DNA of 64,000 nt from Syntrophorhabdales bacterium (GTDB taxonomy: Bacteria > Desulfobacterota > Syntrophorhabdia > Syntrophorhabdales > WCHB1-27): positions 115 through 64,114 of the forward strand of contig DATFYE010000101.1 of assembly GCA_035315185.1 (NCBI GenBank). Direction: 5' to 3'. Below, in pieces: positions 1-64,000 of the stretch. The first letter of the stretch is position 1. Each line of letters begins with the position of its first letter. The notes under the pieces are model-generated. The model saw only the letters and a program-made list of their open reading frames with translations, did no database searches and was not told the DNA's origin. The translations under genes and the position numbers were made by a program.

Positions 1-168
1 GTAGGACATTTCTACTTTGCGTTGACATTTGCCCAAATTTTGCTTGAAATGCGGGAGCACCAATGGTAATCGTTAACTGTGTTAATTCAGTCGCAGTCTT
101 GGGGAAGTGCACAAAAGACTCTTGCAGGGGCACCCACTATACTAACGAAGGCACGGAACTAACTCTGA

Positions 169-954
169 ATGAATGAATCAGACCTTAAACGTTTAGAAGA
201 AGCAGCAAAACTGCTTGAGAATCCCAGGTGGATTGCAAAGATTACCAATATGGTTGGAATGCCGATTGATTGGGCAATAAGAAACCTTCCCAAAGGCGCA
301 AGTTCAATGATAACAAAAGCAACACAAAAAGCTATAACAAAGGCTGTCGTAGTAGCAGTATCGACAATGGACCGAAAATATCGAGGTAAACCCTCTACGT
401 GGGCACATAGGTTTGCAGTGGTTACCGCTGGCGGTGCAGGAGGCTTTTTCGGTTTGCCTGGTTTAGCTATTGAATTACCCATATCAACAGCAATCATGCT
501 CAGATCAATAGCGGATATCGCAAGAAGTGAAGGCGAAAATATTGAAAATATTGACGCACAGCTTGCATGTGTCCAGGTATTTGCATTAGGGGGTTCTAAA
601 AGAAGTGATGATGCACCGGAAACAGGCTATTACGCTGTACGCATAGCACTCGCTCGTGCGCTCACTGAAGCAGGCGAGTTCATTGCCGAGAGAGGATTCG
701 TAGAAGAGGGCGCAACCGTCATAGTGCGTTTGATTGCCAGAATTGCTTCTAGATTTGGCGTGGTGGTTTCTGAGAAAGCGGCGGCAGAAACAGTTCCTAT
801 CGTCGGGGCGGCTGGTGGCGCTACAATCAACCTCCTTTTTATAAATCATTTTCAATCAATGGCACGTGGCCATTTTATAGTGAGAAGCCTTGAGCGCAAA
901 TGGGGCGAAGAAGTTGTAAAAAAGGAATATGAAAGGATTGCAAAAGAGATATAA
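169..954 (+). CDS. EcsC family protein
   Basis: 261-aa ORF. Overall pattern (N-terminal LLENPRWIAKITN, Gly/Ala-rich central segments, C-terminal FINHFQ..ARGHF) resembles EcsC-family proteins. Overlapping minus-strand ORFs have no features. Confidence 0.7.
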   Translation: MNESDLKRLEEAAKLLENPRWIAKITNMVGMPIDWAIRNLPKGASSMITKATQKAITKAVVVAVSTMDRKYRGKPSTWAHRFAVVTAGGAGGFFGLPGLAIELPISTAIMLRSIADIARSEGENIENIDAQLACVQVFALGGSKRSDDAPETGYYAVRIALARALTEAGEFIAERGFVEEGATVIVRLIARIASRFGVVVSEKAAAETVPIVGAAGGATINLLFINHFQSMARGHFIVRSLERKWGEEVVKKEYERIAKEI

Positions 955-1275
955 AGGGAACACGCATCATCTTGTCGTTGACAGACTCAAGAATCATTGA
1001 CTGGCTGCGAATTACGATACAACAGCAGGACGTCAGGCCAACAGCATGCCCTGCAACACAGCTCTGCAGGCTCAGACAGTCACTAGACCAACGAAACGAT
1101 ATCACTGCTTCCTGGAGGCTGGCCCTTCGAGCTAAACGGGTCTATTCATCACTTCGGTTGGAAATCGATAAACGCCTTTTCATGCACCAATATGTATAGC
1201 ATTGATAATAGACCGTATAATGACTAATTTTTATTAACAGCTATTCGATAAAACTGTTTTTTTTGAGAGGTGTAT

Positions 1276-1548
1276 ATGGACCGTCGCGATGAAATAGCAA
1301 AGGTTGCTCACGACCTATTTGAAAAGGATGGCAGGCTACACGGAAAAGACTTTGATCACTGGATTGAAGCCGAGGCAATAGTAAAGGCGAAGTATGAAAA
1401 AGGGAATGAAAGCAAGCCTGGAAAAGAAGTGACCGCATCCAAACCGAAGAAGAAGGCTTCAACAAAAACGGTAACAAGAAAGGCAGTAGCCAAACCAAAC
1501 GCAGCAAAAAAGATGGGAACAAAGGCAAAGACAAAAAAGATGGCATAG
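1276..1548 (+). CDS. DUF2934 domain protein with Lys-rich tail
   Basis: N-terminal IAKVAHDLFEKDGRLHGKDFDHWIEAE matches the DUF2934 pattern (IA.RAYELWE..GRP.G.D..DWL.AE). GAGAGG lies upstream of the ATG at 1276. The ORF track starts 2 codons earlier at a GTG. Confidence 0.6.
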   Translation: MDRRDEIAKVAHDLFEKDGRLHGKDFDHWIEAEAIVKAKYEKGNESKPGKEVTASKPKKKASTKTVTRKAVAKPNAAKKMGTKAKTKKMA

Positions 1549-1636
1549 ATGCCACGGGAGCCAAGCTCGAAGAATAACCCTTGGTGCATTTTGTAATAAT
1601 TAAAAATTAATAATAACTATTTCACAGGAGGCAATT

Positions 1637-1873
1637 TTGAAAAAAATGAGTGAAGATGTGTTTAGGATAAACATAACGCCACCAAGCCATACTTCTCCCT
1701 CGGTTCAGATTTTTGTACATGAATATGGTATTAAAGAGCCTGATAGAATTGCAAGCCAAACAGTAGAGGCAACAAAGGATAAAAGTAAAGACGAAATAGC
1801 CAAAGAAATAGGCCTGGAGATTATTAAAAATTCTAAGGTGTTAAAAGCATGGTTTAAAGAAAATAAAAAATAG
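1637..1873 (+). CDS. hypothetical small protein
   Basis: 78-aa ORF preceded by CAGGAGG. No recognisable family. The start could be TTG 1637 or ATG 1646. Confidence 0.4.
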   Translation: MKKMSEDVFRINITPPSHTSPSVQIFVHEYGIKEPDRIASQTVEATKDKSKDEIAKEIGLEIIKNSKVLKAWFKENKK

Positions 1874-2046
1874 AATTACACTAAAATTGATAGAGGGAGG
1901 ATGGGCTTATTATCGGCGCTTCTTCTCTCACTTTATTGCAACCACTCAAGCCACACAGGATAGCAGTGATGAGAAAGAAAAACGCTATCCTATGCATGGG
2001 TGCCCTCCTCGGGCTTTGATAGTCACTTTGCACATCAGCTTATGTG

Positions 2047-2140
2047 CCCTGTTGTAATTCAAGGCATCCTCTTATCCCTTGTCAATCCTACGTCCTTTCG
2101 GGTGGTACCGGCAATAAGTTACTGAGGTTCTGCCGTGAGC
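2047..2140 (+). repeat. possible degenerate sixth copy of the stress-leader element
   Basis: CCCTGTTGTAA (2047-) and AATAAGTTACTGAGGTTCTGCCG (around 2113-2135) resemble the two anchors of the element. The spacing between them is about 23 nt longer. Upstream of the Gly/Tyr-rich gene. Confidence 0.25.
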
Positions 2141-2252
2141 TATACCCGAAAGATATATCCGAAAGAGAGGGTCTCCATACCCCAAAGAGAGTTTACTCGA
2201 TTACCGTGGTCAGGTTACAATAATAGGTAGGAATGCACCAAAGGGGGATACC

Positions 2253-2657
2253 ATGAAAAAGACTGTTTTGATTGCCTTGCTTCTTCTCACTGGGATAGCA
2301 CTGGCCTTCCCGCAACCAGGTTACTCATGGGGTCATCGTGGGTGGGGTGGTCACCGTGGTGGGTGGTACGGTCCGGGGGCGGTTATAGGGGCAGGTATAG
2401 GGGCAGCGGCAGCTGTTGTGGGCGCGGGTGCAGCGGTTGTTGGTGCTGTCGTCGGCGGCCCAGGGTATGGGTATAATAGTGGCCCAGGGTATGGGTATTA
2501 TGGACCACCAGCTGCCTACGGCTACCCCCAGCCTGCCTACGGTTACCCCCCTCCGGTCTATGGGTATGGGTACCCTTATCACGGACCGCGGTACTATCCC
2601 GGCTACAGGTACCCTGGTTATTACGGTGGAAGGGGCCATTACGGACACCGCTGGTAG
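2253..2657 (+). CDS. secreted Gly/Tyr/Pro/His-rich low-complexity protein
   Basis: Signal-peptide-like N-terminus (MKKTVLIALLLLTGIALAF). Next comes a Gly/Ala hydrophobic stretch, then GYGY/PPxxYGYP repeats, with His/Arg/Trp-rich ends. GGGGGA RBS-like run upstream. Confidence 0.6.
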   Translation: MKKTVLIALLLLTGIALAFPQPGYSWGHRGWGGHRGGWYGPGAVIGAGIGAAAAVVGAGAAVVGAVVGGPGYGYNSGPGYGYYGPPAAYGYPQPAYGYPPPVYGYGYPYHGPRYYPGYRYPGYYGGRGHYGHRW

Positions 2658-2918
2658 ATCAGGACAAGCCTGTTCTCTCACCCGCGCCCGACCACAGTAC
2701 ATGCGGAAAGCGTAGCGCTTAATCCTCGCAAACATGAAACTCGATCTGACTATCTGATGGCCTATACGAACATTGCCGATCCCTAGTTAACAAACGATGA
2801 TGCCCTACTTGACAAGTGTAGTAACTGATTTACGATTATGAGAGAGGCTGACCCGAAAAAACCAAACCCTCCGTGAGACGGGGGCGGAAAGCGCCGGGTG
2901 GCAGGCCGGGCGTATCAT

Positions 2919-2956
2919 GCTTTTTTCTGAAACTGGAGTGAGCATCAGAAAAAAGC
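2919..2956 (-). terminator. perfect 12-bp inverted repeat immediately 3' of the YggT-like gene
   Basis: GCTTTTTTCTGA (2919-2930) pairs with TCAGAAAAAAGC (2945-2956) around a 14-nt loop. It starts 1 nt after the stop codon. The stem is AT-rich, so it is atypical for an intrinsic terminator. Confidence 0.4.
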
Positions 2957-3250
2957 TTATACGTCAGTCTCTTTACGAGAATAGGGAAAAATCATCAGAA
3001 GTAAGTATCCTGCTATACCATACACGATAAGCGCGGCAAGGGTGGCAAAATCAACCACGAAACCTGACAATTTCCAGTCCGGAAGGATTTTGGCAAATGG
3101 CGCTACAAGCCGCGCCGTGGCACCATAAAGCCAGGCAACGAACGGCGTGCCTGCATTAACTACCAAAAACTTAAATATCAGTCTGAAAGTTAAAAGTAGT
3201 TCGATAATGCCCAAGACAATATTAATGAAAGCCCTGATAATTCTAAACAT
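2957..3250 (-). CDS. YggT family membrane protein
   Basis: 97 aa with two hydrophobic segments. Pattern IIELLLTFRLIFKFL...NAGTPFVAWLY..T..LV.PF resembles YGGT repeats. Confidence 0.6.
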   Translation of the reverse strand: MFRIIRAFINIVLGIIELLLTFRLIFKFLVVNAGTPFVAWLYGATARLVAPFAKILPDWKLSGFVVDFATLAALIVYGIAGYLLLMIFPYSRKETDV

Positions 3251-3653
3251 AAATTTGTTTCAATTCTGTCTTAAGTTAATATAACTCCTATGCTCCTTCG
3301 TATGCTATTGCTGAAAATGTTCTGTTACTACTATCTAACCATAGTCTTCCGTGTAGTCAAGGTCGAAAAAATAGTTTGTCAACGGCCAAACGCAAAAAAC
3401 GCCTGAAATAAGCGTTTTCGTAATGAAAATAAACGATTAGTAACTGTTAACTTTCAGAATCGGCTCACGGTGAAGGTTAGGTAGGTGGAAGCAAAGTATG
3501 GACTGCTGCCTCTTACGATTCATTTTTGCATTTTGCCTTTCAATACGACATTACAAATTGGAAAGCCAGCCCATCTTTCGTGGTCATCGGGCACAGGTCT
3601 TACGCCACCAGAACAAACATTGGCCGGCAGAAAAAGTGTCGGGTTGCTCTTTA

Positions 3654-3929
3654 ATGACTCCTCTCGTGCAGCTGGAGGCTGCCGTCATCGGCGGGAGGGT
3701 TATCATCAAACCAGCGACCGTGAAGGAACTGGGAGACGTGATACAGGAAGCCCTGGGGGGGATGGGAGAAAAGCAGGGGCAAGCCCTGAGACATACGGTG
3801 ATTGCCCCCACGTTTAAGAACACGGGTGACAAAGGGAAAACCGCCGTCAAAAAACCTGCCAGAGATATTCTTCTAGCAGCATCTATTCTTCGAAGTGGTT
3901 ACATTTCAGCATTGTCCAGGATGCATTAG
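3654..3929 (+). CDS. hypothetical protein (weak call)
   Basis: Protein-like C-terminal part of ORF 3498..3929, starting at MTPLVQLEAAVIGG. No RBS and no family recognised. Confidence 0.25.
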   Translation: MTPLVQLEAAVIGGRVIIKPATVKELGDVIQEALGGMGEKQGQALRHTVIAPTFKNTGDKGKTAVKKPARDILLAASILRSGYISALSRMH

Positions 3930-4060
3930 TATCAGGTGCAGACTCACCTGCTTCTTCCTACTCAAATCGCGTGTCTTAACTTCGCCTCCGCCATGCCACA
4001 GTACATACATGCAAAGCCCCAGGAATAGAACAACTACCCCGCGACGCGGACCTCCGCTCC

Positions 4061-4088
4061 TTGACAATCCCAAGAAAGCAGATAAAAT
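4061..4088 (+). promoter_or_regulatory. sigma70-like promoter candidate for the SDR/Spt-like/PAP2_C operon
   Basis: TTGACA (4061-4066), 16-nt spacer, TAAAAT (4083-4088). It lies about 90 nt upstream of the SDR start. Confidence 0.5.
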
Positions 4089-4175
4089 TAGGAAAGTTAT
4101 TCTCCCTCGCCCTTCCCCATCAACGGGAGGAAGGGCGGGGAGTGAAAAATTTTACGAGTCAGGAAGAAGAATTCA

Positions 4176-5156
4176 TTGAGAGCTTTGGTCACCGGAGGCA
4201 CAGGATTTATCGGAAGCCATTTGATAGAAGCGCTTATTCGAAAAGGAGTGCAAGTCCGCTGTCTCCTTCGAAGGACCAGTGATGTGAAGTGGCTGAAAGG
4301 TCTCCCTATCGAATTCGTTCCTGGCGATTGTAGTGATAAGACTTCTTTAGGGGAGGCAGTAAGGGGTGTCGATTGGGTATTCCATTTGGCAGGTGTGACC
4401 AAGGCGATCAAAGAGGAAACCTATTTTGAAGTAAACGGCCTTGGAACAGAAAATATGATCCATGCTTGTCTCGAAAATAATCCTCGTCTTCAAAAATTCA
4501 TCTATATTTCCAGCCAAGCAGCGGCAGGGCCAAGTAGAAATGGCATCAACAAAAAGGAGTCAGACCCCTGCGAACCGGTTTCCGTTTATGGCCGGAGCAA
4601 GCGCATGGGAGAGGAATCGGTTCTCGTCCATGCCCATGAACTTCCGGCTCTCATCCTTCGGCCTTCTGCTGTCTACGGGCCAAGAGATAAGGACATCTTT
4701 GCCTTATTCAAATGCCTCTCCAGAAGGATCAAACCCTGTCTCGCGGGTCAGTACCAACGCCTCAGCCTCTGTTATGTGCAGGATATCGTCCAGGGAATTC
4801 TGTTGGCCGTTGAGACTCAGGCAAAGAGTGGAGAAATCTTTTTCCTCTCTGATGGCAATGGCTACCGGATGGAGGAGATCGGTGATATTCTTGCACACGC
4901 AATGGGGATAACCGCTTTACGCATCCGTGTTCCCGGACGAATGGTAAAGGGTATCGCCGGTTTTTCGGAATATCTTTCTAAATTGTTTGGGAGGCCTTTC
5001 CTCCTTAACAAAGATAAAGCAGAAGAAATCGTCCAAAAAGAATGGGTGTGCGATATCACAAAACCCAAAACCCTCTTGGGCTTTAAACCAAGGGTTCTAC
5101 TCCCGGAGGGGGCCAGATTAACCTTTGAATGGTACAAAAAAGAAAAATGGTTATAA
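4176..5156 (+). CDS. NAD-dependent epimerase/dehydratase-family SDR (possible ceramide/ketosphinganine reductase-like)
   Basis: N-terminal Rossmann motif VTGGTGFIGSHL. Extended-SDR YxxxK (YGRSKRMGE). TTG start gives a canonical N-terminus. Confidence 0.85.
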   Translation: MRALVTGGTGFIGSHLIEALIRKGVQVRCLLRRTSDVKWLKGLPIEFVPGDCSDKTSLGEAVRGVDWVFHLAGVTKAIKEETYFEVNGLGTENMIHACLENNPRLQKFIYISSQAAAGPSRNGINKKESDPCEPVSVYGRSKRMGEESVLVHAHELPALILRPSAVYGPRDKDIFALFKCLSRRIKPCLAGQYQRLSLCYVQDIVQGILLAVETQAKSGEIFFLSDGNGYRMEEIGDILAHAMGITALRIRVPGRMVKGIAGFSEYLSKLFGRPFLLNKDKAEEIVQKEWVCDITKPKTLLGFKPRVLLPEGARLTFEWYKKEKWL

Positions 5157-5175
5157 CATAAGAACGAGGTCGCCC

Positions 5176-6357
5176 ATGGATATCCTTGAAAAGTGCGCAC
5201 AAGCCGCGGAGTATGAATCCGGATTGAAGGAAAGTGGCCACTATTTCCTATTTCGGAGGCTCGAATCCCCGCAGGATTCTGAGGTGGTGGTCAACGGGAA
5301 GAGAGTGATCATGATCGGTTCCAACAATTACCTTGGACTCACCAACCATCCCCGGGTGAAGGAAGCAGCGATCAAAGCGATTGAAAAATATGGTACCGGC
5401 TGTGCCGGTTCACGGATTCTAAATGGGAATGTTGATATCCACGAAGAACTGGAAAAGAAGTTGGCGAGGTTCTTGCGGAAGGAAGCTGCTCTGGTCTTCG
5501 CAACCGGCTACCAAACCAATCTGGGGGTGATCTCTGCTCTTGTGGGCCGGAACGATGTCGCTATTATCGATATGTACGATCATGCAAGCATCATGGACGG
5601 CTGTCGCCTCTCCTTCGGCGAGGTCAAGAAATACCGGCATAACGACATGGACGCTCTCGAAAGAGCTCTCGAAGGAACCAAGGAAAAAGACAAACTGATC
5701 ATCGTCGATGGCGTCTTCAGCATGGAAGGAGATATTGCTGATCTCCCTGCCATTGTGAAGCTGGCCAGGACCTATGGAGCGAGGATTATGCTGGATGACG
5801 CCCACGCGATCGGCGTTCTTGGAGATGGAGGACGGGGAACGGCGGAGCATTTTGGCCTGGAAAGCGAAGTAGATCTTATCATGGGAACCCACAGCAAATC
5901 CCTTGCCGCCATCGGCGGCTTTATCGCAGGGCCATCAGATGCGATAAGTTGGATCAAACACATTGCTCGCTCGATGATGTTCAGCGCCAGTCTCCCCCCC
6001 TCCCTGGTGGCATCGGCGAGTACCGCTTTGGACATCATCGAAGAAGAGCCCGAATTAAGAGCCCGGCTTTGGAGAAATACGCACAAGATGCTGAAAGGAT
6101 ATAAAACGCTCGGATATGATACGGGAACGAGCGAAACTCCGATCATCCCCGTCGTTATTAAAGACACCATGAAAACTTACGAGATGTGCAGGCTCCTCTT
6201 CGAAAACGGGGTTTTTGTCAATGCGGTCATTAGCCCTGCAGTCCCGCAAGGACGAGAACTCCTCAGGACAAGTTACATGGCGACCCATACGGAGGAACAG
6301 CTGGATAAGGTCCTGGCTGCCTTCGAAAAGGTGGGAAGACAGGTGGGAGTGATCTGA
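5176..6357 (+). CDS. alpha-oxoamine synthase, serine palmitoyltransferase-like (PLP-dependent)
   Basis: GSNNYLGL, GTGCAGSRILNG (the Spt-like GSR.LNG variant), DDAHAIG, and PLP lysine in THSKSLAAIGG. The ATG at 5176 follows GAACGAGG. The ORF-track N-terminal extension overlaps the SDR gene. Confidence 0.85.
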   Translation: MDILEKCAQAAEYESGLKESGHYFLFRRLESPQDSEVVVNGKRVIMIGSNNYLGLTNHPRVKEAAIKAIEKYGTGCAGSRILNGNVDIHEELEKKLARFLRKEAALVFATGYQTNLGVISALVGRNDVAIIDMYDHASIMDGCRLSFGEVKKYRHNDMDALERALEGTKEKDKLIIVDGVFSMEGDIADLPAIVKLARTYGARIMLDDAHAIGVLGDGGRGTAEHFGLESEVDLIMGTHSKSLAAIGGFIAGPSDAISWIKHIARSMMFSASLPPSLVASASTALDIIEEEPELRARLWRNTHKMLKGYKTLGYDTGTSETPIIPVVIKDTMKTYEMCRLLFENGVFVNAVISPAVPQGRELLRTSYMATHTEEQLDKVLAAFEKVGRQVGVI

Positions 6358-6409
6358 CGGAAACCGACAACACGACGACATACCGCCGGCATAGGAAGGA
6401 AGGCTGGCC

Positions 6410-7261
6410 TTGAACTTAAATGCAACGGACAGAATAACTATACTCTATAATGTCATCCTGGTTATTTTCATTTTCATTTTCAGGGATAAGATCGCAGCAT
6501 ACGCGCACCATCTCGCCTTTAATCTCTCAGTTATCCTTATGGTCCTTCTATTAAGCTTCAGGAGGAGGAGCAGTTTGTCGGCCCGTACGATGGTGAGCCT
6601 CTGGTATCCAGCGGTCCTGTACTGGCTACTTTACTATCAGACCGGGTTGATCAACAGGGTTGTCGTGCCCGAGTTCCTTGATGGCTTTTTTATGAATCTG
6701 GATGTCCGGATCTTCGGCGAATTTCCCGCCTTGTTCCTCCGTGGGAAACAGGGGAACCCATTCCTCGACGAGTTTTTTCACTTTTTTTACTTTAGTTATT
6801 ATTGGGTAATTCCCCTGACCGGCATTTTGCTGTTCCGCAAGGATATAAAGGCCTTCGAGAGAGCCATTTTCCAGCTTTCCTCCTTGCTCTATCTCTGTTT
6901 TGCCATCTTCATCCTGCTGCCGGTTGAGGGACCGTTAGCATTGCGAAATGAATATTATCATCGGGGTGGCCCGTTTCAGACAATCGTCGATTTTGTTTGG
7001 GCCGGGGGAGAACTTCCTGGCGCAGCCTTTCCAAGTTCCCATGTTGCAGCTATGTTTCTTGTAGCGTGGTGGGGGAGCACGCATTTTAAAAGGATGAAAA
7101 TCCCTTACTGGTTGACCTGCCTGTTCCTGTCAATTGCCACTGTCTACTGCATGTTTCATTATGCCGTCGATGTTATGGGAGGGCTGTTCCTCGGGGTTCT
7201 GGCAGTACTTACGCTTAACCGGGTGGACATAAAACGCTATTACGAGAAGACCTTTCGCTGA
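6410..7261 (+). CDS. PAP2_C-type integral membrane phosphotransferase (sphingomyelin/IPC-synthase-like)
   Basis: Polytopic membrane protein. Has the C2/C3 motifs PSSHVA and FHYAVDV but lacks the KxxxxxxRP C1 motif, as in Aur1/SMS-type enzymes. TTG start. Confidence 0.55.
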   Translation: MNLNATDRITILYNVILVIFIFIFRDKIAAYAHHLAFNLSVILMVLLLSFRRRSSLSARTMVSLWYPAVLYWLLYYQTGLINRVVVPEFLDGFFMNLDVRIFGEFPALFLRGKQGNPFLDEFFHFFYFSYYWVIPLTGILLFRKDIKAFERAIFQLSSLLYLCFAIFILLPVEGPLALRNEYYHRGGPFQTIVDFVWAGGELPGAAFPSSHVAAMFLVAWWGSTHFKRMKIPYWLTCLFLSIATVYCMFHYAVDVMGGLFLGVLAVLTLNRVDIKRYYEKTFR

Positions 7262-7266
7262 TTCCT

Positions 7267-7938
7267 CTATCGATCGCTGACCGTCTTCGCGACAAAAATA
7301 CAAAACAGAAGCCAGGCAAATCCTGTTGCGTACCCTGCGAGGACATCTGAAAGCCAATGAACGCCCAGATAGACGCGACTAAAACCTATGAGGAGGATCA
7401 GGAGGGCCAGCAAAGTAGCCACTATCCATTTTACTGTGGCGTTATTGATAAAGCGGAAGGTCAAGTATATGCAGAAACCATAGATCACGGTAGCGGAAAA
7501 GACGTGACCGCTCGGAAAACTGGAGCCAAAGACGTACATCTCCGTTTTGGGCCGAGGTCTTTGAAAAATAACCTTGAGGATATTGAGCACAGCCTGTCCA
7601 ATGGCGACACCAAGAAAAAGAGCTAGGAGTCTCCACCAGTTCTTTCTGATGAAAAGGATTACGCCGACTATTATGGCCACCATTACTACCAGGAAAATGT
7701 TGCCAAGACTGGTTATAGTCTCCAAAGGCCCGGTTAATCCAGGATTTGCCACTCTGATTACATATGCGTTGATCTTGAGATCAAGATGGAAAAGTGTTCC
7801 CTTCTCATTTAAGGAATCGATCATCGCCGCGAAGGAAAGAATACTGAGAGCGAAGCACGTCACGCCCACAGTGAGGCCTAGTCCATGCCACTTTCCTACC
7901 CGAAACCTGTCTTTTATGAAACCCCACGCCTTGGCCAT
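7267..7938 (-). CDS. PAP2 family lipid phosphatase
   Basis: All three PAP2 motifs are present: KVIFQRPRP, PSGH, SRVYLGVHWLSD. Start moved to ATG 7938 (MAKAWGF), because the longer ORF overlaps the upstream gene. Confidence 0.8.
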   Translation of the reverse strand: MAKAWGFIKDRFRVGKWHGLGLTVGVTCFALSILSFAAMIDSLNEKGTLFHLDLKINAYVIRVANPGLTGPLETITSLGNIFLVVMVAIIVGVILFIRKNWWRLLALFLGVAIGQAVLNILKVIFQRPRPKTEMYVFGSSFPSGHVFSATVIYGFCIYLTFRFINNATVKWIVATLLALLILLIGFSRVYLGVHWLSDVLAGYATGFAWLLFCIFVAKTVSDR

Positions 7939-7961
7939 TTGAGAGCCTGTTATAAGGGCAA

Positions 7962-8468
7962 CTACTTCGGCACCATCTTTTCGCGCCACTGCTCTCCCGT
8001 CTGCAGGTCTTTGCCATACACCTCGATATAATGAACTTTGGGCCCCGTCATCCCGCCGGAAGCGTTGATGTACATCTTCTCCAAGACAGCCGGCCGGCCG
8101 TTGATGATCGCTTCGGCACGGACGACATCCTTCTCCTCCTTCACGGTGATCTGCCACACGGGGGCGGCCATCAGGCTCATCTTATAGCCGTTTACCGACG
8201 GGTCCGGCTTGATGCTAAAACCGTAGGCCTTTTTCTTCTCCATCCAGGTGAGTTTCTCCCGGTGACCGTCCTCGGCAAGCATGACCCAGTAGGCGATCAC
8301 CGGCTCCTTGGGATCCAGTTTGCCGTCCGCGGTGAGCTGGGCGTCGTAATGCACGACGTTGGCGTTCGTGTTTCGCTCTATGGTGAAGAGCGGCGAAGTT
8401 TTTATCTGAGCCGCGGCCGGCGCGGCCAGCAGCGCCAGAACGGCGAACCACCAGATTGCCTTTTTCAT
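7962..8468 (-). CDS. secreted DUF4833-like protein
   Basis: Signal peptide MKKAIWWFAVLALLAAPAAA. GGAGG RBS before ATG 8468. Pattern LFTIERNTNANVVHYDA..YWVM resembles DUF4833. Confidence 0.55.
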   Translation of the reverse strand: MKKAIWWFAVLALLAAPAAAQIKTSPLFTIERNTNANVVHYDAQLTADGKLDPKEPVIAYWVMLAEDGHREKLTWMEKKKAYGFSIKPDPSVNGYKMSLMAAPVWQITVKEEKDVVRAEAIINGRPAVLEKMYINASGGMTGPKVHYIEVYGKDLQTGEQWREKMVPK

Positions 8469-8748
8469 GAGACCTCCTTCCCGGGTAAGGGTTTCACTGC
8501 GAACCATAGCATAGGCGACGAGTCTGCCCCCCACTTATTGTACCAGTTCCAGACTTATACTACCTCCCTTTTTTTGAGGCCCTGCCAGGAGAGTTCCGTG
8601 AGAAGGGCGCTATCGTCTCCCCGGTCCGGGTGGTTCTACCCGTGAGCGTCGTGCAGCAGACGGATGGGGTTGCGCTTCATCCTTCAGCTTGAGATTTCGA
8701 TCATTTCTTCGTATAGTATCTTACAGTAAGTTTGTACCGGAGGAAGCT

Positions 8749-9021
8749 TTGCCCACCACGTTCGAACGACTGCGGCAACTTTTCATAGCCCACTTTGATT
8801 ACAAAAGTGAAGAACTGACAGCCACGACGACGCTCGAAAATTTAGGCCTCGATTCTCTCGATATCATCGAATTCATGTTTGATATCGAAAATGAATTCAA
8901 TATCAGAATTCCTGACCGGGAGTTTAAGGTAACAACAATACAGGACATGGTAGATGCTCTGGACCGGTTCATCTCGGAACAAGATTCGGAACAAGATATA
9001 GGGTCTTCAAGTAATAATTGA
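8749..9021 (+). CDS. acyl carrier protein
   Basis: Phosphopantetheine site LGLDSLDIIEF. GGAGG lies 5 nt upstream of TTG 8749. Acidic C-terminal tail. Confidence 0.8.
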   Translation: MPTTFERLRQLFIAHFDYKSEELTATTTLENLGLDSLDIIEFMFDIENEFNIRIPDREFKVTTIQDMVDALDRFISEQDSEQDIGSSSNN

Positions 9022-9039
9022 GCTCAAGATGGATTATTT

Positions 9040-10278
9040 ATGAAACGGAAAGTTGCCGTCACAGGACTGGGCATTATTTCCCCTTGTGGGAATAGTATCG
9101 ATGATTTCTCATTCAATCTCATGGCCGGCAAGTCTGGGGTTAGAAGAATCTCTTCAGCCTATTCAAGCCAGCTTTCGGTAAAGATTGCCGCTGAAGTCGA
9201 TTTTAATCCTCTCGACTATTTCGTTAAGAAACAATTGTCCGGTATGGACCGTGTCAGCCAATTCGCTTTAGCTGCCGCTTCTCAAGCCTGGAAAGATTCA
9301 GAGCTCTCTCTGGATGCGAAAGAAAAAGAGCGAGCGGGAGTGTATATCGGTTGCGGTATGGGTGGGGGGAATACCATAGAGGATCTATACGATCAACTAT
9401 TCAAGCATAACGCCGACAGGGTAAGACCGCTCACGGTGCTCATGGTGATGAATAACGCTTCTGCTTCCCACATATCGATAGAATATGGTCTCTCAGGGCC
9501 CTGTTTGACACTATCCACTGCCTGTGCTTCCTCGGCAAACGCTATCGGGGAGGCTTTCCGGCAAGTCAGAGATGGATATGTTGACGTGATGCTCGCGGGA
9601 GGGGCCGAGGCCTTCTTGACCTATGGAGGTTTCCGAAGCTGGGAAGCTCTCAGGGTGCTCGCTGTCGAAGACCCCGAAGACCCGTCAAAATCCTGTAAGC
9701 CATTCTCCAAAAACCGTACCGGTTTAGTAATGGGTGAGGGTGCCGGCATGGTGGTGCTTGAGGAGATGGAAAGGGCCGTAAGACGGGGAGCACCGATTTA
9801 CGCGGAGCTTATTGGCTATGGTTCCACATCCGATGCCGGTCATATCACCAGACCTTCTCTCGAAGGGCAGGCGCGAGCGATGGCGGAAGCACTCGAAGAC
9901 GCAGGCTTATTGCCTGAAGATATAGACTATATCAATGCTCATGGGACGGCAACTGAGTGGAATGATCTATCGGAGACACAAGCCATCAAGAAGGTATTTG
10001 GCGATTATGCCTGCAAACTTCCCGTCAGCTCCACAAAATCGATGCATGGCCACACCATGGGAGCAGCCGGCGCTATTGAATTCATTGCTTCACTGCTTGC
10101 GATAAAAAATCAAGCCGTGCCCCCAACGATCAACCTTGACCAACCTGACCCGCAGTGCGACCTCGACTATGTCCCGAATATCGGTCGTACGGGGGTGACG
10201 GTGCATAGCGTGATGTCAAATGCTTTCGCTTTTGGAGGAAGCAATGCAGCGCTCATTGCCGGGAAAATGAAGGGGTAG
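9040..10278 (+). CDS. beta-ketoacyl-ACP synthase II family (FabF-like)
   Basis: Active-site Cys in LSTACASSANAIG. His motifs NAHGTAT and SMHGHTMGAAG. C-terminal FAFGGSNAAL. Confidence 0.9.
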   Translation: MKRKVAVTGLGIISPCGNSIDDFSFNLMAGKSGVRRISSAYSSQLSVKIAAEVDFNPLDYFVKKQLSGMDRVSQFALAAASQAWKDSELSLDAKEKERAGVYIGCGMGGGNTIEDLYDQLFKHNADRVRPLTVLMVMNNASASHISIEYGLSGPCLTLSTACASSANAIGEAFRQVRDGYVDVMLAGGAEAFLTYGGFRSWEALRVLAVEDPEDPSKSCKPFSKNRTGLVMGEGAGMVVLEEMERAVRRGAPIYAELIGYGSTSDAGHITRPSLEGQARAMAEALEDAGLLPEDIDYINAHGTATEWNDLSETQAIKKVFGDYACKLPVSSTKSMHGHTMGAAGAIEFIASLLAIKNQAVPPTINLDQPDPQCDLDYVPNIGRTGVTVHSVMSNAFAFGGSNAALIAGKMKG

Positions 10279-10286
10279 GAATAGAG

Positions 10287-10952
10287 GTGGCACGTGTGGC
10301 AAAAAATGAGTACGTTCAGATCGATAGGCGTACGCTGGGACCCATCAATACTACCTGCGATTCCAATTGCTACACTAATTGCTACATAATTACCTGTCCC
10401 CACACCGGAGATAGCGTGTTGATAGACGCGCCCGCAGAAGCACCTGAAATTCTAAAGCAGTTGAAAGGGACCAATCCCAGATACATACTGATAACTCATG
10501 GCCATACGGATCATGTCGGGGCACTATCCGAGCTAAAGTCGAAGCTAAGGATTCCCGTTGGTGCCCATCGTCTGGACGCCGATGGTCTTTCTGAGCGACC
10601 TGACTTTCTCCTGCATGACGGCGAAGAAATATCCTTTGGAAACATACGTCTCAAAGTCCTTCATACGCCTGGTCACACACCCGGCAGTGTCTGCTTCTTA
10701 ATAGGAAAGCATCTTATTTCGGGAGACACTATCTTCCCTGGAGGCCCGGGTAAGACAGGGTCGCCGGGTGATTTAAACCAAATAATCAAATCCATAACCA
10801 GTAAGGTCTTTGTCTTGCCTGATGATACAGAGATATACCCTGGCCACGGCGATCCCACCATAGTGAGAAAAGAGAAGACAGAACTTGCCATCTTTTCCTC
10901 CCGTCCCCATGATCCTGATCTGTTCGGGGACGTACTTTGGCTTTCATCCTAA
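10287..10952 (+). CDS. MBL-fold metallo-hydrolase
   Basis: THGHTDHVG metal-binding motif, later HTPGHTPGS and GHGD. GTG start assumed. Confidence 0.8.
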   Translation: MARVAKNEYVQIDRRTLGPINTTCDSNCYTNCYIITCPHTGDSVLIDAPAEAPEILKQLKGTNPRYILITHGHTDHVGALSELKSKLRIPVGAHRLDADGLSERPDFLLHDGEEISFGNIRLKVLHTPGHTPGSVCFLIGKHLISGDTIFPGGPGKTGSPGDLNQIIKSITSKVFVLPDDTEIYPGHGDPTIVRKEKTELAIFSSRPHDPDLFGDVLWLSS

Positions 10953-11098
10953 CCATTTTTTGGATGGACTACCGTAGTATCTCTACTGCTCACGTTCCCG
11001 TATCAGTGCTTCGGAGCAAGATGTCGGCAAATAGGAGCGAGCAGAGCATATTAATTTTGAAGATTGCGTATCCGGTAAATCTTGCTGCCTGTTACCGG

Positions 11099-11209
11099 TC
11101 CAATCCCTGTAGCAAAAAGACGACACGCTCGTACACGAAAGCGTTACAAAATAATTGTTGGTTCTGCGACAGACACGATTGATTGTCTGTTGTATCGTAT
11201 ATACAGAGG
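11099..11209 (+). repeat. stress-leader element copy A (homology to copy C extends to about 11270)
   Basis: tCCAATCCCTGTAGCAAAAAGACGACACGCTCGTACACGAAAGCGTTACAAAATAATTGTTGGTTCTGCGACAGAC, then hairpin ACAGAC/GTCTGT, then TGTAT..ATACAGAGG. The 56-nt core matches copy C at 53/56 by hand count. About 75 nt upstream of the CsbD gene. Confidence 0.85.
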
Positions 11210-11283
11210 CGATACCAGCATGTTCACAATCAACATCCTAAACATTTACGCGCCTCTTATACATCGATCTAAGGAGGAATACC

Positions 11284-11463
11284 ATGAAATCGAGCATTAG
11301 GGACAAGGCGGAAGGCACCTTTCACGAAGCAAAGGGTAAAGCCAAGGAAATGGCCGGGAAAATCACCGATAATCCCAAGTTGGAGTCCAAAGGCAAAGCC
11401 GAAAAGATAGCCGGCAAAGTGCAAGAAAAGGTCGGCCAGGTCAAGAAGGTCCTGGGGAAGTAG
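11284..11463 (+). CDS. CsbD family stress protein (59 aa, below the ORF-track cutoff)
   Basis: AAGGAGG at 11271-11277, ATG at 11284. MKSSIRDKAEGTFHEAKGKAKEMAGKITDNPKLESKGKAEKIAGKVQEKVGQVKK matches the CsbD pattern. Confidence 0.75.
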   Translation: MKSSIRDKAEGTFHEAKGKAKEMAGKITDNPKLESKGKAEKIAGKVQEKVGQVKKVLGK

Positions 11464-11479
11464 TAAGAGCGGGCGTATC

Positions 11480-11668
11480 ATGTACCAAGGGAGGCAAACA
11501 ATCGGCGAGATCATCGACAAGACCAAAGGCAGAATCAAGCAAGCTGTGTGGGCGACCTGACCGGTAACAAAAGGGTCAAGCGAGAGGGCGAGAGGGACGA
11601 ACGCAAGGCCAAGTCGAAAGCGCGGTGAAGGATGCGAAGTGCACGGTCAACGGAAGAATCCAAAACTG
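11480..11668 (+). pseudogene. CsbD-like gene disrupted by two frameshifts
   Basis: Three consecutive frames read IIDKTKGRIKQAV / GDLTGNKRVKREGERDERKAKSKA / VKDAKCTVNGRIQN. Together they reconstruct a CsbD-like sequence. Confidence 0.45.
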
Positions 11669-11705
11669 ACACAGATGTTTAACAAAATGAAGGGAGGAAC
11701 TTACC

Positions 11706-11792
11706 ATGGATACGACAACGCTCATCATCATCGCCGTCGTGTTGTTCCTCGTGTTCGGCGGGAGCGGCGGTTACTATTGGACTAGACGGTAG
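11706..11792 (+). CDS. 28-aa single-TM peptide (hypothetical)
   Basis: GGGAGGAAC RBS, then ATG 11706. MDTTTLIIIAVVLFLVFGGSGGYYWTRR. Confidence 0.35.
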   Translation: MDTTTLIIIAVVLFLVFGGSGGYYWTRR

Positions 11793-11923
11793 GCGTCACT
11801 TCTCACATTATTTTGACGCAACAGATTCACGATAGTTTGACATGTTGCAGGATTGTTTAACCGGAGGGGGATACGATTTCCCTTAATCAGATGTGAAATT
11901 AAAATTCAAGGAGGAGAAAGAAA

Positions 11924-12376
11924 ATGAAGAAAGCATTGATGATGGCACTCACCGTAGTGATCAGCGTCGCCTTTGTCACGGTAGCGTTTGCCCAGGCACC
12001 TGCGGGAACACCCGAGCAAAAGACGACAACGACAACGACAACCACAACACCTGAGAAGAAGGTAACTACAACGACAACCGAAACAACAAAAAGCAAGGGC
12101 ATGTCGTTCAGGGGCAGAGTCACGGCCATGGATACGGCGGCGAAAATGATGACCGTGAAGGGCAAGAAAGGCGATATGACCTTCGATGTTTCAAACGCTA
12201 AGATGAAGGGCCAGCCTAAGGCCGGCGACAGAGTCAGGGTGCAGTACACGGAGATGGATGGCAAGATGATGGCCTCCTGGGTCACCATGCATCGAGCGAA
12301 GACGACGAAGACAACCACAACAAAAACAACGGAGACGAAAGAAGAAACTACTACTCCTGCTGCTCCTGCGAAGTAA
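11924..12376 (+). CDS. secreted protein with poly-Thr linkers and a Met-rich central domain
   Basis: AGGAGGAG RBS and a signal peptide ending AFAQA. T9 and T5 runs flank a domain of about 80 aa (FRGRVTAMD..MMTVKGKKGDMTFDV..GDRVRVQY). A second Thr-rich tail follows. Confidence 0.6.
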   Translation: MKKALMMALTVVISVAFVTVAFAQAPAGTPEQKTTTTTTTTTPEKKVTTTTTETTKSKGMSFRGRVTAMDTAAKMMTVKGKKGDMTFDVSNAKMKGQPKAGDRVRVQYTEMDGKMMASWVTMHRAKTTKTTTTKTTETKEETTTPAAPAK

Positions 12377-12393
12377 GAGTCGCAACCACAGTG

Positions 12394-12429
12394 CAAAAAA
12401 AGGGGGGGGATTGGTTCTCCCCCCTTTTA
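12394..12429 (+). terminator. rho-independent terminator
   Basis: AGGGGGGGGA / loop TTGGTT / CTCCCCCC followed by TTTTAT, about 18 nt after the stop codon. Confidence 0.65.
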
Positions 12430-12648
12430 TTCTGCCCTACCACTGCCCTCGATCGGTGTGAACATATGCGCCGAACAATCGATCGGTCCAGACGGTGGAG
12501 GAGCTTATGAACCTACGGAAAGAAAGTGTGGATAAGAGAATATTGCTGACGTCGCTGTCAAAATAGGTAACCGTCTCGGCCTCCGTCGTTCCGGTGGTGA
12601 GCGTCAGGGTCCTATGGAACTTCGAAGCCTTACCTGAGACCGCGTAAC

Positions 12649-13596
12649 TCAGTGATGCTCGTATACTACGGGTTGCGAGACGGATTCCGGGGAAACAAAA
12701 TCTAATTCCACCGACTCTGGAGGAGAGGTGGCCCGGCTGCTGCTGGAAGCAAGGCCCCGTGTTTCCTCCTTCGCTGCGGCTGTGAGCTCGGAGACGTTGC
12801 GTTCAGCTCTTGGGAGACGTATAACGATCTCGCGGCCCACCTCGTATTCTGTACGAGCCAGCGTTATATCTCGAAGGTGAATCAGAGACGAAAAGGAATT
12901 GATCGCGAAATCGATGGGGTCGATGGCCGGACGGAAGGTGGAATCGTAACGACGGCTGGTGCACGAAAAGATCTCGTGCCCGTCCAGTGTCGAGACCATT
13001 CTCACCCGTGCGCTAACTCGCCAGGCTGAGAGGAAAAAGGCGTAGTACGCCTCATAACTGAGCAGCTCGCCGTAGACCACGGTATCAGCATCCAGCCAGC
13101 GCCCGAGCTCTTCGGGGGAGACGGCGTTGAGTTTGTCCCTGTCGGTGATTCCGTGATGGGCCAACACAGCATCTACCGTTAATAAAGGGACGAGGAGGAA
13201 TTCTCGTGTGGCGAGATCACCAGCAAGGGAACGGCGCACCCGGTTGGTATGGGTCCATGACCACCTCTTTAGCTCTTCCTTATCGCGAGTCTTGACTGAA
13301 ACCCTATCAATTAAGTAGGTGCCTTTCCCCTCATCGACAAAGGGCAGCACTGCAATCTTGCGTGGCGGACGTTTTTGATAATCTCCGGCGATCACGAATG
13401 ATGTGCTTCCCGGATCGGCATCCATGATACGATCGTACCAGGTCATGCGTCCGTGCGTTTCTATCTCCTTTTCGGTCAGGAAGAAGGGGCTCGGCTGGGG
13501 TTGCGTGCTCGCGCATCCCGCGAGCAGCACCAGCAGCAAAAAACATACATAAAGCCGACACCAGGATGATCCAGGTTTCGTGGACAGTGCGGTCAT
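12649..13596 (-). CDS. lipoprotein, unknown function
   Basis: Lipobox LLAGC after a hydrophobic signal. GGAGG RBS. Family not recognised with confidence. Confidence 0.55.
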   Translation of the reverse strand: MTALSTKPGSSWCRLYVCFLLLVLLAGCASTQPQPSPFFLTEKEIETHGRMTWYDRIMDADPGSTSFVIAGDYQKRPPRKIAVLPFVDEGKGTYLIDRVSVKTRDKEELKRWSWTHTNRVRRSLAGDLATREFLLVPLLTVDAVLAHHGITDRDKLNAVSPEELGRWLDADTVVYGELLSYEAYYAFFLSAWRVSARVRMVSTLDGHEIFSCTSRRYDSTFRPAIDPIDFAINSFSSLIHLRDITLARTEYEVGREIVIRLPRAERNVSELTAAAKEETRGLASSSSRATSPPESVELDFVSPESVSQPVVYEHH

Positions 13597-14069
13597 CTGT
13601 GCTTCCTCCGTTCGTCGTACCCCACAGGGCTCTTCTCAACCCTTTGTCATCCTACTTCCTATGTTCTTCCTCCCCTCCTTCAGGTTTTCCTTGAGGCTGA
13701 GACTGTTGTGGCTTCCGTAACGCTGTGAGCTCTTGTAAGAGCTGTTTTATGTGCTGTCTTCCCATCAGTAAGTCCTGAGTCGTTCACATCAATTTCTTTC
13801 CAATGTAAGGCATCTTCGACAAGGCCGCAACAAACAGAGATGGTCCTCGGCGGCTTAAATACATGTTTGTTCGGGTTAAATGTCATTTGTCGTATATACT
13901 ATTACATGGCTGGCTTGTGGGACAAGGAAAACTTTGGAACTTTGAACACGGCCGTTACGCTTACGATACACCTTTGTCGAGCTGCCGAAGCATTTCTTTT
14001 CAGTAATAGGCAATAAGGTGATCTCTACCTCTTCCCCGTAATATCTCTACTGTTTCTTGCGGGTGATAA

Positions 14070-15425
14070 CTAATGCTTCCCCATTGAGTCGCAAGCCCCT
14101 GCAAATGGTTGTGGATTTCTCAGGCCTTTGAAATAACGTTTACGGGTGGATAGATTGACCCCAGCGTACACTTGGCAACCCAATAGAGTCCTTTTCCATG
14201 GGCTCATGCCAAAGAATCGTTTCAACATTGCGCCCACAGAATAGGCTTGTCTGTTCAAGTGGGCGTAGCCGCTAATGAGCTCGTCAGCAGTCATGCCCTT
14301 GGGTTGAAAGAGGAGTGTATCCGGAGGATGTCCACGGAGCCACCAGTCACGCACAAACAACCTGCCTTCGCTTAAGAGACGCTTATATAACCGTGTTCCC
14401 GGATAAGGAGTGAGAATCCTTAGCTGGACAGCATCCATACGACATCTCATTATAAACTCAAGGGTCTGCTCGAACACATCCTTGTTTTCGTAATCAAATC
14501 CAAAAACAAAGGAGCCGAGTATACCGAAACCTTCGCCATGGAATCGACGCATTGCCTCATAGAAATCGATGCTCAGGTTCTTTATTTTCTTCACCTCATT
14601 CTGTGTTCCTTTCTGTACCGATTCGAATCCGATCAAAAGGCCCATGCACCCTGAACGTCTCATCAACCTGAGCAGCTCCAAATCCTCAGCCAACGACACT
14701 GTTCCCTGTCCCAGCCATAGCCGCCGAAGAGGTATCATTTCAGTAAAAAGTTTTTTAGCTGCATTCCGGTTCAGTCCAAGGGCGTCATCGACGAAGAAGA
14801 GGTGAGGGGAATCAATAGCCTCTATCTCGGCAACCACCTCGTGAACCGGCCTGACTCGATACTGATGCCCCAAGGTCTGGCCGATGGAACAGAATTCGCA
14901 ATCGTACGGACACCCGCGGGATGTCTCGACACCGATAGGAATAGGGGCATAACTATTACCCTGGGTTCCGGGGAAGAGATCTCGTCGTGGCTTCGGCAGG
15001 CCTTTGAGATCTGTCATTTTAGCGGCCCGATATAGTCTTTGCATCTGTTCCGAGGCGGCATCCGATACAAGCTGTGGCCAAATACCCTCCGCTTCTCCCA
15101 CAACGACGGCGTCTGCATGCTCTAAAGCTTCCTCAGGCAACACAGTAGGATGTATTCCTCCCATCACCACTTTCACAGCCTTCCGGCGATAGGTGTCAGC
15201 GATAGCATAGGCTCTAAGCGCAAGGTCGGTCATGACGGTGATACCCACCAAATCCACATCTTGATTCATGTCATCGGGAGCAAAAGCTTCATCGGCAATG
15301 GTTACTGTGTGGCCAGGCGGAGTAAGCGCCGCCAGAAGAGGAAGATTTACCCCTTGTAGCTTGAAAGGGCTGGATAGAGTCTCTTCACGTTGTTCGCGCG
15401 GTGCGATAAGTTTTATTTTCATCAT
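14070..15425 (-). CDS. B12-binding domain radical SAM protein
   Basis: N-terminal B12-binding-like Rossmann region (VDLVGITVMT.., VVMGGIHPT). CxxxCxxC cluster SRGCPYDCEFCS. ATGA overlap with the upstream gene. Paralog of 37594..38967. Confidence 0.9.
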   Translation of the reverse strand: MMKIKLIAPREQREETLSSPFKLQGVNLPLLAALTPPGHTVTIADEAFAPDDMNQDVDLVGITVMTDLALRAYAIADTYRRKAVKVVMGGIHPTVLPEEALEHADAVVVGEAEGIWPQLVSDAASEQMQRLYRAAKMTDLKGLPKPRRDLFPGTQGNSYAPIPIGVETSRGCPYDCEFCSIGQTLGHQYRVRPVHEVVAEIEAIDSPHLFFVDDALGLNRNAAKKLFTEMIPLRRLWLGQGTVSLAEDLELLRLMRRSGCMGLLIGFESVQKGTQNEVKKIKNLSIDFYEAMRRFHGEGFGILGSFVFGFDYENKDVFEQTLEFIMRCRMDAVQLRILTPYPGTRLYKRLLSEGRLFVRDWWLRGHPPDTLLFQPKGMTADELISGYAHLNRQAYSVGAMLKRFFGMSPWKRTLLGCQVYAGVNLSTRKRYFKGLRNPQPFAGACDSMGKH

Positions 15426-17185
15426 TCAGACTTGGGACCATTGCCGACAGGTCTCGAAACGCCCCAGCCCTCATCCGGTGGTGTAGGTATCATCTTCACC
15501 ACGTAATCGCCGGATCCATAAAGAGAGCCACTCACATAGTAACGCTCTCTGTTGTCCTCGGCTGTCAAAGAGAAAATCGATTTGTCGTAAGGACGAACCC
15601 GCAGGGACATCGGTACGTCCATCAGATCGAGGAGGGTCGCGAAATTGTTCAGATGGGAAACCCGGATGCCGGGGCGAATGCCGGCTATGGACCCCTTCTT
15701 GTCATATCGCTCGCCGACCACGAAGAACTCGGGTACGTCGGCGATCACCTTGTCAGGCTTCCCATGGCTATACACTTGCCCACGCTCGGCCAACGTCTGG
15801 CCATGGTCCGATGTGTACAGGATGACATAATTCTGATTTGTCGTACCGGAAACGAACGCCCGGAAGAATTGATCCACCTGAAAGCGAATCCCGTTGTCAT
15901 AGGTATTGACGAGCTTCTCGCGTCCGGTCGGGCTGGGGTCAACGGGTTCCAATGCTTTGGAAACCGGCTTCCAAACCGTAAAGGCCGGATCGTCCGGGTA
16001 TCTATTGCGATACTGGAAATGGAGACCCTTCTTGTTGACGAGAATGAAATAGCCGCCTCTTTCATTCAGAAGACTACTGAGAAAGCGGGCTACACCCACG
16101 TCCTTCGCGGTTTTAAGATCGATGTGACGCTCCACGAAGGACTGGTCGTTCATCCACCGGTCCAGGGATCTCACGCGACCCTTCCGGGCCTTTTTCATAA
16201 GCACAGAAAGGTAGCCATGATCGATGTCGATGTAGATGGTCTCGTAGCCCATTTTCTTTGCGTAATCAAAGAGGGTCGGGTTCTTGAGTGTTCGAAAGGC
16301 GTCGTCGGGAAATGCGTTGTGGCCGGAAACGAGATAGGCATTGCTCAAGTGGGAAAGGGTGCCGGCAGAAACAGAAATGCCGAGATTCTTCAGGCGCCCC
16401 TGGGTCTCGAGGGATTGAAGGAACGGTGTGGTGGCGCGCGGGTATCCGTTCAGACTGAGATTGCTGCCACGAACTGACTCATCGATGATATAGATGATGC
16501 TGTCAAGCGGCCGTTGGGAGGCGTGAAAGGTCGGCAGGTCTTCTCGGGGTCCATGATATTCGCGGAGTGTTTCGAACTCGTAATGAAGTGTTGTACGGAC
16601 GAAGGAGGTCAAAGGATTCACATTGAAATTGCGTTCAGGCACGTGGAGGAAGAGTGCGTAATTGGAAGCGAGGAGGTAGAACACCGGTAGTAGGCTGAGG
16701 GCGAGGGACTTTCGGAAGGTGGACCTGGAGGGGACGAGAATCAGTGTGGAGAGAACGAGTGCGTAAGGGAGAGCATACAAGAAGATGAGCGGATTGACAA
16801 AGCTTAAGATGGCTTCTCCGAGGGTGTCCACGCCGACGGTCAAGACGAGATACAGGTCGGTGCCTGTCATGAACTGGTCCAGCGTCAGCCAATAGGAGAA
16901 TTCGACGACTACAAAGAAAGCAGAAACAAGCAGGGCCACCGCGCGGGGAATTCTGGGGAGGAGAAGGATGAGATAGAAGAGGGCGACCACCTGGAGGAAG
17001 ACCAGCGCGAGGGCGCCCGAGAACTTCATGGTGCCGACGATCGGGAGCAAATGGAGTAGGGCTCGGTAATCGCTGAACCTGAAAATGGGATCAATGAGGA
17101 GAGCGAGCGTCGCCGCAACAAAGGCACTCATCGCACGGGGATAGGGTGCTTGAGTGATGGCGCGAAGGGGATGATACTTTGGCAT
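15422..17185 (-). CDS. membrane-anchored sulfatase-fold transferase (phosphoethanolamine-transferase/LTA-synthase-like)
   Basis: N-terminal polytopic TM region. C-terminal sulfatase-fold motifs IIDESVRGSNLS, SAGT(L)S and YTSDHGQ. The start ATG overlaps the permease stop (TGATG). Confidence 0.7.
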   Translation of the reverse strand: MPKYHPLRAITQAPYPRAMSAFVAATLALLIDPIFRFSDYRALLHLLPIVGTMKFSGALALVFLQVVALFYLILLLPRIPRAVALLVSAFFVVVEFSYWLTLDQFMTGTDLYLVLTVGVDTLGEAILSFVNPLIFLYALPYALVLSTLILVPSRSTFRKSLALSLLPVFYLLASNYALFLHVPERNFNVNPLTSFVRTTLHYEFETLREYHGPREDLPTFHASQRPLDSIIYIIDESVRGSNLSLNGYPRATTPFLQSLETQGRLKNLGISVSAGTLSHLSNAYLVSGHNAFPDDAFRTLKNPTLFDYAKKMGYETIYIDIDHGYLSVLMKKARKGRVRSLDRWMNDQSFVERHIDLKTAKDVGVARFLSSLLNERGGYFILVNKKGLHFQYRNRYPDDPAFTVWKPVSKALEPVDPSPTGREKLVNTYDNGIRFQVDQFFRAFVSGTTNQNYVILYTSDHGQTLAERGQVYSHGKPDKVIADVPEFFVVGERYDKKGSIAGIRPGIRVSHLNNFATLLDLMDVPMSLRVRPYDKSIFSLTAEDNRERYYVSGSLYGSGDYVVKMIPTPPDEGWGVSRPVGNGPKSE

Positions 17186-18300
17186 CACTTGCCCTCTTCC
17201 CATTTGGTGGCTATTATGCCCAGGATAAAGACCACGGCCGCAAAAACCCCTATGATCGCGGAGTATCTCAGCGCGGTCGTGTGGTCGACAAATATCATGG
17301 ATGCCCGGAGCCCCTCGTTCACGTAGTACAGAGGCAGTATCCTGGCGAGCGTCTGCAAGAAGTCCGGCATCATCTCGATGGGGAAGAAGCTCCCCGAGAG
17401 GAACATCATCGGGAACGTGATGGCGTTTGCCGCTGCTGCGGCGCTCTGCGCCTCCTTCACGAAGCGGGTGAGTATCATCCCGATTCCGACGAACGCGAAG
17501 ACGTCAAGCACAATGAACACGGGAAGCCAGGCATTTATCTGCAGGCTAACCTTAAACACGGCGTAGCTCGCCAGCAGCATCGCAATCGTGGATACGACCG
17601 CGAGTATGAACTGGTACAGGATGTTGGACAGTATCCAGTCGGTGCGGGTGATGGGCGTGGTGGATAGCTTCCTGATGACACCCTTCTGCCGCAGCTCCGT
17701 GTTCAAGTTCACCGTGCCGAACAGGCTTGCTGTCATCACCGCCATCGCGATGATGCCGGGGATGAAGAAGTCGATGAACCGGTACTTTTTGGTGAGTATA
17801 GAGCTCTCGGCCGTGTTGATAAACGGGGGCTGTCCGGATACCTCCTGGTTTATCACGGCGAAGACCGAGTTCAGTATTTGCATCTTTGTGGACGCCGAAC
17901 TAGAACTGGGGTCATATACGTAGGTAAGGGTAACTGATGCGCTGGGATCGTCGGTATCGATACGCTGATTGAAGGATCTTTCATAATCTTTGGGAATAAT
18001 GAGGAGAAGGTTGGCTTTGTTCTCTTTGGCGTACTCCGTGGCGTTGACGGCGGGGTCGACCTTGGTTATCTTGAGCTTCCCGTTAAGCTTTAGGGTCTCG
18101 ATGAGATGCGCCGAGGAGTTGGTGTGGTCGAGGTCCTGCACGTAAAGGTCGAAGCTCGCGTTGTCCTGGTCCATGAAAATGCTGCCGAACACGAGTATCA
18201 GGATGATCGGGAACGCAATCGTGAAGAACATTGCGGTCTTCTCGCGGTAGAAACTCTTAATGCTCACGACGAGATTAGCGCCGACCACGCGCAGGTTCAT
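17185..18300 (-). CDS. ABC-2 type transporter permease
   Basis: N-terminal TM segment, a large extracytoplasmic loop, then 5 C-terminal TM segments, as in ABC-2/YhhJ-like permeases. ATGA overlap with the ATPase gene. Confidence 0.8.
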   Translation of the reverse strand: MNLRVVGANLVVSIKSFYREKTAMFFTIAFPIILILVFGSIFMDQDNASFDLYVQDLDHTNSSAHLIETLKLNGKLKITKVDPAVNATEYAKENKANLLLIIPKDYERSFNQRIDTDDPSASVTLTYVYDPSSSSASTKMQILNSVFAVINQEVSGQPPFINTAESSILTKKYRFIDFFIPGIIAMAVMTASLFGTVNLNTELRQKGVIRKLSTTPITRTDWILSNILYQFILAVVSTIAMLLASYAVFKVSLQINAWLPVFIVLDVFAFVGIGMILTRFVKEAQSAAAAANAITFPMMFLSGSFFPIEMMPDFLQTLARILPLYYVNEGLRASMIFVDHTTALRYSAIIGVFAAVVFILGIIATKWEEGK

Positions 18301-19250
18301 TCCGCCTCCCTTCCCCCGGCAGGGCCTTCGCGGAGCGCTTCGCCAGTAAGTTTAAGGAACACCTCTTCGAGGTTGGGCTTGCGAACGTCCAGGGTGAGCA
18401 ACGACGCCCCGGCGTCCTTGATGGTGTTCAGTATCTTCCGTACGTCGTCCGTGTGCTCCACCCTGATCTTGATGTTCTTGTGGTTGTCATGGACCGGCTC
18501 AAAACCCATCTTCCGGACGATTTCAAAGGCTTTTTCATCGACGGACTGTAGCGTGAGGACCAGGTAATTCGCGTTGCTTTCTATGAGCTCCCCCGGGGAA
18601 CCCATCGCGATGATCTTCCCCTTCGAGATGATTGCGACCGTGTCTGCAAGAAGCTCCGCCTCCTCCATGTAGTGCGTGGTGAGAAATATCGTCTTCCCCT
18701 TCTTCTTCAAGCCCAACAGGACTTCCCACACCTCGCGCCTTGCGCGGGGGTCGAGCCCTGTTGTCGGCTCGTCGAGGAACACGACCTCGGGGTCGTTCAC
18801 GAGCGCAATCGCGATTCCGAGGCGCTGCTTCAAGCCACCGGAGAGGTTCTTGTACTGCTCTTTGGTCTTCTCCTTGAGGTTCACGAGCTCTATCAGGCCG
18901 TCGATATCGGTGTTCCTGACGCGGAAAAGTAGCGAGTAGTACTGCAGGGTCTCCCTGACCGTTATCCTGTCGAACGAGCTGAACCCTTGCGGGAGTACGC
19001 CGATGCGGGGGACGATGTCGTACTTCTTCTTCGTGACATCCAGCCCCAGAAGGCTCACTCTTCCCGACGTGGGCGTACGAATCGTATCGATGATCTCGAC
19101 GGTCGTGGTCTTTCCCGCGCCGTTCGGGCCCAGCAGGGCGAACACCTCGCCTTTCCTGACGTTGAATGATATGTCGTTCACCGCCAGCAAATCCCCGTAA
19201 CGCTTCGTCAGTTTCTCGACTTCGATTACGTGTTCAGCTTCTTTCATCAT
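18297..19250 (-). CDS. ABC transporter ATP-binding protein (ABC-2/DrrA-like)
   Basis: Walker A GPNGAGKTT, signature LSGGLKQR, Walker B VVFLDEPTTGLD. Confidence 0.9.
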   Translation of the reverse strand: MMKEAEHVIEVEKLTKRYGDLLAVNDISFNVRKGEVFALLGPNGAGKTTTVEIIDTIRTPTSGRVSLLGLDVTKKKYDIVPRIGVLPQGFSSFDRITVRETLQYYSLLFRVRNTDIDGLIELVNLKEKTKEQYKNLSGGLKQRLGIAIALVNDPEVVFLDEPTTGLDPRARREVWEVLLGLKKKGKTIFLTTHYMEEAELLADTVAIISKGKIIAMGSPGELIESNANYLVLTLQSVDEKAFEIVRKMGFEPVHDNHKNIKIRVEHTDDVRKILNTIKDAGASLLTLDVRKPNLEEVFLKLTGEALREGPAGGREAE

Positions 19251-19253
19251 GGA

Positions 19254-20450
19254 TTAGATTTTGCCTCTATGGGGCGGCGAACAAGGATGTGCTCCTGTCA
19301 GCCCCGGGGCCAGTACATCCGAGGCGGCGAGGGGGGAGACGGCGGGCCAGAACCCGAGGTATCTGAGGATCTTCTCGATCACCGCCTGCTGATGGATAAG
19401 AAAACGGTCAATCACCGGCTGGCGGTGCTTGAATAAAATAAGGCTCGGGATAAACGTCGCACCCAGATGCGCTTTGGTTTTCTCCGCGCCCTGACCCGCG
19501 TGATAGAGAGGGATTTTTTGCTCGACGCAGTAGCGGACATTTTCAAGCCAGGACAACACATAAAGGTTGTATTTGCGGCCGAGCTCGTAATCCATGCAGA
19601 AATATTTATCCACCATCGCTTCTTGTCTTACGACGAGAAGGTTAAAAGCGGCCAGTTCTTCTTGCACAAAATAGAGCGTGTACTCGGCGCCCGGGACTCT
19701 CTCACAGATTTTTTCAAGAAATAAGCGGTTGTGCGCGCCAAACGCCATGGGACCCCGCTCCACTGTTTCCAGATAAAGCTTGTAGATCCTGTCCAGAAAA
19801 GGAGAAATATTGCGACTTCGAATCACCCTGACTTCGTGGAAGGCACGCATTTTGCGACGCAGGTCTTTTCTCGCGGCTCTTGAAAGGCGGCTTAAGTATT
19901 CCTCCAGGCTGTTAAAAGTAATCGGCAGTCGGGCGCAAGGCAGACCTTGAACCCGGTTGAACTTTTTGAATACTTCGCCGGGGAGTTTGCCGTGATGATT
20001 AAAGTTGTAAAACGCCACGATGTCGCTTTTAAGTTCGGTCGCGAGCGTTTGTAAGGCGTCCAGGGCCATTTTCCATGCCGCCTCAAGGGTGCCTGCATCA
20101 ATTTGAGGATCAATCCCGATTTCACTCCATTCCCCTACTAACAGTCCCACGCCTAAAACACGGGGATGAAAAATTGAGGGGATGAGACGGACTGCCGCTT
20201 TCAGCGATGTCTTGATCCATCCCCGCGCAAAAGTGGACAAATCAAAAAGGCTTTCAAACAAAGGCAACAAGAGAATAGGAGCATCATCTTTTGACACCAC
20301 GATACTCCGCAGGTTAAAACCGTCAATACCCGATTCTTGCAACAGAGAAAGAAGAGGGGCAGTACTGGAAGGCTCCGGAAAAAGCCGTCCTAGTTCCGCC
20401 GACGACACTACGTCTAACCGGGGCACGCAATTGCAGGTAAGGTTATTCAT
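19254..20450 (-). CDS. FemAB-like/DUF482-type GNAT-fold acyltransferase
   Basis: C-terminal half (SLEEYLSRLSRAARKDLRRK.., YHAGQGAEKTKAHLGATFIPS) matches the pattern I recall for the DUF482/BioF2-like acetyltransferase family. 8-nt overlap with the PPTase gene. Confidence 0.55.
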   Translation of the reverse strand: MNNLTCNCVPRLDVVSSAELGRLFPEPSSTAPLLSLLQESGIDGFNLRSIVVSKDDAPILLLPLFESLFDLSTFARGWIKTSLKAAVRLIPSIFHPRVLGVGLLVGEWSEIGIDPQIDAGTLEAAWKMALDALQTLATELKSDIVAFYNFNHHGKLPGEVFKKFNRVQGLPCARLPITFNSLEEYLSRLSRAARKDLRRKMRAFHEVRVIRSRNISPFLDRIYKLYLETVERGPMAFGAHNRLFLEKICERVPGAEYTLYFVQEELAAFNLLVVRQEAMVDKYFCMDYELGRKYNLYVLSWLENVRYCVEQKIPLYHAGQGAEKTKAHLGATFIPSLILFKHRQPVIDRFLIHQQAVIEKILRYLGFWPAVSPLAASDVLAPGLTGAHPCSPPHRGKI

Positions 20451-21195
20451 GGCCCGTCGGTCTCCAATTCAAGAGGGCGATGGAAAGCCACATCTTCACC
20501 TGGGGAAGAGAATGTACCCATAGGGACCGGCCAGTAGTTATGGGAAACCGCGCCAGCGCCTTTCCTGATAAGCCCACCGGAAAGGTATACCCGCCGTTCT
20601 CCCCTATTGGCCCCTCTACCGACGGATAGACGGTGATTTGCCGCGGATCCACGAGATGGAATGCACAGCCCAGGGCCTTAACAACGGCTTCCTTGACAGA
20701 CCAAAGCAGGGCTGATGCCTTTTCCAAATCTCCGCCCGCCAACCTCAAGGCGTGTTGAAGCTCTTGTGTATGGAAGACCCGGTGAAAGGGGTATTCTCCT
20801 TGGAATTCATCGGTCCCCGCCACATCGATGCCGATCTCAGACTCATCTCCACAGAGAGCGGCCCAGACCTTTCCCCCACCTTGGCTGAAGGAGATGGCCG
20901 GACCCTGATATTCTCCCAACAGGAGATGGGGCCTGCCAAGCGGGCCGCGGACCACCTGAATCGGGAAAGCAGCGCTGTTGGAGGATTGACAGCGTTTCCA
21001 AAGAGGACTTTCCATCGCCGCTAGGTGATCCCACAGGATCGAGACTAAACGGGTTTCGGCGGCATGTGGCATGGATGCATAGAAGACGGGTCCCCTTCCA
21101 TGAACGGAACTCACGGCATGAACGGTTGATCCTTGGCGATCCTTTGTCGCATCTACTTCCATCCTTCCCAAAAGCTGCGTTCTTTCTGGGCCCAT
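20443..21195 (-). CDS. 4'-phosphopantetheinyl transferase (Sfp type)
   Basis: Motifs GRPHL, ISFSQ, IGIDVA and WSVKEAVVKALG. Start uncertain (the N-terminal 60 aa or so are atypical). Confidence 0.8.
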   Translation of the reverse strand: MGPERTQLLGRMEVDATKDRQGSTVHAVSSVHGRGPVFYASMPHAAETRLVSILWDHLAAMESPLWKRCQSSNSAAFPIQVVRGPLGRPHLLLGEYQGPAISFSQGGGKVWAALCGDESEIGIDVAGTDEFQGEYPFHRVFHTQELQHALRLAGGDLEKASALLWSVKEAVVKALGCAFHLVDPRQITVYPSVEGPIGENGGYTFPVGLSGKALARFPITTGRSLWVHSLPQVKMWLSIALLNWRPTGHE

Positions 21196-21200
21196 AATGC

Positions 21201-24200
21201 TCAGTCCGAAACCCAGTGCATGCGCATAGTATGGACCTGCATGATGGTGCGGCCTTGATCGTCAATCCCTCTGGCGTCCCAGGAGAGGCCTTCCTCGTCC
21301 TGTGCCCGCATGCGGGCCTCCAGGGTTATCTGTTCTCCCACCCGGCATTTTCGCAAAAACCTTATCTCCCCGATTTCCATGGGAATCATAGATCGTCGCT
21401 CCGCTGGGTCCGTTGCGGCGGTGTGGAAGCCGGCCAACTGCAGGAGGGCCTCAAAAAGGTAGGGAGAATACTGGTACCGTGCGTTCCGCGGATTTGCGAA
21501 ATCACTTGTCTCCCGGTAGATGGTTGCGCCCCGTACCACCCCCGGGCCGGCACCGTCAAGGAACTCGATCACGCGATACCTGCCTTCGAGGCCGCTGCGG
21601 TCTTTGTACCATTTAAGCACTTTCTTATGATCCATAGGGCTCGTCCGCAGTTCGTCCGGCCGGACAGGAAAATCAGGGAGCCCCTCCCCCAGATATCCTC
21701 CACCGCCATCCGCGCCATCCGTGCCATCAAGGATGACCTGGCCCTCGCAGTGCGGGATGAAGCGGTCGGTCAACCTCCCGGCGGGGGAGATCTCCTGTGC
21801 TGCGAGAGAGACCTCGCACAATACCTCCCGAAGACCCGTGCCGGCCCGGCGGCAGGAGATCCTGGAAGGCCGTGAAATCCCGGGAGGACATTGGATCATG
21901 TCCATGAGCCGCACCTGGCGAACACCTCGCACCTGCAGGTGGGGATACAGGATCCGGGCGGCTTCCATGAATGTCTCCAGAACCATGGCGGCCGAGACCA
22001 GGGGATGCTTGACGAACCTGAAAGGCCTGTGATCCGCGATCCAAAGATCCTTCTCCAGGGAGAAAGATCTGAAGGCCTCCAGTTCATCCCGACGGATGTC
22101 CAGGCAGGAGATCCTCTCTATCATGGGGAAGTCCCCGGGGCTGAAGGAGACGGTGCCTCCAACCAGTTCTCCACCGGTCGAAGGACGGGTTGTATCATCG
22201 AGCAGTGACGTATTCACGGATGGCAGCCTCCTCATGAACATCACCCACACGTCGTCGGCCGTGGATGCAAAGAGTTCCCGGCAGAACAATCCCGCAAGCT
22301 CATTTACATGGACGTACGCCACGCCCTTCCGCTTCATCAGCTCCCGGACCTCCGGATCCTCGGCCATGCCCGCCCCCTCGACAGGGGAAAGCATCAAGGC
22401 CTTGAACCGGATGGCGCCGTTTTTCCGGCGGAGGGCTCTGAGTAGCGCAGACATCATCCGGTTGGCTGCAGCGTAGTTGGCCTGGCCGGGATTCCCCTGG
22501 ATCGCGGCCGCCGAGGAAAGGCCCACGAAAAACCTCAAGCCGGCCCCCTCCCCAGCCGAGAATAGGTTCCAGGCCCCGAGGAATTTGACGTCCGTGACCG
22601 TGGAGAAATCATCCGGGGTCATTTGGCTCAAAAGGCCATCCCTGAGGACTCCGGCGCCGTGAATAATCCCGTCGATCTTGCCATAGCGGCTTGCCACTTC
22701 ATTCATGATCGCGCGGACTGCCTTGGGGTCAGTCACATCGCAGGTGTGGTACGCTGCGTCGATCCCTGAGGCGTGCAAATCCGCCAAGGTCCGGGCGATC
22801 TCCGATGCCCTGTGGTCGGAAGTGAACCCCTCGGAAGACGAACGTTCGGGGTACGGCTTTGCGGGATTGGTGCCTGGATCGAGAGAAGTCCTCCCCAGGA
22901 AGACCAGGCGGGGCGCGAAAGGCACAAGGCAGCGGGCCAGGTGGGCGCTGATCCCCGTTGCGCCTCCGGACATGACTACAACGTCTCCAGGGCTTATATT
23001 CAGACTTGACGAATCCCCGAAGATCGAGGGGGCTACGTGCGCCTCCGAAGTGAAGACCCTGCCATCACGATGCATGATCTCCACCACGGTGCATCCTCTG
23101 TCCAGAGCATTGCGCAGAGCAACGCCTATGTCGGTATCCCCGTCGATTTCCAATGTGCGAAACTGGACCGATGGGTGTTCCTGCGCCGCGCTCAAAAAAA
23201 GCCCGAGCATCCCTTCCGCCAGCAGCCGAACGGGAGTTTCGCTATCCTCCCTGGAATGAATCAGCACCACAAATTTCTTGGCCGGTGATTGAAGAAACGC
23301 CTTCAGCAGGAGAAAGAGCCCCCTTAGAAGCCGCGAAATATCCACCAAGTTTCTTAACCTCCCCGACGCACCTTGACAGAGGTTGATGACCACCCCGGAA
23401 AGGGACGACAGGCCCGCTATGCTATCTACAGCCCCGGAGGCCCCTTCATCGGTTCGAATGTCATAGCCCTCTTCGCCCGGACCCAAGTTCCCTTGCATGA
23501 ACAGCATTGGAAGCGTATCAACCCCGTAATCCAGTCGGAGGATGTCCCCTGCACTTCTGGCAATCCCGCCATCCCTGTCGGGTGAGAGAAGGAGGACTGA
23601 CTCGCCCGGGCTCAATTCCATGGGAATAGAGGCCGCCAACTTTACAGTGGCCTGGTTGAATACGAGCCGCTTTAGGCTCACCTCATCCTCTGAGGACTTC
23701 AGGATTTCATTCCGCACTTCAGGGTCAACAGCCTCGGTGGCCGGCTGAAGGCTGGTGCCTCCCTGTCTGGCGATAACCTTAGAGATCCTTTGAGCGATGT
23801 CCTTCACGGTACGGACGCCTATAAAGTCCTCTAATTCGATAGTGATCCCGAATTGGCGTTCCGCACCATCCATGATGATGGGGAGCCGGCTCGATCGAAT
23901 GGACAGGTCTCTTCTGAGATCCATATTGGGTTGGATCTCGTCCCTATTGAATCCTGTAGCATCCATGATAATTCGAATGAGCCTCTCCATAAGATCTTGC
24001 TGCTCAGACGCCTCACCTGGGGCAGGGACGAGGGGGGGGGATACAGGGGCAGGGGGACGCGGAGACACTGAGACACGGAGAGGCGGAGCCTCTCCCCCTG
24101 TTGCAGAACCCACAAGCATGGATTCGATAACGGATGATAGGTCGCCTTCTTGGAATGTTGGGTCAAGCTCCTGGCGGATGGCTTCCAGGATGTTGGGCTT

Positions 24201-27200
24201 GAGGGAGCCGCCGAAGGTCTCTATCACGAATCGGTTGATTTCCCTTTGAATGATGCTCTCCACCGGGTTGGAGTCTGCAAGCCCCGGTTCCGACGTTCGT
24301 AACGCGGGTGCCGGGGCGATTCGGTGAGATTCGGGAGTTTTTCTGAATGCAGAGGGGGAAACAAACCTCGGTTCTCCATCAACCTTCAGATGACCTTGAA
24401 CGAAGAGTTGAGCAAGAGCGGTCTTGTAGGTCAGGCCCTCTGTGGAAGAAAGGCACGTCGGGATACATACCGATTCAGGAAGCGTGTCCGCGATGAGATT
24501 GCTCAGTGTTTCGCCGGGGCCCACCTCCACGAAGAGCCGGACTCCGTAGTCGTTCCAAAGGGCCTGGACGTTATTCATCCAGTGGACGGTAGATTCCAGG
24601 TGGGCCATCAGGATTCGCCTGATCTCATCGGGATCTGATGGATACGGTGCCATGATCGTGTTGGAGATGACGGGAATCCGCGGGGAATGAAATGGAATGG
24701 AGGCAATGTACGCCTCGAGCTCATCATGGATGACCTTCATGATAGGGGAGTGGAAGGCCATGCTGACCCGCAAGAGGGTGGCCCGGTGGCCCATTTCCTT
24801 CAATCGTTTGCAGAGATCCTTGACCGCCTCTGTGCCGCCGCTCAGGACGATCTGGTTCGGTGAATTGATATTGCCGATGTGGATATTGTCCCGTCCCCGG
24901 ATCATCTCTTGCAGCAGATCCGAAGGGACGTCCGTGGCCGCCATAACGCCGGGGTCCACGTGCATGCCGGCGGCCTTGTCCATGCAGAGGGCCCGCTTGT
25001 TCACGATTCGAAACCCGTCCTCCGGGGAATAGACACCGGCCATGCACAAGGCGGTCAGCTCGCCCAAGCTATGGCCGGCCATGGCCACAGGATGGATGCC
25101 GAGGGTCGTGAGGTGTCGAGCCATGGCATGTTCCATGGCGAACATGGCAGGCTGCTGCCACCGCGTCTTCTGAAGATTTTCCTCTTGATCGTGGAACAAT
25201 AAGTGAAGGAGGTCGAAGTCCGCTACGGCTGCAGTCCGATCCATCCACTCCCTGATGACGGGAAAGGACTCGTAGAGCTCCCGTCCCATTCCGCTATACT
25301 GTGACCCCTGTCCTGGAAATACAAAGGCGAGCGGTAGGGCCGGCACATCCTTGCGGCTCATGAAAATTCCCTGTTGCGCCAGGGACCTCAATGCCTTGGG
25401 CGAGGCGATTCCGGATTCGGCAAGGAGGGCCGACCCCTCGACGACATTGAGCGCCTCCTCTTCAGATTGCGCCACGACGGCCATCCGGCAGTTACGGCCG
25501 TCCATCTCGGTCCGGAAGAAAGAGACGCCCTGGAGCGTGGGAGTGCCTCCACCCTTCTCTCCAGGGAGACTGGGCCCTCTGCCCGGGGAGACTAGTATGG
25601 TATCCACTTCATCCATGGTCTGCTCCACCTGCACAACGTAGTTGGAACCTCCGAACCCGAAGGCGTTCACCTGAAACCTTCTTGGCTGGTTGTCCCTACC
25701 CCTCCAATCAAGGGGCTCCGGGCCGATGAGGAGACCCGATCCTTCCAGGTCGATTTCCGGGTCTGGATGCATATAGTTGAGGGTGGGAGGAAAAATCCCC
25801 GCCTTCATGGCCGTGACCCCTCGAATGAGGTTATTAATGCCCGAGGCGCCCAGCGTGTGTCCGATCTGGGATTTGAACGAGGTGATCACGGTGCGCCTGG
25901 TGGAATTGAAGACGGACTTCAGGGCACGGGCCTCCTCCAGGTCTCCTTGCCGGGTGCTCGTGGCATGGCATTCCACCAGGTCCACTCCATCGGGCCCATA
26001 GGGTAGCCCTCGGAAAGAGGCGCGGATGGCGATCTCTTGGGTGACACTGGCGGACTCCACCATGCCCAGATGGTTGTTGCTCGCTCCCATGCCGGTGATG
26101 ACGGCGTGGACAGGCGCCCCTCTTGCGCGGGCCAAACTTTCCCGCTCGATGACGATCATTCCCCCGCCTTCGCCGAGGACCATCCCGTCTCTTTCAGCAT
26201 CGAAGGGGCGGGAGGTCTCCTGAGCGGGTCTTTCGTGTCCGGACACCCCGTAAAGTGCGCCCAGGGCGGAGAATTCCACAAAATGCAGGTGTGTGAGATT
26301 TTCCTCGCCCCCTCCGACGATGGCTGCATCGATGATGCCGTTTCGGATCATCTGGACGGCGCTGTGAAGTGCGACCAATGAGGTGGCGCAGGCTGCGGAG
26401 ACGGAATAGCTGGGCCCCATGAACCCATACCGGTTGCAGACGAAGCCGCCCGCTGCGCAGTTGAGTCTGCCCAGGAGCGTGCTGTCGTCCGGGGCCATGC
26501 GTCCGGATTTCACCTCCTGTTCGATAGCGCTCTCCTGATCCGGCGTGAGGTGAATGGCCCTTTTGATGGCGGCAAGGATGTCGTAAAAGTACCCCCTGAC
26601 GATCATGTTGGTGAGGGTCCCCGCCGCCTCTCCCGAGTTCTGGGAGATCAGGACTCCGATTCGCTCGCGTGGGATGTCTGACTCCAGGATGCCGGATGCC
26701 CGGATGGCCCTGTCCGCAAGCCACATGGTCATCCTTGTGGCCACGGTCATGCTCCGGAAATCATGGGGAGGAATCCCGAGTTCACTGCGGGAGGCATGAA
26801 AATCCGCGAAGGCGCCCACCTTGCAGTAGGTCTTGTCCGGGACGTGCAGCCGGGGATCATAAAAACGCTCATGATCCCACCGGGAAGGCGGAACCAATGT
26901 AATACCGCTCTTCATGGCCAAGCTTGCAGCCCACACCTCCTCCGGGCTCTTTCCCAGGGCGTTGATGATGCTCATCCCGGTGATGGCAACCCTTTCGGAA
27001 TCGTCTCTGCGGGGGGCGACTCGTTTCAGCCCACGGCCGACCCCGGAGGACGGAGTTTCCAGGGTTTTCTCGATTGACCCCACAACCGGCTGATACAGCA
27101 GGAGAGGACCTTCGGCAAGCTCGCGGTGAAAGGACTGCAGCGTCTGATCCTTAACGATGAGGCCGGCGCACGCCCCACTCATGAATTGCCCGCGCTCCAG

Positions 27201-29126
27201 ACAGGCCCGCTCATCCAGAGCCACCCCTCCTGGCCTGTCCATACCCCGGGCCGCAGTGAAGAGGCTCCCCGCAGCCATCTCCTCCATGCTCGTCCGGAAA
27301 GAGGCCTCGTCCTGATGACCCGCTGCAAACTCCCTCTCCAGAGACAAAATAGCTGCCACCCTGGGGGTCCTCAAAGCGCGCACCCGAAGCCCGGTGTGCC
27401 GGCCCGAAACGGCCGTTCCCCCCGGCGGCGATTCCAGGACCATCCTCTGATAGAGCGTTGTCAAGGCGCCCGTTTCAACGATCTCCCGGGTGGCCAGGTA
27501 AATGGTGCCCATTTGGATGGCATCCGCGCCCAGCATGGCGGCCAAGAATGCTGTCTCCCGATTAAAGATTCCCCCAGCAAGGATCACCCGACAGTTTTGG
27601 AAAAGGGTGGGCGCGCGCCGCTTGAGATCCAACACCATTTGAGCAAGGGTGAGCGTGCTGTGCTGCCCCACATGGCCGCCGGCCTCATATCCCTCGCAGA
27701 CCACGTACCGGGCGCCGGCTTCCAGGACGAGCTTCAGCAGGGCCTCATCGGGCGCGATATACATGACCGCTATGCCGCACTCTATCAATTCCCTTAAAGA
27801 GGAGAGATCGCCACCCGCGATCACGACAAACCGGGGTCTCTGTTTCTTTATCCAGGCCAGTTGCGTCTCCCTGAAAGGGTTTTCTACCAAAGAGACGAGA
27901 TTCACTGCATAAGGGCGCCCGCCCATGATCTCCGGCAGGCGTCCCAGCCTCCGGTCAAGGGCCTCCGCGTCCATCAGGCCAAGGGCGATAGTGGGCAATC
28001 CACCGGCATCGGCAACTCTTGAGGCAAACTCCGGGACATCGGTGATCCAGGACATGGCGCCCTGGATAAAAGGATAGAGGGTTCCCATCTCTCTGGCTAC
28101 AGGGCTGTCCAGAAAGCAATTCTTTTTTGCCTCGGCCAGGCGGCATACGTTACGAATTTCGTCCATGAAGGCTTTCACGGCCTCCTCGGTTCCGGTCCCG
28201 AAACGCTCAACGAACGACGCGGCAAAGGCAGCTTCCACGCCCAGAGGGATGACCTCGTCCTGACCGAAATGGCTCTCCAGCGGGTGGAGGGCCCTGGCAT
28301 GCACCTGGCTTACGAAGGCGCGGCGGCTTTCCTCCTCGATCTTTGCTCCGTACAGCAAGTCCTCGAACGCCTGGATCTCCCTGAACGCATGCGAGTTTCC
28401 CTTATTAAAAAGGCGACAGGGAACCTCGAGGTCCAGGCCCACCAGATCAGTAGAATCGAGGCGGAGGTTGGAGAGCCGCTGGTGTTGAAACGCATCGATA
28501 GCAACCATATCCGTCAGCCAATGGAGGCTCTCGAAAACGATCCCGGTTGCCCCGGTCGACAGGAATGCCGCTGCCGCCTCAGGGGTGCAGATGCCTCCCC
28601 AGATGAGGACGTCGGGAGGCTTTAAGGCTGTGCGCAGCATTTCCTTGACCATCGAATAGAGAGCCATGGTCGTCTCACCGCTCACGAATCCGGAGGCCTC
28701 GCATCCTTTCAACACGATGCGCCCGACGCCCGAGCTATCCTTTAAAATCACTGCCAGGACATCCATGTCGCCGATGATCGGAAAGCAACGGTTGTTTTCC
28801 GACAATTCCCTCAATCTCTGTAGGAAGCTGGAAGACTCTCCTTGAAAAAACTGGGGGTGGCACTCTATCCAGATGTCGTGGACCCCTGTTTCCTTCAATA
28901 ACTGCCCCAATGATGGATCAAAGAAGGTAGGGACAGAAATCTTGATATCCCTCACGTGGGCGGCAGGGTCAGCCTTTCGTAAGAAAGAACGTAACCCGTC
29001 CACCCCCATAATGGAAAAATCGAAGACGGCTCTGCACCCTGTTCGCTGAGCCATCTGAATCACCGATGGGATGATCTCATCGGGCCGCCAGACGAAACCG
29101 ATAATAGAAACCCGATGCTCAGCCAC
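21201..29126 (-). CDS. iterative type I FAS/PKS-like synthase: NMO-like(degenerate)-ER-KS-AT-ACP-KR-DH
   Basis: 2641-aa ORF with domain motifs in the order listed in the domain features below. No thioesterase or reductase release domain is seen. Confidence 0.95.
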   Translation of the reverse strand: MAEHRVSIIGFVWRPDEIIPSVIQMAQRTGCRAVFDFSIMGVDGLRSFLRKADPAAHVRDIKISVPTFFDPSLGQLLKETGVHDIWIECHPQFFQGESSSFLQRLRELSENNRCFPIIGDMDVLAVILKDSSGVGRIVLKGCEASGFVSGETTMALYSMVKEMLRTALKPPDVLIWGGICTPEAAAAFLSTGATGIVFESLHWLTDMVAIDAFQHQRLSNLRLDSTDLVGLDLEVPCRLFNKGNSHAFREIQAFEDLLYGAKIEEESRRAFVSQVHARALHPLESHFGQDEVIPLGVEAAFAASFVERFGTGTEEAVKAFMDEIRNVCRLAEAKKNCFLDSPVAREMGTLYPFIQGAMSWITDVPEFASRVADAGGLPTIALGLMDAEALDRRLGRLPEIMGGRPYAVNLVSLVENPFRETQLAWIKKQRPRFVVIAGGDLSSLRELIECGIAVMYIAPDEALLKLVLEAGARYVVCEGYEAGGHVGQHSTLTLAQMVLDLKRRAPTLFQNCRVILAGGIFNRETAFLAAMLGADAIQMGTIYLATREIVETGALTTLYQRMVLESPPGGTAVSGRHTGLRVRALRTPRVAAILSLEREFAAGHQDEASFRTSMEEMAAGSLFTAARGMDRPGGVALDERACLERGQFMSGACAGLIVKDQTLQSFHRELAEGPLLLYQPVVGSIEKTLETPSSGVGRGLKRVAPRRDDSERVAITGMSIINALGKSPEEVWAASLAMKSGITLVPPSRWDHERFYDPRLHVPDKTYCKVGAFADFHASRSELGIPPHDFRSMTVATRMTMWLADRAIRASGILESDIPRERIGVLISQNSGEAAGTLTNMIVRGYFYDILAAIKRAIHLTPDQESAIEQEVKSGRMAPDDSTLLGRLNCAAGGFVCNRYGFMGPSYSVSAACATSLVALHSAVQMIRNGIIDAAIVGGGEENLTHLHFVEFSALGALYGVSGHERPAQETSRPFDAERDGMVLGEGGGMIVIERESLARARGAPVHAVITGMGASNNHLGMVESASVTQEIAIRASFRGLPYGPDGVDLVECHATSTRQGDLEEARALKSVFNSTRRTVITSFKSQIGHTLGASGINNLIRGVTAMKAGIFPPTLNYMHPDPEIDLEGSGLLIGPEPLDWRGRDNQPRRFQVNAFGFGGSNYVVQVEQTMDEVDTILVSPGRGPSLPGEKGGGTPTLQGVSFFRTEMDGRNCRMAVVAQSEEEALNVVEGSALLAESGIASPKALRSLAQQGIFMSRKDVPALPLAFVFPGQGSQYSGMGRELYESFPVIREWMDRTAAVADFDLLHLLFHDQEENLQKTRWQQPAMFAMEHAMARHLTTLGIHPVAMAGHSLGELTALCMAGVYSPEDGFRIVNKRALCMDKAAGMHVDPGVMAATDVPSDLLQEMIRGRDNIHIGNINSPNQIVLSGGTEAVKDLCKRLKEMGHRATLLRVSMAFHSPIMKVIHDELEAYIASIPFHSPRIPVISNTIMAPYPSDPDEIRRILMAHLESTVHWMNNVQALWNDYGVRLFVEVGPGETLSNLIADTLPESVCIPTCLSSTEGLTYKTALAQLFVQGHLKVDGEPRFVSPSAFRKTPESHRIAPAPALRTSEPGLADSNPVESIIQREINRFVIETFGGSLKPNILEAIRQELDPTFQEGDLSSVIESMLVGSATGGEAPPLRVSVSPRPPAPVSPPLVPAPGEASEQQDLMERLIRIIMDATGFNRDEIQPNMDLRRDLSIRSSRLPIIMDGAERQFGITIELEDFIGVRTVKDIAQRISKVIARQGGTSLQPATEAVDPEVRNEILKSSEDEVSLKRLVFNQATVKLAASIPMELSPGESVLLLSPDRDGGIARSAGDILRLDYGVDTLPMLFMQGNLGPGEEGYDIRTDEGASGAVDSIAGLSSLSGVVINLCQGASGRLRNLVDISRLLRGLFLLLKAFLQSPAKKFVVLIHSREDSETPVRLLAEGMLGLFLSAAQEHPSVQFRTLEIDGDTDIGVALRNALDRGCTVVEIMHRDGRVFTSEAHVAPSIFGDSSSLNISPGDVVVMSGGATGISAHLARCLVPFAPRLVFLGRTSLDPGTNPAKPYPERSSSEGFTSDHRASEIARTLADLHASGIDAAYHTCDVTDPKAVRAIMNEVASRYGKIDGIIHGAGVLRDGLLSQMTPDDFSTVTDVKFLGAWNLFSAGEGAGLRFFVGLSSAAAIQGNPGQANYAAANRMMSALLRALRRKNGAIRFKALMLSPVEGAGMAEDPEVRELMKRKGVAYVHVNELAGLFCRELFASTADDVWVMFMRRLPSVNTSLLDDTTRPSTGGELVGGTVSFSPGDFPMIERISCLDIRRDELEAFRSFSLEKDLWIADHRPFRFVKHPLVSAAMVLETFMEAARILYPHLQVRGVRQVRLMDMIQCPPGISRPSRISCRRAGTGLREVLCEVSLAAQEISPAGRLTDRFIPHCEGQVILDGTDGADGGGGYLGEGLPDFPVRPDELRTSPMDHKKVLKWYKDRSGLEGRYRVIEFLDGAGPGVVRGATIYRETSDFANPRNARYQYSPYLFEALLQLAGFHTAATDPAERRSMIPMEIGEIRFLRKCRVGEQITLEARMRAQDEEGLSWDARGIDDQGRTIMQVHTMRMHWVSD
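21204..22139 (-). other. synthase domain: PKS-type dehydratase / double hot-dog (aa 2330-2641)
   Basis: LWIADHRPFRFVKHPLVSAAMVLE resembles the N-terminal DH His motif. The C-terminal half is hot-dog-like. Catalytic competence not established. Confidence 0.6.
22377..22994 (-). other. synthase domain: ketoreductase (aa 2045-2250)
   Basis: SGGATGIS NADPH motif. LSSAAAIQGNPGQANYAAAN with the catalytic Tyr. Confidence 0.85.
23772..24005 (-). other. synthase domain: single ACP with atypical Ser motif (aa 1708-1785)
   Basis: DLRRDLSIRSSRLPIIM aligns with the canonical DLGIDSIKRVEI. The putative Ppant Ser is aa 1745. A Pro/Ala-rich linker precedes it. Confidence 0.6.
24447..25337 (-). other. synthase domain: acyltransferase (aa 1264-1560)
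   Basis: FVFPGQGSQ, GHSLGE (aa 1351-1356), MAFHS (malonyl-type xAFH). Confidence 0.85.
25617..26996 (-). other. synthase domain: ketosynthase (aa 711-1170)
   Basis: Active-site Cys in VSAACATS (about aa 913). ECHATST and GHTLGASG His motifs. FGFGGSN. Confidence 0.9.
27087..28109 (-). other. synthase domain: enoyl reductase, PfaD/FabK (nitronate monooxygenase) type (aa 340-680)
   Basis: YPFIQGAMSWI, CEGYEAGGHVG (aa 477-487), ILAGGI, GADAIQMGT. Confidence 0.8.
28137..29126 (-). other. synthase domain: N-terminal degenerate NMO/TIM-barrel-like module (aa 1-330)
   Basis: KGCEASGFVSGETT (aa 140-153) parallels the ER motif CEGYEAGGHVGQHST but lacks the His. Boundaries approximate. Confidence 0.45.
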
Positions 29127-29171
29127 TATATCCAGCCCCTTCCTTCAAGGCGATACGTTCACCTTTTAAAA

Positions 29172-30293
29172 TTATAAAGACTTTCTGAATATGCGATATT
29201 TTTTGTACTTTTTTGCGCCAGCTTCCTCTATCAATGAGTTGATGGACTCGTTGTCCTCCAGGGTCCAGCCCAACTCCAGATAATGATATTTCTCTTTTTT
29301 CCTCACAACCTCATAGATGTGGTGGAAGGCTAACATGGGGAGTCCCAGTTGTCGGTACTTCTCCTTGATCCCGAACATCAACAACCGCAATCCGTTGATC
29401 TCCCGCCGATACATGAGGAACTTCAGCACACCCATCAGACCGATCCGCCCGTTGAGACGCTTGAGCAATGGGTTAATGTCAGGAAAGATCACGCAGAACG
29501 CTGCGGGCTCATCCTCATAATAGATGAAGAAAACCATGTCCGGATCCACGAATTCCATTACGTTCTTTTGAATGTCCCGCATCTCATTATCGCTCAGGGG
29601 GACGAAACCCCAGTTACTGGACCAGGCGGCATTATATATCTCTCTGATCAGAGCAAACTCAGAGTCCGGATCCTTCGGACGAGAGACCCTGATGTGAATA
29701 CCTCTTTTTTGGGTGATCCGCTCAGCAAGACGATCCATCCACTCGGGAAGCCGGTAATCGCCATCTATCAAAAAGGCCGCCAGGTCCTTTTCTTTGGTGA
29801 AACCGCACGATTCTACCAACCCTGGGTAGTACGGCGGGTTGTAAGCCATCATCAAGGCAGGCGGATAATTGAATCCCTCAATGAGCAGGCCCACCTCGTA
29901 ATTGGTGGACGGGTTGAGCGGGCCTCTCAGGAAGGTCATCCCCTTCTGGCGAACCCACGTCTCCACGGAAGAGAAGAGGGCCGCCGCGGCCTCCGGATCG
30001 TCAGCACATTCGAAGAATCCCCAAATGCCCATCTTTTCGCTGTGAAACTGGTTATAATGGCGGTCTATAATGCCTACAATCCTTCCCACCGTCTCCGAAC
30101 CGCGTCGGGCCAGAAAGAGGATACGCTCGGAAAACTCCCAGAAAGGGTGTCTGCTGGAGTCCAGCATCCGGCGAACCTCCTTCTTAAGGGGAGGAACCCA
30201 GTTGGGGTACTCAGCATAGATCTTCCATGGGAGGTCAATGAAGTCCTTTAATGCCGAGCCGCCTTCGACAGCAATAATCTCTATGCTGGCCAT
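29172..30293 (-). CDS. GNAT-fold acyltransferase-like protein (family not named)
   Basis: 373 aa. The C-terminal segment GIKEKYRQLGLPMLAFHHIY..LELGWTLEDN looks like a GNAT acyl-CoA-binding core. The N-terminal half also looks GNAT-like. 45 nt upstream of the synthase gene. Confidence 0.5.
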   Translation of the reverse strand: MASIEIIAVEGGSALKDFIDLPWKIYAEYPNWVPPLKKEVRRMLDSSRHPFWEFSERILFLARRGSETVGRIVGIIDRHYNQFHSEKMGIWGFFECADDPEAAAALFSSVETWVRQKGMTFLRGPLNPSTNYEVGLLIEGFNYPPALMMAYNPPYYPGLVESCGFTKEKDLAAFLIDGDYRLPEWMDRLAERITQKRGIHIRVSRPKDPDSEFALIREIYNAAWSSNWGFVPLSDNEMRDIQKNVMEFVDPDMVFFIYYEDEPAAFCVIFPDINPLLKRLNGRIGLMGVLKFLMYRREINGLRLLMFGIKEKYRQLGLPMLAFHHIYEVVRKKEKYHYLELGWTLEDNESINSLIEEAGAKKYKKYRIFRKSL

Positions 30294-30330
30294 AATCGTT
30301 CCCTTCGAGAGGTTACCACCGAAACATTAC

Positions 30331-30359
30331 AAATTAGCATGTACAGAGTCTTGACGCAA
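30331..30359 (-). promoter_or_regulatory. sigma70-like promoter candidate for the synthase operon
   Basis: On the minus strand: TTGCGT (30359-30354), 17 nt, TAATTT (30336-30331), about 38 nt upstream of the GNAT-like start. Confidence 0.35.
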
Positions 30360-30376
30360 AATTTCTAAGGCAGAGA

Positions 30377-30943
30377 TTACTTTTCCACTTGTTTTCGTAT
30401 TCTTTCAACATCTGCATGCTTCACGTATCCAACGATTCGAAACCATAGCGGACGGAATCCATATCCCCCGTGCTCCATTTCCTGGATCGCGTCTTCTTTC
30501 GTCCATCCTTGCTCTACCACTCTGAACATCGCGATCATAACACCCACTCTATCCGCACCACGCGAACAGTGTATCAGGAAAGGACCGTTTTCCCTTTTGC
30601 GGATTATTCGTAGAACTCTGACTACGTCTGCATCTTCAATATGCCACACATTTACGCTCAACTCTTCAACGCGTAATCCTGTCCCCTTGATCTTATCAGA
30701 ATCAGAATAGAACGCCCGCAGGTTTATTATGGTCTTTATCCCCAGCTCCTTGAGGTTCTTCATCCCTTCCTCAATTGGCTGCTCGCTTCTATAAAGATAA
30801 TCGGTGACCTTAAAAAGATTAGCAACTCCCCGCAACTGGACCGGCGTCGCCCATTCTGCCGGCCGATTGGGTTCTACTCTGTTTGAAGCGCAACTCAGGG
30901 CGGAGGACACAAAAATCAATAGCAGGGGAATTGCTTTTATCAT
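30377..30943 (-). CDS. secreted/lipoprotein dual-specificity (Cys-based) phosphatase
   Basis: Signal with Cys (SSALSCAS). P-loop HCSRGADRVG (HCxxGxxR). Confidence 0.75.
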   Translation of the reverse strand: MIKAIPLLLIFVSSALSCASNRVEPNRPAEWATPVQLRGVANLFKVTDYLYRSEQPIEEGMKNLKELGIKTIINLRAFYSDSDKIKGTGLRVEELSVNVWHIEDADVVRVLRIIRKRENGPFLIHCSRGADRVGVMIAMFRVVEQGWTKEDAIQEMEHGGYGFRPLWFRIVGYVKHADVERIRKQVEK

Positions 30944-31115
30944 ATGAGTTTTTCCAGCATTGTCTTTTGTTGCTAAGAGATGTCTTTAGCTATTATTGAG
31001 AACAAAATAGATTCTTGTCAAGTAATGTCACGACATAATGAGAGAAGCATGCTTGAGAATCCCGAAGGACATGGTGCTTAAACCTTGAAGATTTCCGAAT
31101 TCGTGCTGAAGTTTG

Positions 31116-32543
31116 ATGATGAATAAAATTTTTTCTTTCTTTTTCTTCTCTCTGTTGGTTTCCATCGTGACTCTCGGCGGTGGATGTGCGACCTTGCCGA
31201 ACGTTACTGAAACGATTAATGAGGCACCGACGACCCAGGCACCGCCTCAAATCGCTTCGGCCAAAGGACTATTATCTCCCAAACAGAGCAAGGCCCTCAT
31301 GGAACGATTGCAGCGATCCGTCGACCCGACGGACATGCTGCAACGCTATAGCGCTGTAATAGAATCGGTGAGTGAAAGCCCGTTGACGAAGGGAAACAAA
31401 GTCACGCTGCTCGTTGATGGTGCGGCTACCTATGCCGCCATGTTCAAAGCGGTGGAGAATGCCAGAGACCATATCAACATTGAAACCTATACCATGGAAG
31501 ATATTGAAGACGAGACGGGTCGTAAATTTGCCGATCTATTGTTGCAGAAGCAGGCAGAAGGTCTCCAGGTAAATCTCATCTATGACAGTTTAGGCAGTTT
31601 CAGCACTCCCGCTGCATTCTTTCAGCGCCTGCGCGATGGAGGAATACAGGTTCTCGAATTTAACCCGCAAAATCCACTCAAGGCCCACGGAAAATGGCGC
31701 CTGGCCAAATCGGATCACCGCAAGATTCTGATCGTCGACGGCAAAGTGGCCATCACCGGGGGCGTTAACATCAGCCAGGTTTATTCAAGCGGGTCTTCCG
31801 GAGTTGGAGGTGAAAAAGAGGCAGAGATACCATGGCGTGATACGGACGTTCAGATCGAAGGTCCTGCCGTGGCCGAGTTCCAGAAACTGTTTCTTGACAC
31901 GTGGCAGCAGCAGAAGGGTCCGAAACTCCCCGATCGGAACTACTTCCCCGATATGAAGGAACAGGGAAATGCCCTGGTGGGGGTGTTGGGCAGCACCCCG
32001 GGGGAGGCCAACAGGATCACTTTTATCATGTACGTGGCCGCCATCACGTTTGCCGAGAACTCGCTCCATATGACGAATGCCTATTTTGTCCCCGATTCGC
32101 AGATACTCAAAGCCCTCACCGATGCCGCAAAGCGCGGTGTAGATGTAAAAATTATTCTTCCTGGAGCCACCGATAGATCGCTGGCCCAATATGCGGGACA
32201 ATATCATTACTCCGATCTTTTGAAATCGGGGGTGAGGTTGTACAAACGCCGTAATGTCCTGCTCCATGCAAAAACTCTGGTAATTGACGACGTCTGGTCG
32301 ACCGTAGGCTCCACCAATATGGAGTGGTGGAGCTTTTCAACCAATGACGAGGTGAACGCGGTTATTCTGAACCGCGAGTTCGCTATGGAAATGGAGAAGA
32401 TGTTCGCCAGGGATCTTGCGGAGTCCGACCAGATTCGATGGGAAGAGTGGAAAAAGAGACCTTTGCTCATCAAGATCAGGGAGTGGTTCTCGCATCTATT
32501 TGCTCACCGGTCGGATAGTAACGTCGAAAATGGATTTGCTTAG
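31116..32543 (+). CDS. phospholipase D / cardiolipin synthase family protein
   Basis: Two HKD motifs: HRKILIVDGKVAITGGVNIS and LHAKTLVIDDVWSTVGSTNM. N-terminal signal/lipobox-like LGGGC. Confidence 0.85.
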   Translation: MMNKIFSFFFFSLLVSIVTLGGGCATLPNVTETINEAPTTQAPPQIASAKGLLSPKQSKALMERLQRSVDPTDMLQRYSAVIESVSESPLTKGNKVTLLVDGAATYAAMFKAVENARDHINIETYTMEDIEDETGRKFADLLLQKQAEGLQVNLIYDSLGSFSTPAAFFQRLRDGGIQVLEFNPQNPLKAHGKWRLAKSDHRKILIVDGKVAITGGVNISQVYSSGSSGVGGEKEAEIPWRDTDVQIEGPAVAEFQKLFLDTWQQQKGPKLPDRNYFPDMKEQGNALVGVLGSTPGEANRITFIMYVAAITFAENSLHMTNAYFVPDSQILKALTDAAKRGVDVKIILPGATDRSLAQYAGQYHYSDLLKSGVRLYKRRNVLLHAKTLVIDDVWSTVGSTNMEWWSFSTNDEVNAVILNREFAMEMEKMFARDLAESDQIRWEEWKKRPLLIKIREWFSHLFAHRSDSNVENGFA

Positions 32544-32577
32544 ATAGTTACTCGGCCTCCGGCCCCCCACTTTTTTT

Positions 32578-32689
32578 TCAATCCCTGTAGTAAAAAAGAC
32601 CACACGCTTGTCTGCATGAAAGTACTACAAAATAATTGTTGGTTTTGCGACAGACGTGAGTCTCCGCTTGTCGTATCGTACTGTAGATG
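32578..32689 (+). repeat. stress-leader element copy B
   Basis: tCAATCCCTGTAGTAAAAAAGACCACACGCTTGTCTGCATGAAAGTACTACAAAATAATTGTTGGTTTTGCGACAGAC plus hairpin CGACAGACG/CGCTTGTCG. A T8 tract lies just upstream. About 97 nt upstream of ATG 32786. Confidence 0.8.
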
Positions 32690-32785
32690 TCTTTCCTGGT
32701 GCAGATAATGAAGACTTATTGTGATTTATCAGGTGAGCATCGGAGAGTTTTTCTTAAGACTAATAAACATGGAGGACTAAAAAAC

Positions 32786-33061
32786 ATGCGCGTCACTTAC
32801 CGTCACGAATTAACGAAACAGATTTCACCGGCTCTAAATTATGCTGAAACAAGTACACCTTTTCATGGCGGGAATGGAAACGGAGAAGACACTGTCGCTG
32901 GCAGGGTACATAAAATTCTCGTGTTAACGTTGGCATGTTTCGACAAGTGGCTGAAACCTCTGGTCTCACAGGCAGAAAGGCAGAGCCTGAGTCCTATTCA
33001 GGAGTACGATCCCTATGTACAGGGCTTGCTGAGATCTCTCCAGAGCCAGCGAAGGGATTGA
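32786..33061 (+). CDS. hypothetical protein
   Basis: ATG preceded by GGAGGAC. No recognised family. Confidence 0.35.
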   Translation: MRVTYRHELTKQISPALNYAETSTPFHGGNGNGEDTVAGRVHKILVLTLACFDKWLKPLVSQAERQSLSPIQEYDPYVQGLLRSLQSQRRD

Positions 33062-33129
33062 ACATGACCGGAACAAGTAATGAAAATATTGTAGCTACAT
33101 AAGAAGAGAAAAATAGCGCAAAGAAGAAC

Positions 33130-33399
33130 ATGAAAAGGCGCATTACTTTCAAGTTTCATGCACCAGGAGCGAAGAGTGTTCATCTCGCCGGGACTTTCAA
33201 TGGATGGGATACAAGTTCCCGTCCTCTCAGGCAGGACAAGAGGAGCAAGGTAAAGGGCATGTGGCAAAGGACTTTCTACTTGGAACAAGGTGTCTATGAA
33301 TACCGCTTTATTGTTGATGGTAGACGGCACGATGATCCAAGCGTCACGGAACGACGGACAAATGAGTTTGGCAGCTTCGATTGCGTTATTTGGGTATGA
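33130..33399 (+). CDS. glycogen-binding (CBM48/AMPK-beta-like) domain protein
   Basis: ITFKFHAPGAKSVHLAGTFNGWD...G.W...LEQGVYEYRFIVDG matches the CBM48 early-set pattern. Confidence 0.65.
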   Translation: MKRRITFKFHAPGAKSVHLAGTFNGWDTSSRPLRQDKRSKVKGMWQRTFYLEQGVYEYRFIVDGRRHDDPSVTERRTNEFGSFDCVIWV

Positions 33400-33463
33400 C
33401 GGGAAAGACTCAACAGGTGGCAGGCCATTATGTTTGCACCTTATTAGCGGAAAGGAGGCAACC

Positions 33464-33610
33464 ATGCTTTGGACCATATGCGTAATTCTCTTCATTTTGT
33501 GGTTGTTGGGATTTATTAGTGGCCACACGGGTGGTGGACTCATTCATATCCTGGTGGTTATTGCCGTCATCGTGTTAGTCGTCCAACTTATTCAGGGACG
33601 AAGAGGATAG
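33464..33610 (+). CDS. lmo0937-family small membrane protein (48 aa)
   Basis: AAAGGAGG RBS. MLWTICVILFILWLLGFISGHTGGGLIHILVVIAVIVLVVQLIQGRRG. Confidence 0.65.
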   Translation: MLWTICVILFILWLLGFISGHTGGGLIHILVVIAVIVLVVQLIQGRRG

Positions 33611-33768
33611 TAGCGATTCAGAGCCTTGCCGGAGAGGGTGAGGTGTCTGGAAAGGAGGTGGTGGGCAGGTCCGGAAACATTGTGCCGAGGTTTGCGATGC
33701 CTTCAGGAGAAAAGGTCTCGCAAATAACCATTTCACTCACAAATTTATTACAAGGAGGAGTACTCGCT

Positions 33769-34083
33769 ATGAAAAAAAGAAATGTCTTTATTCCCTTTTT
33801 GCTCGTTCTCATGCTGATCGCCACCTTTGCGTCCTGTGCATCCACACCCAAACAGGAAAGCACCGGTGAATATGTCGACGATTCGGTCATCACGACCAAG
33901 GTAAAATCCCTGCTCGCAGCGGATGATTTTCTCAAGTCATTCCAGATCGGTGTCGAAAGTTACAAGGGCATTGTCCAACTGAGCGGCTTCGTTAATTCCC
34001 AGAATGCCGTCGATAAGGCAGGTCAAATAGCAGGGAGCGTCAAAGGGGTCAGATCGGTAAAGAATAATCTGATCGTGAAGTAG
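33769..34083 (+). CDS. BON domain lipoprotein
   Basis: GGAGG RBS. Lipobox FASCAS. BON pattern DDSVITTKVKSLL...IGVESYKGIVQLSGFV...VKGVRSVKNNL. Confidence 0.8.
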   Translation: MKKRNVFIPFLLVLMLIATFASCASTPKQESTGEYVDDSVITTKVKSLLAADDFLKSFQIGVESYKGIVQLSGFVNSQNAVDKAGQIAGSVKGVRSVKNNLIVK

Positions 34084-34225
34084 GCGATTGTTGTCCTAAT
34101 CACTGATGGAGCAAAGGCGGCCACAGCCAGACATTTCCATGTTACCTCGCCGGCGCATGCGGCCGACCCGGGTTCCACCCGGCGGTTGATGCGTCGGGCG
34201 TAGGGCACTGAAAAAGGAAAAAACG

Positions 34226-34687
34226 ATGCGGGCGATTGGCAACCTGCTCTGGTTTATTCTCGGCGGGGTATGGATGGGGCTTGCATGGTGGATTGCCGGT
34301 TTGCTGGCGTATGTGTCGGCAGTCGGTATCCCCTGGGGTAAGGCATGCTTCGTTATCGGCCAGTTCACCTTCTTTCCATTCGGTAAAGAAGCAATCAGTC
34401 GGAAAGAGCTAACACAGAAAGATGATATTGGCACCGGTTCCCTGGGAACCGTCGGAAACGTTATTTGGTTCGTCTTTGCCGGCATCTGGCTGGCGCTCGG
34501 GCATGTGTCTTCAGCTTTACTTAACTTCATCACGATTATCGGTATTCCGTTTGGGATACAACACCTGAAATTGGCCGGTATTGCGCTGGCCCCTATCGGC
34601 AAAACGATTGTCTCGAAAGAAGTGGCAGCAGCTGCAAGAAAGGCCAACGAGGAGGCAAGGGTGGCGGCTTTGCGGAAGAACGCCTAA
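34226..34687 (+). CDS. YccF family inner membrane protein
   Basis: Duplicated NLLWFILGG.W / NVIWFVFAGIW and GIPFG motifs typical of YccF. Confidence 0.85.
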   Translation: MRAIGNLLWFILGGVWMGLAWWIAGLLAYVSAVGIPWGKACFVIGQFTFFPFGKEAISRKELTQKDDIGTGSLGTVGNVIWFVFAGIWLALGHVSSALLNFITIIGIPFGIQHLKLAGIALAPIGKTIVSKEVAAAARKANEEARVAALRKNA

Positions 34688-34723
34688 CTCTTAGAGAGGG
34701 ACGCGCCGGTCGATGAGAAAACA

Positions 34724-36229
34724 ATGAAAGTACTTCTCGTGTATCCCAAGTACCCCGATACCTTCTGGAGCTTCAAGTATGCCCTGACGTTCATATCCAA
34801 AAGAGCTCTTCACCCACCACTCGGCCTGTTAACGGTCGCCGCAATGCTTCCTGAGGAATGGGAGAAACGGCTCATAGACATGAATAGTGCGAACTTGAAA
34901 GACCAGGACCTTCAATGGGCGGACTATGTGTTCATTGGTGCCATGGCCGTCCAGAAGGAATCGACCAGACAGGTCATTTCCAGGTGCAAGGAGTTGGGAG
35001 CTAAGATCGTTGCGGGGGGTCCGCTCTTCACTGCGGCCTGCGACGATTTCCAGGAAGTGGACCACCTGGTACTCAATGAGGCCGAGACTACATTCCCGCT
35101 CTTCTTAGGAGACCTTGCCAAGGGTACAGCCAAACATCTCTATACCTGCAACACATTTCCCAGTCTGGACAAGACGCCCATCCCCCTGTGGGAACTTATT
35201 GATATGAAAAGATACGTCTCGATGAATATTCAATATTCCCGGGGTTGCCCCTTTAGCTGCGAATTTTGCGATATTACCACCCTTTATGGCCGCAGGAGTC
35301 GAACCAAGAGCGTGGACCAGATACTCGATGAATTGGAAGCTCTGTATTTACTTGGCTGGAGGGGTGGCGTCTTTTTTGTTGATGATAATTTCATAGGCAA
35401 CAAGAAGAAACTCAGGGAAGATGTCTTGCCCGCGATGATCGACTGGATGAAGAGAAGAAAATATCCCTTTGATTTTGGGACTGAAGCATCAATAGATCTC
35501 GCGGACGATGAAGGACTGATAAAGCTGATGATCCAGGCCGGCTTTGAATCTGTTTTTGTCGGCATCGAAACGCCGGATGATCGGGCCCTGAAGGAATGCA
35601 GCAAATTCCAAAACGCAAACCGTGATCTCGTCGCCAGCGTGAAAAGAATCCAGAAGTTCGGTTTAAGTGTGCGAGGGGGCTTCATCGTGGGATTTGACAA
35701 TGATGCTCCTGACATATTTCAACGACAGATCGAGTTCGTCCAAAAAAGCAGGATTATTACCGCCATGGTAGGGATGCTGAATGCCCCGCGTGGGAGTCGA
35801 CTCTACGAACGCCTTCAAAGAGAAGGCAGGTTGTTAAAGGATGCTTCCGGCGATAACACGGATTTCTCAACCAACATTCTCCCCAAGATGGGTTACGAAA
35901 AGCTTGCCGAGGGATATCGAAAGATAATCGGCGGTGTCTATTCGCCTGAATTGTACTATCAACGCGTGAAGGCGTTTCTAAGGGAATACCGGCCTCTGGA
36001 AAAGAGAAAAAGACACATCGATCTCAGGTATATCTGGTCTCATTTCAGTTACTTCGGCGCCCCTTTGAAGTCTATGGTGGTATTAGGCATGAAGGATAAA
36101 AAAGCCAGGCTCTACTATTGGAAGCTCCTTTTTTGGTCTCTGTTCAGACGGCCCCGGCTCCTTCCCATGGCACTAACTTATTCCATCTATGGGTTCCATT
36201 TCCGAAAAGTCTTGGGAGATCATCGGTAA
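34724..36229 (+). CDS. B12-binding radical SAM protein with DUF4070-like C-terminus
   Basis: MKVLLVYPKYPDTFWSF N-terminus. CxxxCxxC in SRGCPFSCEFCD. Long C-terminal helical extension. Confidence 0.9.
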   Translation: MKVLLVYPKYPDTFWSFKYALTFISKRALHPPLGLLTVAAMLPEEWEKRLIDMNSANLKDQDLQWADYVFIGAMAVQKESTRQVISRCKELGAKIVAGGPLFTAACDDFQEVDHLVLNEAETTFPLFLGDLAKGTAKHLYTCNTFPSLDKTPIPLWELIDMKRYVSMNIQYSRGCPFSCEFCDITTLYGRRSRTKSVDQILDELEALYLLGWRGGVFFVDDNFIGNKKKLREDVLPAMIDWMKRRKYPFDFGTEASIDLADDEGLIKLMIQAGFESVFVGIETPDDRALKECSKFQNANRDLVASVKRIQKFGLSVRGGFIVGFDNDAPDIFQRQIEFVQKSRIITAMVGMLNAPRGSRLYERLQREGRLLKDASGDNTDFSTNILPKMGYEKLAEGYRKIIGGVYSPELYYQRVKAFLREYRPLEKRKRHIDLRYIWSHFSYFGAPLKSMVVLGMKDKKARLYYWKLLFWSLFRRPRLLPMALTYSIYGFHFRKVLGDHR

Positions 36230-36383
36230 GTGACGTGGGCGAGAACGTGCAGCAGGTGAGTGGCAACGCAGGGCGGCTGAGGGATTTCGTCCAGGACGTC
36301 GGCAACTGTACGACCTTAGTGATGGGTTCTTTGGAGGCCGGTTTTAAGACGGGCTTCGGGGTCCTTTTGAAGAAACTAATTTC

Positions 36384-36417
36384 GGGAGGTGCCCGTTTGA
36401 ATATCCTCCCTTATTTT
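36384..36417 (+). terminator. terminator-like hairpin
   Basis: GGGAGG (36384-36389) pairs with CCTCCC (36405-36410), followed by TTATTTT. The 15-nt loop is long. Confidence 0.35.
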
Positions 36418-36437
36418 GACGAGCAAAGGAGGTAGCA

Positions 36438-36734
36438 ATGGGAAATGAAAAAAGTTGTTCCGGGATGTGCTGTGTGCTGTCGTTTTTGACCGGTACTATT
36501 GTGGGAGGCGGTATTGCTCTCCTGGCAGCCCCGAAATCGGGAAAAAGGACAAGGGAGCAGTTGAAGACGATGGCGGGGGACGCGAAAGAGAAGGCAGAGG
36601 GTTACTACGATGAGATGAAGGACAAAGCGTCCGAAGCAACGGACAAAGTCCAAGGCTATTACCAAGAGGCAAAGCGAACGGTGGAATCTACAGTGGACGC
36701 AGTAAAAAAGACTTTCCAGAAAGCCAAAGAGTGA
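36438..36734 (+). CDS. YtxH domain protein
   Basis: TM segment, then APKSGKRTREQLK and a helical Lys/Glu-rich tail. AAGGAGG RBS. Confidence 0.75.
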   Translation: MGNEKSCSGMCCVLSFLTGTIVGGGIALLAAPKSGKRTREQLKTMAGDAKEKAEGYYDEMKDKASEATDKVQGYYQEAKRTVESTVDAVKKTFQKAKE

Positions 36735-36852
36735 TGCTGCCGGGTCCACGAACCAGCCCCTGCAGGTGGTGGGCGGCATCGTGCTGCTGGCTATAGGAAG
36801 CAAGAAAGGCTGATGAGAGGACGTTCACGGATAAGCTGAAAGGAGGAGAGCT

Positions 36853-37008
36853 ATGCTGGGAACTATTTTGATTATCGTCGTGATTTTGATGCTGGTAGGT
36901 GCAATGCCCAGATGGCCTCACAGCCGAGGGTGGGGTTACTACCCGAGCGGCGGGCTGGGACTTGTCCTGGTCATTCTGATCATCCTGCTGCTACTGGGTC
37001 GGCTTTAG
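36853..37008 (+). CDS. DUF3309 family small membrane protein (51 aa)
   Basis: AGGAGGAG RBS. MLGTILIIVVILMLVGAMPRWPHSRGWGYYPSGGLGLVLVILIILLLLGRL. Confidence 0.75.
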   Translation: MLGTILIIVVILMLVGAMPRWPHSRGWGYYPSGGLGLVLVILIILLLLGRL

Positions 37009-37168
37009 GCGGCCGAGCACTCTTGGTGTCACGCGCAAAAAATAACACCAAGGACTCTTGAACGTATGGCGGCGAACTTGAACCTCAAATCGGCTGCACT
37101 CAGCAGCACATAGCCGGGAGCGGACCCCTGTGGCCTGCTTTCGTTGACAAAACAGGGAGGGTTATATC

Positions 37169-37360
37169 ATGCCTTTAATTCACGTGGTGGTGGTACTGAT
37201 CGTGGTTGGTGTTGTTCTCTGGCTCATCAACCGATTCATCCCGATGGCGGGCTCCATTAAGACGATCTTGAATGCCGTCGTGGTCATTGCCGTTGTCTTG
37301 TGGCTCCTGAGCGTTTTTGGAGTTCTTGGTTCGCTCTCCAATATCCGCGTGGGGAAGTAA
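37169..37360 (+). CDS. small two-TM membrane protein (Thivi_2564-like)
   Basis: GGGAGGG RBS. The LWLINRFIPM.G.IK.ILN.VVVIAVVLWLL pattern matches that family as I recall it. Confidence 0.55.
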   Translation: MPLIHVVVVLIVVGVVLWLINRFIPMAGSIKTILNAVVVIAVVLWLLSVFGVLGSLSNIRVGK

Positions 37361-37447
37361 CTGTCTAGGTTCGCCGCATACGGGACACCGGGATACGGTG
37401 GATCTGGCTCGCCACCGACCGTCTGGAACCTATTTCGGTATGTAACT

Positions 37448-37530
37448 TCCAATCGAAATGCCCGTAACAAGAATGATGACACGCTCGTCTATGGAAGTAG
37501 TACAAAATATTTGGTGGTTCTGCGGCAGAC
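37448..37530 (+). repeat. stress-leader element copy D (5' variant, lacks the hairpins)
   Basis: TCCAAT..CCCGTAACAAGAATGATGACACGCTCGTCTATGGAAGTAGTACAAAATATTTGGTGGTTCTGCGGCAGAC. About 64 nt upstream of ATG 37594. Confidence 0.7.
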
Positions 37531-37593
37531 CGGACACTTTATTTCTTGCAACCTAAACAATATGCAAAAGAATTTCTTAAGGCTGCCTCGGTA

Positions 37594-38967
37594 ATGAGAC
37601 TCTTATTGGTTGCACCTTCCAACAAGTTGGGGAGAAAAGTGCTTAAAGCCATTAGGATGCCCCAATTGGGTCTCCATATTCTGGCCTCACTGACGCCGGA
37701 CGATGTTGACATCACCGTTATGGATGAACAAATCAAAGAGATAGATTATTCTTTGCACTTCGACCTGGTTGGGATTTCGTGCATGACTGCAACGGCCAAT
37801 AGAAGCTATTACTTGGCCGATACGTATAGACAAAAAGGTTCCAAAGTCGTTCTCGGCGGAATTCATCCCACCATTTTACCGGAAGAAGCCATACAGCACG
37901 CCGATGCCGTGGTCATCGGAGAGGCAGAAGGCTGCTGGGCAGACGTCATCGCCGATTTCAGAAAGAATAAACTCGGGAGATTCTATCATGTCCCCGCCCC
38001 CGATCTCTCAAAGTATCCTTTACCACGGAGAGATTTTCAGATTGACAAGACGCTCTTTAATTGTGTGGGGCTGGCGACGACCAGAGGGTGCCCGTACGCC
38101 TGTGAATTCTGTTCGGTGACCGATTTCTATGGCGGGAAAATCAGGCATAGACCGGTTTCCATAGTTGTCGAGGATATCAAGCAGTCCGGCTCAAAGGCGT
38201 TTTTGATCCTGGACGATAACGTCACCGGGCACCCGCAATATTCCAAAGAATTATTTGAAGCGCTGATATCGCTGGGCATCAAATGGGTGGGACAAAGCTC
38301 CCTATCCCTGGCGAAAGATAAGGAGATGCTGAGATTGTGTCGCCAGTCCGGCTGCGCGGCCTTATTCTTCGGGGTTGAGTCTGTATCGCCCGCAAGCCTG
38401 ATCGGCATGAAAAAATCACTCAAATCTATAGAAGAGACTGAGGATGCCATTAAGATTATCCAGGATCATGGTATCGCCTTCCACCCCTCCATTATTCTGG
38501 GATTTGATACGGACACGAAAGCCATTTTCGATGATACCCTGGAGTTTTTGGCGAGGACCAGGCTTCCCACGATGGCCTTAAACGTCCTGACGCCTTATCC
38601 CGGAACACGACTATACCAGCGTTTCAACGATCAGGGACGAATCATATCCCACGACTGGAGCCATTACGACCATCATACCGTCGTATTTCAACCGAAGAAC
38701 ATGACTCCCCAGGAGCTTGCCGAAGGACAGCGTTATGTCCAAAGCGAGTTTTATTCTTTCTCTTCGATCCTTCGGCATATTCCCTCTCTTTTGAGGGTGT
38801 CTCCTGTAAACCTCAGGCGGGCTTTGATTTTACTGTTAGTTAATTTCGCCGGTAAACACGTTGCGAAATACATCGACACTTCCCTTGATTGGGCTGTTAG
38901 CAAGGAACAGTGGAATCTGCAGGACGTCCAGCCAGACGATATGCCAAAAGAATATGCCATCCGGTAA
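37594..38967 (+). CDS. B12-binding domain radical SAM protein
   Basis: FDLVGISCMT, VVLGGIHPT, TRGCPYACEFCS. Clear paralog of 14070..15425. ATG 37594 is preferred over the TTG at 37546, which lies inside the repeat region. Confidence 0.9.
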   Translation: MRLLLVAPSNKLGRKVLKAIRMPQLGLHILASLTPDDVDITVMDEQIKEIDYSLHFDLVGISCMTATANRSYYLADTYRQKGSKVVLGGIHPTILPEEAIQHADAVVIGEAEGCWADVIADFRKNKLGRFYHVPAPDLSKYPLPRRDFQIDKTLFNCVGLATTRGCPYACEFCSVTDFYGGKIRHRPVSIVVEDIKQSGSKAFLILDDNVTGHPQYSKELFEALISLGIKWVGQSSLSLAKDKEMLRLCRQSGCAALFFGVESVSPASLIGMKKSLKSIEETEDAIKIIQDHGIAFHPSIILGFDTDTKAIFDDTLEFLARTRLPTMALNVLTPYPGTRLYQRFNDQGRIISHDWSHYDHHTVVFQPKNMTPQELAEGQRYVQSEFYSFSSILRHIPSLLRVSPVNLRRALILLLVNFAGKHVAKYIDTSLDWAVSKEQWNLQDVQPDDMPKEYAIR

Positions 38968-39099
38968 GAAAAAAGAAACAGACGGAAAGCGTGCCCGCGC
39001 AATAACCTCTGAATAGTGGTATATTTATGTAAAGTGATTCTCCATGCCATTGAAGATGCCACCGACGTGGAGTAGACAGATAAAATGAGGTAAAGAGTT

Positions 39100-41088
39100 A
39101 TGAAAAACCTTACAGCGTTGAAAGCTTCCGAAACCCGGTACCGGAGACTCTTCGAAACAGCCCAGGACGGGATCCTGATCCTCGACGCAGAAACGGGACA
39201 GATAGATGACGTGAACCCGTTCCTGATAGATATGCTGGGCTATACCTACAAAGATTTCCAGGGAAAGAAGCTCTGGGAGATAGGTGAATTCAAAGACATC
39301 CAGGCAAGTAAAGAGGCGTTCAGGGAATTGCAGGATAGAGGGTATGTGCGTTACGACGATTTGCCGCTGGAAACAAAAAAGGGGCGGAACATCAGGGTGG
39401 AGTTTGTGAGCAATACCTATCAGGTTAACCATCACAAAGTTATCCAGTGCAATATTCGGGATATCACCAATCGAAAACATGTGGACCATGAAGTTCGGGA
39501 AGCCCACTCCTACGCCGAAGCGATGATCGACACGGTGCGCGAACCCCTTCTGGTTTTGGATGAACACCTGAAGGTGCTCTCCGCCAGCCGCAGTTTCTAT
39601 GATACCTTCAGGGTAGCTCCCGGCGAGACTGTGGGAAACTTTATCTACGACCTCGGAAACGGACAGTGGAGTATCCCCCGGCTCCGGAAATTGCTTCGGG
39701 ACATCCTTAAAAATACCAAACTCGATAACTATGAGGTTGACCACCTGTTCCCGACTATCGGCCACAAATTCATGCGTCTCAATGCACGGCGCATTTACAA
39801 GGAAAACGTCGGCACAAAGATGATCCTCCTTGCCATTGAAGATGTCACGGACTTGAAGCAGAGAGATGAAGCATTGAAAGCTTCTGAAACCCGGTACCGG
39901 AGACTCTTCGAAACAGCCCAGGACGGGATCCTGATCCTCGACACAGAAACGGGGCAGATAGATGACGTGAACCCATTCCTCGTAGATATGTTGGGCTATG
40001 CATACAAAGATTTCCTGGGAAAGAAGCTCTGGGAGCTCGGTGCGTTCAAAAACATCGAGGCAAGCAAGGTGGCGTTTACGAAACTACAGCGCAAAGGGTA
40101 TGTGCGTTACGACGATTTGCCGCTCACCACAAAAGACGGACGGGAGATTGACGTAGAATTTGTCAGCAATGTTTATCAGGTTAACCATCACAAAGTCATC
40201 CAGTGCAATGTCCGCGACACTACCGACAGAAAACGGGCTGAAGAAGAACTCCGGAAGGCACACGATGAACTGGAAAGACGGGTAACAGAGCGGACCGCTC
40301 AACTGTCTGAATCGAACAGGCTGCTCAGGCAGGAAATCGCTGCACGTAAAATCGTTGAAGAACAACTGGAGGACTCCCGGGAACGACTGCGCTACCTCAG
40401 CACCCATTTGCGGAAGGTAAGAGAACAGGAAAGGACGTCTCTCTCGCGCGAACTCCACGACGAATTGGGGCAGGTCCTAACCGGCATAAAAATGGATGTC
40501 GCATGGATAGGAAGAAAAACACCGGAAGACAATACACTGATCGTTGAAAGAGTGAATTCGTTACTCACGCGTCTTGATGATGCCATCCTTTCCGTTCAGA
40601 GAATTTCGATGGCATTGAGGCCGCCGGCCCTGGATGATTTTGGCCTGCAGGAAGCGATGAAGCTGGCAGCGGAAGATTTCGAAAAGAGGACAAAGGTTGC
40701 CTGCGAAATTATTTCAAAGCCACAGAAGATACTCCTCGAAGGGGAAATTTCTACAGAGGCCTTTCGTATTTTTCAGGAAGCGCTTACCAACATCGCCCGG
40801 CATGCAGGCGCGCAGAAGGTCACCGTATCCTTGCGACACGCAGGAGATACGTTCAGTATGGAAGTCAGAGATAACGGGAGGGGCATTACAAAAAAAGAGA
40901 TCAGAGATCCGAAGTCTATCGGATTAACGGGCATGCGCGAACGAGCGTTTGCCATAGGGGGAACTCTGACCGTTACCGGCACGCGGGGAAAAGGGACGAC
41001 CGTTACCTTGAGCGTTCCGCTCAGTGAAGGGAAAGAAGAGCCTGACATACGAAAGCGTCGCCCGAAGAAACCGCCGAAGAAGGGATGA
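39100..41088 (+). CDS. multi-PAS sensor histidine kinase (HisKA_3/NarX-type)
   Basis: Three PAS-like modules and a coiled coil. H-box SRELHDELGQ. HATPase_c N and G boxes (EALTNIARHA, DNGRGI, GLTGMRERA). Confidence 0.9.
   Translation: MKNLTALKASETRYRRLFETAQDGILILDAETGQIDDVNPFLIDMLGYTYKDFQGKKLWEIGEFKDIQASKEAFRELQDRGYVRYDDLPLETKKGRNIRVEFVSNTYQVNHHKVIQCNIRDITNRKHVDHEVREAHSYAEAMIDTVREPLLVLDEHLKVLSASRSFYDTFRVAPGETVGNFIYDLGNGQWSIPRLRKLLRDILKNTKLDNYEVDHLFPTIGHKFMRLNARRIYKENVGTKMILLAIEDVTDLKQRDEALKASETRYRRLFETAQDGILILDTETGQIDDVNPFLVDMLGYAYKDFLGKKLWELGAFKNIEASKVAFTKLQRKGYVRYDDLPLTTKDGREIDVEFVSNVYQVNHHKVIQCNVRDTTDRKRAEEELRKAHDELERRVTERTAQLSESNRLLRQEIAARKIVEEQLEDSRERLRYLSTHLRKVREQERTSLSRELHDELGQVLTGIKMDVAWIGRKTPEDNTLIVERVNSLLTRLDDAILSVQRISMALRPPALDDFGLQEAMKLAAEDFEKRTKVACEIISKPQKILLEGEISTEAFRIFQEALTNIARHAGAQKVTVSLRHAGDTFSMEVRDNGRGITKKEIRDPKSIGLTGMRERAFAIGGTLTVTGTRGKGTTVTLSVPLSEGKEEPDIRKRRPKKPPKKG
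39118..39480 (+). repeat. PAS module duplication, copy 1
   Basis: Encodes LKASETRYRRLFETAQDGILILDAETGQIDDVNPFL...HHKVIQCNIRD. Near-identical to 39874..40236. Confidence 0.85.
39874..40236 (+). repeat. PAS module duplication, copy 2
   Basis: About 10 mismatches in the first 160 or so aligned nt by hand count versus copy 1. Divergence is higher in the second half. Confidence 0.85.
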
Positions 41089-41091
41089 TCG

Positions 41092-41724
41092 ATGCTTCGT
41101 GTCGTTATTGCCGATGACCACCCGGTCGTGCTCAAAGGCCTGAAAGAGATTCTTTCGGAAGGCTTCGACAAGGTGCTACTTGATGAAACCACCACGGGTT
41201 ATGAGCTTCTACAGAATGTTCAGAAAAATCAGTACGATTTGGTCCTTCTCGATATTTCTCTTCCTGACATAAATGGGCTGGAAGTCCTTAAAGAAATTAA
41301 AAAGAAAAAACCGAAACTCCCCGTCCTTATCATAAGCATGTATCCCGAAGAGCAATACGCACTCCGTGCCATGAAGGCCGGGGCACAGGGTTATCTCACA
41401 AAACGCAGTGCATCGGATGAGCTGGTGCTGGCGGTACGTAAAATTTTGTCCGGCAAGAGATATATCAGCCCGGCATTTGCCGAAAAGATGCTGTATGACT
41501 TCGAGTCGAATGCAGAAAAACCTCCTCACGAACGACTCTCCGATCGAGAGCTTCAGGTGCTCGGTATGATCGGCGGAGGAAAGGCAGTGAATCAAATCGC
41601 AGAAGAGCTCCACGTGAGTGCAAACACCGTAAGGACCTATCGGACCCGCATTTTGGAAAAGATCGGTGTGAAAGGAACCAGCGAATTGATTCATTATGCC
41701 GTCACGCACAGCCTGGCAGAATAA
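41092..41724 (+). CDS. NarL/LuxR-family response regulator
   Basis: REC domain (VVIADDH, DLVLLDISLPD, K in the KAGAQGYL region). C-terminal LuxR HTH (LSDRELQVL..IAEELHVSANTVRTYR). Confidence 0.9.
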   Translation: MLRVVIADDHPVVLKGLKEILSEGFDKVLLDETTTGYELLQNVQKNQYDLVLLDISLPDINGLEVLKEIKKKKPKLPVLIISMYPEEQYALRAMKAGAQGYLTKRSASDELVLAVRKILSGKRYISPAFAEKMLYDFESNAEKPPHERLSDRELQVLGMIGGGKAVNQIAEELHVSANTVRTYRTRILEKIGVKGTSELIHYAVTHSLAE

Positions 41725-41848
41725 AAAGAGCCTTTCAGTAAGACAATCACTCATGTTCCGCATTTTTATTAAAAGCTTACCGTGTTCAAGAGCCTTACAC
41801 GGCGAACAACAGTGCATATAATTTAGATAAGTAATTGTCCGTCACGGA

Positions 41849-43291
41849 GTGAAAGCCATGAGAGCAAAACGAAAAAAGAGTCTGATGATCGCGGGCGGTG
41901 TTGTCGTCCTGATCGTAATCGCTGCGCTTGTGGCTGTCCTCCTATTCGATATCAATTCCTACAAGTCGAAGATCGAAACCGCTGCCTCCGGGGCGACCGG
42001 CCTGGATGTCAGAATCAAGGGGAGGATGGGACTCTCTTTCTTTCCCTTTGGTGTATCGGCGAAGGATATCCATGTTGCCAACAAGGGGGCAGAAATCCTC
42101 TCCCTTGAACGCCTCAAACTGCGGGTGGAGTTGATGTCCCTGCTGAAGAAGCAACTCAACGTGACCGGTTGCGAGCTTGTCAGGCCGGCCGTCGCGATCG
42201 TGAAGGACGCTGAGGGGAAATACAATTTCGAAAGTACTCAAAAAATATCGACTGAAGGGTGGCTGGGAACAGCTTCCGGTTTGCATGAGCTCAAGCTGTC
42301 TAAGGGGGCGCTTGTCTATCTTGACAAGAAGACGGGTGTAAAAACCGAGTTGAAAGAAATCAATCTGGCTATCGGGGATCTATCGGTAGGGGATACCTCA
42401 GGTGACATTATCAAAAACGTCTCATTCACGGGAAGCTTCGACTGCAAGGAGTTACTGCAAAAGGATCTCAGGATCGAGAACCTCAAGGCTCCCGTGAAGG
42501 CGGACAAAGGAGTATTCTCCCTCAAACCCCTTACCATGGACGTCTTCGACGCGAAGGGTGAAGGAGATCTCACGGCAGACGAGTCTGCTTCCGACATTGC
42601 GTATAAACTCAACGTGAAGGTGTCAAACCTAGACTTCGAAAAACTTGAGGAGTTCTTCGGCACAAAGAAAGTGATCGGCGGGAAGGGTGAACTCTCTGCC
42701 TCCCTGACGGTGAAAGAAAAGGGAGGGCGTATTCTGATGAGCAACCTGGACGGTACGTTCGCTCTCCGGGGCGATGATCTCGTCACGTATACTATGGACC
42801 TCGACAAAGTCCTCACAAAGTATGAAACGAGCCAGAAGTTCCACCTCGCCGACGTGGTCGCTTTCTTCTTCGTCGGTCCTCTTGGTACGGTTGCGCTCAA
42901 GGGGTACCGCTACGGGGACTTTTACTACCAGGCCCAGGGAGGACAGGGCGCCATCACCCAGTTTATCTCCCACTGGAAGATACAGAACGGTGAGGCCGAG
43001 GCTGCGGACTGCGCCCTCGCGACGCACCATAATCGAGTTGCTCTTATTGGCAAGCTCAATCTTGTCAGCGAGCGATTCGACCATGTAACCGTGGCGCTTC
43101 TCGATGACAAGGGATGCCCAACCTTCAAACAAACCATCAACGGTTCCTTTGACAGTCCCCGTGCGGGCACCGTGACCGGGGTCGAGTCTCTTGCCGGCCC
43201 ATTTTTTGATCTTTACAGGAAGGCAAAACGTTTTGCTCAGGCCGGCAAATGCGAGGTCTTCTATAACGGTGCCGTGCAGCAACCCCGCTGA
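41849..43291 (+). CDS. AsmA family protein
   Basis: N-terminal TM anchor followed by FDINSYKSKIETAASGATGLDVRIKG, typical of AsmA. The start could be GTG 41849 or ATG 41858. Confidence 0.7.
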   Translation: MKAMRAKRKKSLMIAGGVVVLIVIAALVAVLLFDINSYKSKIETAASGATGLDVRIKGRMGLSFFPFGVSAKDIHVANKGAEILSLERLKLRVELMSLLKKQLNVTGCELVRPAVAIVKDAEGKYNFESTQKISTEGWLGTASGLHELKLSKGALVYLDKKTGVKTELKEINLAIGDLSVGDTSGDIIKNVSFTGSFDCKELLQKDLRIENLKAPVKADKGVFSLKPLTMDVFDAKGEGDLTADESASDIAYKLNVKVSNLDFEKLEEFFGTKKVIGGKGELSASLTVKEKGGRILMSNLDGTFALRGDDLVTYTMDLDKVLTKYETSQKFHLADVVAFFFVGPLGTVALKGYRYGDFYYQAQGGQGAITQFISHWKIQNGEAEAADCALATHHNRVALIGKLNLVSERFDHVTVALLDDKGCPTFKQTINGSFDSPRAGTVTGVESLAGPFFDLYRKAKRFAQAGKCEVFYNGAVQQPR

Positions 43292-43407
43292 CACGCATTC
43301 TCTTGTTTCCCTAACCTTTTCTTTTTCCACTATTTCAGCTTAGCAGTAATTATTATGCTTGTGTTGCGAATAACTATACATCCTTAAGGTGAGAAAACGT
43401 TTCCGAT

Positions 43408-43474
43408 GCAATTCGGGTAGCAAGAATGATGACATGAAGATTGTTGTTTATGGGACAGACAGAGAACATACAGC
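43408..43474 (+). repeat. stress-leader element copy E (internally deleted)
   Basis: GCAATTCGGGTAGCAAGAATGATGACA..ATTGTTGTTTATGGGACAGAC. It shares the 5' variant with copy D. About 105 nt upstream of ATG 43580. Confidence 0.55.
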
Positions 43475-43579
43475 CTGCTAGAATTCATAGTTACCATAAA
43501 CGGGTGGAGAGAACGAGCGCTCCCCTGAAACGCCTCTGCGTGTTGAGACGCAGAGAGTAAACTCATAAGGAGACAGATC

Positions 43580-44026
43580 ATGAAACGAAGTACCCGTCAG
43601 TTCATTGTTGCGGTGTCGATCCTTGCCTTTATCGTTCTCGTAGGTACCACTCTCTCGCTGGCAGCCTCTAAGGCACCGACTCCAAAGGTCGTTAGTGTCG
43701 AGGAACGTATCAAAACGCTTCATACCGCGCTCAATATCACCCCGGAACAGGAAGAGTTATGGAATAACGTCGCGCAGGTGATGCGGGACAATTCGAAGAC
43801 GATGGAGGCGCTCATCGCCGCACGGTCAGCAAAAGCAGGCACCACGAACGCGGTCGAAGATTTCAAGTCCTATGGCGAAATTACCCAGGCGCATGCAGAC
43901 GGCATCCAGAAATTCATCCCAGTCTTCGAGGCCCTCTACAACAACATGTCGGACGCCCAGAAGAAGAATGCCGACACCGTATTCGCACAACGCCACCAGG
44001 CGAAGTCAAAGGCCAAGGGCAAATGA
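43580..44026 (+). CDS. periplasmic Spy/CpxP-like (LTxxQ-type) protein
   Basis: Signal peptide. LNITPEQEELWNNV and later MSDAQKKNADTVF repeats resemble LTxxQ motifs. AAGGAGA RBS. Confidence 0.55.
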   Translation: MKRSTRQFIVAVSILAFIVLVGTTLSLAASKAPTPKVVSVEERIKTLHTALNITPEQEELWNNVAQVMRDNSKTMEALIAARSAKAGTTNAVEDFKSYGEITQAHADGIQKFIPVFEALYNNMSDAQKKNADTVFAQRHQAKSKAKGK

Positions 44027-44061
44027 CCGCGACTGCCACAACGTAAGAACGGGAGGACACT

Positions 44062-44334
44062 ATGAAAATCAAGAGTTTTAGTTCAATGGTCGGCAAGATC
44101 GCGATGGCGCTCGTCTTCGCCTCAGCGATCGGCGGTATGTTCATCGCGCCGGCGTTCGGCAGAGATAACGATAGACGCGGAGGGCATGAGGAGCGCGGCC
44201 GGTACGAGCACGGTCGTCGTGTGTATCACCCCCGTACCTACTACGGGGCACCTGTCTATGCGCCACCACCGGTCGTCTATGCCCCGGCTCCGTCACCGGG
44301 CATCAGCCTCGTCTTCCCCATCCATATACGGTAG
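44062..44334 (+). CDS. small secreted Arg/His/Tyr/Pro-rich protein
   Basis: GGGAGGA RBS and a signal peptide. Low-complexity RGGHEERGRYEHGRRVYHPRTYYGAPVYAPPPVVYAP. Confidence 0.5.
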   Translation: MKIKSFSSMVGKIAMALVFASAIGGMFIAPAFGRDNDRRGGHEERGRYEHGRRVYHPRTYYGAPVYAPPPVVYAPAPSPGISLVFPIHIR

Positions 44335-44379
44335 GGAATACGCAGCCGTAGGCCGCTTGAGGGCTCGGGGCCTCGGTAC
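44298..44379 (+). repeat. 80-nt repeat, copy 1 (overlaps the 3' end of 44062..44334)
   Basis: GGGCATCAGCCTCGTCTTCCCCATCCATATACGGTAGGGAATACGCAGCCGTAGGCCGCTTGAGGGCTCGGGGCCTCGGTAC. Confidence 0.75.
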
Positions 44380-44484
44380 CCCACGACGTCCCCTGGATGC
44401 ACGGGCTTCACCATGAAGGACCTGTGTGTGGTCGTCTTACCGAAACAGGTATGCAGAACAAGACCCGAAAAGGAGGTACAAACC

Positions 44485-45132
44485 ATGCATCATAAAGCCT
44501 TGTTGTTCACTACCCTTATGTTTCTTCTTATCATGGCCCCTGTTTTTTCTCCGGCCTCAAGAGCCCAGGCCGCCCGAGAACCATCCGTCAAAGCCGATGA
44601 GCCGGGATCTCACTTCCAAAAAGCCGTTGAGCTCTTCGTAAAGAAAGACTTGAAAGCAGCTGCATCCGAGATTCGAAAAGGGGCAGGATTTCTCAAGCGG
44701 AAAGCAAAGAGCGCCACAAAGGAGGGCAAGGAAGGCCTCAGTGCGTCGGCTCAGGAACTAGAGAAATTGGCTAAGGACGTCGAAAGAGGGGGCGTGACCT
44801 CTGAGAAGCAACTCAAGGATACCTTCGCGAGATCATACGAAGCCTTATCGAATCACGAATACCGGAGGGCTTCTGAATCCTGGGCTAAGAAAAAGACACG
44901 AGAGACCGGCCAAGCTCTCACGAATGCAGCGGCCGACATGGAGCAGGCTGCAAAGTGGTCTGGCCGCGAGCTGGAAACAGGCACGGCAGATACCATAGAC
45001 TACGCACGTGCGGTTGGCGGTAAACTCATAAAGGGAGCCGGCTGGACCGCGGATGAGGTGGACAAGGGTATCAAAGGAATAAGCAGCGCACTTTCAAAGT
45101 TTGGAGAAAAGGTGGAGCCCAAAGATAAGTAA
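44485..45132 (+). CDS. secreted helical Lys/Glu/Ala-rich protein (hypothetical)
   Basis: AAAGGAGG RBS before ATG 44485. Signal peptide ending SRAQA. The ORF-track N-terminal extension was discarded. Confidence 0.5.
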   Translation: MHHKALLFTTLMFLLIMAPVFSPASRAQAAREPSVKADEPGSHFQKAVELFVKKDLKAAASEIRKGAGFLKRKAKSATKEGKEGLSASAQELEKLAKDVERGGVTSEKQLKDTFARSYEALSNHEYRRASESWAKKKTRETGQALTNAAADMEQAAKWSGRELETGTADTIDYARAVGGKLIKGAGWTADEVDKGIKGISSALSKFGEKVEPKDK

Positions 45133-45170
45133 TGAGCGCTGGTATGCCGGGCTTTGTTGTGTTAATCGTC

Positions 45171-45250
45171 GGGCATCAGTCTCGTCTACCCCATCCACAT
45201 TCGATAGGGAATCCTCAGCGTCGACCGCTCGAGTGCTCAGGGCTCGGTAC
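45171..45250 (+). repeat. 80-nt repeat, copy 2
   Basis: GGGCATCAGTCTCGTCTACCCCATCCACATTCGATAGGGAATCCTCAGCGTCGACCGCTCGAGTGCTCAGGGCTCGGTAC. In one frame it reads SGISLVYPIHIR-stop, against PGISLVFPIHIR-stop in copy 1. Confidence 0.75.
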
Positions 45251-45336
45251 TCTCAGACAGAGCCGAAGCCCCTTGCTTACGTATGGGTGGGTCATATATT
45301 CGTATGCCAGGTGACAAACAAAAGAAAGGAGAGGGG

Positions 45337-46155
45337 ATGACTTCCCTCGACCGTATACATAGCTCGAACCCACTGATAACCGTGCTTACACTCATCGGCC
45401 GGGGGACCTTCCGTCTTCTCGGCAATTTCGGTGCAATGGCCATTTTCTTTTCCCTGGCCTTCATCAACATCTTCCGAAGAAAGCAACTCCGGGAGATCGT
45501 AAAGCAGGTATATTATATCGGCGCCACATCGTCCTTGATCGTAATGCTGGTGGGCCTTTTCACCGGTATGGTGCTCGGATTGCAGCTTTTCTACACCCTG
45601 GTAAAGTTTGGCTCTGTAGGGGCTCTCGGGTCTGCCGTATCCCTCTCCCTTGTCAGGGAAATGGGGCCGGTCCTCGCCGCCATTATGATCACTGCCCGCG
45701 CCGGCTCCGGCATGGCCGCGGAGATCGGGATCCTTCGCATCTCGGAGCAGGTCGATGCCCTCTACGCAATGAGGGTCGATCCCGTACGGTACCTTATCAG
45801 CCCGCGGATCGCTGCCTCAATCATCAGCTTTCCCTTGCTCACCGCCTTTTTTGACCTGATCGGGATCATCGGAGGGTATCTCACCGGTGTCCTGCTGTTG
45901 GGAACAAATGGAGGCACGTACTTTTATCGTGTGCACTCTTCCCTGAATATGGTGGACGTCAGAGGAGGTTTCATCAAAGCCCTGGTTTTTGCCGCAATCG
46001 TCTCCTGCGTCTGCTGCTTCCAGGGGTATTTCTGCCATATGCGGACCGGCGGTTACGGAGCCAAGGCCGTCGGCCTTGCTACCATCTCGGCAGTCGTGCT
46101 CTCGTGTGTGATGATCCTCATTGCAGATTACGTCTTAACGTCGTTTCTCATGTAG
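45337..46155 (+). CDS. mlaE: MlaE-family ABC permease
   Basis: Pattern REMGPVLAAIMITARAGSGMAAEIG.LRISEQVDAL is typical of MlaE/Ttg2B. GGAGAGGGG RBS before ATG 45337. Confidence 0.88.
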   Translation: MTSLDRIHSSNPLITVLTLIGRGTFRLLGNFGAMAIFFSLAFINIFRRKQLREIVKQVYYIGATSSLIVMLVGLFTGMVLGLQLFYTLVKFGSVGALGSAVSLSLVREMGPVLAAIMITARAGSGMAAEIGILRISEQVDALYAMRVDPVRYLISPRIAASIISFPLLTAFFDLIGIIGGYLTGVLLLGTNGGTYFYRVHSSLNMVDVRGGFIKALVFAAIVSCVCCFQGYFCHMRTGGYGAKAVGLATISAVVLSCVMILIADYVLTSFLM

Positions 46156-46163
46156 GCCCGGCG

Positions 46164-47411
46164 ATGGCCATTCCTTTAATAGAATTCAGAAACATCACCA
46201 AGCGCTTTGGCGACAAGACTGTACTCGACAAGGTCAACCTCAAAATTTATGAAAACCAGATCACGACGATTATCGGGAAGAGCGGCACGGGCAAAAGCGT
46301 GCTTCTCAAACATATCATCGGACTTCTCAAGCCGGACGAAGGCGCAATTCTCTTTCGCGGAAAGCCCGTTGCTGCCATGAAGAAGAATGAATGGGAGGAT
46401 TACAGGAATGGGGTCGCCTACCTGTTCCAGAACAATGCGCTCCTCGACTCGATGACGGTCTTCGATAACGTTGCCTTTCCCCTCCAACAGACGACGAATC
46501 TCGACAAGATCGAGATCGAAAAAAGGGTAGCGAAAAAGATCGAGGACCTGGAACTTACCGAAGCGGTCGATAAGTATCCTTCGGAACTCTCGGGCGGGAT
46601 GCAGAAACGGGTAGCCCTGGCGCGGGCCCTGGTGACGGACCCGAAGATCATACTCTTTGACGAGCCGACCACGGGTCAGGACCCTATTCGGAAGAACATG
46701 ATCCTCTCCATGATCGTCCATTACAGGAGAAAGTTCGGGTTTACCGCCGTACTGATCAGCCATGACATTCCCGACGTTTTCTTTATTTCGGATCGGCTTG
46801 TCATTCTCTGGGAAGGAGCGGTCGGCTTTGAAGGGACCTACGAAGAGGCCGTCAGGCTGAAACTTCCCATGATCGACGAGTTTCTCCGCAGCCTTGAGGG
46901 TTTCCAGGACGAGCTGACGGGTCTGCTTTCCCGGGAGGCGTTCAAGGGGCAATACGCCGCGATGCTGGGGGGCAGCGCCGGGATATCAACCGCTTCCGCC
47001 GCGCTTTTCAGCGTCGAATTCGATCTACTGCACGAGGCGCTGGGACCGCAGGCGGCCGTGGAAGTCCTCAGGGCACTTGGCGAATACGTGAACCGCCGCT
47101 TCAAACCCATGGGCGGCTTCTCGGCCCGTCACAGCAGGGATCAGATCCTGACCATATTCCCTAACACGAGCCCTGATCAGGCGCGGCAACTGGTGGCCGA
47201 CTTTGTGCCGGAATTGAACCAGGAGGCCCTTGCCCGAATTCAGACTATTGCACAGGCAAAGATGGGTGCACAGGCATGTCCCGAGATCCAGGTCAGTGCG
47301 GGAATCACGGAAGTCTCTTCTACTGACGAGATCGATCAGATAATCGTAAAAGCTGAAGCGAACCAACAGATTGTCGCAACACATCAAGGCGGCTCCGGAG
47401 GAAGCGAGTGA
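46164..47411 (+). CDS. MlaF-type ABC ATPase fused to a degenerate GGDEF-like domain
   Basis: Walker A GKSGTGKS, signature LSGGMQKRVALARAL, Walker B ILFDEPTTGQD. The C-terminal 170 aa or so align to GGDEF (DELTGLLSREAF .. FSVEFDLL .. GFSARHSRDQILTIFPNT .. VSAGITEV), with HSRDQ in place of GGDEF. Confidence 0.85.
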   Translation: MAIPLIEFRNITKRFGDKTVLDKVNLKIYENQITTIIGKSGTGKSVLLKHIIGLLKPDEGAILFRGKPVAAMKKNEWEDYRNGVAYLFQNNALLDSMTVFDNVAFPLQQTTNLDKIEIEKRVAKKIEDLELTEAVDKYPSELSGGMQKRVALARALVTDPKIILFDEPTTGQDPIRKNMILSMIVHYRRKFGFTAVLISHDIPDVFFISDRLVILWEGAVGFEGTYEEAVRLKLPMIDEFLRSLEGFQDELTGLLSREAFKGQYAAMLGGSAGISTASAALFSVEFDLLHEALGPQAAVEVLRALGEYVNRRFKPMGGFSARHSRDQILTIFPNTSPDQARQLVADFVPELNQEALARIQTIAQAKMGAQACPEIQVSAGITEVSSTDEIDQIIVKAEANQQIVATHQGGSGGSE

Positions 47412-47896
47412 TGAAAAAATATTCAATGGAAACGGTTGTCGGCGTTTTCGTGGTGATCGGTCTCATATGTGTGGGATATATGACTGTGAAGCTCGGCAAA
47501 CTCTCGCTGTTTGGAGAGGAGACCTACCCGCTTAAAGCCCGGTTTGCGTCGGTCTCCGGACTCAGGGTTGGTAGCGCGGTCGAAGTCTACGGCATCGAGG
47601 TAGGCAGCGTGATGCACCTCGGCATAGACGCTGAGAGACAGATGGGGGTCGTTGATATGAACATCAACAAGGGCGTGAAGGTTTACGACGATGCGGGGGC
47701 AACCATCAAGACCTCCGGACTCATCGGGGATAAGTATGTGAAAATCGATCCCGGAGGAGCGGGCGTTGTCCTGAAACCGGACGGCATGATCACGCAGACC
47801 TCTGTGCCGGCGGATATAGAAGATCTTATAGGCAAGTATGCATTCGGGGACGTGAAGAAGGAACCTGACAAAGCCCCGGAAAAACCTGCCAAGTGA
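47408..47896 (+). CDS. mlaD: MlaD (MCE domain) protein
   Basis: N-terminal TM anchor. MCE pattern YPLKARFASVSGLRVGSAVEVYGIEVGSV..GLIGDKYVKIDPG. ATGA overlap with the ATPase gene. Confidence 0.85.
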   Translation: MMKKYSMETVVGVFVVIGLICVGYMTVKLGKLSLFGEETYPLKARFASVSGLRVGSAVEVYGIEVGSVMHLGIDAERQMGVVDMNINKGVKVYDDAGATIKTSGLIGDKYVKIDPGGAGVVLKPDGMITQTSVPADIEDLIGKYAFGDVKKEPDKAPEKPAK

Positions 47897-47960
47897 TCGA
47901 GGAGAGCATCATGAATAAATGGCTGGCCAGGGAGGCCCTTCGCAAAAAGGTGGGCAAGGG

Positions 47961-50633
47961 ATGAGCCGCATGCACGTGATGTTCAATCCCAAAACAATAG
48001 CTCTGATCGGCGCAACCGACAAGGAAGGCGCCGTGGGACGGACTATCCTGGAGAACCTGCTCCGGTCAAAAGAGAGGAGGATATTTCCGGTAAACCCCCG
48101 TACGAACAAAGTATTGGATGTGGAGAGCTATCCCACCATCGCAGGCGTACCCGGGCATGTGGATCTGGCCGTTGTGGCAACTCCTGCCCGGTCAGTGCCC
48201 GAAGTGGTTGAGGAATGCGGCCAGGCAGGCGTAGAGGGGGTAGTAATAATCTCCGCCGGGTTTAAAGAGATTGGTGAAGAAGGCACGCGACTGGAGAGCG
48301 AAATAGAACGAATCAGAAAAAAATACGGGATGCGTATTTTGGGACCAAACTGCCTCGGTTTCGTACGGCCTCCCCTGGATTTTAATGCGACGTTTCTCAG
48401 GGGTAAGCCTCCTGCCGGAAATATCGCTTTCATCTCTCAGAGCGGTGCCCTCGGCAGCGCGATACTCGATTGGGCGGTCAGCGCCGGGGTAGGCTTTAGC
48501 ATGTTTGCATCACTCGGCTCCATGATCGATGTCGACTTTGGCGACATGATCGATTTTCTGGGAGATGACGAGGCCACCAGGAGCATCCTGATCTATATGG
48601 AGGGTGTGGGCAACGCGAGAAAATTTATGAGTGCGGCCAGGGCGTTCGCCCGCCGCAAACCTATCATTATTTTGAAGCCGGGGCGATTTGCACAGAGTGC
48701 AAGGGCAGCCCATTCCCACACCGGCGCTATGGCAGGGGACGACGCGGTATACGAAGCGGCCTTCAGGAGGGCCGGCGCCGTGAGGGTCGGCGAAATAGCG
48801 GAACTCTTCGATGCTGCCGAGGTTCTTGATTCGAAGAGGCTGCCGGCCGGTCCGCGGCTCGCCATAGTAACATCCGCCGGCGGACCTGGTGTGATGGCCA
48901 CCGACGCGCTTATTCACCTGGGTGGGGAGCTGGCGGAACTCTCTGGCGAGAGCATGAAGCAACTCAATGCATTGTTGCCGCCTTACTGGAGTAAGGCCAA
49001 TCCTGTCGACCTGCTTGGAGACGCAACCGTCGACAGGTTCACGAAATCGCTCGCTATATGCCTCGGTGATCCCAAAGTAGACGGGGTGCTTGTCATTTAC
49101 GTGCCCATGGACTCTGCCCCTTCAACCCAGGTTGCGCAAGCGGTGGCCGATTGTGCAAAAAATGCCTGGAAGCCTGTCATTGCAACGTGGATGGGGGCAG
49201 AAGACGTGGAAGAGGGGAGACGCATTTTTGTTGAGAATAGCATCCCGCACTACGACACCCCGGAGGAGGGTGTCCGAACTTATGTGAATATGTGTAGGTA
49301 TAAGAGACATCTCGACCAGCTCTATGAGACTCCTGACGAGTTGCCGGCGCAGAAAGCGCCCTCGAAAGATCACCTGAAAGAGCTTCTCAAGATCGTCCTC
49401 AAGGAAGGACGAACGCTTCTCAACGAGGAAGAGTCCAAGGATTTTTTGATGACCTACGGCATCCCGGTGACGCCGGCGCAGCTTGCCCGGGATTCCGAAG
49501 CGGCGGTACGCATCGCGGAAAAGGTGGGCTATCCGGTCGTTATCAAGGTCGTCTCGCCTGACATCTCCCACAAAAGCGATGTGGGCGGCGTCATCATGGG
49601 GATCGATTCGAGCGCAGCCCTCAAAGAAGCCTACGAGAAGCTGATGGAAAGGGTGAAGCAACGCGCCCCGGCGGCGGCCATAACGGGCGTAGCCGTCGAG
49701 AAGATGTTTACCGATATTGATTATGAGCTCATTCTCGGGACCAAGAAGGATAAGGACTTCGGTTCTGTTATCCTCTTCGGGATGGGCGGGACTATGGCGG
49801 AGTTCATCAAAGATTTTTCAATTGGACTCCCGCCGCTCAACCAGACATTGGCAAAGATGCTGATGCAGGACACCAATGTATATAAAATGCTCCAGGGCTT
49901 TCGGGGCAAACCGCCGGCTGATTTTGAAGGGCTCGAGGAAATCCTTGTCAATTTTTCGAACCTTATCGTCGACTTTCCCGAAATAGCTGAAATCGACATA
50001 AATCCTCTTGCCATAGCGAATGGCAAAGCCTCAGCGCTTGACGCACGAATCGTTATTAACAAAGATTATGACGCTATTGGTCGATCGGCCTACCCGCACT
50101 TGATCATCACTCCTTATCCGACCAAGTACATTACGCCCTGGAAACTGTCCGATGGCACCGAAGTGCTTCTGAGGCCCATACGGCCTGAAGACGAGCCCGC
50201 GGAGCACGAGATGCTCGCTTCGTTGTCTCAAAAAACATTGAGGACCAGGTTCTTCTCCCTTATCAAAGATATATCTCATGAGTGGCTTATCCTTTTCTGT
50301 AATATCGACTACGACCGGCACATGGCGATAGTTGCGGAGATGGAGGAAAATGGAACGAAAAAGATGGTAGGGGTTGCACGACTCATTATGAACCAGGACC
50401 TGACGTCCGGCGAACTGGCTGTTCTCGTGCAGGATAGGTTCCAAGGGAAACACCTTGGGTCCAAATTCGTAGAGGTTCTCGTCGGGATAGCCCGGGAAAG
50501 GGGCCTCGAGGAAGTCCGGGCGGATGTCCTTACCGAGAATGAGAGCATGCTCAACGTCTTCAGGCGGTTGGGGTTCACGACTCATTGGGCTGTGGGCGGC
50601 ACGAGCGAAGCCGTGCTGAAGCTGAAAGAATAA
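47961..50633 (+). CDS. Pat-like protein: ADP-forming acyl-CoA synthetase domains fused to a C-terminal GNAT
   Basis: CoA-binding N-terminus (PKTIALIGATDKEG), a ligase-CoA domain, an ATP-grasp domain (GYPVVIKVVSPDISHKSDVGGV) and a GNAT core (VQDRFQGKHLGSKFVE). Start ATG 47961 chosen. Confidence 0.88.
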   Translation: MSRMHVMFNPKTIALIGATDKEGAVGRTILENLLRSKERRIFPVNPRTNKVLDVESYPTIAGVPGHVDLAVVATPARSVPEVVEECGQAGVEGVVIISAGFKEIGEEGTRLESEIERIRKKYGMRILGPNCLGFVRPPLDFNATFLRGKPPAGNIAFISQSGALGSAILDWAVSAGVGFSMFASLGSMIDVDFGDMIDFLGDDEATRSILIYMEGVGNARKFMSAARAFARRKPIIILKPGRFAQSARAAHSHTGAMAGDDAVYEAAFRRAGAVRVGEIAELFDAAEVLDSKRLPAGPRLAIVTSAGGPGVMATDALIHLGGELAELSGESMKQLNALLPPYWSKANPVDLLGDATVDRFTKSLAICLGDPKVDGVLVIYVPMDSAPSTQVAQAVADCAKNAWKPVIATWMGAEDVEEGRRIFVENSIPHYDTPEEGVRTYVNMCRYKRHLDQLYETPDELPAQKAPSKDHLKELLKIVLKEGRTLLNEEESKDFLMTYGIPVTPAQLARDSEAAVRIAEKVGYPVVIKVVSPDISHKSDVGGVIMGIDSSAALKEAYEKLMERVKQRAPAAAITGVAVEKMFTDIDYELILGTKKDKDFGSVILFGMGGTMAEFIKDFSIGLPPLNQTLAKMLMQDTNVYKMLQGFRGKPPADFEGLEEILVNFSNLIVDFPEIAEIDINPLAIANGKASALDARIVINKDYDAIGRSAYPHLIITPYPTKYITPWKLSDGTEVLLRPIRPEDEPAEHEMLASLSQKTLRTRFFSLIKDISHEWLILFCNIDYDRHMAIVAEMEENGTKKMVGVARLIMNQDLTSGELAVLVQDRFQGKHLGSKFVEVLVGIARERGLEEVRADVLTENESMLNVFRRLGFTTHWAVGGTSEAVLKLKE

Positions 50634-50698
50634 TTGGGCTGTGATCGTGGGAAAGAACGCCTTGACTCTTCTATTTTGAGGAACTACTTTTCTTCGTA

Positions 50699-51436
50699 AT
50701 GATAGAAGCACGTTATCTCAGCACCCTCTTTCTCCTTCTCCTCGTGCCGGCTCAAGGCCTGGCCTTCCCTGACACGATCGAGAGTGGCCCGGCGGGCCGG
50801 AGCCACGTTGAGACATACCATTACGAGGCTGTGGCGGCAGGTAAAGAGAACGACAAGGAAGAAATCGAGCTTGCTTTTTCTTTCGAGGAAAACAGCGCTG
50901 CATATGCTTCAACGATAGTCTCTGCAAAGTCAGACGAGCGCATAACCATCAACATGACCAAGGAAGGGAATTTGATTTCAGGGGCCAGGAGTCTCCGCAA
51001 AAGCCCTGGAGGCCCCACCGAGGAGAAGATATGGAGAGACGGAAGAACGGCATACGTCCAGCAAACCTCCGGAACGGATAAAAAGACCATACAGCTGGAT
51101 ATTCCCGAAGGCAGAACTCTGGCTATTGAGGGCTCCCTCCTTGTGCTCCTCAGGTTTTTCCCTTACGACAGTACCACCCGATGGGATCTTTTCATGATTG
51201 ATTTCTCGGGAGAATCCATTACCGCCACTGCCCGTCAGGCCGGCATTGAGCGTATCACCGTGCCTGCGGGCGAATTCTCCTGTTACCGGATGGAGGTCCT
51301 TATCCATACCTTCATCCTGAGCCCAAAAATAGTCTGTTGGGTTACCACGGAGAAACCCCATTTCGTGGTAAAGAGCGAGGGGAAGAGAAGCCTGCTTAGC
51401 CCCAAATATATCACTATGTTAATTGGCAAGCAGTGA
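50699..51436 (+). CDS. hypothetical secreted protein
   Basis: Signal-like N-terminus. Beta-rich composition. No family recognised. Confidence 0.4.
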   Translation: MIEARYLSTLFLLLLVPAQGLAFPDTIESGPAGRSHVETYHYEAVAAGKENDKEEIELAFSFEENSAAYASTIVSAKSDERITINMTKEGNLISGARSLRKSPGGPTEEKIWRDGRTAYVQQTSGTDKKTIQLDIPEGRTLAIEGSLLVLLRFFPYDSTTRWDLFMIDFSGESITATARQAGIERITVPAGEFSCYRMEVLIHTFILSPKIVCWVTTEKPHFVVKSEGKRSLLSPKYITMLIGKQ

Positions 51437-51583
51437 GAAAGCGATTGACGGTATCGGTGACGCGGCAAACTCCGATAGCGAAAGACTGATCTGCCGCATT
51501 AAGCCTGTTGTTAGGTACGCAGGTTATTGCGGAACCCGAGCACAAAAATCAATAGTTGACTGAGAAGAAAAGGCTAATTCTGG

Positions 51584-51696
51584 TCCATATCCCCGTTGTA
51601 AAAAAGACGACACGCTCGTACACGAAACCGCTACAAAATAATTGTTGGTTCTGGGACAGACATGAGGGAGTGTCTGCTGTATCATAAATACAGAGG
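51584..51696 (+). repeat. stress-leader element copy C (homology to copy A extends to about 51760)
   Basis: TCCATATCCCCGTTGTAAAAAAGACGACACGCTCGTACACGAAACCGCTACAAAATAATTGTTGGTTCTGGGACAGAC, with hairpins CAGACA/TGTCTG and CTGTAT/ATACAG. The downstream block GCCTCTTGTACATCAATCT matches GCCTCTTATACATCGATCT in copy A. Confidence 0.85.
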
Positions 51697-51818
51697 TAAT
51701 AACATTGCCTTTACGATTGAACGCTTTCATTAACAAGCCTCTTGTACATCAATCTTTGGTTCCATTTTCATAGTAAGTCAGGGCGCCCCGCTGGTTGTCC
51801 CGCGAATGGAGGCATAAG

Positions 51819-52037
51819 ATGACGAATAAAACGAGACTTATCTTTGTTATCGCAGCCACTATTTCCGCTGTCTTCTGTCTGCTGATGAGTACGCAGTTTG
51901 CCTTTGATATTGCTAACCAGGCACTCTCAGTAGTTGCGAATGCACTCGGCCTACATGAGGCGCCTAGACTTTCTGCTCTGCCGGTATTGGTAATTCCCGG
52001 TCTGTATCTTGCCTTCAGGCAGAGAAGACACTCATAA
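51819..52037 (+). CDS. small two-TM membrane protein (hypothetical)
   Basis: GGAGG RBS before ATG 51819. Hydrophobic segments. Confidence 0.4.
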   Translation: MTNKTRLIFVIAATISAVFCLLMSTQFAFDIANQALSVVANALGLHEAPRLSALPVLVIPGLYLAFRQRRHS

Positions 52038-52451
52038 CTTAGACTTCGTACTTAGTAAGGAAGGATAGGTAGCGACTGAAGAAGGGCCTGAGACGTCCGT
52101 ATTGCGGGATATACGTCTGCATCCGGGACTGACGCCTACAACCAAAAGTTGAGCGAAAAAAGAGCAAGCGCCGTCAAAGGATACCCCATTAACGAAGGGC
52201 TCACTTCATCGGATAGCGCTGCGCGAGCGGCATCGAGAACCAAAGAACTCAACCAGGACCGCTACCAAAATATAATACTCGTGGGCGGCTTTATCTTCAG
52301 CTATCACTCGTATTCGTACATTGGAAACGAAACCAGGCGCGGATCGTCTCGCCATCGGGCCCCACTCAACTTGCCGCTGAAACAGTCCAATCTTCAAACA
52401 AGGCTTTAGGTTGCATCACTCTTTGTGACATCGATCCCGTACAACAATCCG

Positions 52452-52937
52452 CTAAAAAAGCACCCACCAAATAAAGGTGCCGACCATGACCACGCCAAGC
52501 GCGATCTTGACGACACTGCCGACCATAAAACCTATGAAGGTTCCCCAGCCGGAACGAAGAGCCTCTCGATGGGTTCTGCCTCTCAGCAGTTCCCCCGCCG
52601 CCGCTCCGACAAAGGGTCCGAGGATGAGGCCAGGAAACCCCGCTGCCAGCGTGCCGATCAGACCGCCAATGAGCGATCCGCACGCCCCGAATCGTGATGC
52701 ACCATACCTTTTTGCGCCTATCGCTCCCGCGTAAAAGTCGAGAAGCAGAACGAGACCGGTAACCACGGACCAACCGACAATCGCTGCCAGACCGTAAGCT
52801 TGCCAGCCTGTTGCAAAACCGTAAAGGAGATAACCTGCGTAGATGAGAAGAATGCCTGGAATGACCGGCAGGACCGTTCCCACAAGACCTACCGCCATAA
52901 TCAGGAGGGTGACGATCGTCCAGAGCGCCTTCATCAA
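52452..52937 (-). CDS. DUF456 family membrane protein
   Basis: LPVIPGILLIYAGYLLY.., GAKRYGAS..G, GLILGPFVGAAAGEL pattern typical of DUF456. Confidence 0.8.
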   Translation of the reverse strand: MMKALWTIVTLLIMAVGLVGTVLPVIPGILLIYAGYLLYGFATGWQAYGLAAIVGWSVVTGLVLLLDFYAGAIGAKRYGASRFGACGSLIGGLIGTLAAGFPGLILGPFVGAAAGELLRGRTHREALRSGWGTFIGFMVGSVVKIALGVVMVGTFIWWVLF

Positions 52938-52981
52938 ATAAATCTAATGGCGAGAAGCCATAATTTCAATCGAAGGGGCGG

Positions 52982-53332
52982 CTATCTTTCCATGAAGATG
53001 TCGGGGTTATCGGGTGGACCAGCAGCATGGTCGCGAAGGAGGCCCAGAAGCAGAAGGTGTTCATCAAAACTGGGGAGAGCCTCGATGAGCTGGCAAAGAA
53101 ATGCGGCATCGACGCGGAAGGGCTGAAAGGAAGTATAACAGCGGCCCTCGGCCCATTTGTCACGCTTCGTAAGTGGACCATGGCGCAGGCTCCTTCCTAC
53201 AAGATATTTTCTCATTGCATCATTTCGTGCTTCATTACAGTAGGTGGTAATGGCCGAGATTCTCGTCTCGTCGGCGTACGATCTTTGCAGGTGTTCTTGA
53301 GACTTTTCAAGCTGAGAAATTCTTCCTACTGA
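52982..53332 (+). pseudogene. remnant of the C-terminal part of an FAD-dependent oxidoreductase (fumarate-reductase/KstD-like)
   Basis: The frame reads ..HEDVGVIGWTSSMVAKEAQKQKVFIKTGESLDELAKKCGIDAEGLKGSITA..GPF... This is the substrate-domain/linker pattern of flavoprotein reductases. There is no N-terminal FAD-binding part. Confidence 0.35.
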
Positions 53333-53491
53333 AATGCGCAACGCCGCCTGCTCCGGAGAGATTGAAGATTACGCATTGGTAATGTGCAATCTCCAGGCGA
53401 TTCTTGACTACCAAATTTGTAGATGCTGTACGACTTCTCCTTTCATCTTCTCATTGCAGTAGTTCACAATACTCGCCTCAGTCAGGCTTGA

Positions 53492-54985
53492 TCACACAAC
53501 TCTCTTGAAATCGATGAATCCCTGTTCCACATCTGTGTGAATCAGTTGCACCCGAATCTTCTGGCCCACGTCGATGCCTTCGAAACCATGCACCAGTCTC
53601 CCTTCAACAGGAGGATCAAGAAGACGGGCCCACGTGCCTTTCGGGGCCGCGCCGGTAACGATGGCATCGAAGCGTTCCCCGATTCTTGCCTCCAGCAGCA
53701 TTGCGGCTGCCGATTTTCCGACCTGCCGTTCCACCTTTTTGGCTGCATTTTCTTGTTCTGTGCAGTGTTTACCCAACGCCTCCAGGTCTTCTCTTTCATA
53801 AGGTACGGGATGTTGACCCATCGCAGCCTTCAGCAGCCGCTGCGTGATGAGGTCCGGATACCGGCGGTTAGGGGCTGTGGAATGAGTATAGTCCCCAACA
53901 GCGAGACCAAAGTGTCCGGGGGCAGTCTCTCCGGGAAGTTCTGCAACGTATTCACCCGGTCCCATGAGCTTGATCACCGAGAGGGAGAGGTCGGGGAATC
54001 TAAGCGGATCGGCTGCTTTCTCTTTCATTAGAAACTCCTCCAGCGCCGCTGCATCTGGATCATAAGGAAGCTTGAAGCCATGTTCCGCCGCAAGGTCGAC
54101 AATCCGTTCCCATCGTTTTGGAGTGCGCACCACGCGGCGGAGCGAAGGGAATGTTTTTGACGAGAGATACCGGGCGCTCACACCGTTTGCGGCTATCATG
54201 AAATCCTCAATAAGCTCGGTAGCGCGGTTCTTTATCTCCACTTCCAGCCCACGGATCTCATTACCGTCAAATACCGGTCTGGCTTCAACGGTTTCAAGAC
54301 TGAGGGCCCCGTGCAGGTGGCGAAGGTTCTTCATGCTTTGTGCTACCCTGTCCTGGATGCGCAGATTCTCATCGAGTCCATTTACCGCAGCAATAGCCTC
54401 GGGCACCGTCCCCTTCCCCTCCAGCCATGCCGCGACGCTGTTATACGCGAGCTTTGCATGATTGCGGACACGGGCCCGGTAGATATCCGAGGTCTGTAAC
54501 GACCCGTCTTGGCCGATCACCATTTCAATCACAATCGCCGGTCGATCCTCATTGAAGTTCAACGATGTGAGGTTGGTGGAAAGTTCTTCGGGAAGCATGG
54601 GGAACATCGTGGCAGCCGTATATACCGAGGTAGTATTGTAGCGGGCGTGATCGTCAATTGCCGAGCCATTCTTGACGATCGAGTCCACGTCGGCCACGGC
54701 AACAAGGATCCTTACTTGATCTCCGGGCATCCCTTCGGCAACGGTAAGCTGATCCAGATCAAGGGAGTCATCGTTATCAATGGAAGCCCACGGAAGGCTC
54801 CTGAGGTCGTGAACCTGCTCACCGTCGGTTACGGCAGATAGCGAAGCATCCTGTAAGGGAGCCGGAATCCCGGCAAGTTCGGTGAGTGCTTCAGCAGAAA
54901 AGTCAGGGAGTAATCCTCTCTCAAGCATCGCCCTCCGGGCGATTCTCCGGAGAGTGGCCCGGTGCCCTTTATCGTTCGTATTCAT
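53492..54985 (-). CDS. RNB domain ribonuclease (RNase II/R family) with C-terminal S1-like domain
   Basis: RNB motifs IDNDDSLDLDQ, HFGLAVGDYTHSTAPNRRYPDLITQR. The C-terminal FDAIVTGAAPKGTWARL is S1-like. Confidence 0.88.
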   Translation of the reverse strand: MNTNDKGHRATLRRIARRAMLERGLLPDFSAEALTELAGIPAPLQDASLSAVTDGEQVHDLRSLPWASIDNDDSLDLDQLTVAEGMPGDQVRILVAVADVDSIVKNGSAIDDHARYNTTSVYTAATMFPMLPEELSTNLTSLNFNEDRPAIVIEMVIGQDGSLQTSDIYRARVRNHAKLAYNSVAAWLEGKGTVPEAIAAVNGLDENLRIQDRVAQSMKNLRHLHGALSLETVEARPVFDGNEIRGLEVEIKNRATELIEDFMIAANGVSARYLSSKTFPSLRRVVRTPKRWERIVDLAAEHGFKLPYDPDAAALEEFLMKEKAADPLRFPDLSLSVIKLMGPGEYVAELPGETAPGHFGLAVGDYTHSTAPNRRYPDLITQRLLKAAMGQHPVPYEREDLEALGKHCTEQENAAKKVERQVGKSAAAMLLEARIGERFDAIVTGAAPKGTWARLLDPPVEGRLVHGFEGIDVGQKIRVQLIHTDVEQGFIDFKRVV

Positions 54986-55113
54986 GGGACATGCCTCCTG
55001 CCTCTTATTTCAGAAATCACCGACTACTCAGTATTGGAACATTGCATAAAAAATATGGCAACAGAAATGAGTCTGTTTCCACCAGAATCCCATTTTTATC
55101 GGAAAGTTGGTCC

Positions 55114-55770
55114 TTAAAAAAAGATCCCATAGATTCCAATCAATACGAGAAGCAACCCGGAGACCGGTCCGGTCACAGTCCCGATCCATCGATACCGTAT
55201 AGAGCGACCCGCGCTTCTACCAGCCCAAATGGCAATAATACTAAAGATAACGACAAAAGAGGTGACCAGAGAGAGGCTTAAGCCCAGCAGGCCGGCTGCC
55301 ACGCCGTTGACTAGATTATTCAATGTCAATGCGACGCCCAAAAGAACAGTTTCTCGAATATGAATATGCGTGGAGCAAACCTTATCTAAAAAAAACGGGT
55401 CGTCAAGAAACTTCAGTATATTGCTGAACATAACGTGTTGCGAAATGACTTTTCTTGCGTCCTGGAGTTGCTCTACGGAGGACCCGGCTTTGCGCACCCG
55501 CCTTGTCCCCTGTATGATGACCCAGACCCCTATCCCAATCAGTATCAATCCTCCGACGACAGTGGCCAGCTCAGGCTTTAAGACACGGTATAGTGAAGCC
55601 CCCGCAAGCATTGAGAGGAGAGTTCCGGTACCGCTTATAAGGGCGATGATAAGATTGGAAGTAAAGGAGATACAGGTTCCTCTGACTCCATAGACAATTC
55701 CTACGCCTACGTTGTCAAAGTTACTCGAAGTTGCCAGAGCCAAGATCGACAGCAGGTGTATGGTGTGCAT
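55114..55770 (-). CDS. YtaF/MntP (DUF204) family membrane protein
   Basis: Two DUF204-like halves (SSNFDNVGVGIVYG and ALTLNNLVNGVAAG) separated by a cytoplasmic insert, as in YtaF. Confidence 0.6.
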   Translation of the reverse strand: MHTIHLLSILALATSSNFDNVGVGIVYGVRGTCISFTSNLIIALISGTGTLLSMLAGASLYRVLKPELATVVGGLILIGIGVWVIIQGTRRVRKAGSSVEQLQDARKVISQHVMFSNILKFLDDPFFLDKVCSTHIHIRETVLLGVALTLNNLVNGVAAGLLGLSLSLVTSFVVIFSIIAIWAGRSAGRSIRYRWIGTVTGPVSGLLLVLIGIYGIFF

Positions 55771-55885
55771 TTCCTTATCCCGAGAGAATCACGGTCTATG
55801 TGCTTGAGCCGCTCTCAATCCCTTCGAAGAGAACTTTTCCGGGCTGGCACGCTACCGTGCCCGTTACTCTTGAGGCTCCCTGCTT

Positions 55886-56464
55886 TCAAGGCCGGCCCTC
55901 CATCCGGTCCGTCTCCCTCTTGTGCAAGAAATAGATGATATAGACCAGGGCACCGGTCCAAAGTATGCCGAGAATGATCCAATGTTCGTACTGTCTCACA
56001 TTGACCATGACTGCCCGTGCTGCAGCCCCGAAAAGATAGCCGACAAACGCCACTACCACGGACCAGACGAGCGCCCCGATCAGATTGAGGATAACAAAAC
56101 GGCTGGTACTGATGCCGCTCAAGCCAAAGGCAAACGGTGTCACCGTGCGAAGGCCGTACATGAAACGAAACCCGAGGACGACGAGGGTCCGGTACTGGTC
56201 AAAAAGCTGCAATACCCTTGCAACCTTGGTCTCCCAGGCAGGTCGCCTGTGCAGGAAGGTCTTACCCTTCATCCGTCCGACAAAGAAATAGAACTGATCT
56301 CCCGCCAGACTCCCCAGAAAGGCGGCCAGTATGACCCATTGCAGCTTCAGGTATCCGCCGTGCGCTGCAAAGCCTGCGGCGATCAAGATGGTTTCTCCTT
56401 CGAAAAATGTGCCAACAACCAACGCCATGTACCCATAGTGCGAGACCAGATACTCGAAAGTCAT
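55886..56464 (-). CDS. DedA family membrane protein
   Basis: GTFFEGETILIAAGFAA.., GDQFYFFVGR.G, FRFMYGLRTVTPF motifs. Confidence 0.85.
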   Translation of the reverse strand: MTFEYLVSHYGYMALVVGTFFEGETILIAAGFAAHGGYLKLQWVILAAFLGSLAGDQFYFFVGRMKGKTFLHRRPAWETKVARVLQLFDQYRTLVVLGFRFMYGLRTVTPFAFGLSGISTSRFVILNLIGALVWSVVVAFVGYLFGAAARAVMVNVRQYEHWIILGILWTGALVYIIYFLHKRETDRMEGRP

Positions 56465-56848
56465 GCGCTTCTTCTCAAGCCCCGAGCCCGTGACAAAAAC
56501 CAGACTCCAACGTGGAGCTTAACCGGGAACTTGGAATAATTCTTTTCAACATCGTTGCACGGCCGCCATCTTATTTCTGTACAGGACACTCAGGCATTTC
56601 TGCAGAAAAAAGGGACCCCAACACTGAGAAAGCATTATGGTCCCTGCAAATAAGGATAGTACCGGTCTTGGAGTAAAGCAAGGAACGCAGAACGTGGTCC
56701 ATTTGACATCTCACCCATTGTAGGGAAAACTGTTAACCTCTTCAGGCTTCCGTGGATTGAATGAAGCCACGGCTGGGGTGGCACCAGGACGACGTGCTGC
56801 GGATGCGCGAAGGCGGCATCCTGCAAAGCGGGAAAGGAGAAGATCGTG

Positions 56849-59296
56849 ATGACTAAATCACCGGTTGCTCAAACCACTGCGTCAGGGAACCCCCTGAGCG
56901 CCGACGAACTTCGGAAGATCGACGCCTATTGGCGTGCAACTCTTTATCTCTGCGTCGGCATGATTTTTCTAAAGGACAATCCTCTCCTGAGAGAGCCCCT
57001 TAAGATGGAACACATTAAGCGGCGCCTCCTGGGCCATTGGGGATCGGACCCCGGTCAGACGTTGACTTGGGTGCACCTGAACCGGTTGATCAAGAAGTAT
57101 GACCTGAACATGATCTATATCTCAGGGCCCGGTCACGGCGCGCCCGCCACCCTTTCCAACGCTTACCTCGAAGGAGCCTATTCCGAGATCTACCCGGATA
57201 AGAGCGAAGACTTAGAGGGCATGCGAAAGTTCCTCAAAGAGTTCTCCTTCCCCGGAGGCATCGGCAGCCACTGCACTCCCGAGACCCCCGGCTCGATTCA
57301 CGAGGGTGGCGAACTGGGCTATAGCATATCCCACGCCTTTGGGGCGGCCTTCGATAACCCTGATCTGATCGTTGCAGTCATGGTGGGCGACGGTGAGGCC
57401 GAGACCGGGCCTCTGGCCACGGCCTGGCACTCCAACAAGTTTCTCAATCCCATCCGTGACGGCGCGGTACTCCCCATCCTGCACCTGAACGGCTACAAAA
57501 TTGCCAATCCAACGGTGTTGGCAAGAATTAGCCACCAGCAGCTTGAGAGTCTGTTTATCGGCTACGGGTATAAACCCTACTTTGTCGAAGGTTCTAACGT
57601 TGAAGCGATGCACCAGTTGATGGCCCAAACGCTGGAGACGGTGATCGCGGAGATCAAGAAGATCCAGCACGAAGCCCGCACCACTGGCATTACTCAGCTG
57701 CCCGAGTGGCCGATGATCGTGCTTCGCACGCCCAAAGGCTGGACGGGCCCCAAGGAAGTGGACGGTCACAAGGTGGAAGATTTCTGGCGTGCTCACCAGG
57801 TGCCCTTCCAGGTTCACGAAAATCCTGCTCACCTGAAGCTGCTCGAGGAGTGGATGCACAGCTACAGGCCCGAGGAACTGTTTGACGAGAAGGGCAAGCT
57901 GATTCCGGAGCTGAAGGCATTGGCTCCCGCCGGCACTCGACGCTTGAGCGCCAACCCCGTTACTAATGGAGGCTTGGTGCGCACTTCACTTCGCCTGCCG
58001 GAGTTTCGTAACTACGCTGTCGAAGTGACCAGGCCCGGCAGCGCCATGGTCGGGAACACACAAGTTCTGGGCGTCTTCCTGCGCGACGTGATGCGCAACA
58101 ACATGACCAGTTTTCGGGTCTTTGGTCCGGATGAAACTGCCTCCAACCAACTCACGGCCATTTACGAAGCCACCAAGAAGACCTGGATGGAGGAAATCAA
58201 GCCCGAGGATGCGGATGGCAGCGAACTCTCCCCTCACGGTCGGGTAATGGAGATGCTCAGCGAGCACACGTTAGAGGGCTGGCTGGAAGGATACCTGCTG
58301 ACCGGGCGTCACGGTCTCTTCGCTTCGTATGAAGCCTTCATCCATGTGATCGACTCGATGTTCAACCAGCATGCCAAGTGGCTGGAGAAGTGCCAGGATG
58401 TCCCTTGGCGAACTCCCGTTTCTTCACTGAACATATTGATCACTTCCGTCGTCTGGCGCCAGGACCACAACGGCTTCAGCCACCAGGACCCCGGCTTTCT
58501 GGACCTGGTCACCAACAAGAGCGCGAAGGTGACGCGTATCTACCTGCCGCCCGATGCCAACTGTCTGCTGTCGGTGGCGGACCACTGCCTGCGCAGCACA
58601 AACTATGTCAATGTTATCGTTTCGGATAAGCAGCTTCACCTCCAATATCTGACCATGGATGAAGCCATCCAGCACTGTTCCAAGGGCATCGGCATCTGGG
58701 ATTGGGCCAGCACCGACCAGGGAGGCGAACCCGACGTAGTATTGGCCTGCGCGGGCGACATCCCCACCACGGAAGCCCTGGCGGCAGACGCTTTGCTCCG
58801 TGAGCACTTTCCCGATCTCAAGATCCGTTTCATCAACGTCGTCGACCTGTTCAAGCTGGAACCGCAGACCGAACACGGCCATGGCCTGTCAGACCAGGAG
58901 TTTGACAGCCTGTTCACCACAGACAAGCCGATCATTTTTGATTTTCATGGCTACCCCTGGCTGATCCACAAGCTCGCTTACCGGCGCACCAACCACAAGA
59001 ACCTGCACGTGCGCGGCTACAAGGAACACGGCAATATTGATACGCCGCTGGAGCTCGCCATTCGCAACCAGATCGATCGTTTCAATCTGGCGATTGATGT
59101 CATCGACCGGGTCCCCAAGCTGCGAATTATAGGGGCTCAAGTCAAGGAGTGGTTAAAGAACCAGATTATCGAGAATACCAACTATGCGTATGAGCAGGGT
59201 ATCGATAAGCCCGAGTTCACCGATTGGAAGTGGCCTGGGGGACGTGAGCCGGACACAGGGTCAAGGGGCATGGGTCAAGGGTCAAGGAAAAAATGA
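56849..59296 (+). CDS. xfp: phosphoketolase (xylulose-5-P/fructose-6-P)
   Basis: [44 protein letters not shown], a full-length match to the XFP pattern. A short Gly/Ser/Arg-rich C-terminal tail. Confidence 0.93.
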
Positions 59297-59333
59297 CCAC
59301 GCGCACCACAATGCTTTCAATGGATACCCGCCA

Positions 59334-61892
59334 TCACACCTCGCGAGCTTTGTTTACCACAAAACGCCGGTAGAAGAGTTGCTTGACTCCCTCTGCTGCA
59401 GAGAGGTAGACCACGACCATACCGGCAAGCAGCAGGAAGAACAAGGGAGGGGGCGCCACAAAACCCAGGTACGCGCCTAATGGTGACAGGGGCAACACAA
59501 CGGCTACGGCTACGGTAATCAGGGCGCCGATCGCCAGCCATCGGTTCGGGCGGCTCTTCAGCGGGTTTCTCTGGGTACGGATGATAAAAATGACCAGCAC
59601 CTGCGTGGCCATCGATTCGATGAACCAGCCCGTATGAAAGAGGGCTTCACCCGCATGGAAAATCTTGAGCATAATGTAAAACGTAAGGAAGTCAAAGACT
59701 GAACTGACCGGTCCCATAGCAAGCATGAAATTGCGGATCAGCTTCATATCCCACTGCCGCGGACGGATCAGATACTCCTCGTCAACCTTGTCTAAAGGGA
59801 TCGGTATCTCGGAAAAGTCGTAGAGGAGGTTGTTGAGGAGGATCTGTCCCGGCAACATCGGAAGGAAGGGAAGGAAGAGCGAGGCGCCGGCCATGCTGAA
59901 CATGTTGCCGAAATTGGAGCTGGTCCCCATCATGATGTATTTCATTATGTTGCCGAAGGTGCGCCGTCCCTCGAAGACCCCTTCGGCAATCACATTCAGG
60001 TCACGTTCCAGCATGATCATGTCCGCGGCATCTTTCGCTACGTCGACAGCAGTATCAACAGAAAAGCCGATGTCTGCGGAATGGAGCGAAGGCGCATCGT
60101 TTATGCCGTCACCTAGATAACCGACTACTCGCCCGCGCCGCTTGAGCGCCAGAATGATCCTGTTTTTCTGGGCCGGCGCAACCCGGCAGAACAAGTCTAC
60201 AGTCTCTACCTGCGCCAGCAGCGCTTGGTCATCCATCTGCTGGATTTCCGGACCCGTGAGCGCTCTCCCCTCGGGAAGACCGAGTTGCCGGCAGATATGC
60301 TGTGTCACGAGGTCATTGTCACCGGTAACGACTTTCACCTTAATTCCTGCCGAAGTAAGCCGGGCGAGGGCTTCTTTGGCGCTCGCCTTGGGCGGGTCGA
60401 GAAACGCGGCAAAACCGACAAAGGTCAGCTCTGTCTCGTCACTTACCACGGCATGAGGGTGATCGGCGGCCACAGGATGCCATGCGATGCCCAGAACCCG
60501 AAAACCGTCGCGCCCCAGGCTCTCATAAAGACCCTTGATTGTGTTACGCGTCGTTTCGTCCAAAGGCCGCAGATCATTCTCGCCCTCCCCTTCACACCTG
60601 GTCGAGAGCCTGAGAATATCTTCCGGCGCTCCCTTGACTACGAGGATCCTTGCCTGGCTCCTCTCGATAAGCACCGAGACGCGCCGCCGCTCGAAGTCGA
60701 AAGGGACCTCATCGATCTTTCGCCAGCCGCTCGCGTCAATCTCTCGGTGCTCGAGGATCGCGTCATCGAGGGGACTCTTCAGGCCGGTCTCGAAGAAGCT
60801 ATTCAAGTACGCCAGTTCCAGGACCCGGGAGCTCTCCTGTCCAAGACCATTCACGTGGCGCTCCAGATGAATGCGAGCCTCCGTGAGGGTACCTGTTTTG
60901 TCCGTACAGAGCACATCCATGCTGCCGAGGTTCTGGATGGCTGACAATCGTTTCACGATCACCTTTTTTGCCGCCATGCGCAGGGCCCCCTTCGAGAGGG
61001 TGACCGAAACCACCATGGGCAACATTTCCGGGGTGAGGCCAACAGCGAGGGCTACGGCGAAAAGGAAAGATTCCAGCCACGGCCGATGAGAAAGGGCGTT
61101 GACCAGCAGAACGAACAAAACAAGGAGAATCGTTAACCGCATGATCAGGAGACCGAAGCGGTGGGTGCCATGCTCAAACGCCGTGGGGGGCGCCTTTGCC
61201 ACGAGACTATCCGCAATTTCGCCAAACGCAGTATGTGATCCCGTGCGGCAGACCAGGATTTTCGCAGAGCCGCTGATGACCGAGGTGCCCATGAGCACTG
61301 CATTAGCGGCCGAGAGAAGCTCCTTTTCCTCAGGCAATTCACCCGGGATCTTTTCTACGGGATAAGGTTCTCCTGTGAGGAGGGCCTGGTTCAAAAAGAA
61401 ATCCTTTGCTTCGAGAATTCGCCCATCACCGGGTATCAGGTCCCCAGCCGCGAGCAGGACAACGTCTCCGGGCACCAATCCTTCCAGCGCAAGGTCGGAA
61501 GGTTTACCGTCCCGTAGCACCTGGACGCGCACGGCTACCGACTGGCGAAGGCGTTCTGCCGCTTCCCCGGCCCGGTGCTCCTGAATGAAATCGAGAGTGA
61601 CGCTGACGAGAATGATGGTGCTGATGATAATGAAGCCGGTAAGATCGCCGGTAAGCGCTAATATGCAACTGGCAACCAGCAGAATGATGACGAGAGGATT
61701 GCGGAATTTCGCCAGATACTGTAAAAGCACCGCACTTTTTTTTGTTGCGTGCACTTGATTGGGCCCGAAACGGGTGAGGCGTGCGGCCGCCTCTGCACTT
61801 GTCAGCCCGGAAGGGCCGGAGGCAACCTGTTCCAGGAGAACAGGGGTTGGCAGTTGCCAGAATGCGTTCTGTTCTTGAGGAGTAAATTTCAC
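59334..61892 (-). CDS. mgtA: magnesium-translocating P-type ATPase
   Basis: DKTGTLT phosphorylation site, TGDN, GDGINDAP, and an MgtA-type N-terminus (LPTPVLLEQ..SGLTSAEAAARL..FGPN). Confidence 0.9.
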   Translation of the reverse strand: MKFTPQEQNAFWQLPTPVLLEQVASGPSGLTSAEAAARLTRFGPNQVHATKKSAVLLQYLAKFRNPLVIILLVASCILALTGDLTGFIIISTIILVSVTLDFIQEHRAGEAAERLRQSVAVRVQVLRDGKPSDLALEGLVPGDVVLLAAGDLIPGDGRILEAKDFFLNQALLTGEPYPVEKIPGELPEEKELLSAANAVLMGTSVISGSAKILVCRTGSHTAFGEIADSLVAKAPPTAFEHGTHRFGLLIMRLTILLVLFVLLVNALSHRPWLESFLFAVALAVGLTPEMLPMVVSVTLSKGALRMAAKKVIVKRLSAIQNLGSMDVLCTDKTGTLTEARIHLERHVNGLGQESSRVLELAYLNSFFETGLKSPLDDAILEHREIDASGWRKIDEVPFDFERRRVSVLIERSQARILVVKGAPEDILRLSTRCEGEGENDLRPLDETTRNTIKGLYESLGRDGFRVLGIAWHPVAADHPHAVVSDETELTFVGFAAFLDPPKASAKEALARLTSAGIKVKVVTGDNDLVTQHICRQLGLPEGRALTGPEIQQMDDQALLAQVETVDLFCRVAPAQKNRIILALKRRGRVVGYLGDGINDAPSLHSADIGFSVDTAVDVAKDAADMIMLERDLNVIAEGVFEGRRTFGNIMKYIMMGTSSNFGNMFSMAGASLFLPFLPMLPGQILLNNLLYDFSEIPIPLDKVDEEYLIRPRQWDMKLIRNFMLAMGPVSSVFDFLTFYIMLKIFHAGEALFHTGWFIESMATQVLVIFIIRTQRNPLKSRPNRWLAIGALITVAVAVVLPLSPLGAYLGFVAPPPLFFLLLAGMVVVYLSAAEGVKQLFYRRFVVNKAREV

Positions 61893-62129
61893 CGGCTTAC
61901 ATTCCTTTTCCAGAACTTAAGTTTACTTTACGTGGAGATTGTTGCTGTCTCTTGCATTATTGCACGAGGGGAGAAGATTTTCCACGTCAATCGAGACACC
62001 CTCGCATAGGAGAATTGACTGCATAGTTGAAACACGTCCGGCCGGCAGAGCAATAGGACTTTCCGACGCCGTGTGCGGCACAGCCGACCGGTCTGTTGAA
62101 AATAGCAATGGAAAGGTTCAACTAACAGC
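61893..62129 (-). promoter_or_regulatory. long structured 5' leader of mgtA (candidate Mg2+-responsive attenuator/riboswitch)
   Basis: On the minus strand TAGTTGAA can pair either with a nearby TTCAAC or with a distal TTCAACTA. Further mutually exclusive stems exist (CGAGGG/CCCTCG, TGTCTC/GAGACA). A GUCGGAAAG string recalls the M-box, but overall similarity is weak. Confidence 0.35.
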
Positions 62130-62159
62130 TTGACATCGCCTTTTTCATTTCCCTATACT
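62130..62159 (+). promoter_or_regulatory. sigma70-like promoter
   Basis: TTGACA (62130-62135), 18 nt, TATACT (62154-62159), upstream of the desaturase-like ORF. Confidence 0.5.
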
Positions 62160-62224
62160 CACCTAATGGACGGCGAAAGCCTTGCTGGTCTGATGTCAAA
62201 AGACTCCCAGTCGGGGAAGTTCCC

Positions 62225-62938
62225 ATGACGCAGAAACAGGAAATTCACGGGAGACCTGCCGGCCAGTCTGGCCAGCCTAAGAGATCGATCCTAAACCTGG
62301 AGTTTGGTGAAGACAGGGGCTTCGAGATAGATGTCCGGCAACGGGTCAATGCATACTTCCAACAGGGCACCGGGCGGTCGCCAACGGGTTCCTGGCCGAT
62401 GTACCTGAAGACGGCTATCATACTTGCCTGCTTCGCGACCTCCTACGTGCTGCTGGTGTTCGTGGCCAGAAGCGTGTGGCAGGGCCTGCCTCTGGTTATT
62501 CTGCTCGGCTTGTCCGTGGCGGGCATCGGCTTCAACATTGCCCATGACGGCGGACATAGGGCCTATGCGAAGGCCATCTGGGCCAACAAGTTGGCGGCAA
62601 TGACGGTGGACCTAATTGGAGTCAGCTCCTACGTCTGGTTCTGGAAACACGCCGTCATCCATGACCGGTATGTCAATATTACCGGCTACGACACCGATTG
62701 CGATATCGGCATTCTCGGTCGACTCTCGCCGCACAGCAAGCGGCTCCTGTTTCACCGATGGCAGCATTTTTGTCTCTGGCGGTCCGCGTTACTAGGATCG
62801 GTACCCCAATTGACATTGAGCGTTTTATGCCCATCTTATACGATAGGAGCAAAACCGCCTCGTTCGGCCAGCAACCTCACACGAGGAAGGCAGAGAAGGA
62901 CGGAAGAAACGGAGGAGAAGGATGATCCCACAAATTAA
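62225..62938 (+). pseudogene. truncated membrane fatty-acid desaturase
   Basis: First His box HDGGH. The second box is degenerate (WKHAVIHDRY instead of HxxHH). Homology (HRWQHF) ends and the frame runs into unrelated sequence. The third His box is absent. It overlaps the next gene. Confidence 0.55.
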
Positions 62939-63440
62939 AAAGATTCTTTACGCCACCGACCTTACGAAGAACTCGTCGTACGCATTTTATTTCGCCGCGG
63001 ATCTGGCGCAGAAGCATGATGCACAGATCGTGATCCTCCACTGCATAGCATCGATTCCAAGCCAGGCGTACTTCGAAGTAGGCTCGAAGGGTGACAGGAT
63101 CCTTGACAGGGCGAAAGCACAGGAGAAGGAGGACGATGTTGCCGACATCAAGAAGCACTTACAGGAATTCTGCCAGAAGGTCGAACCTCAGATTGGCCTG
63201 CCCTGCGTCAGCCTCGTATCCGAGGTCATCGTCAGGGAAGGCCACCCCGTGGAAGAAATCCTGAACGCGGCAGATACGAAGGGGTGTGACGTGATCGTCC
63301 TCGGGACCCACGGAAAAGGGTGGTTGAAACAGGCCTTTCTCGGCAGCGTGGCCCGTTCAGTGCTGGAGAGGACCCGAAGACCGGTTTTCATCATTCCGCT
63401 GCCATCTGACAAAACGAGCGTCGACTGGGCTGCGATCTGA
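62922..63440 (+). CDS. universal stress protein (UspA family)
   Basis: KKILYATDLT.., VILHCI, DVIVLGTHGKGWLKQAFLGSVARSVLERTRRPVFIIP. Confidence 0.85.
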   Translation: MIPQIKKILYATDLTKNSSYAFYFAADLAQKHDAQIVILHCIASIPSQAYFEVGSKGDRILDRAKAQEKEDDVADIKKHLQEFCQKVEPQIGLPCVSLVSEVIVREGHPVEEILNAADTKGCDVIVLGTHGKGWLKQAFLGSVARSVLERTRRPVFIIPLPSDKTSVDWAAI

Positions 63441-63519
63441 GGTATCCACGCCGGACAGATTGAATTGTTTCACAGCTTCTCATCGCTGGATTTGAAGCGA
63501 AGTTATTAAAGGAGGACAC

Positions 63520-63693
63520 ATGCCGACATGCGTCAAATGCGGTTCTCCAACCGCGTGCTGGGCGATCGTCGATAAGGAAAACTACTTAAAAGAGTACTGT
63601 GACAATTGCTTTAAAAAGTATGACCTGGCGAACTATAAAAAAGAAATGGATGAGTACCACAGGAAAGAGAAAGAGGAGAAGGCAAGACAGTGA
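63520..63693 (+). CDS. 57-aa zinc-ribbon-like protein (hypothetical)
   Basis: AAAGGAGG RBS. CVKC..(19 aa)..CDNC Cys pairs followed by a Lys/Glu-rich tail. Below the ORF-track cutoff. Confidence 0.45.
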   Translation: MPTCVKCGSPTACWAIVDKENYLKEYCDNCFKKYDLANYKKEMDEYHRKEKEEKARQ

Positions 63694-64000
63694 TGACCGT
63701 TATCATTGCCTTGAACTGCTTTCCGAATAACTATTAGTACCCAACACAATGGTTGGGCTCGCGTTAGTCTATGCACAATGATCTCTGCTTCTAAAGACCA
63801 GACTGCTTTCTGGCGGCTGTGACGATTACGGTCCTGCTCGAACAGATCACCGGGACAATCGGGGGAATAAAGGTGATAGTAAAGGAGCCTTTCAAGAAGG
63901 AGAAGTAACCCGGTCAAGCCATGAGGGCTTCCAGTCATTGTCGTAATGACTATGCTCGTCTTCATTAGTGTGCTATCATAGGTAATGAAGGCCCGGGTCT

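What the first reader, a model, noticed from the sequence alone, without database searches (positions are those of the whole stretch)
46164..47411. MlaF-type ATPase carrying a C-terminal degenerate GGDEF domain
In a compact mlaE-mlaF-mlaD operon (ATGA coupling to mlaD; no mlaB or mlaC seen here), the ATPase has an extension of about 170 aa. The extension aligns block by block with diguanylate cyclase domains (DELTGLLSREAF; FSVEFDLL; LGPQAAVEVL; GFSARHSRDQILTIFPNTSPDQA; VSAGITEV). The GG(D/E)EF signature is replaced by HSRDQ, so it is probably catalytically dead and could act as a nucleotide- or c-di-GMP-sensing or protein-interaction module. It sits where MlaB-type STAS regulators normally act on MlaF. 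I do not know of a described Mla system regulated this way.
Basis: partly seen in the sequence, partly recalled or inferred. Interest (0 to 1): 0.6.

Follow-up and report, generated by a model that had tools for sequence, protein, structure and literature searches.

The report
MlaF lipid-transporter ATPase with dead GGDEF domain
The motor protein of a bacterial outer-membrane lipid-recycling (Mla) transporter carries a conserved, enzymatically dead copy of a signalling-enzyme (GGDEF) domain on its tail, apparently in place of the separate helper protein (MlaB) and tail extension that E. coli uses, and nobody seems to have described this arrangement.

Summary
Window 46164-47411 (+) is one 415-aa ORF. 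It has an intact MlaF-type ABC ATPase (aa 1-235) joined by a highly conserved short hinge to a GGDEF-fold domain of about 170 aa, and it sits between mlaE and mlaD.

- **Domain evidence.** Pfam GGDEF scores 26.3 bits (cut-off 23.8). The AlphaFold model of the domain (pLDDT 83) matches only GGDEF domains in the PDB.
- **Not an artefact.** 76 of 80 related genome loci carry the same single-ORF fusion in mlaE-mlaF*-mlaD(-mlaC-mlaA) operons. These are Syntrophorhabdales-type Desulfobacterota and Thermodesulfovibrionales/Nitrospirota. The domain's dN/dS is 0.14-0.31.
- **Degenerate domain.** GGDEF is replaced by S-R-D-Q-I, the I-site RxxD by K-P-M-G, the metal Asp by Ser, and the guanine contacts by His and Val. 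It is therefore neither a cyclase nor a canonical c-di-GMP receptor.
- **What is missing.** There is no MlaF C-terminal "handshake" and no STAS/MlaB gene nearby.
- **Most likely role (inferred).** The domain is a built-in C-terminal dimerising or regulatory module for the MlaF dimer.
- **Relatives.** Rare divergent MlaF-GGDEF proteins keep the RxxD site, which hints at an ancestral c-di-GMP-responsive form.
- **Literature.** I found no published description.

Verdict: a new variant of a known system, of moderate interest.

The parts
45283..46155 (+). mlaE permease gene. The stop codon lies 8 nt before the mlaF* ATG.
   Evidence: Pfam MlaE PF02405 E 1.4e-69; NCBIfam perm_MlaE_1 at 224.7 bits. 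It sits immediately upstream of the fusion in nearly all 80 related loci.
46164..47411 (+). mlaF* gene: a 415-aa fusion of a MlaF-type ABC ATPase and a degenerate GGDEF-fold domain (stop codon included).
   Evidence: Full-length AF2 model has pLDDT 84.1 and pTM 0.60. There are 76 full-length orthologs.
46164..46868 (+). ABC nucleotide-binding domain (aa 1-235), predicted to be catalytically competent.
   Evidence: Walker A, Q-loop, LSGGM signature, Walker B DEPT and H-loop SHD are invariant in 77 of 77 copies. The closest structures are E. coli, P. aeruginosa and A. baumannii MlaF (37-40% identity, TM 0.82-0.87). The best NCBIfam model is MlaF PRK11831.
46275..46298 (+). Walker A motif GKSGTGKS (aa 38-45).
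   Evidence: G38, K39, S40, G41, G43 and K44 are invariant in 77 of 77 copies.
46587..46601 (+). ABC signature LSGGM (aa 142-146), with the Met that is typical of Mla/TGD-type ATPases.
   Evidence: M146 is invariant in 77 of 77 copies. Kolich et al. 2020 (PMC7367683) note Met at this position in Mla- and TGD-like systems.
46866..46925 (+). Hinge: P235-MIDEFLRSLEGFQ-DELTGL254. It joins the end of the NBD directly to the GGDEF 'DxLT' entry motif and replaces the E. coli MlaF C-terminal 'handshake' extension.
   Evidence: P235, E239, F240, S243, G246, D249, E250, L251, T252 and G253 are invariant or near-invariant, and there are no indels across the 77 copies. PDB MlaF chains align only up to '...P-x-x-x-x-F-L'. 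Linker pLDDT is about 61-69.
46905..47387 (+). GGDEF-fold domain (aa 248-408), degenerate.
   Evidence: Pfam PF00990 at 26.3 bits against GA 23.8. PDB profile hits are LapD 3pjw at E 8.6e-6 plus several diguanylate cyclases. AF2 and Foldseek results are. dN/dS is 0.14-0.31.
47010..47060 (+). Former metal and guanine-binding segment: S283 replaces the metal Asp, H290 replaces the guanine-contact Asn, and V299 replaces the guanine-contact Asp.
   Evidence: HMM alignment to the GGDEF cyclase 3ign. Column frequencies: S283 in 57 of 77, position 290 variable, position 299 V/I/L.
47103..47114 (+). Position of the inhibitory I-site (RxxD), which reads K314-P315-M316-G317 here.
   Evidence: Alignment to 5m3c, whose RDVD aligns to this segment. 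G317 occurs in 76 of 77 copies, and position 314 is G/N/S/K.
47133..47147 (+). Position of the GG(D/E)EF signature, which reads S324-R325-D326-Q327-I328 here. It lies inside the family's most conserved block, GGFSARHSRDxILTI(L/F)P.
   Evidence: Alignments to 5m3c, 3ign and 6tts. F319, S320 and R322 are invariant, R325 occurs in 74 of 77, and no copy has GG at this position.
47408..47896 (+). mlaD (short, E. coli-like MCE protein), overlapping the mlaF* stop codon.
   Evidence: Pfam MlaD E 4.8e-18; TIGR04430 at 133.5 bits. It is always downstream of the fusion.
41849..43291 (+). Context: an AsmA-family (lipid-transport) gene in the conserved neighbourhood.
   Evidence: Pfam AsmA E 9.7e-30. It recurs near the fusion in L003, L004, L011, L043, L051, L054, L064 and L079.
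47919..50633 (+). Context: a 904-aa ADP-forming acyl-CoA synthetase-GNAT (Pat-like) gene starting 23 nt after mlaD. It occupies the place where orthologous loci have mlaC-mlaA followed by this gene.
   Evidence: Pfam CoA_binding, Succ_CoA_lig, ATP-grasp_5 and GNAT domains. Synteny is seen in L003, L004, L010, L012, L013, L019 and L022.

Best explanation
The gene encodes the ATPase subunit of an Mla-type (MlaE-MlaF-MlaD) phospholipid ABC transporter. The usual MlaF C-terminal 'handshake' tail is replaced by a covalently attached, catalytically dead GGDEF-fold domain.

Shown here:
- The ATPase motifs are intact.
- The C-terminal domain has the GGDEF fold.
- That domain lacks the GG(D/E)EF signature, the metal and guanine ligands, and the RxxD I-site.
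- The fusion, its hinge and a remodelled hairpin (GGFSARHSRD) are conserved under purifying selection across two phyla.
- No STAS/MlaB gene accompanies these operons.

Inferred:
- The transporter contains two MlaF subunits, so two GGDEF-like domains hang beneath the NBD dimer.
- They act as a built-in accessory module that holds or positions the two NBDs. In E. coli this job is done by the handshake extension together with MlaB.
- Through the rigid, invariant P-x3-EFL-x-S-x-EG-x-DELTG hinge, the module could couple its own association state to NBD closure, and so to ATPase and transport activity.
- This would work like the C-terminal regulatory domains of MetN, ModC and MalK.
- If a ligand or partner exists, the best candidate binding site is the conserved basic hairpin (R322, H323, R325) on the former active-site face.
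For: - **Identity of the two domains:**
- **Intact ATPase:** all motifs are invariant in 77 of 77 copies.
- **Degeneracy of the A-site and I-site:**
- **Conserved fusion:** 113 species-level genomes were confirmed, and 76 of the 80 fetched loci hold a single ORF, always mlaE-mlaF*-mlaD and usually followed by mlaC-mlaA.
- **Purifying selection on the domain:** dN/dS 0.14-0.31, against 0.11-0.17 for the NBD. Mean identity is 59% against 78%.
- **Hinge:** invariant and free of indels.
- **No CTE:** PDB MlaF chains align only to the end of the NBD.
- **No MlaB:** no STAS family was found among the window genes scanned. None recurs among 98 small ORFs flanking 37 operons. The operon genes abut each other.
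- **Precedent from E. coli:** the MlaF CTE is essential, and a GCN4 dimerising zipper largely rescues its deletion (PMC7367683). MlaB is needed for stable MlaF association with the complex (PMC7367683). PMC5016091 (listed, abstract only seen) also addresses the auxiliary proteins.
- **MlaB distribution:** MlaB is only sparsely distributed among diderms (PMC10665443).
- **Other lineages:** some fuse two MlaF-like NBDs in tandem (520-580 aa, two ABC stretches). This fits a recurrent need to stabilise the MlaF dimer.
- **Architectural analogue:** MetN (an NBD plus a ferredoxin-like C-terminal regulatory domain) is among the top full-length structural matches.
Against: - Nothing here demonstrates dimerisation or any effect on the ATPase.
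- The monomer AF2 model gives no confident inter-domain geometry (pTM 0.60, linker pLDDT about 61-69), and no multimer prediction was possible.
- Isolated GGDEF domains are not strong dimers on their own (general knowledge).
- A STAS partner encoded elsewhere in the genome cannot be excluded from a 64-kb window and loci with 6-kb flanks.
- The very strong conservation of a basic hairpin at the old active site could instead mean a small-molecule ligand (rival 1).
Confidence: 0.5

Rival explanations
1. Ligand-sensing switch. The degenerate GGDEF domain binds a nucleotide or other anionic small molecule at a remodelled site, for example GTP, (p)ppGpp, or c-di-GMP through a non-canonical site. This binding gates the MlaF ATPase allosterically.
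For: - The most conserved block of the domain is the former active-site hairpin, with invariant F319, S320 and R322, near-invariant R325, and H323 in 61 of 77 copies.
- Divergent MlaF-GGDEF relatives (P0115, P0276, P0098, P0102, P0125) retain RxxD at the canonical spacing. P0115 and P0276 also keep the guanine-contact Asn and Asp. An ancestral c-di-GMP-responsive form is therefore plausible.
- PleD structures with ppGpp or pppGpp bound exist in the PDB (9g85, 9g86; listed).
- Degenerate GGDEF domains that sense nucleotides are known (general knowledge: PelD, PopA, Caulobacter PdeA, GdpP).
Against: In this family every canonical nucleotide contact is gone. RxxD is replaced by (G/N/S/K)-P-x-G, with Gly at the Asp position in 76 of 77 copies. 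The metal Asp is Ser, the guanine Asn position is variable, and the guanine Asp is V/I/L. No ligand can be inferred from sequence.
Confidence: 0.22
2. Evolutionary relic. The domain descends from a functional (c-di-GMP-related) GGDEF fusion and now serves only as a passive folding or stability appendage with no regulatory role.
For: The catalytic and I-site residues are lost. The domain evolves faster than the NBD (59% against 78% mean identity). The window's subclade has lost the otherwise conserved Cys409.
Against: dN/dS is 0.14-0.31. Many residues are invariant, including the hinge and hairpin, across two phyla. No truncated natural variants were found except an IS-disrupted copy (L067) and assembly frameshifts.
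Confidence: 0.12
3. An active but non-canonical diguanylate cyclase that couples lipid transport to c-di-GMP synthesis.
For: It has the GGDEF fold. An NBD dimer could in principle bring two cyclase domains together.
Against: The signature is SRDQI. The metal Asp, the guanine Asn and Asp, and both glycines are absent in all 77 copies.
Confidence: 0.02
4. Assembly or frameshift artefact that merged an mlaF gene with a separate GGDEF gene.
For: Some database entries list the domain as a protein of about 180 aa (P0016, P0045).
Against: Those entries come from frameshifted long-read contigs in which the three pieces tile one gene (L001). 76 independent genomes carry the same uninterrupted ORF with an identical junction. 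Composition across the gene is uniform.
Confidence: 0.01

Closest known systems
E. coli, A. baumannii and P. aeruginosa MlaF within MlaFEDB (PDB 6xgy, 6xbd, 6z5u, 7ch8)
   Same: The NBD is 34-40% identical with TM 0.82-0.87. It has the LSGGM signature and is encoded with mlaE and a short mlaD. In most relatives it is also encoded with mlaC and mlaA.
   Different: There is no 25-aa 'handshake' C-terminal extension and no STAS partner MlaB. Instead a GGDEF-fold domain of about 170 aa is fused after the NBD. The gene order is E-F-D-C-A rather than F-E-D-C-B. The NCBIfam MlaF equivalog score (193.9) is far below its cut-off of 441.
Degenerate, non-catalytic GGDEF domains of LapD (3pjw) and FimX (3hva)
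   Same: LapD is the best PDB sequence match to the domain profile (E 8.6e-6). Both appear among the fold matches. They have the GGDEF fold without the catalytic signature and play a structural or regulatory role within a larger protein (general knowledge).
   Different: LapD and FimX pair the domain with an EAL domain that binds c-di-GMP. Here there is no EAL domain, and the partner is an ABC ATPase.
I-site c-di-GMP receptors with degenerate GGDEF domains (PelD, PopA, SgmT)
   Same: A degenerate A-site in a GGDEF fold that is used as a regulatory module.
   Different: Those receptors depend on the RxxD I-site (general knowledge). The window protein has KPMG there. Only rare divergent MlaF-GGDEF relatives (P0115, P0276, P0098, P0102, P0125) keep RxxD.
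C-terminal regulatory domains of ABC importer ATPases (MetN C2, ModC and MalK TOBE domains)
   Same: A compact domain follows the NBD at the same position. In those proteins the domains dimerise beneath the NBDs and gate ATPase activity (trans-inhibition), as cited in PMC7367683. MetN is a top full-length structural hit.
   Different: The fold family is different (GGDEF/palm-like, not ACT-like or TOBE). The ligand is unknown. The transporter is an MCE-type lipid transporter, not a solute importer.
Tandem MlaF-like ABC-ABC proteins (about 520-580 aa, Myxococcota/Bradymonadia MAGs)
   Same: A MlaF-type NBD with a covalent solution that would keep two NBDs together.
   Different: They carry a second NBD rather than a GGDEF-fold domain. 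I did not examine them further.

Membership tests
MlaF (ATPase of the Mla/MCE phospholipid ABC transporter) | ABC NBD with intact Walker A, Q-loop, signature, Walker B and H-loop | tested here: met
   All motifs are present and invariant in 77 of 77 copies. Pfam ABC_tran E 9e-37.
MlaF (ATPase of the Mla/MCE phospholipid ABC transporter) | Encoded with, and presumably working with, the MlaE permease and the MCE protein MlaD | tested here: met
   mlaE lies 8 nt upstream and mlaD overlaps the stop codon. The same arrangement occurs in nearly all 80 loci.
MlaF (ATPase of the Mla/MCE phospholipid ABC transporter) | Closest sequence and structure relatives are experimentally characterised MlaF proteins | tested here: met
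   The best NCBIfam model is MlaF PRK11831. The top Foldseek PDB hits are E. coli, P. aeruginosa and A. baumannii MlaF.
MlaF (ATPase of the Mla/MCE phospholipid ABC transporter) | Reaches the NCBIfam equivalog cut-off for MlaF (441 bits) | tested here: not met
   It scores 193.9 bits. It is therefore an MlaF-type homolog, not an equivalog of proteobacterial MlaF.
MlaF (ATPase of the Mla/MCE phospholipid ABC transporter) | C-terminal 'handshake' extension of about 25 aa, and a STAS partner MlaB (E. coli paradigm) | tested here: not met
   The sequence after the NBD runs straight into the GGDEF fold. No STAS gene was found among the scanned window genes or recurring in 37 related operon neighbourhoods. 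A distant genomic MlaB cannot be excluded.
GGDEF domain (Pfam PF00990) | Profile match above the gathering threshold, and the GGDEF fold | tested here: met
   26.3 bits against 23.8. Relatives score up to 55.8 bits. The AF2 model's top 50 PDB hits are all GGDEF domains.
Diguanylate cyclase (active GGDEF enzyme) | GG(D/E)EF signature, a metal-binding Asp, and guanine-binding Asn and Asp | tested here: not met
   The signature is SRDQI. S283, H290 and V299 occupy those positions, and no canonical copy exists among the 77.
I-site c-di-GMP receptor GGDEF (PelD/PopA type) | RxxD motif five residues upstream of the signature | tested here: not met
   The motif is K314-P-M-G317, with G317 in 76 of 77 copies. 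It is met only in the divergent relatives P0115, P0276, P0098, P0102 and P0125.
ABC C-terminal regulatory domain (MetN/ModC/MalK type; functional analogy only) | The domain dimerises below the NBDs and binds a ligand that inhibits the ATPase | not testable with these tools
   Only monomer prediction was available, and the inter-domain geometry was not confident (pTM 0.60).

The most novel reading that the evidence does not exclude
MlaF-GGDEF fusions are a hitherto unrecognised class of second-messenger- or ligand-gated lipid transporters. In the I-site-retaining relatives (P0115, P0276, P0098, P0102, P0125), c-di-GMP would cross-link the two GGDEF-like domains under the MlaF dimer. This would switch retrograde phospholipid transport and tie outer-membrane lipid homeostasis directly to c-di-GMP signalling. 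The window's family is a derived branch in which the remodelled basic hairpin (FSARHSR) senses a different ligand or partner.
Probability: 0.2. Interest if true: 0.8.

Novelty: new variant of a known kind. Interest (0 to 1): 0.55.

Why it matters
How the Mla transporter's ATPase is controlled is an open question. In E. coli it needs the STAS protein MlaB and a unique 'handshake' tail, yet MlaB is absent from most diderm lineages (PMC10665443).

This finding shows that two phyla with E. coli-like Mla operons (short MlaD, MlaC, MlaA) solved the problem differently, with a fused dead GGDEF domain. That gives three things:
- a natural experiment on what the accessory module must do, whether dimer stabilisation or regulation;
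- a new, non-signalling use of the GGDEF fold;
- through the rarer I-site-retaining relatives, a concrete and testable candidate link between c-di-GMP and outer-membrane lipid transport.

It also matters for annotation. These proteins are sometimes labelled 'diguanylate cyclase', which is wrong for this family.

Tried and rejected
- **Stand-alone domain idea.** Hits of about 180 aa on long contigs (P0016, P0045) suggested a separate gene. L001 shows three frame-shifted pieces of one gene. L067 is an IS3-family insertion at the domain junction. Rejected.
- **Survey of the I-site-retaining class.** A profile search with their C-domains (A3) returned only ordinary REC- and PAS-GGDEF cyclases. It was uninformative for the survey.
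- **Search with P0115.** The full-length query was swamped by tandem ABC-ABC and plain MlaF-like proteins. It yielded only one further near-canonical fusion (P0276).
- **AFDB fold search.** The library was unavailable.
- **Full-length structure with ortholog alignment.** The fallback alignment gave good domains but an uncertain inter-domain arrangement, so there is no structural evidence for or against docking onto the MlaB-binding face.
- **Promoter and terminator scan of 44300-51600.** Counts were below the shuffle expectation, with nothing between mlaD and the downstream gene.
- **Literature.** Searches for MlaF+GGDEF, degenerate GGDEF+ABC+Mla, GGDEF+ABC ATPase+fused, and c-di-GMP+Mla gave no relevant description. 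The only recent paper holding both words cites MlaFEDB merely in its reference list.
- **Link between Cys409 loss and mlaC/mlaA loss.** I considered this and rejected it. The G409 subclade includes loci that retain mlaC and mlaA.
Full report
**1. The observation**

The window holds one uninterrupted ORF at 46104..47411 (+). The ATG at 46164 gives a 415-aa protein, and 76 full-length orthologs start at the same point. Pfam finds ABC_tran at aa 21-170 (E 9e-37). It finds GGDEF (PF00990) at aa 248-400, covering profile positions 3-150 of 161, at 26.3 bits. That is just above the curated gathering score of 23.8.

The upstream gene (45283-46155) is MlaE (Pfam E 1.4e-69). The downstream gene (47408-47896) is an E. 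coli-like short MlaD (TIGR04430 at 133.5 bits, cut-off 135).

There are two small corrections:
- By alignment to active cyclases, GGDEF corresponds to S324-R325-D326-Q327-I328, one register from 'HSRDQ'.
- The mlaF*/mlaD junction is GAG-TGA-TG, a 1-nt TGATG or 4-nt GTGA overlap, not ATGA.

Base composition is even across the gene.

**2. Is it really a GGDEF fold, and is the fusion real?**

An AlphaFold2 model of aa 236-415, built on 45 homologs, has mean pLDDT 83.3 and pTM 0.82. Its 50 best Foldseek matches in the PDB are all GGDEF domains: DgcB 6tts (E 1e-7, TM 0.70/0.73), SadC, GcbC, PleD, WspR, DgcZ, and the degenerate FimX and LapD domains. A profile of the family also hits PDB GGDEF sequences directly, with LapD's degenerate domain best at E 8.6e-6.

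The fusion is not an artefact:
- A homolog search with the C-terminal domain alone returned 70 proteins. Several of them read through the ABC-GGDEF junction.
- A scan of one genome per species (185,579 species) with the hinge peptide found 113 genomes encoding the domain.
- In the 80 loci fetched, 76 have a single ORF of about 415 aa containing both domains. It always lies between mlaE and mlaD, and mlaC and mlaA usually follow.
- The few 'stand-alone' 180-aa entries are frameshifted long-read assemblies whose three pieces tile one gene (L001), or an IS3-family insertion exactly at the junction (L067).

**3. Who has it?**

Record titles place the carriers in two groups. The first is Syntrophorhabdales/Syntrophorhabdaceae and other 'delta proteobacterium' MAGs. 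The closest to the window are L003 and L004 at 88% identity over the domain. The second is Thermodesulfovibrionales, Nitrospirota and Dissulfurispiraceae. A neighbour-joining tree separates these two groups. Several genomes carry two copies.

An exhaustive search of 1.84 billion cluster representatives found a wider set:
- Full-length fusions at 38-52% identity (P0071, P0072, P0076, P0077, P0080, P0081, P0089, P0092, P0093).
- About 35 MlaF-like proteins of 370-450 aa in the top 150. Seven of the ten I scanned give GGDEF matches at E below 0.01, scoring 21.8-130.6 bits.

One such cluster is from a Desulfohalobiaceae MAG. Sources name these proteins only 'ATP-binding cassette domain-containing protein', the KEGG-style 'phospholipid/cholesterol/gamma-HCH transport system ATP-binding protein', or occasionally 'diguanylate cyclase'.

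**4. Anatomy**

The NBD is intact. Walker A (GKSG[TS]GK), the Q-loop, LSGGM, Walker B (DEPT) and the H-loop (SHD) are invariant in 77 of 77 copies. The Met in LSGGM is a hallmark of Mla/TGD-type ATPases (PMC7367683). Structurally the NBD is closest to E. coli, P. aeruginosa and A. baumannii MlaF (34-40% identity, TM 0.82-0.87), then to mycobacterial MceG.

The NBD ends at P235. The next 18 residues (MIDEFLRSLEGFQDELTG) are almost invariant and free of indels, and they lead straight into the GGDEF 'DxLT' entry motif. The 25-aa 'handshake' extension of E. coli MlaF is therefore absent, because PDB MlaF chains align only to the P-x4-FL motif.

Every canonical functional site of the GGDEF-fold domain is lost:

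| Canonical site | In the window protein | Across the 77 copies |
|---|---|---|
| GG(D/E)EF signature | S324-R-D-Q-I328 | no copy has GG |
| I-site RxxD | K314-P-M-G317 | Gly at the Asp position in 76 of 77 |
| Metal Asp | S283 | S in 57 of 77 |
| Guanine-contact Asn | H290 | variable |
| Guanine-contact Asp | V299 | V/I/L |

A new conserved block has appeared instead: G317-G-F-S-A-R-H-S-R325, with F319, S320 and R322 invariant. It places basic residues on the former active-site hairpin.

The domain is under purifying selection in the window's own lineage. Its dN/dS is 0.14-0.31 against eight orthologs, compared with 0.11-0.17 for the NBD.

The full-length AF2 model folds both domains confidently (pLDDT 84.1). 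It does not fix their relative orientation (pTM 0.60, linker pLDDT about 61-69).

**5. Context**

In Syntrophorhabdales relatives the neighbourhood has a conserved order: PAS histidine kinase, LuxR-type response regulator, AsmA-family protein, LTXXQ (CpxP/Spy-like) protein, small secreted protein, mlaE, mlaF*, mlaD, (mlaC, mlaA), a Pat-like acyl-CoA synthetase-GNAT protein, and DUF3108.

The window and its ortholog L004 lack mlaC and mlaA at this locus, and the Pat-like gene starts 23 nt after mlaD. No MlaC or MlaA is encoded anywhere in the 64 kb. L004's genome has a second, complete mlaE-F*-D-C-A operon (L020), so the window's organism may have one too (inference).

No STAS/MlaB-like gene is present among the window genes scanned. 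None recurs among 98 small ORFs flanking 37 related operons, and the operon genes abut each other. Unfused 249-aa MlaF-like ATPases in the same genomes belong to separate operons with a long MlaD (L036, L056).

**6. How it most likely works**

Established facts from E. coli:
- The MlaF CTE handshake is essential.
- Forced dimerisation with a GCN4 zipper largely rescues its deletion.
- MlaB is required for stable association of MlaF with the complex.

These come from PMC7367683. MlaA, MlaB and MlaC are sparsely distributed among diderms (PMC10665443).

Given an intact ATPase, no CTE, no MlaB, an invariant rigid hinge and a selected but catalytically dead GGDEF fold, the best-supported reading is as follows. 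The domain is a built-in accessory module beneath the MlaF dimer. It stabilises or positions the two NBDs and may transmit a regulatory state to them. In function it would resemble MlaB plus the CTE, and in architecture the C-terminal regulatory domains of MetN, ModC and MalK. This mechanism is inferred and has not been shown (confidence about 0.5).

The main rival (about 0.22) is that the remodelled basic hairpin binds a small anionic ligand. The canonical nucleotide contacts are all missing, so c-di-GMP binding at an I-site is not supported for this family. The remaining rivals are weaker:
- Relic status: about 0.12.
- Cyclase activity: about 0.02.
- Artefact: about 0.01.

**7. A lead beyond the finding**

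Five divergent MlaF-GGDEF representatives retain RxxD at the canonical spacing before the hairpin: P0115 (RKSD...RFGGKEF), P0276 (RKSD...RFSRKEF), P0098 (RSSD), P0102 (RVAD) and P0125 (RGSD). In their mutual alignment (16-33% identity to the first sequence), the eight invariant residues include both I-site positions and the hairpin Arg. P0115 also keeps the guanine-contact Asn and Asp, and it lies in an mlaE-mlaF*-mlaD-mlaC/mlaA cluster (L083). These are plausible c-di-GMP-binding versions, which suggests the window's family derives from a c-di-GMP-responsive ancestor (inference). My attempt to survey this class further failed.

**8. Comparison and novelty**

The protein is an MlaF-type ATPase by motifs, context and closest structures. 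It is not an equivalog of proteobacterial MlaF (193.9 bits against a cut-off of 441), and it lacks the CTE/MlaB features. Its C-terminal domain belongs to the GGDEF fold family. It fails every test for a diguanylate cyclase and for an I-site receptor.

Five full-text searches found no description of an MlaF-GGDEF fusion or of any GGDEF or c-di-GMP link to Mla. I rate it a new variant of a known kind. The sequences are in databases under generic names, but the architecture and its implication for Mla regulation appear undescribed. Interest: 0.55.

**Limits**

- The genome census used one peptide pattern, so it is a lower bound.
- Taxonomy rests on record titles.
- No multimer modelling or AFDB search was available.

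Noticed in passing
window 47896-47919; compare L010, L012 and L013 (mlaD-mlaC-mlaA-Pat) and L004: The window's locus has lost mlaC and mlaA, which lie between mlaD and the Pat-like gene in orthologous Syntrophorhabdales loci. No MlaC or MlaA is encoded anywhere in the 64 kb. The closest ortholog's genome (L004) carries a second, complete mlaE-F*-D-C-A operon (L020).
   Followed up: partly
window 47277-47279 (C372) and 47388-47390 (G409); alignment of 77 copies: Two cysteines in the GGDEF-like domain are conserved across the family: C372 in 63 of 77 copies and C409 in 67 of 77. The window and its subclade (L003-L007) have Gly at 409. A 2+2 Cys site across a dimer (metal or redox) is conceivable but untested.
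   Followed up: partly
P0115 (L083 5001-6281), P0276, P0098, P0102, P0125: Rare divergent MlaF-GGDEF fusions keep the RxxD I-site at canonical spacing. P0115 and P0276 also keep guanine-contact residues, with signatures GGKEF and SRKEF. P0115 lies in an mlaE-F*-D-C/mlaA cluster. These are candidate c-di-GMP-binding Mla ATPases.
   Followed up: partly
P0073-P0075, P0079, P0277-P0371: Many MlaF-like proteins of about 520-580 aa contain two ABC domains in tandem. Source names include Myxococcota, Myxococcales and Bradymonadia MAGs, and JGI calls them MlaF. This is another covalent way to pair MlaF NBDs.
   Followed up: no
L067 1122-2296 (-) and 2363-2908 (+): An IS3-family transposase pair (orfA and orfB) sits exactly at the NBD/GGDEF-domain boundary of mlaF*. 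It leaves a 181-aa domain-only ORF in front of mlaD and no NBD or mlaE on the contig.
   Followed up: yes
L001 5294-6546; L002 3-1126: ENA long-read contigs (ERZ25039554, ERZ25039558) carry frameshifts that split mlaF* (and mlaC) into pieces. This explains the short 'GGDEF domain-containing protein' entries in protein databases.
   Followed up: yes
window 39100-45132: The conserved upstream neighbourhood contains a PAS histidine kinase (39100-41088), a LuxR-type response regulator (41092-41724), an AsmA-family lipid-transport protein (41849-43291), an LTXXQ (CpxP/Spy-like) protein (43580-44026), and two small secreted proteins of unknown function (44062-44334, 44413-45132). Together they look like an envelope-stress and lipid-homeostasis cluster.
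   Followed up: partly
window 47919-50633: A 904-aa ADP-forming acyl-CoA synthetase-GNAT fusion (Pat-like protein acetyltransferase architecture) starts 23 nt after mlaD, with no terminator-like site between them. It is syntenic with the mla operon in Syntrophorhabdales relatives.
   Followed up: partly
window 14070-38967: A lipid-centred gene set: a 2641-aa PKS/PUFA-synthase-like protein (NMO/ER-KS-AT-KR-DH; 21201-29126, minus strand); three B12-binding radical SAM enzymes (14070-15425 minus, 34724-36229 plus, 37546-38967 plus); a PLD/cardiolipin-synthase-like protein (31113-32543); a sulfatase-family protein (15422-17203 minus); and a second ABC ATPase (18297-19250 minus).
   Followed up: no
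window 46104-46163: The ORF formally extends upstream to a GTG at 46104, overlapping the end of mlaE. Ortholog N-termini support the ATG at 46164.
   Followed up: yes
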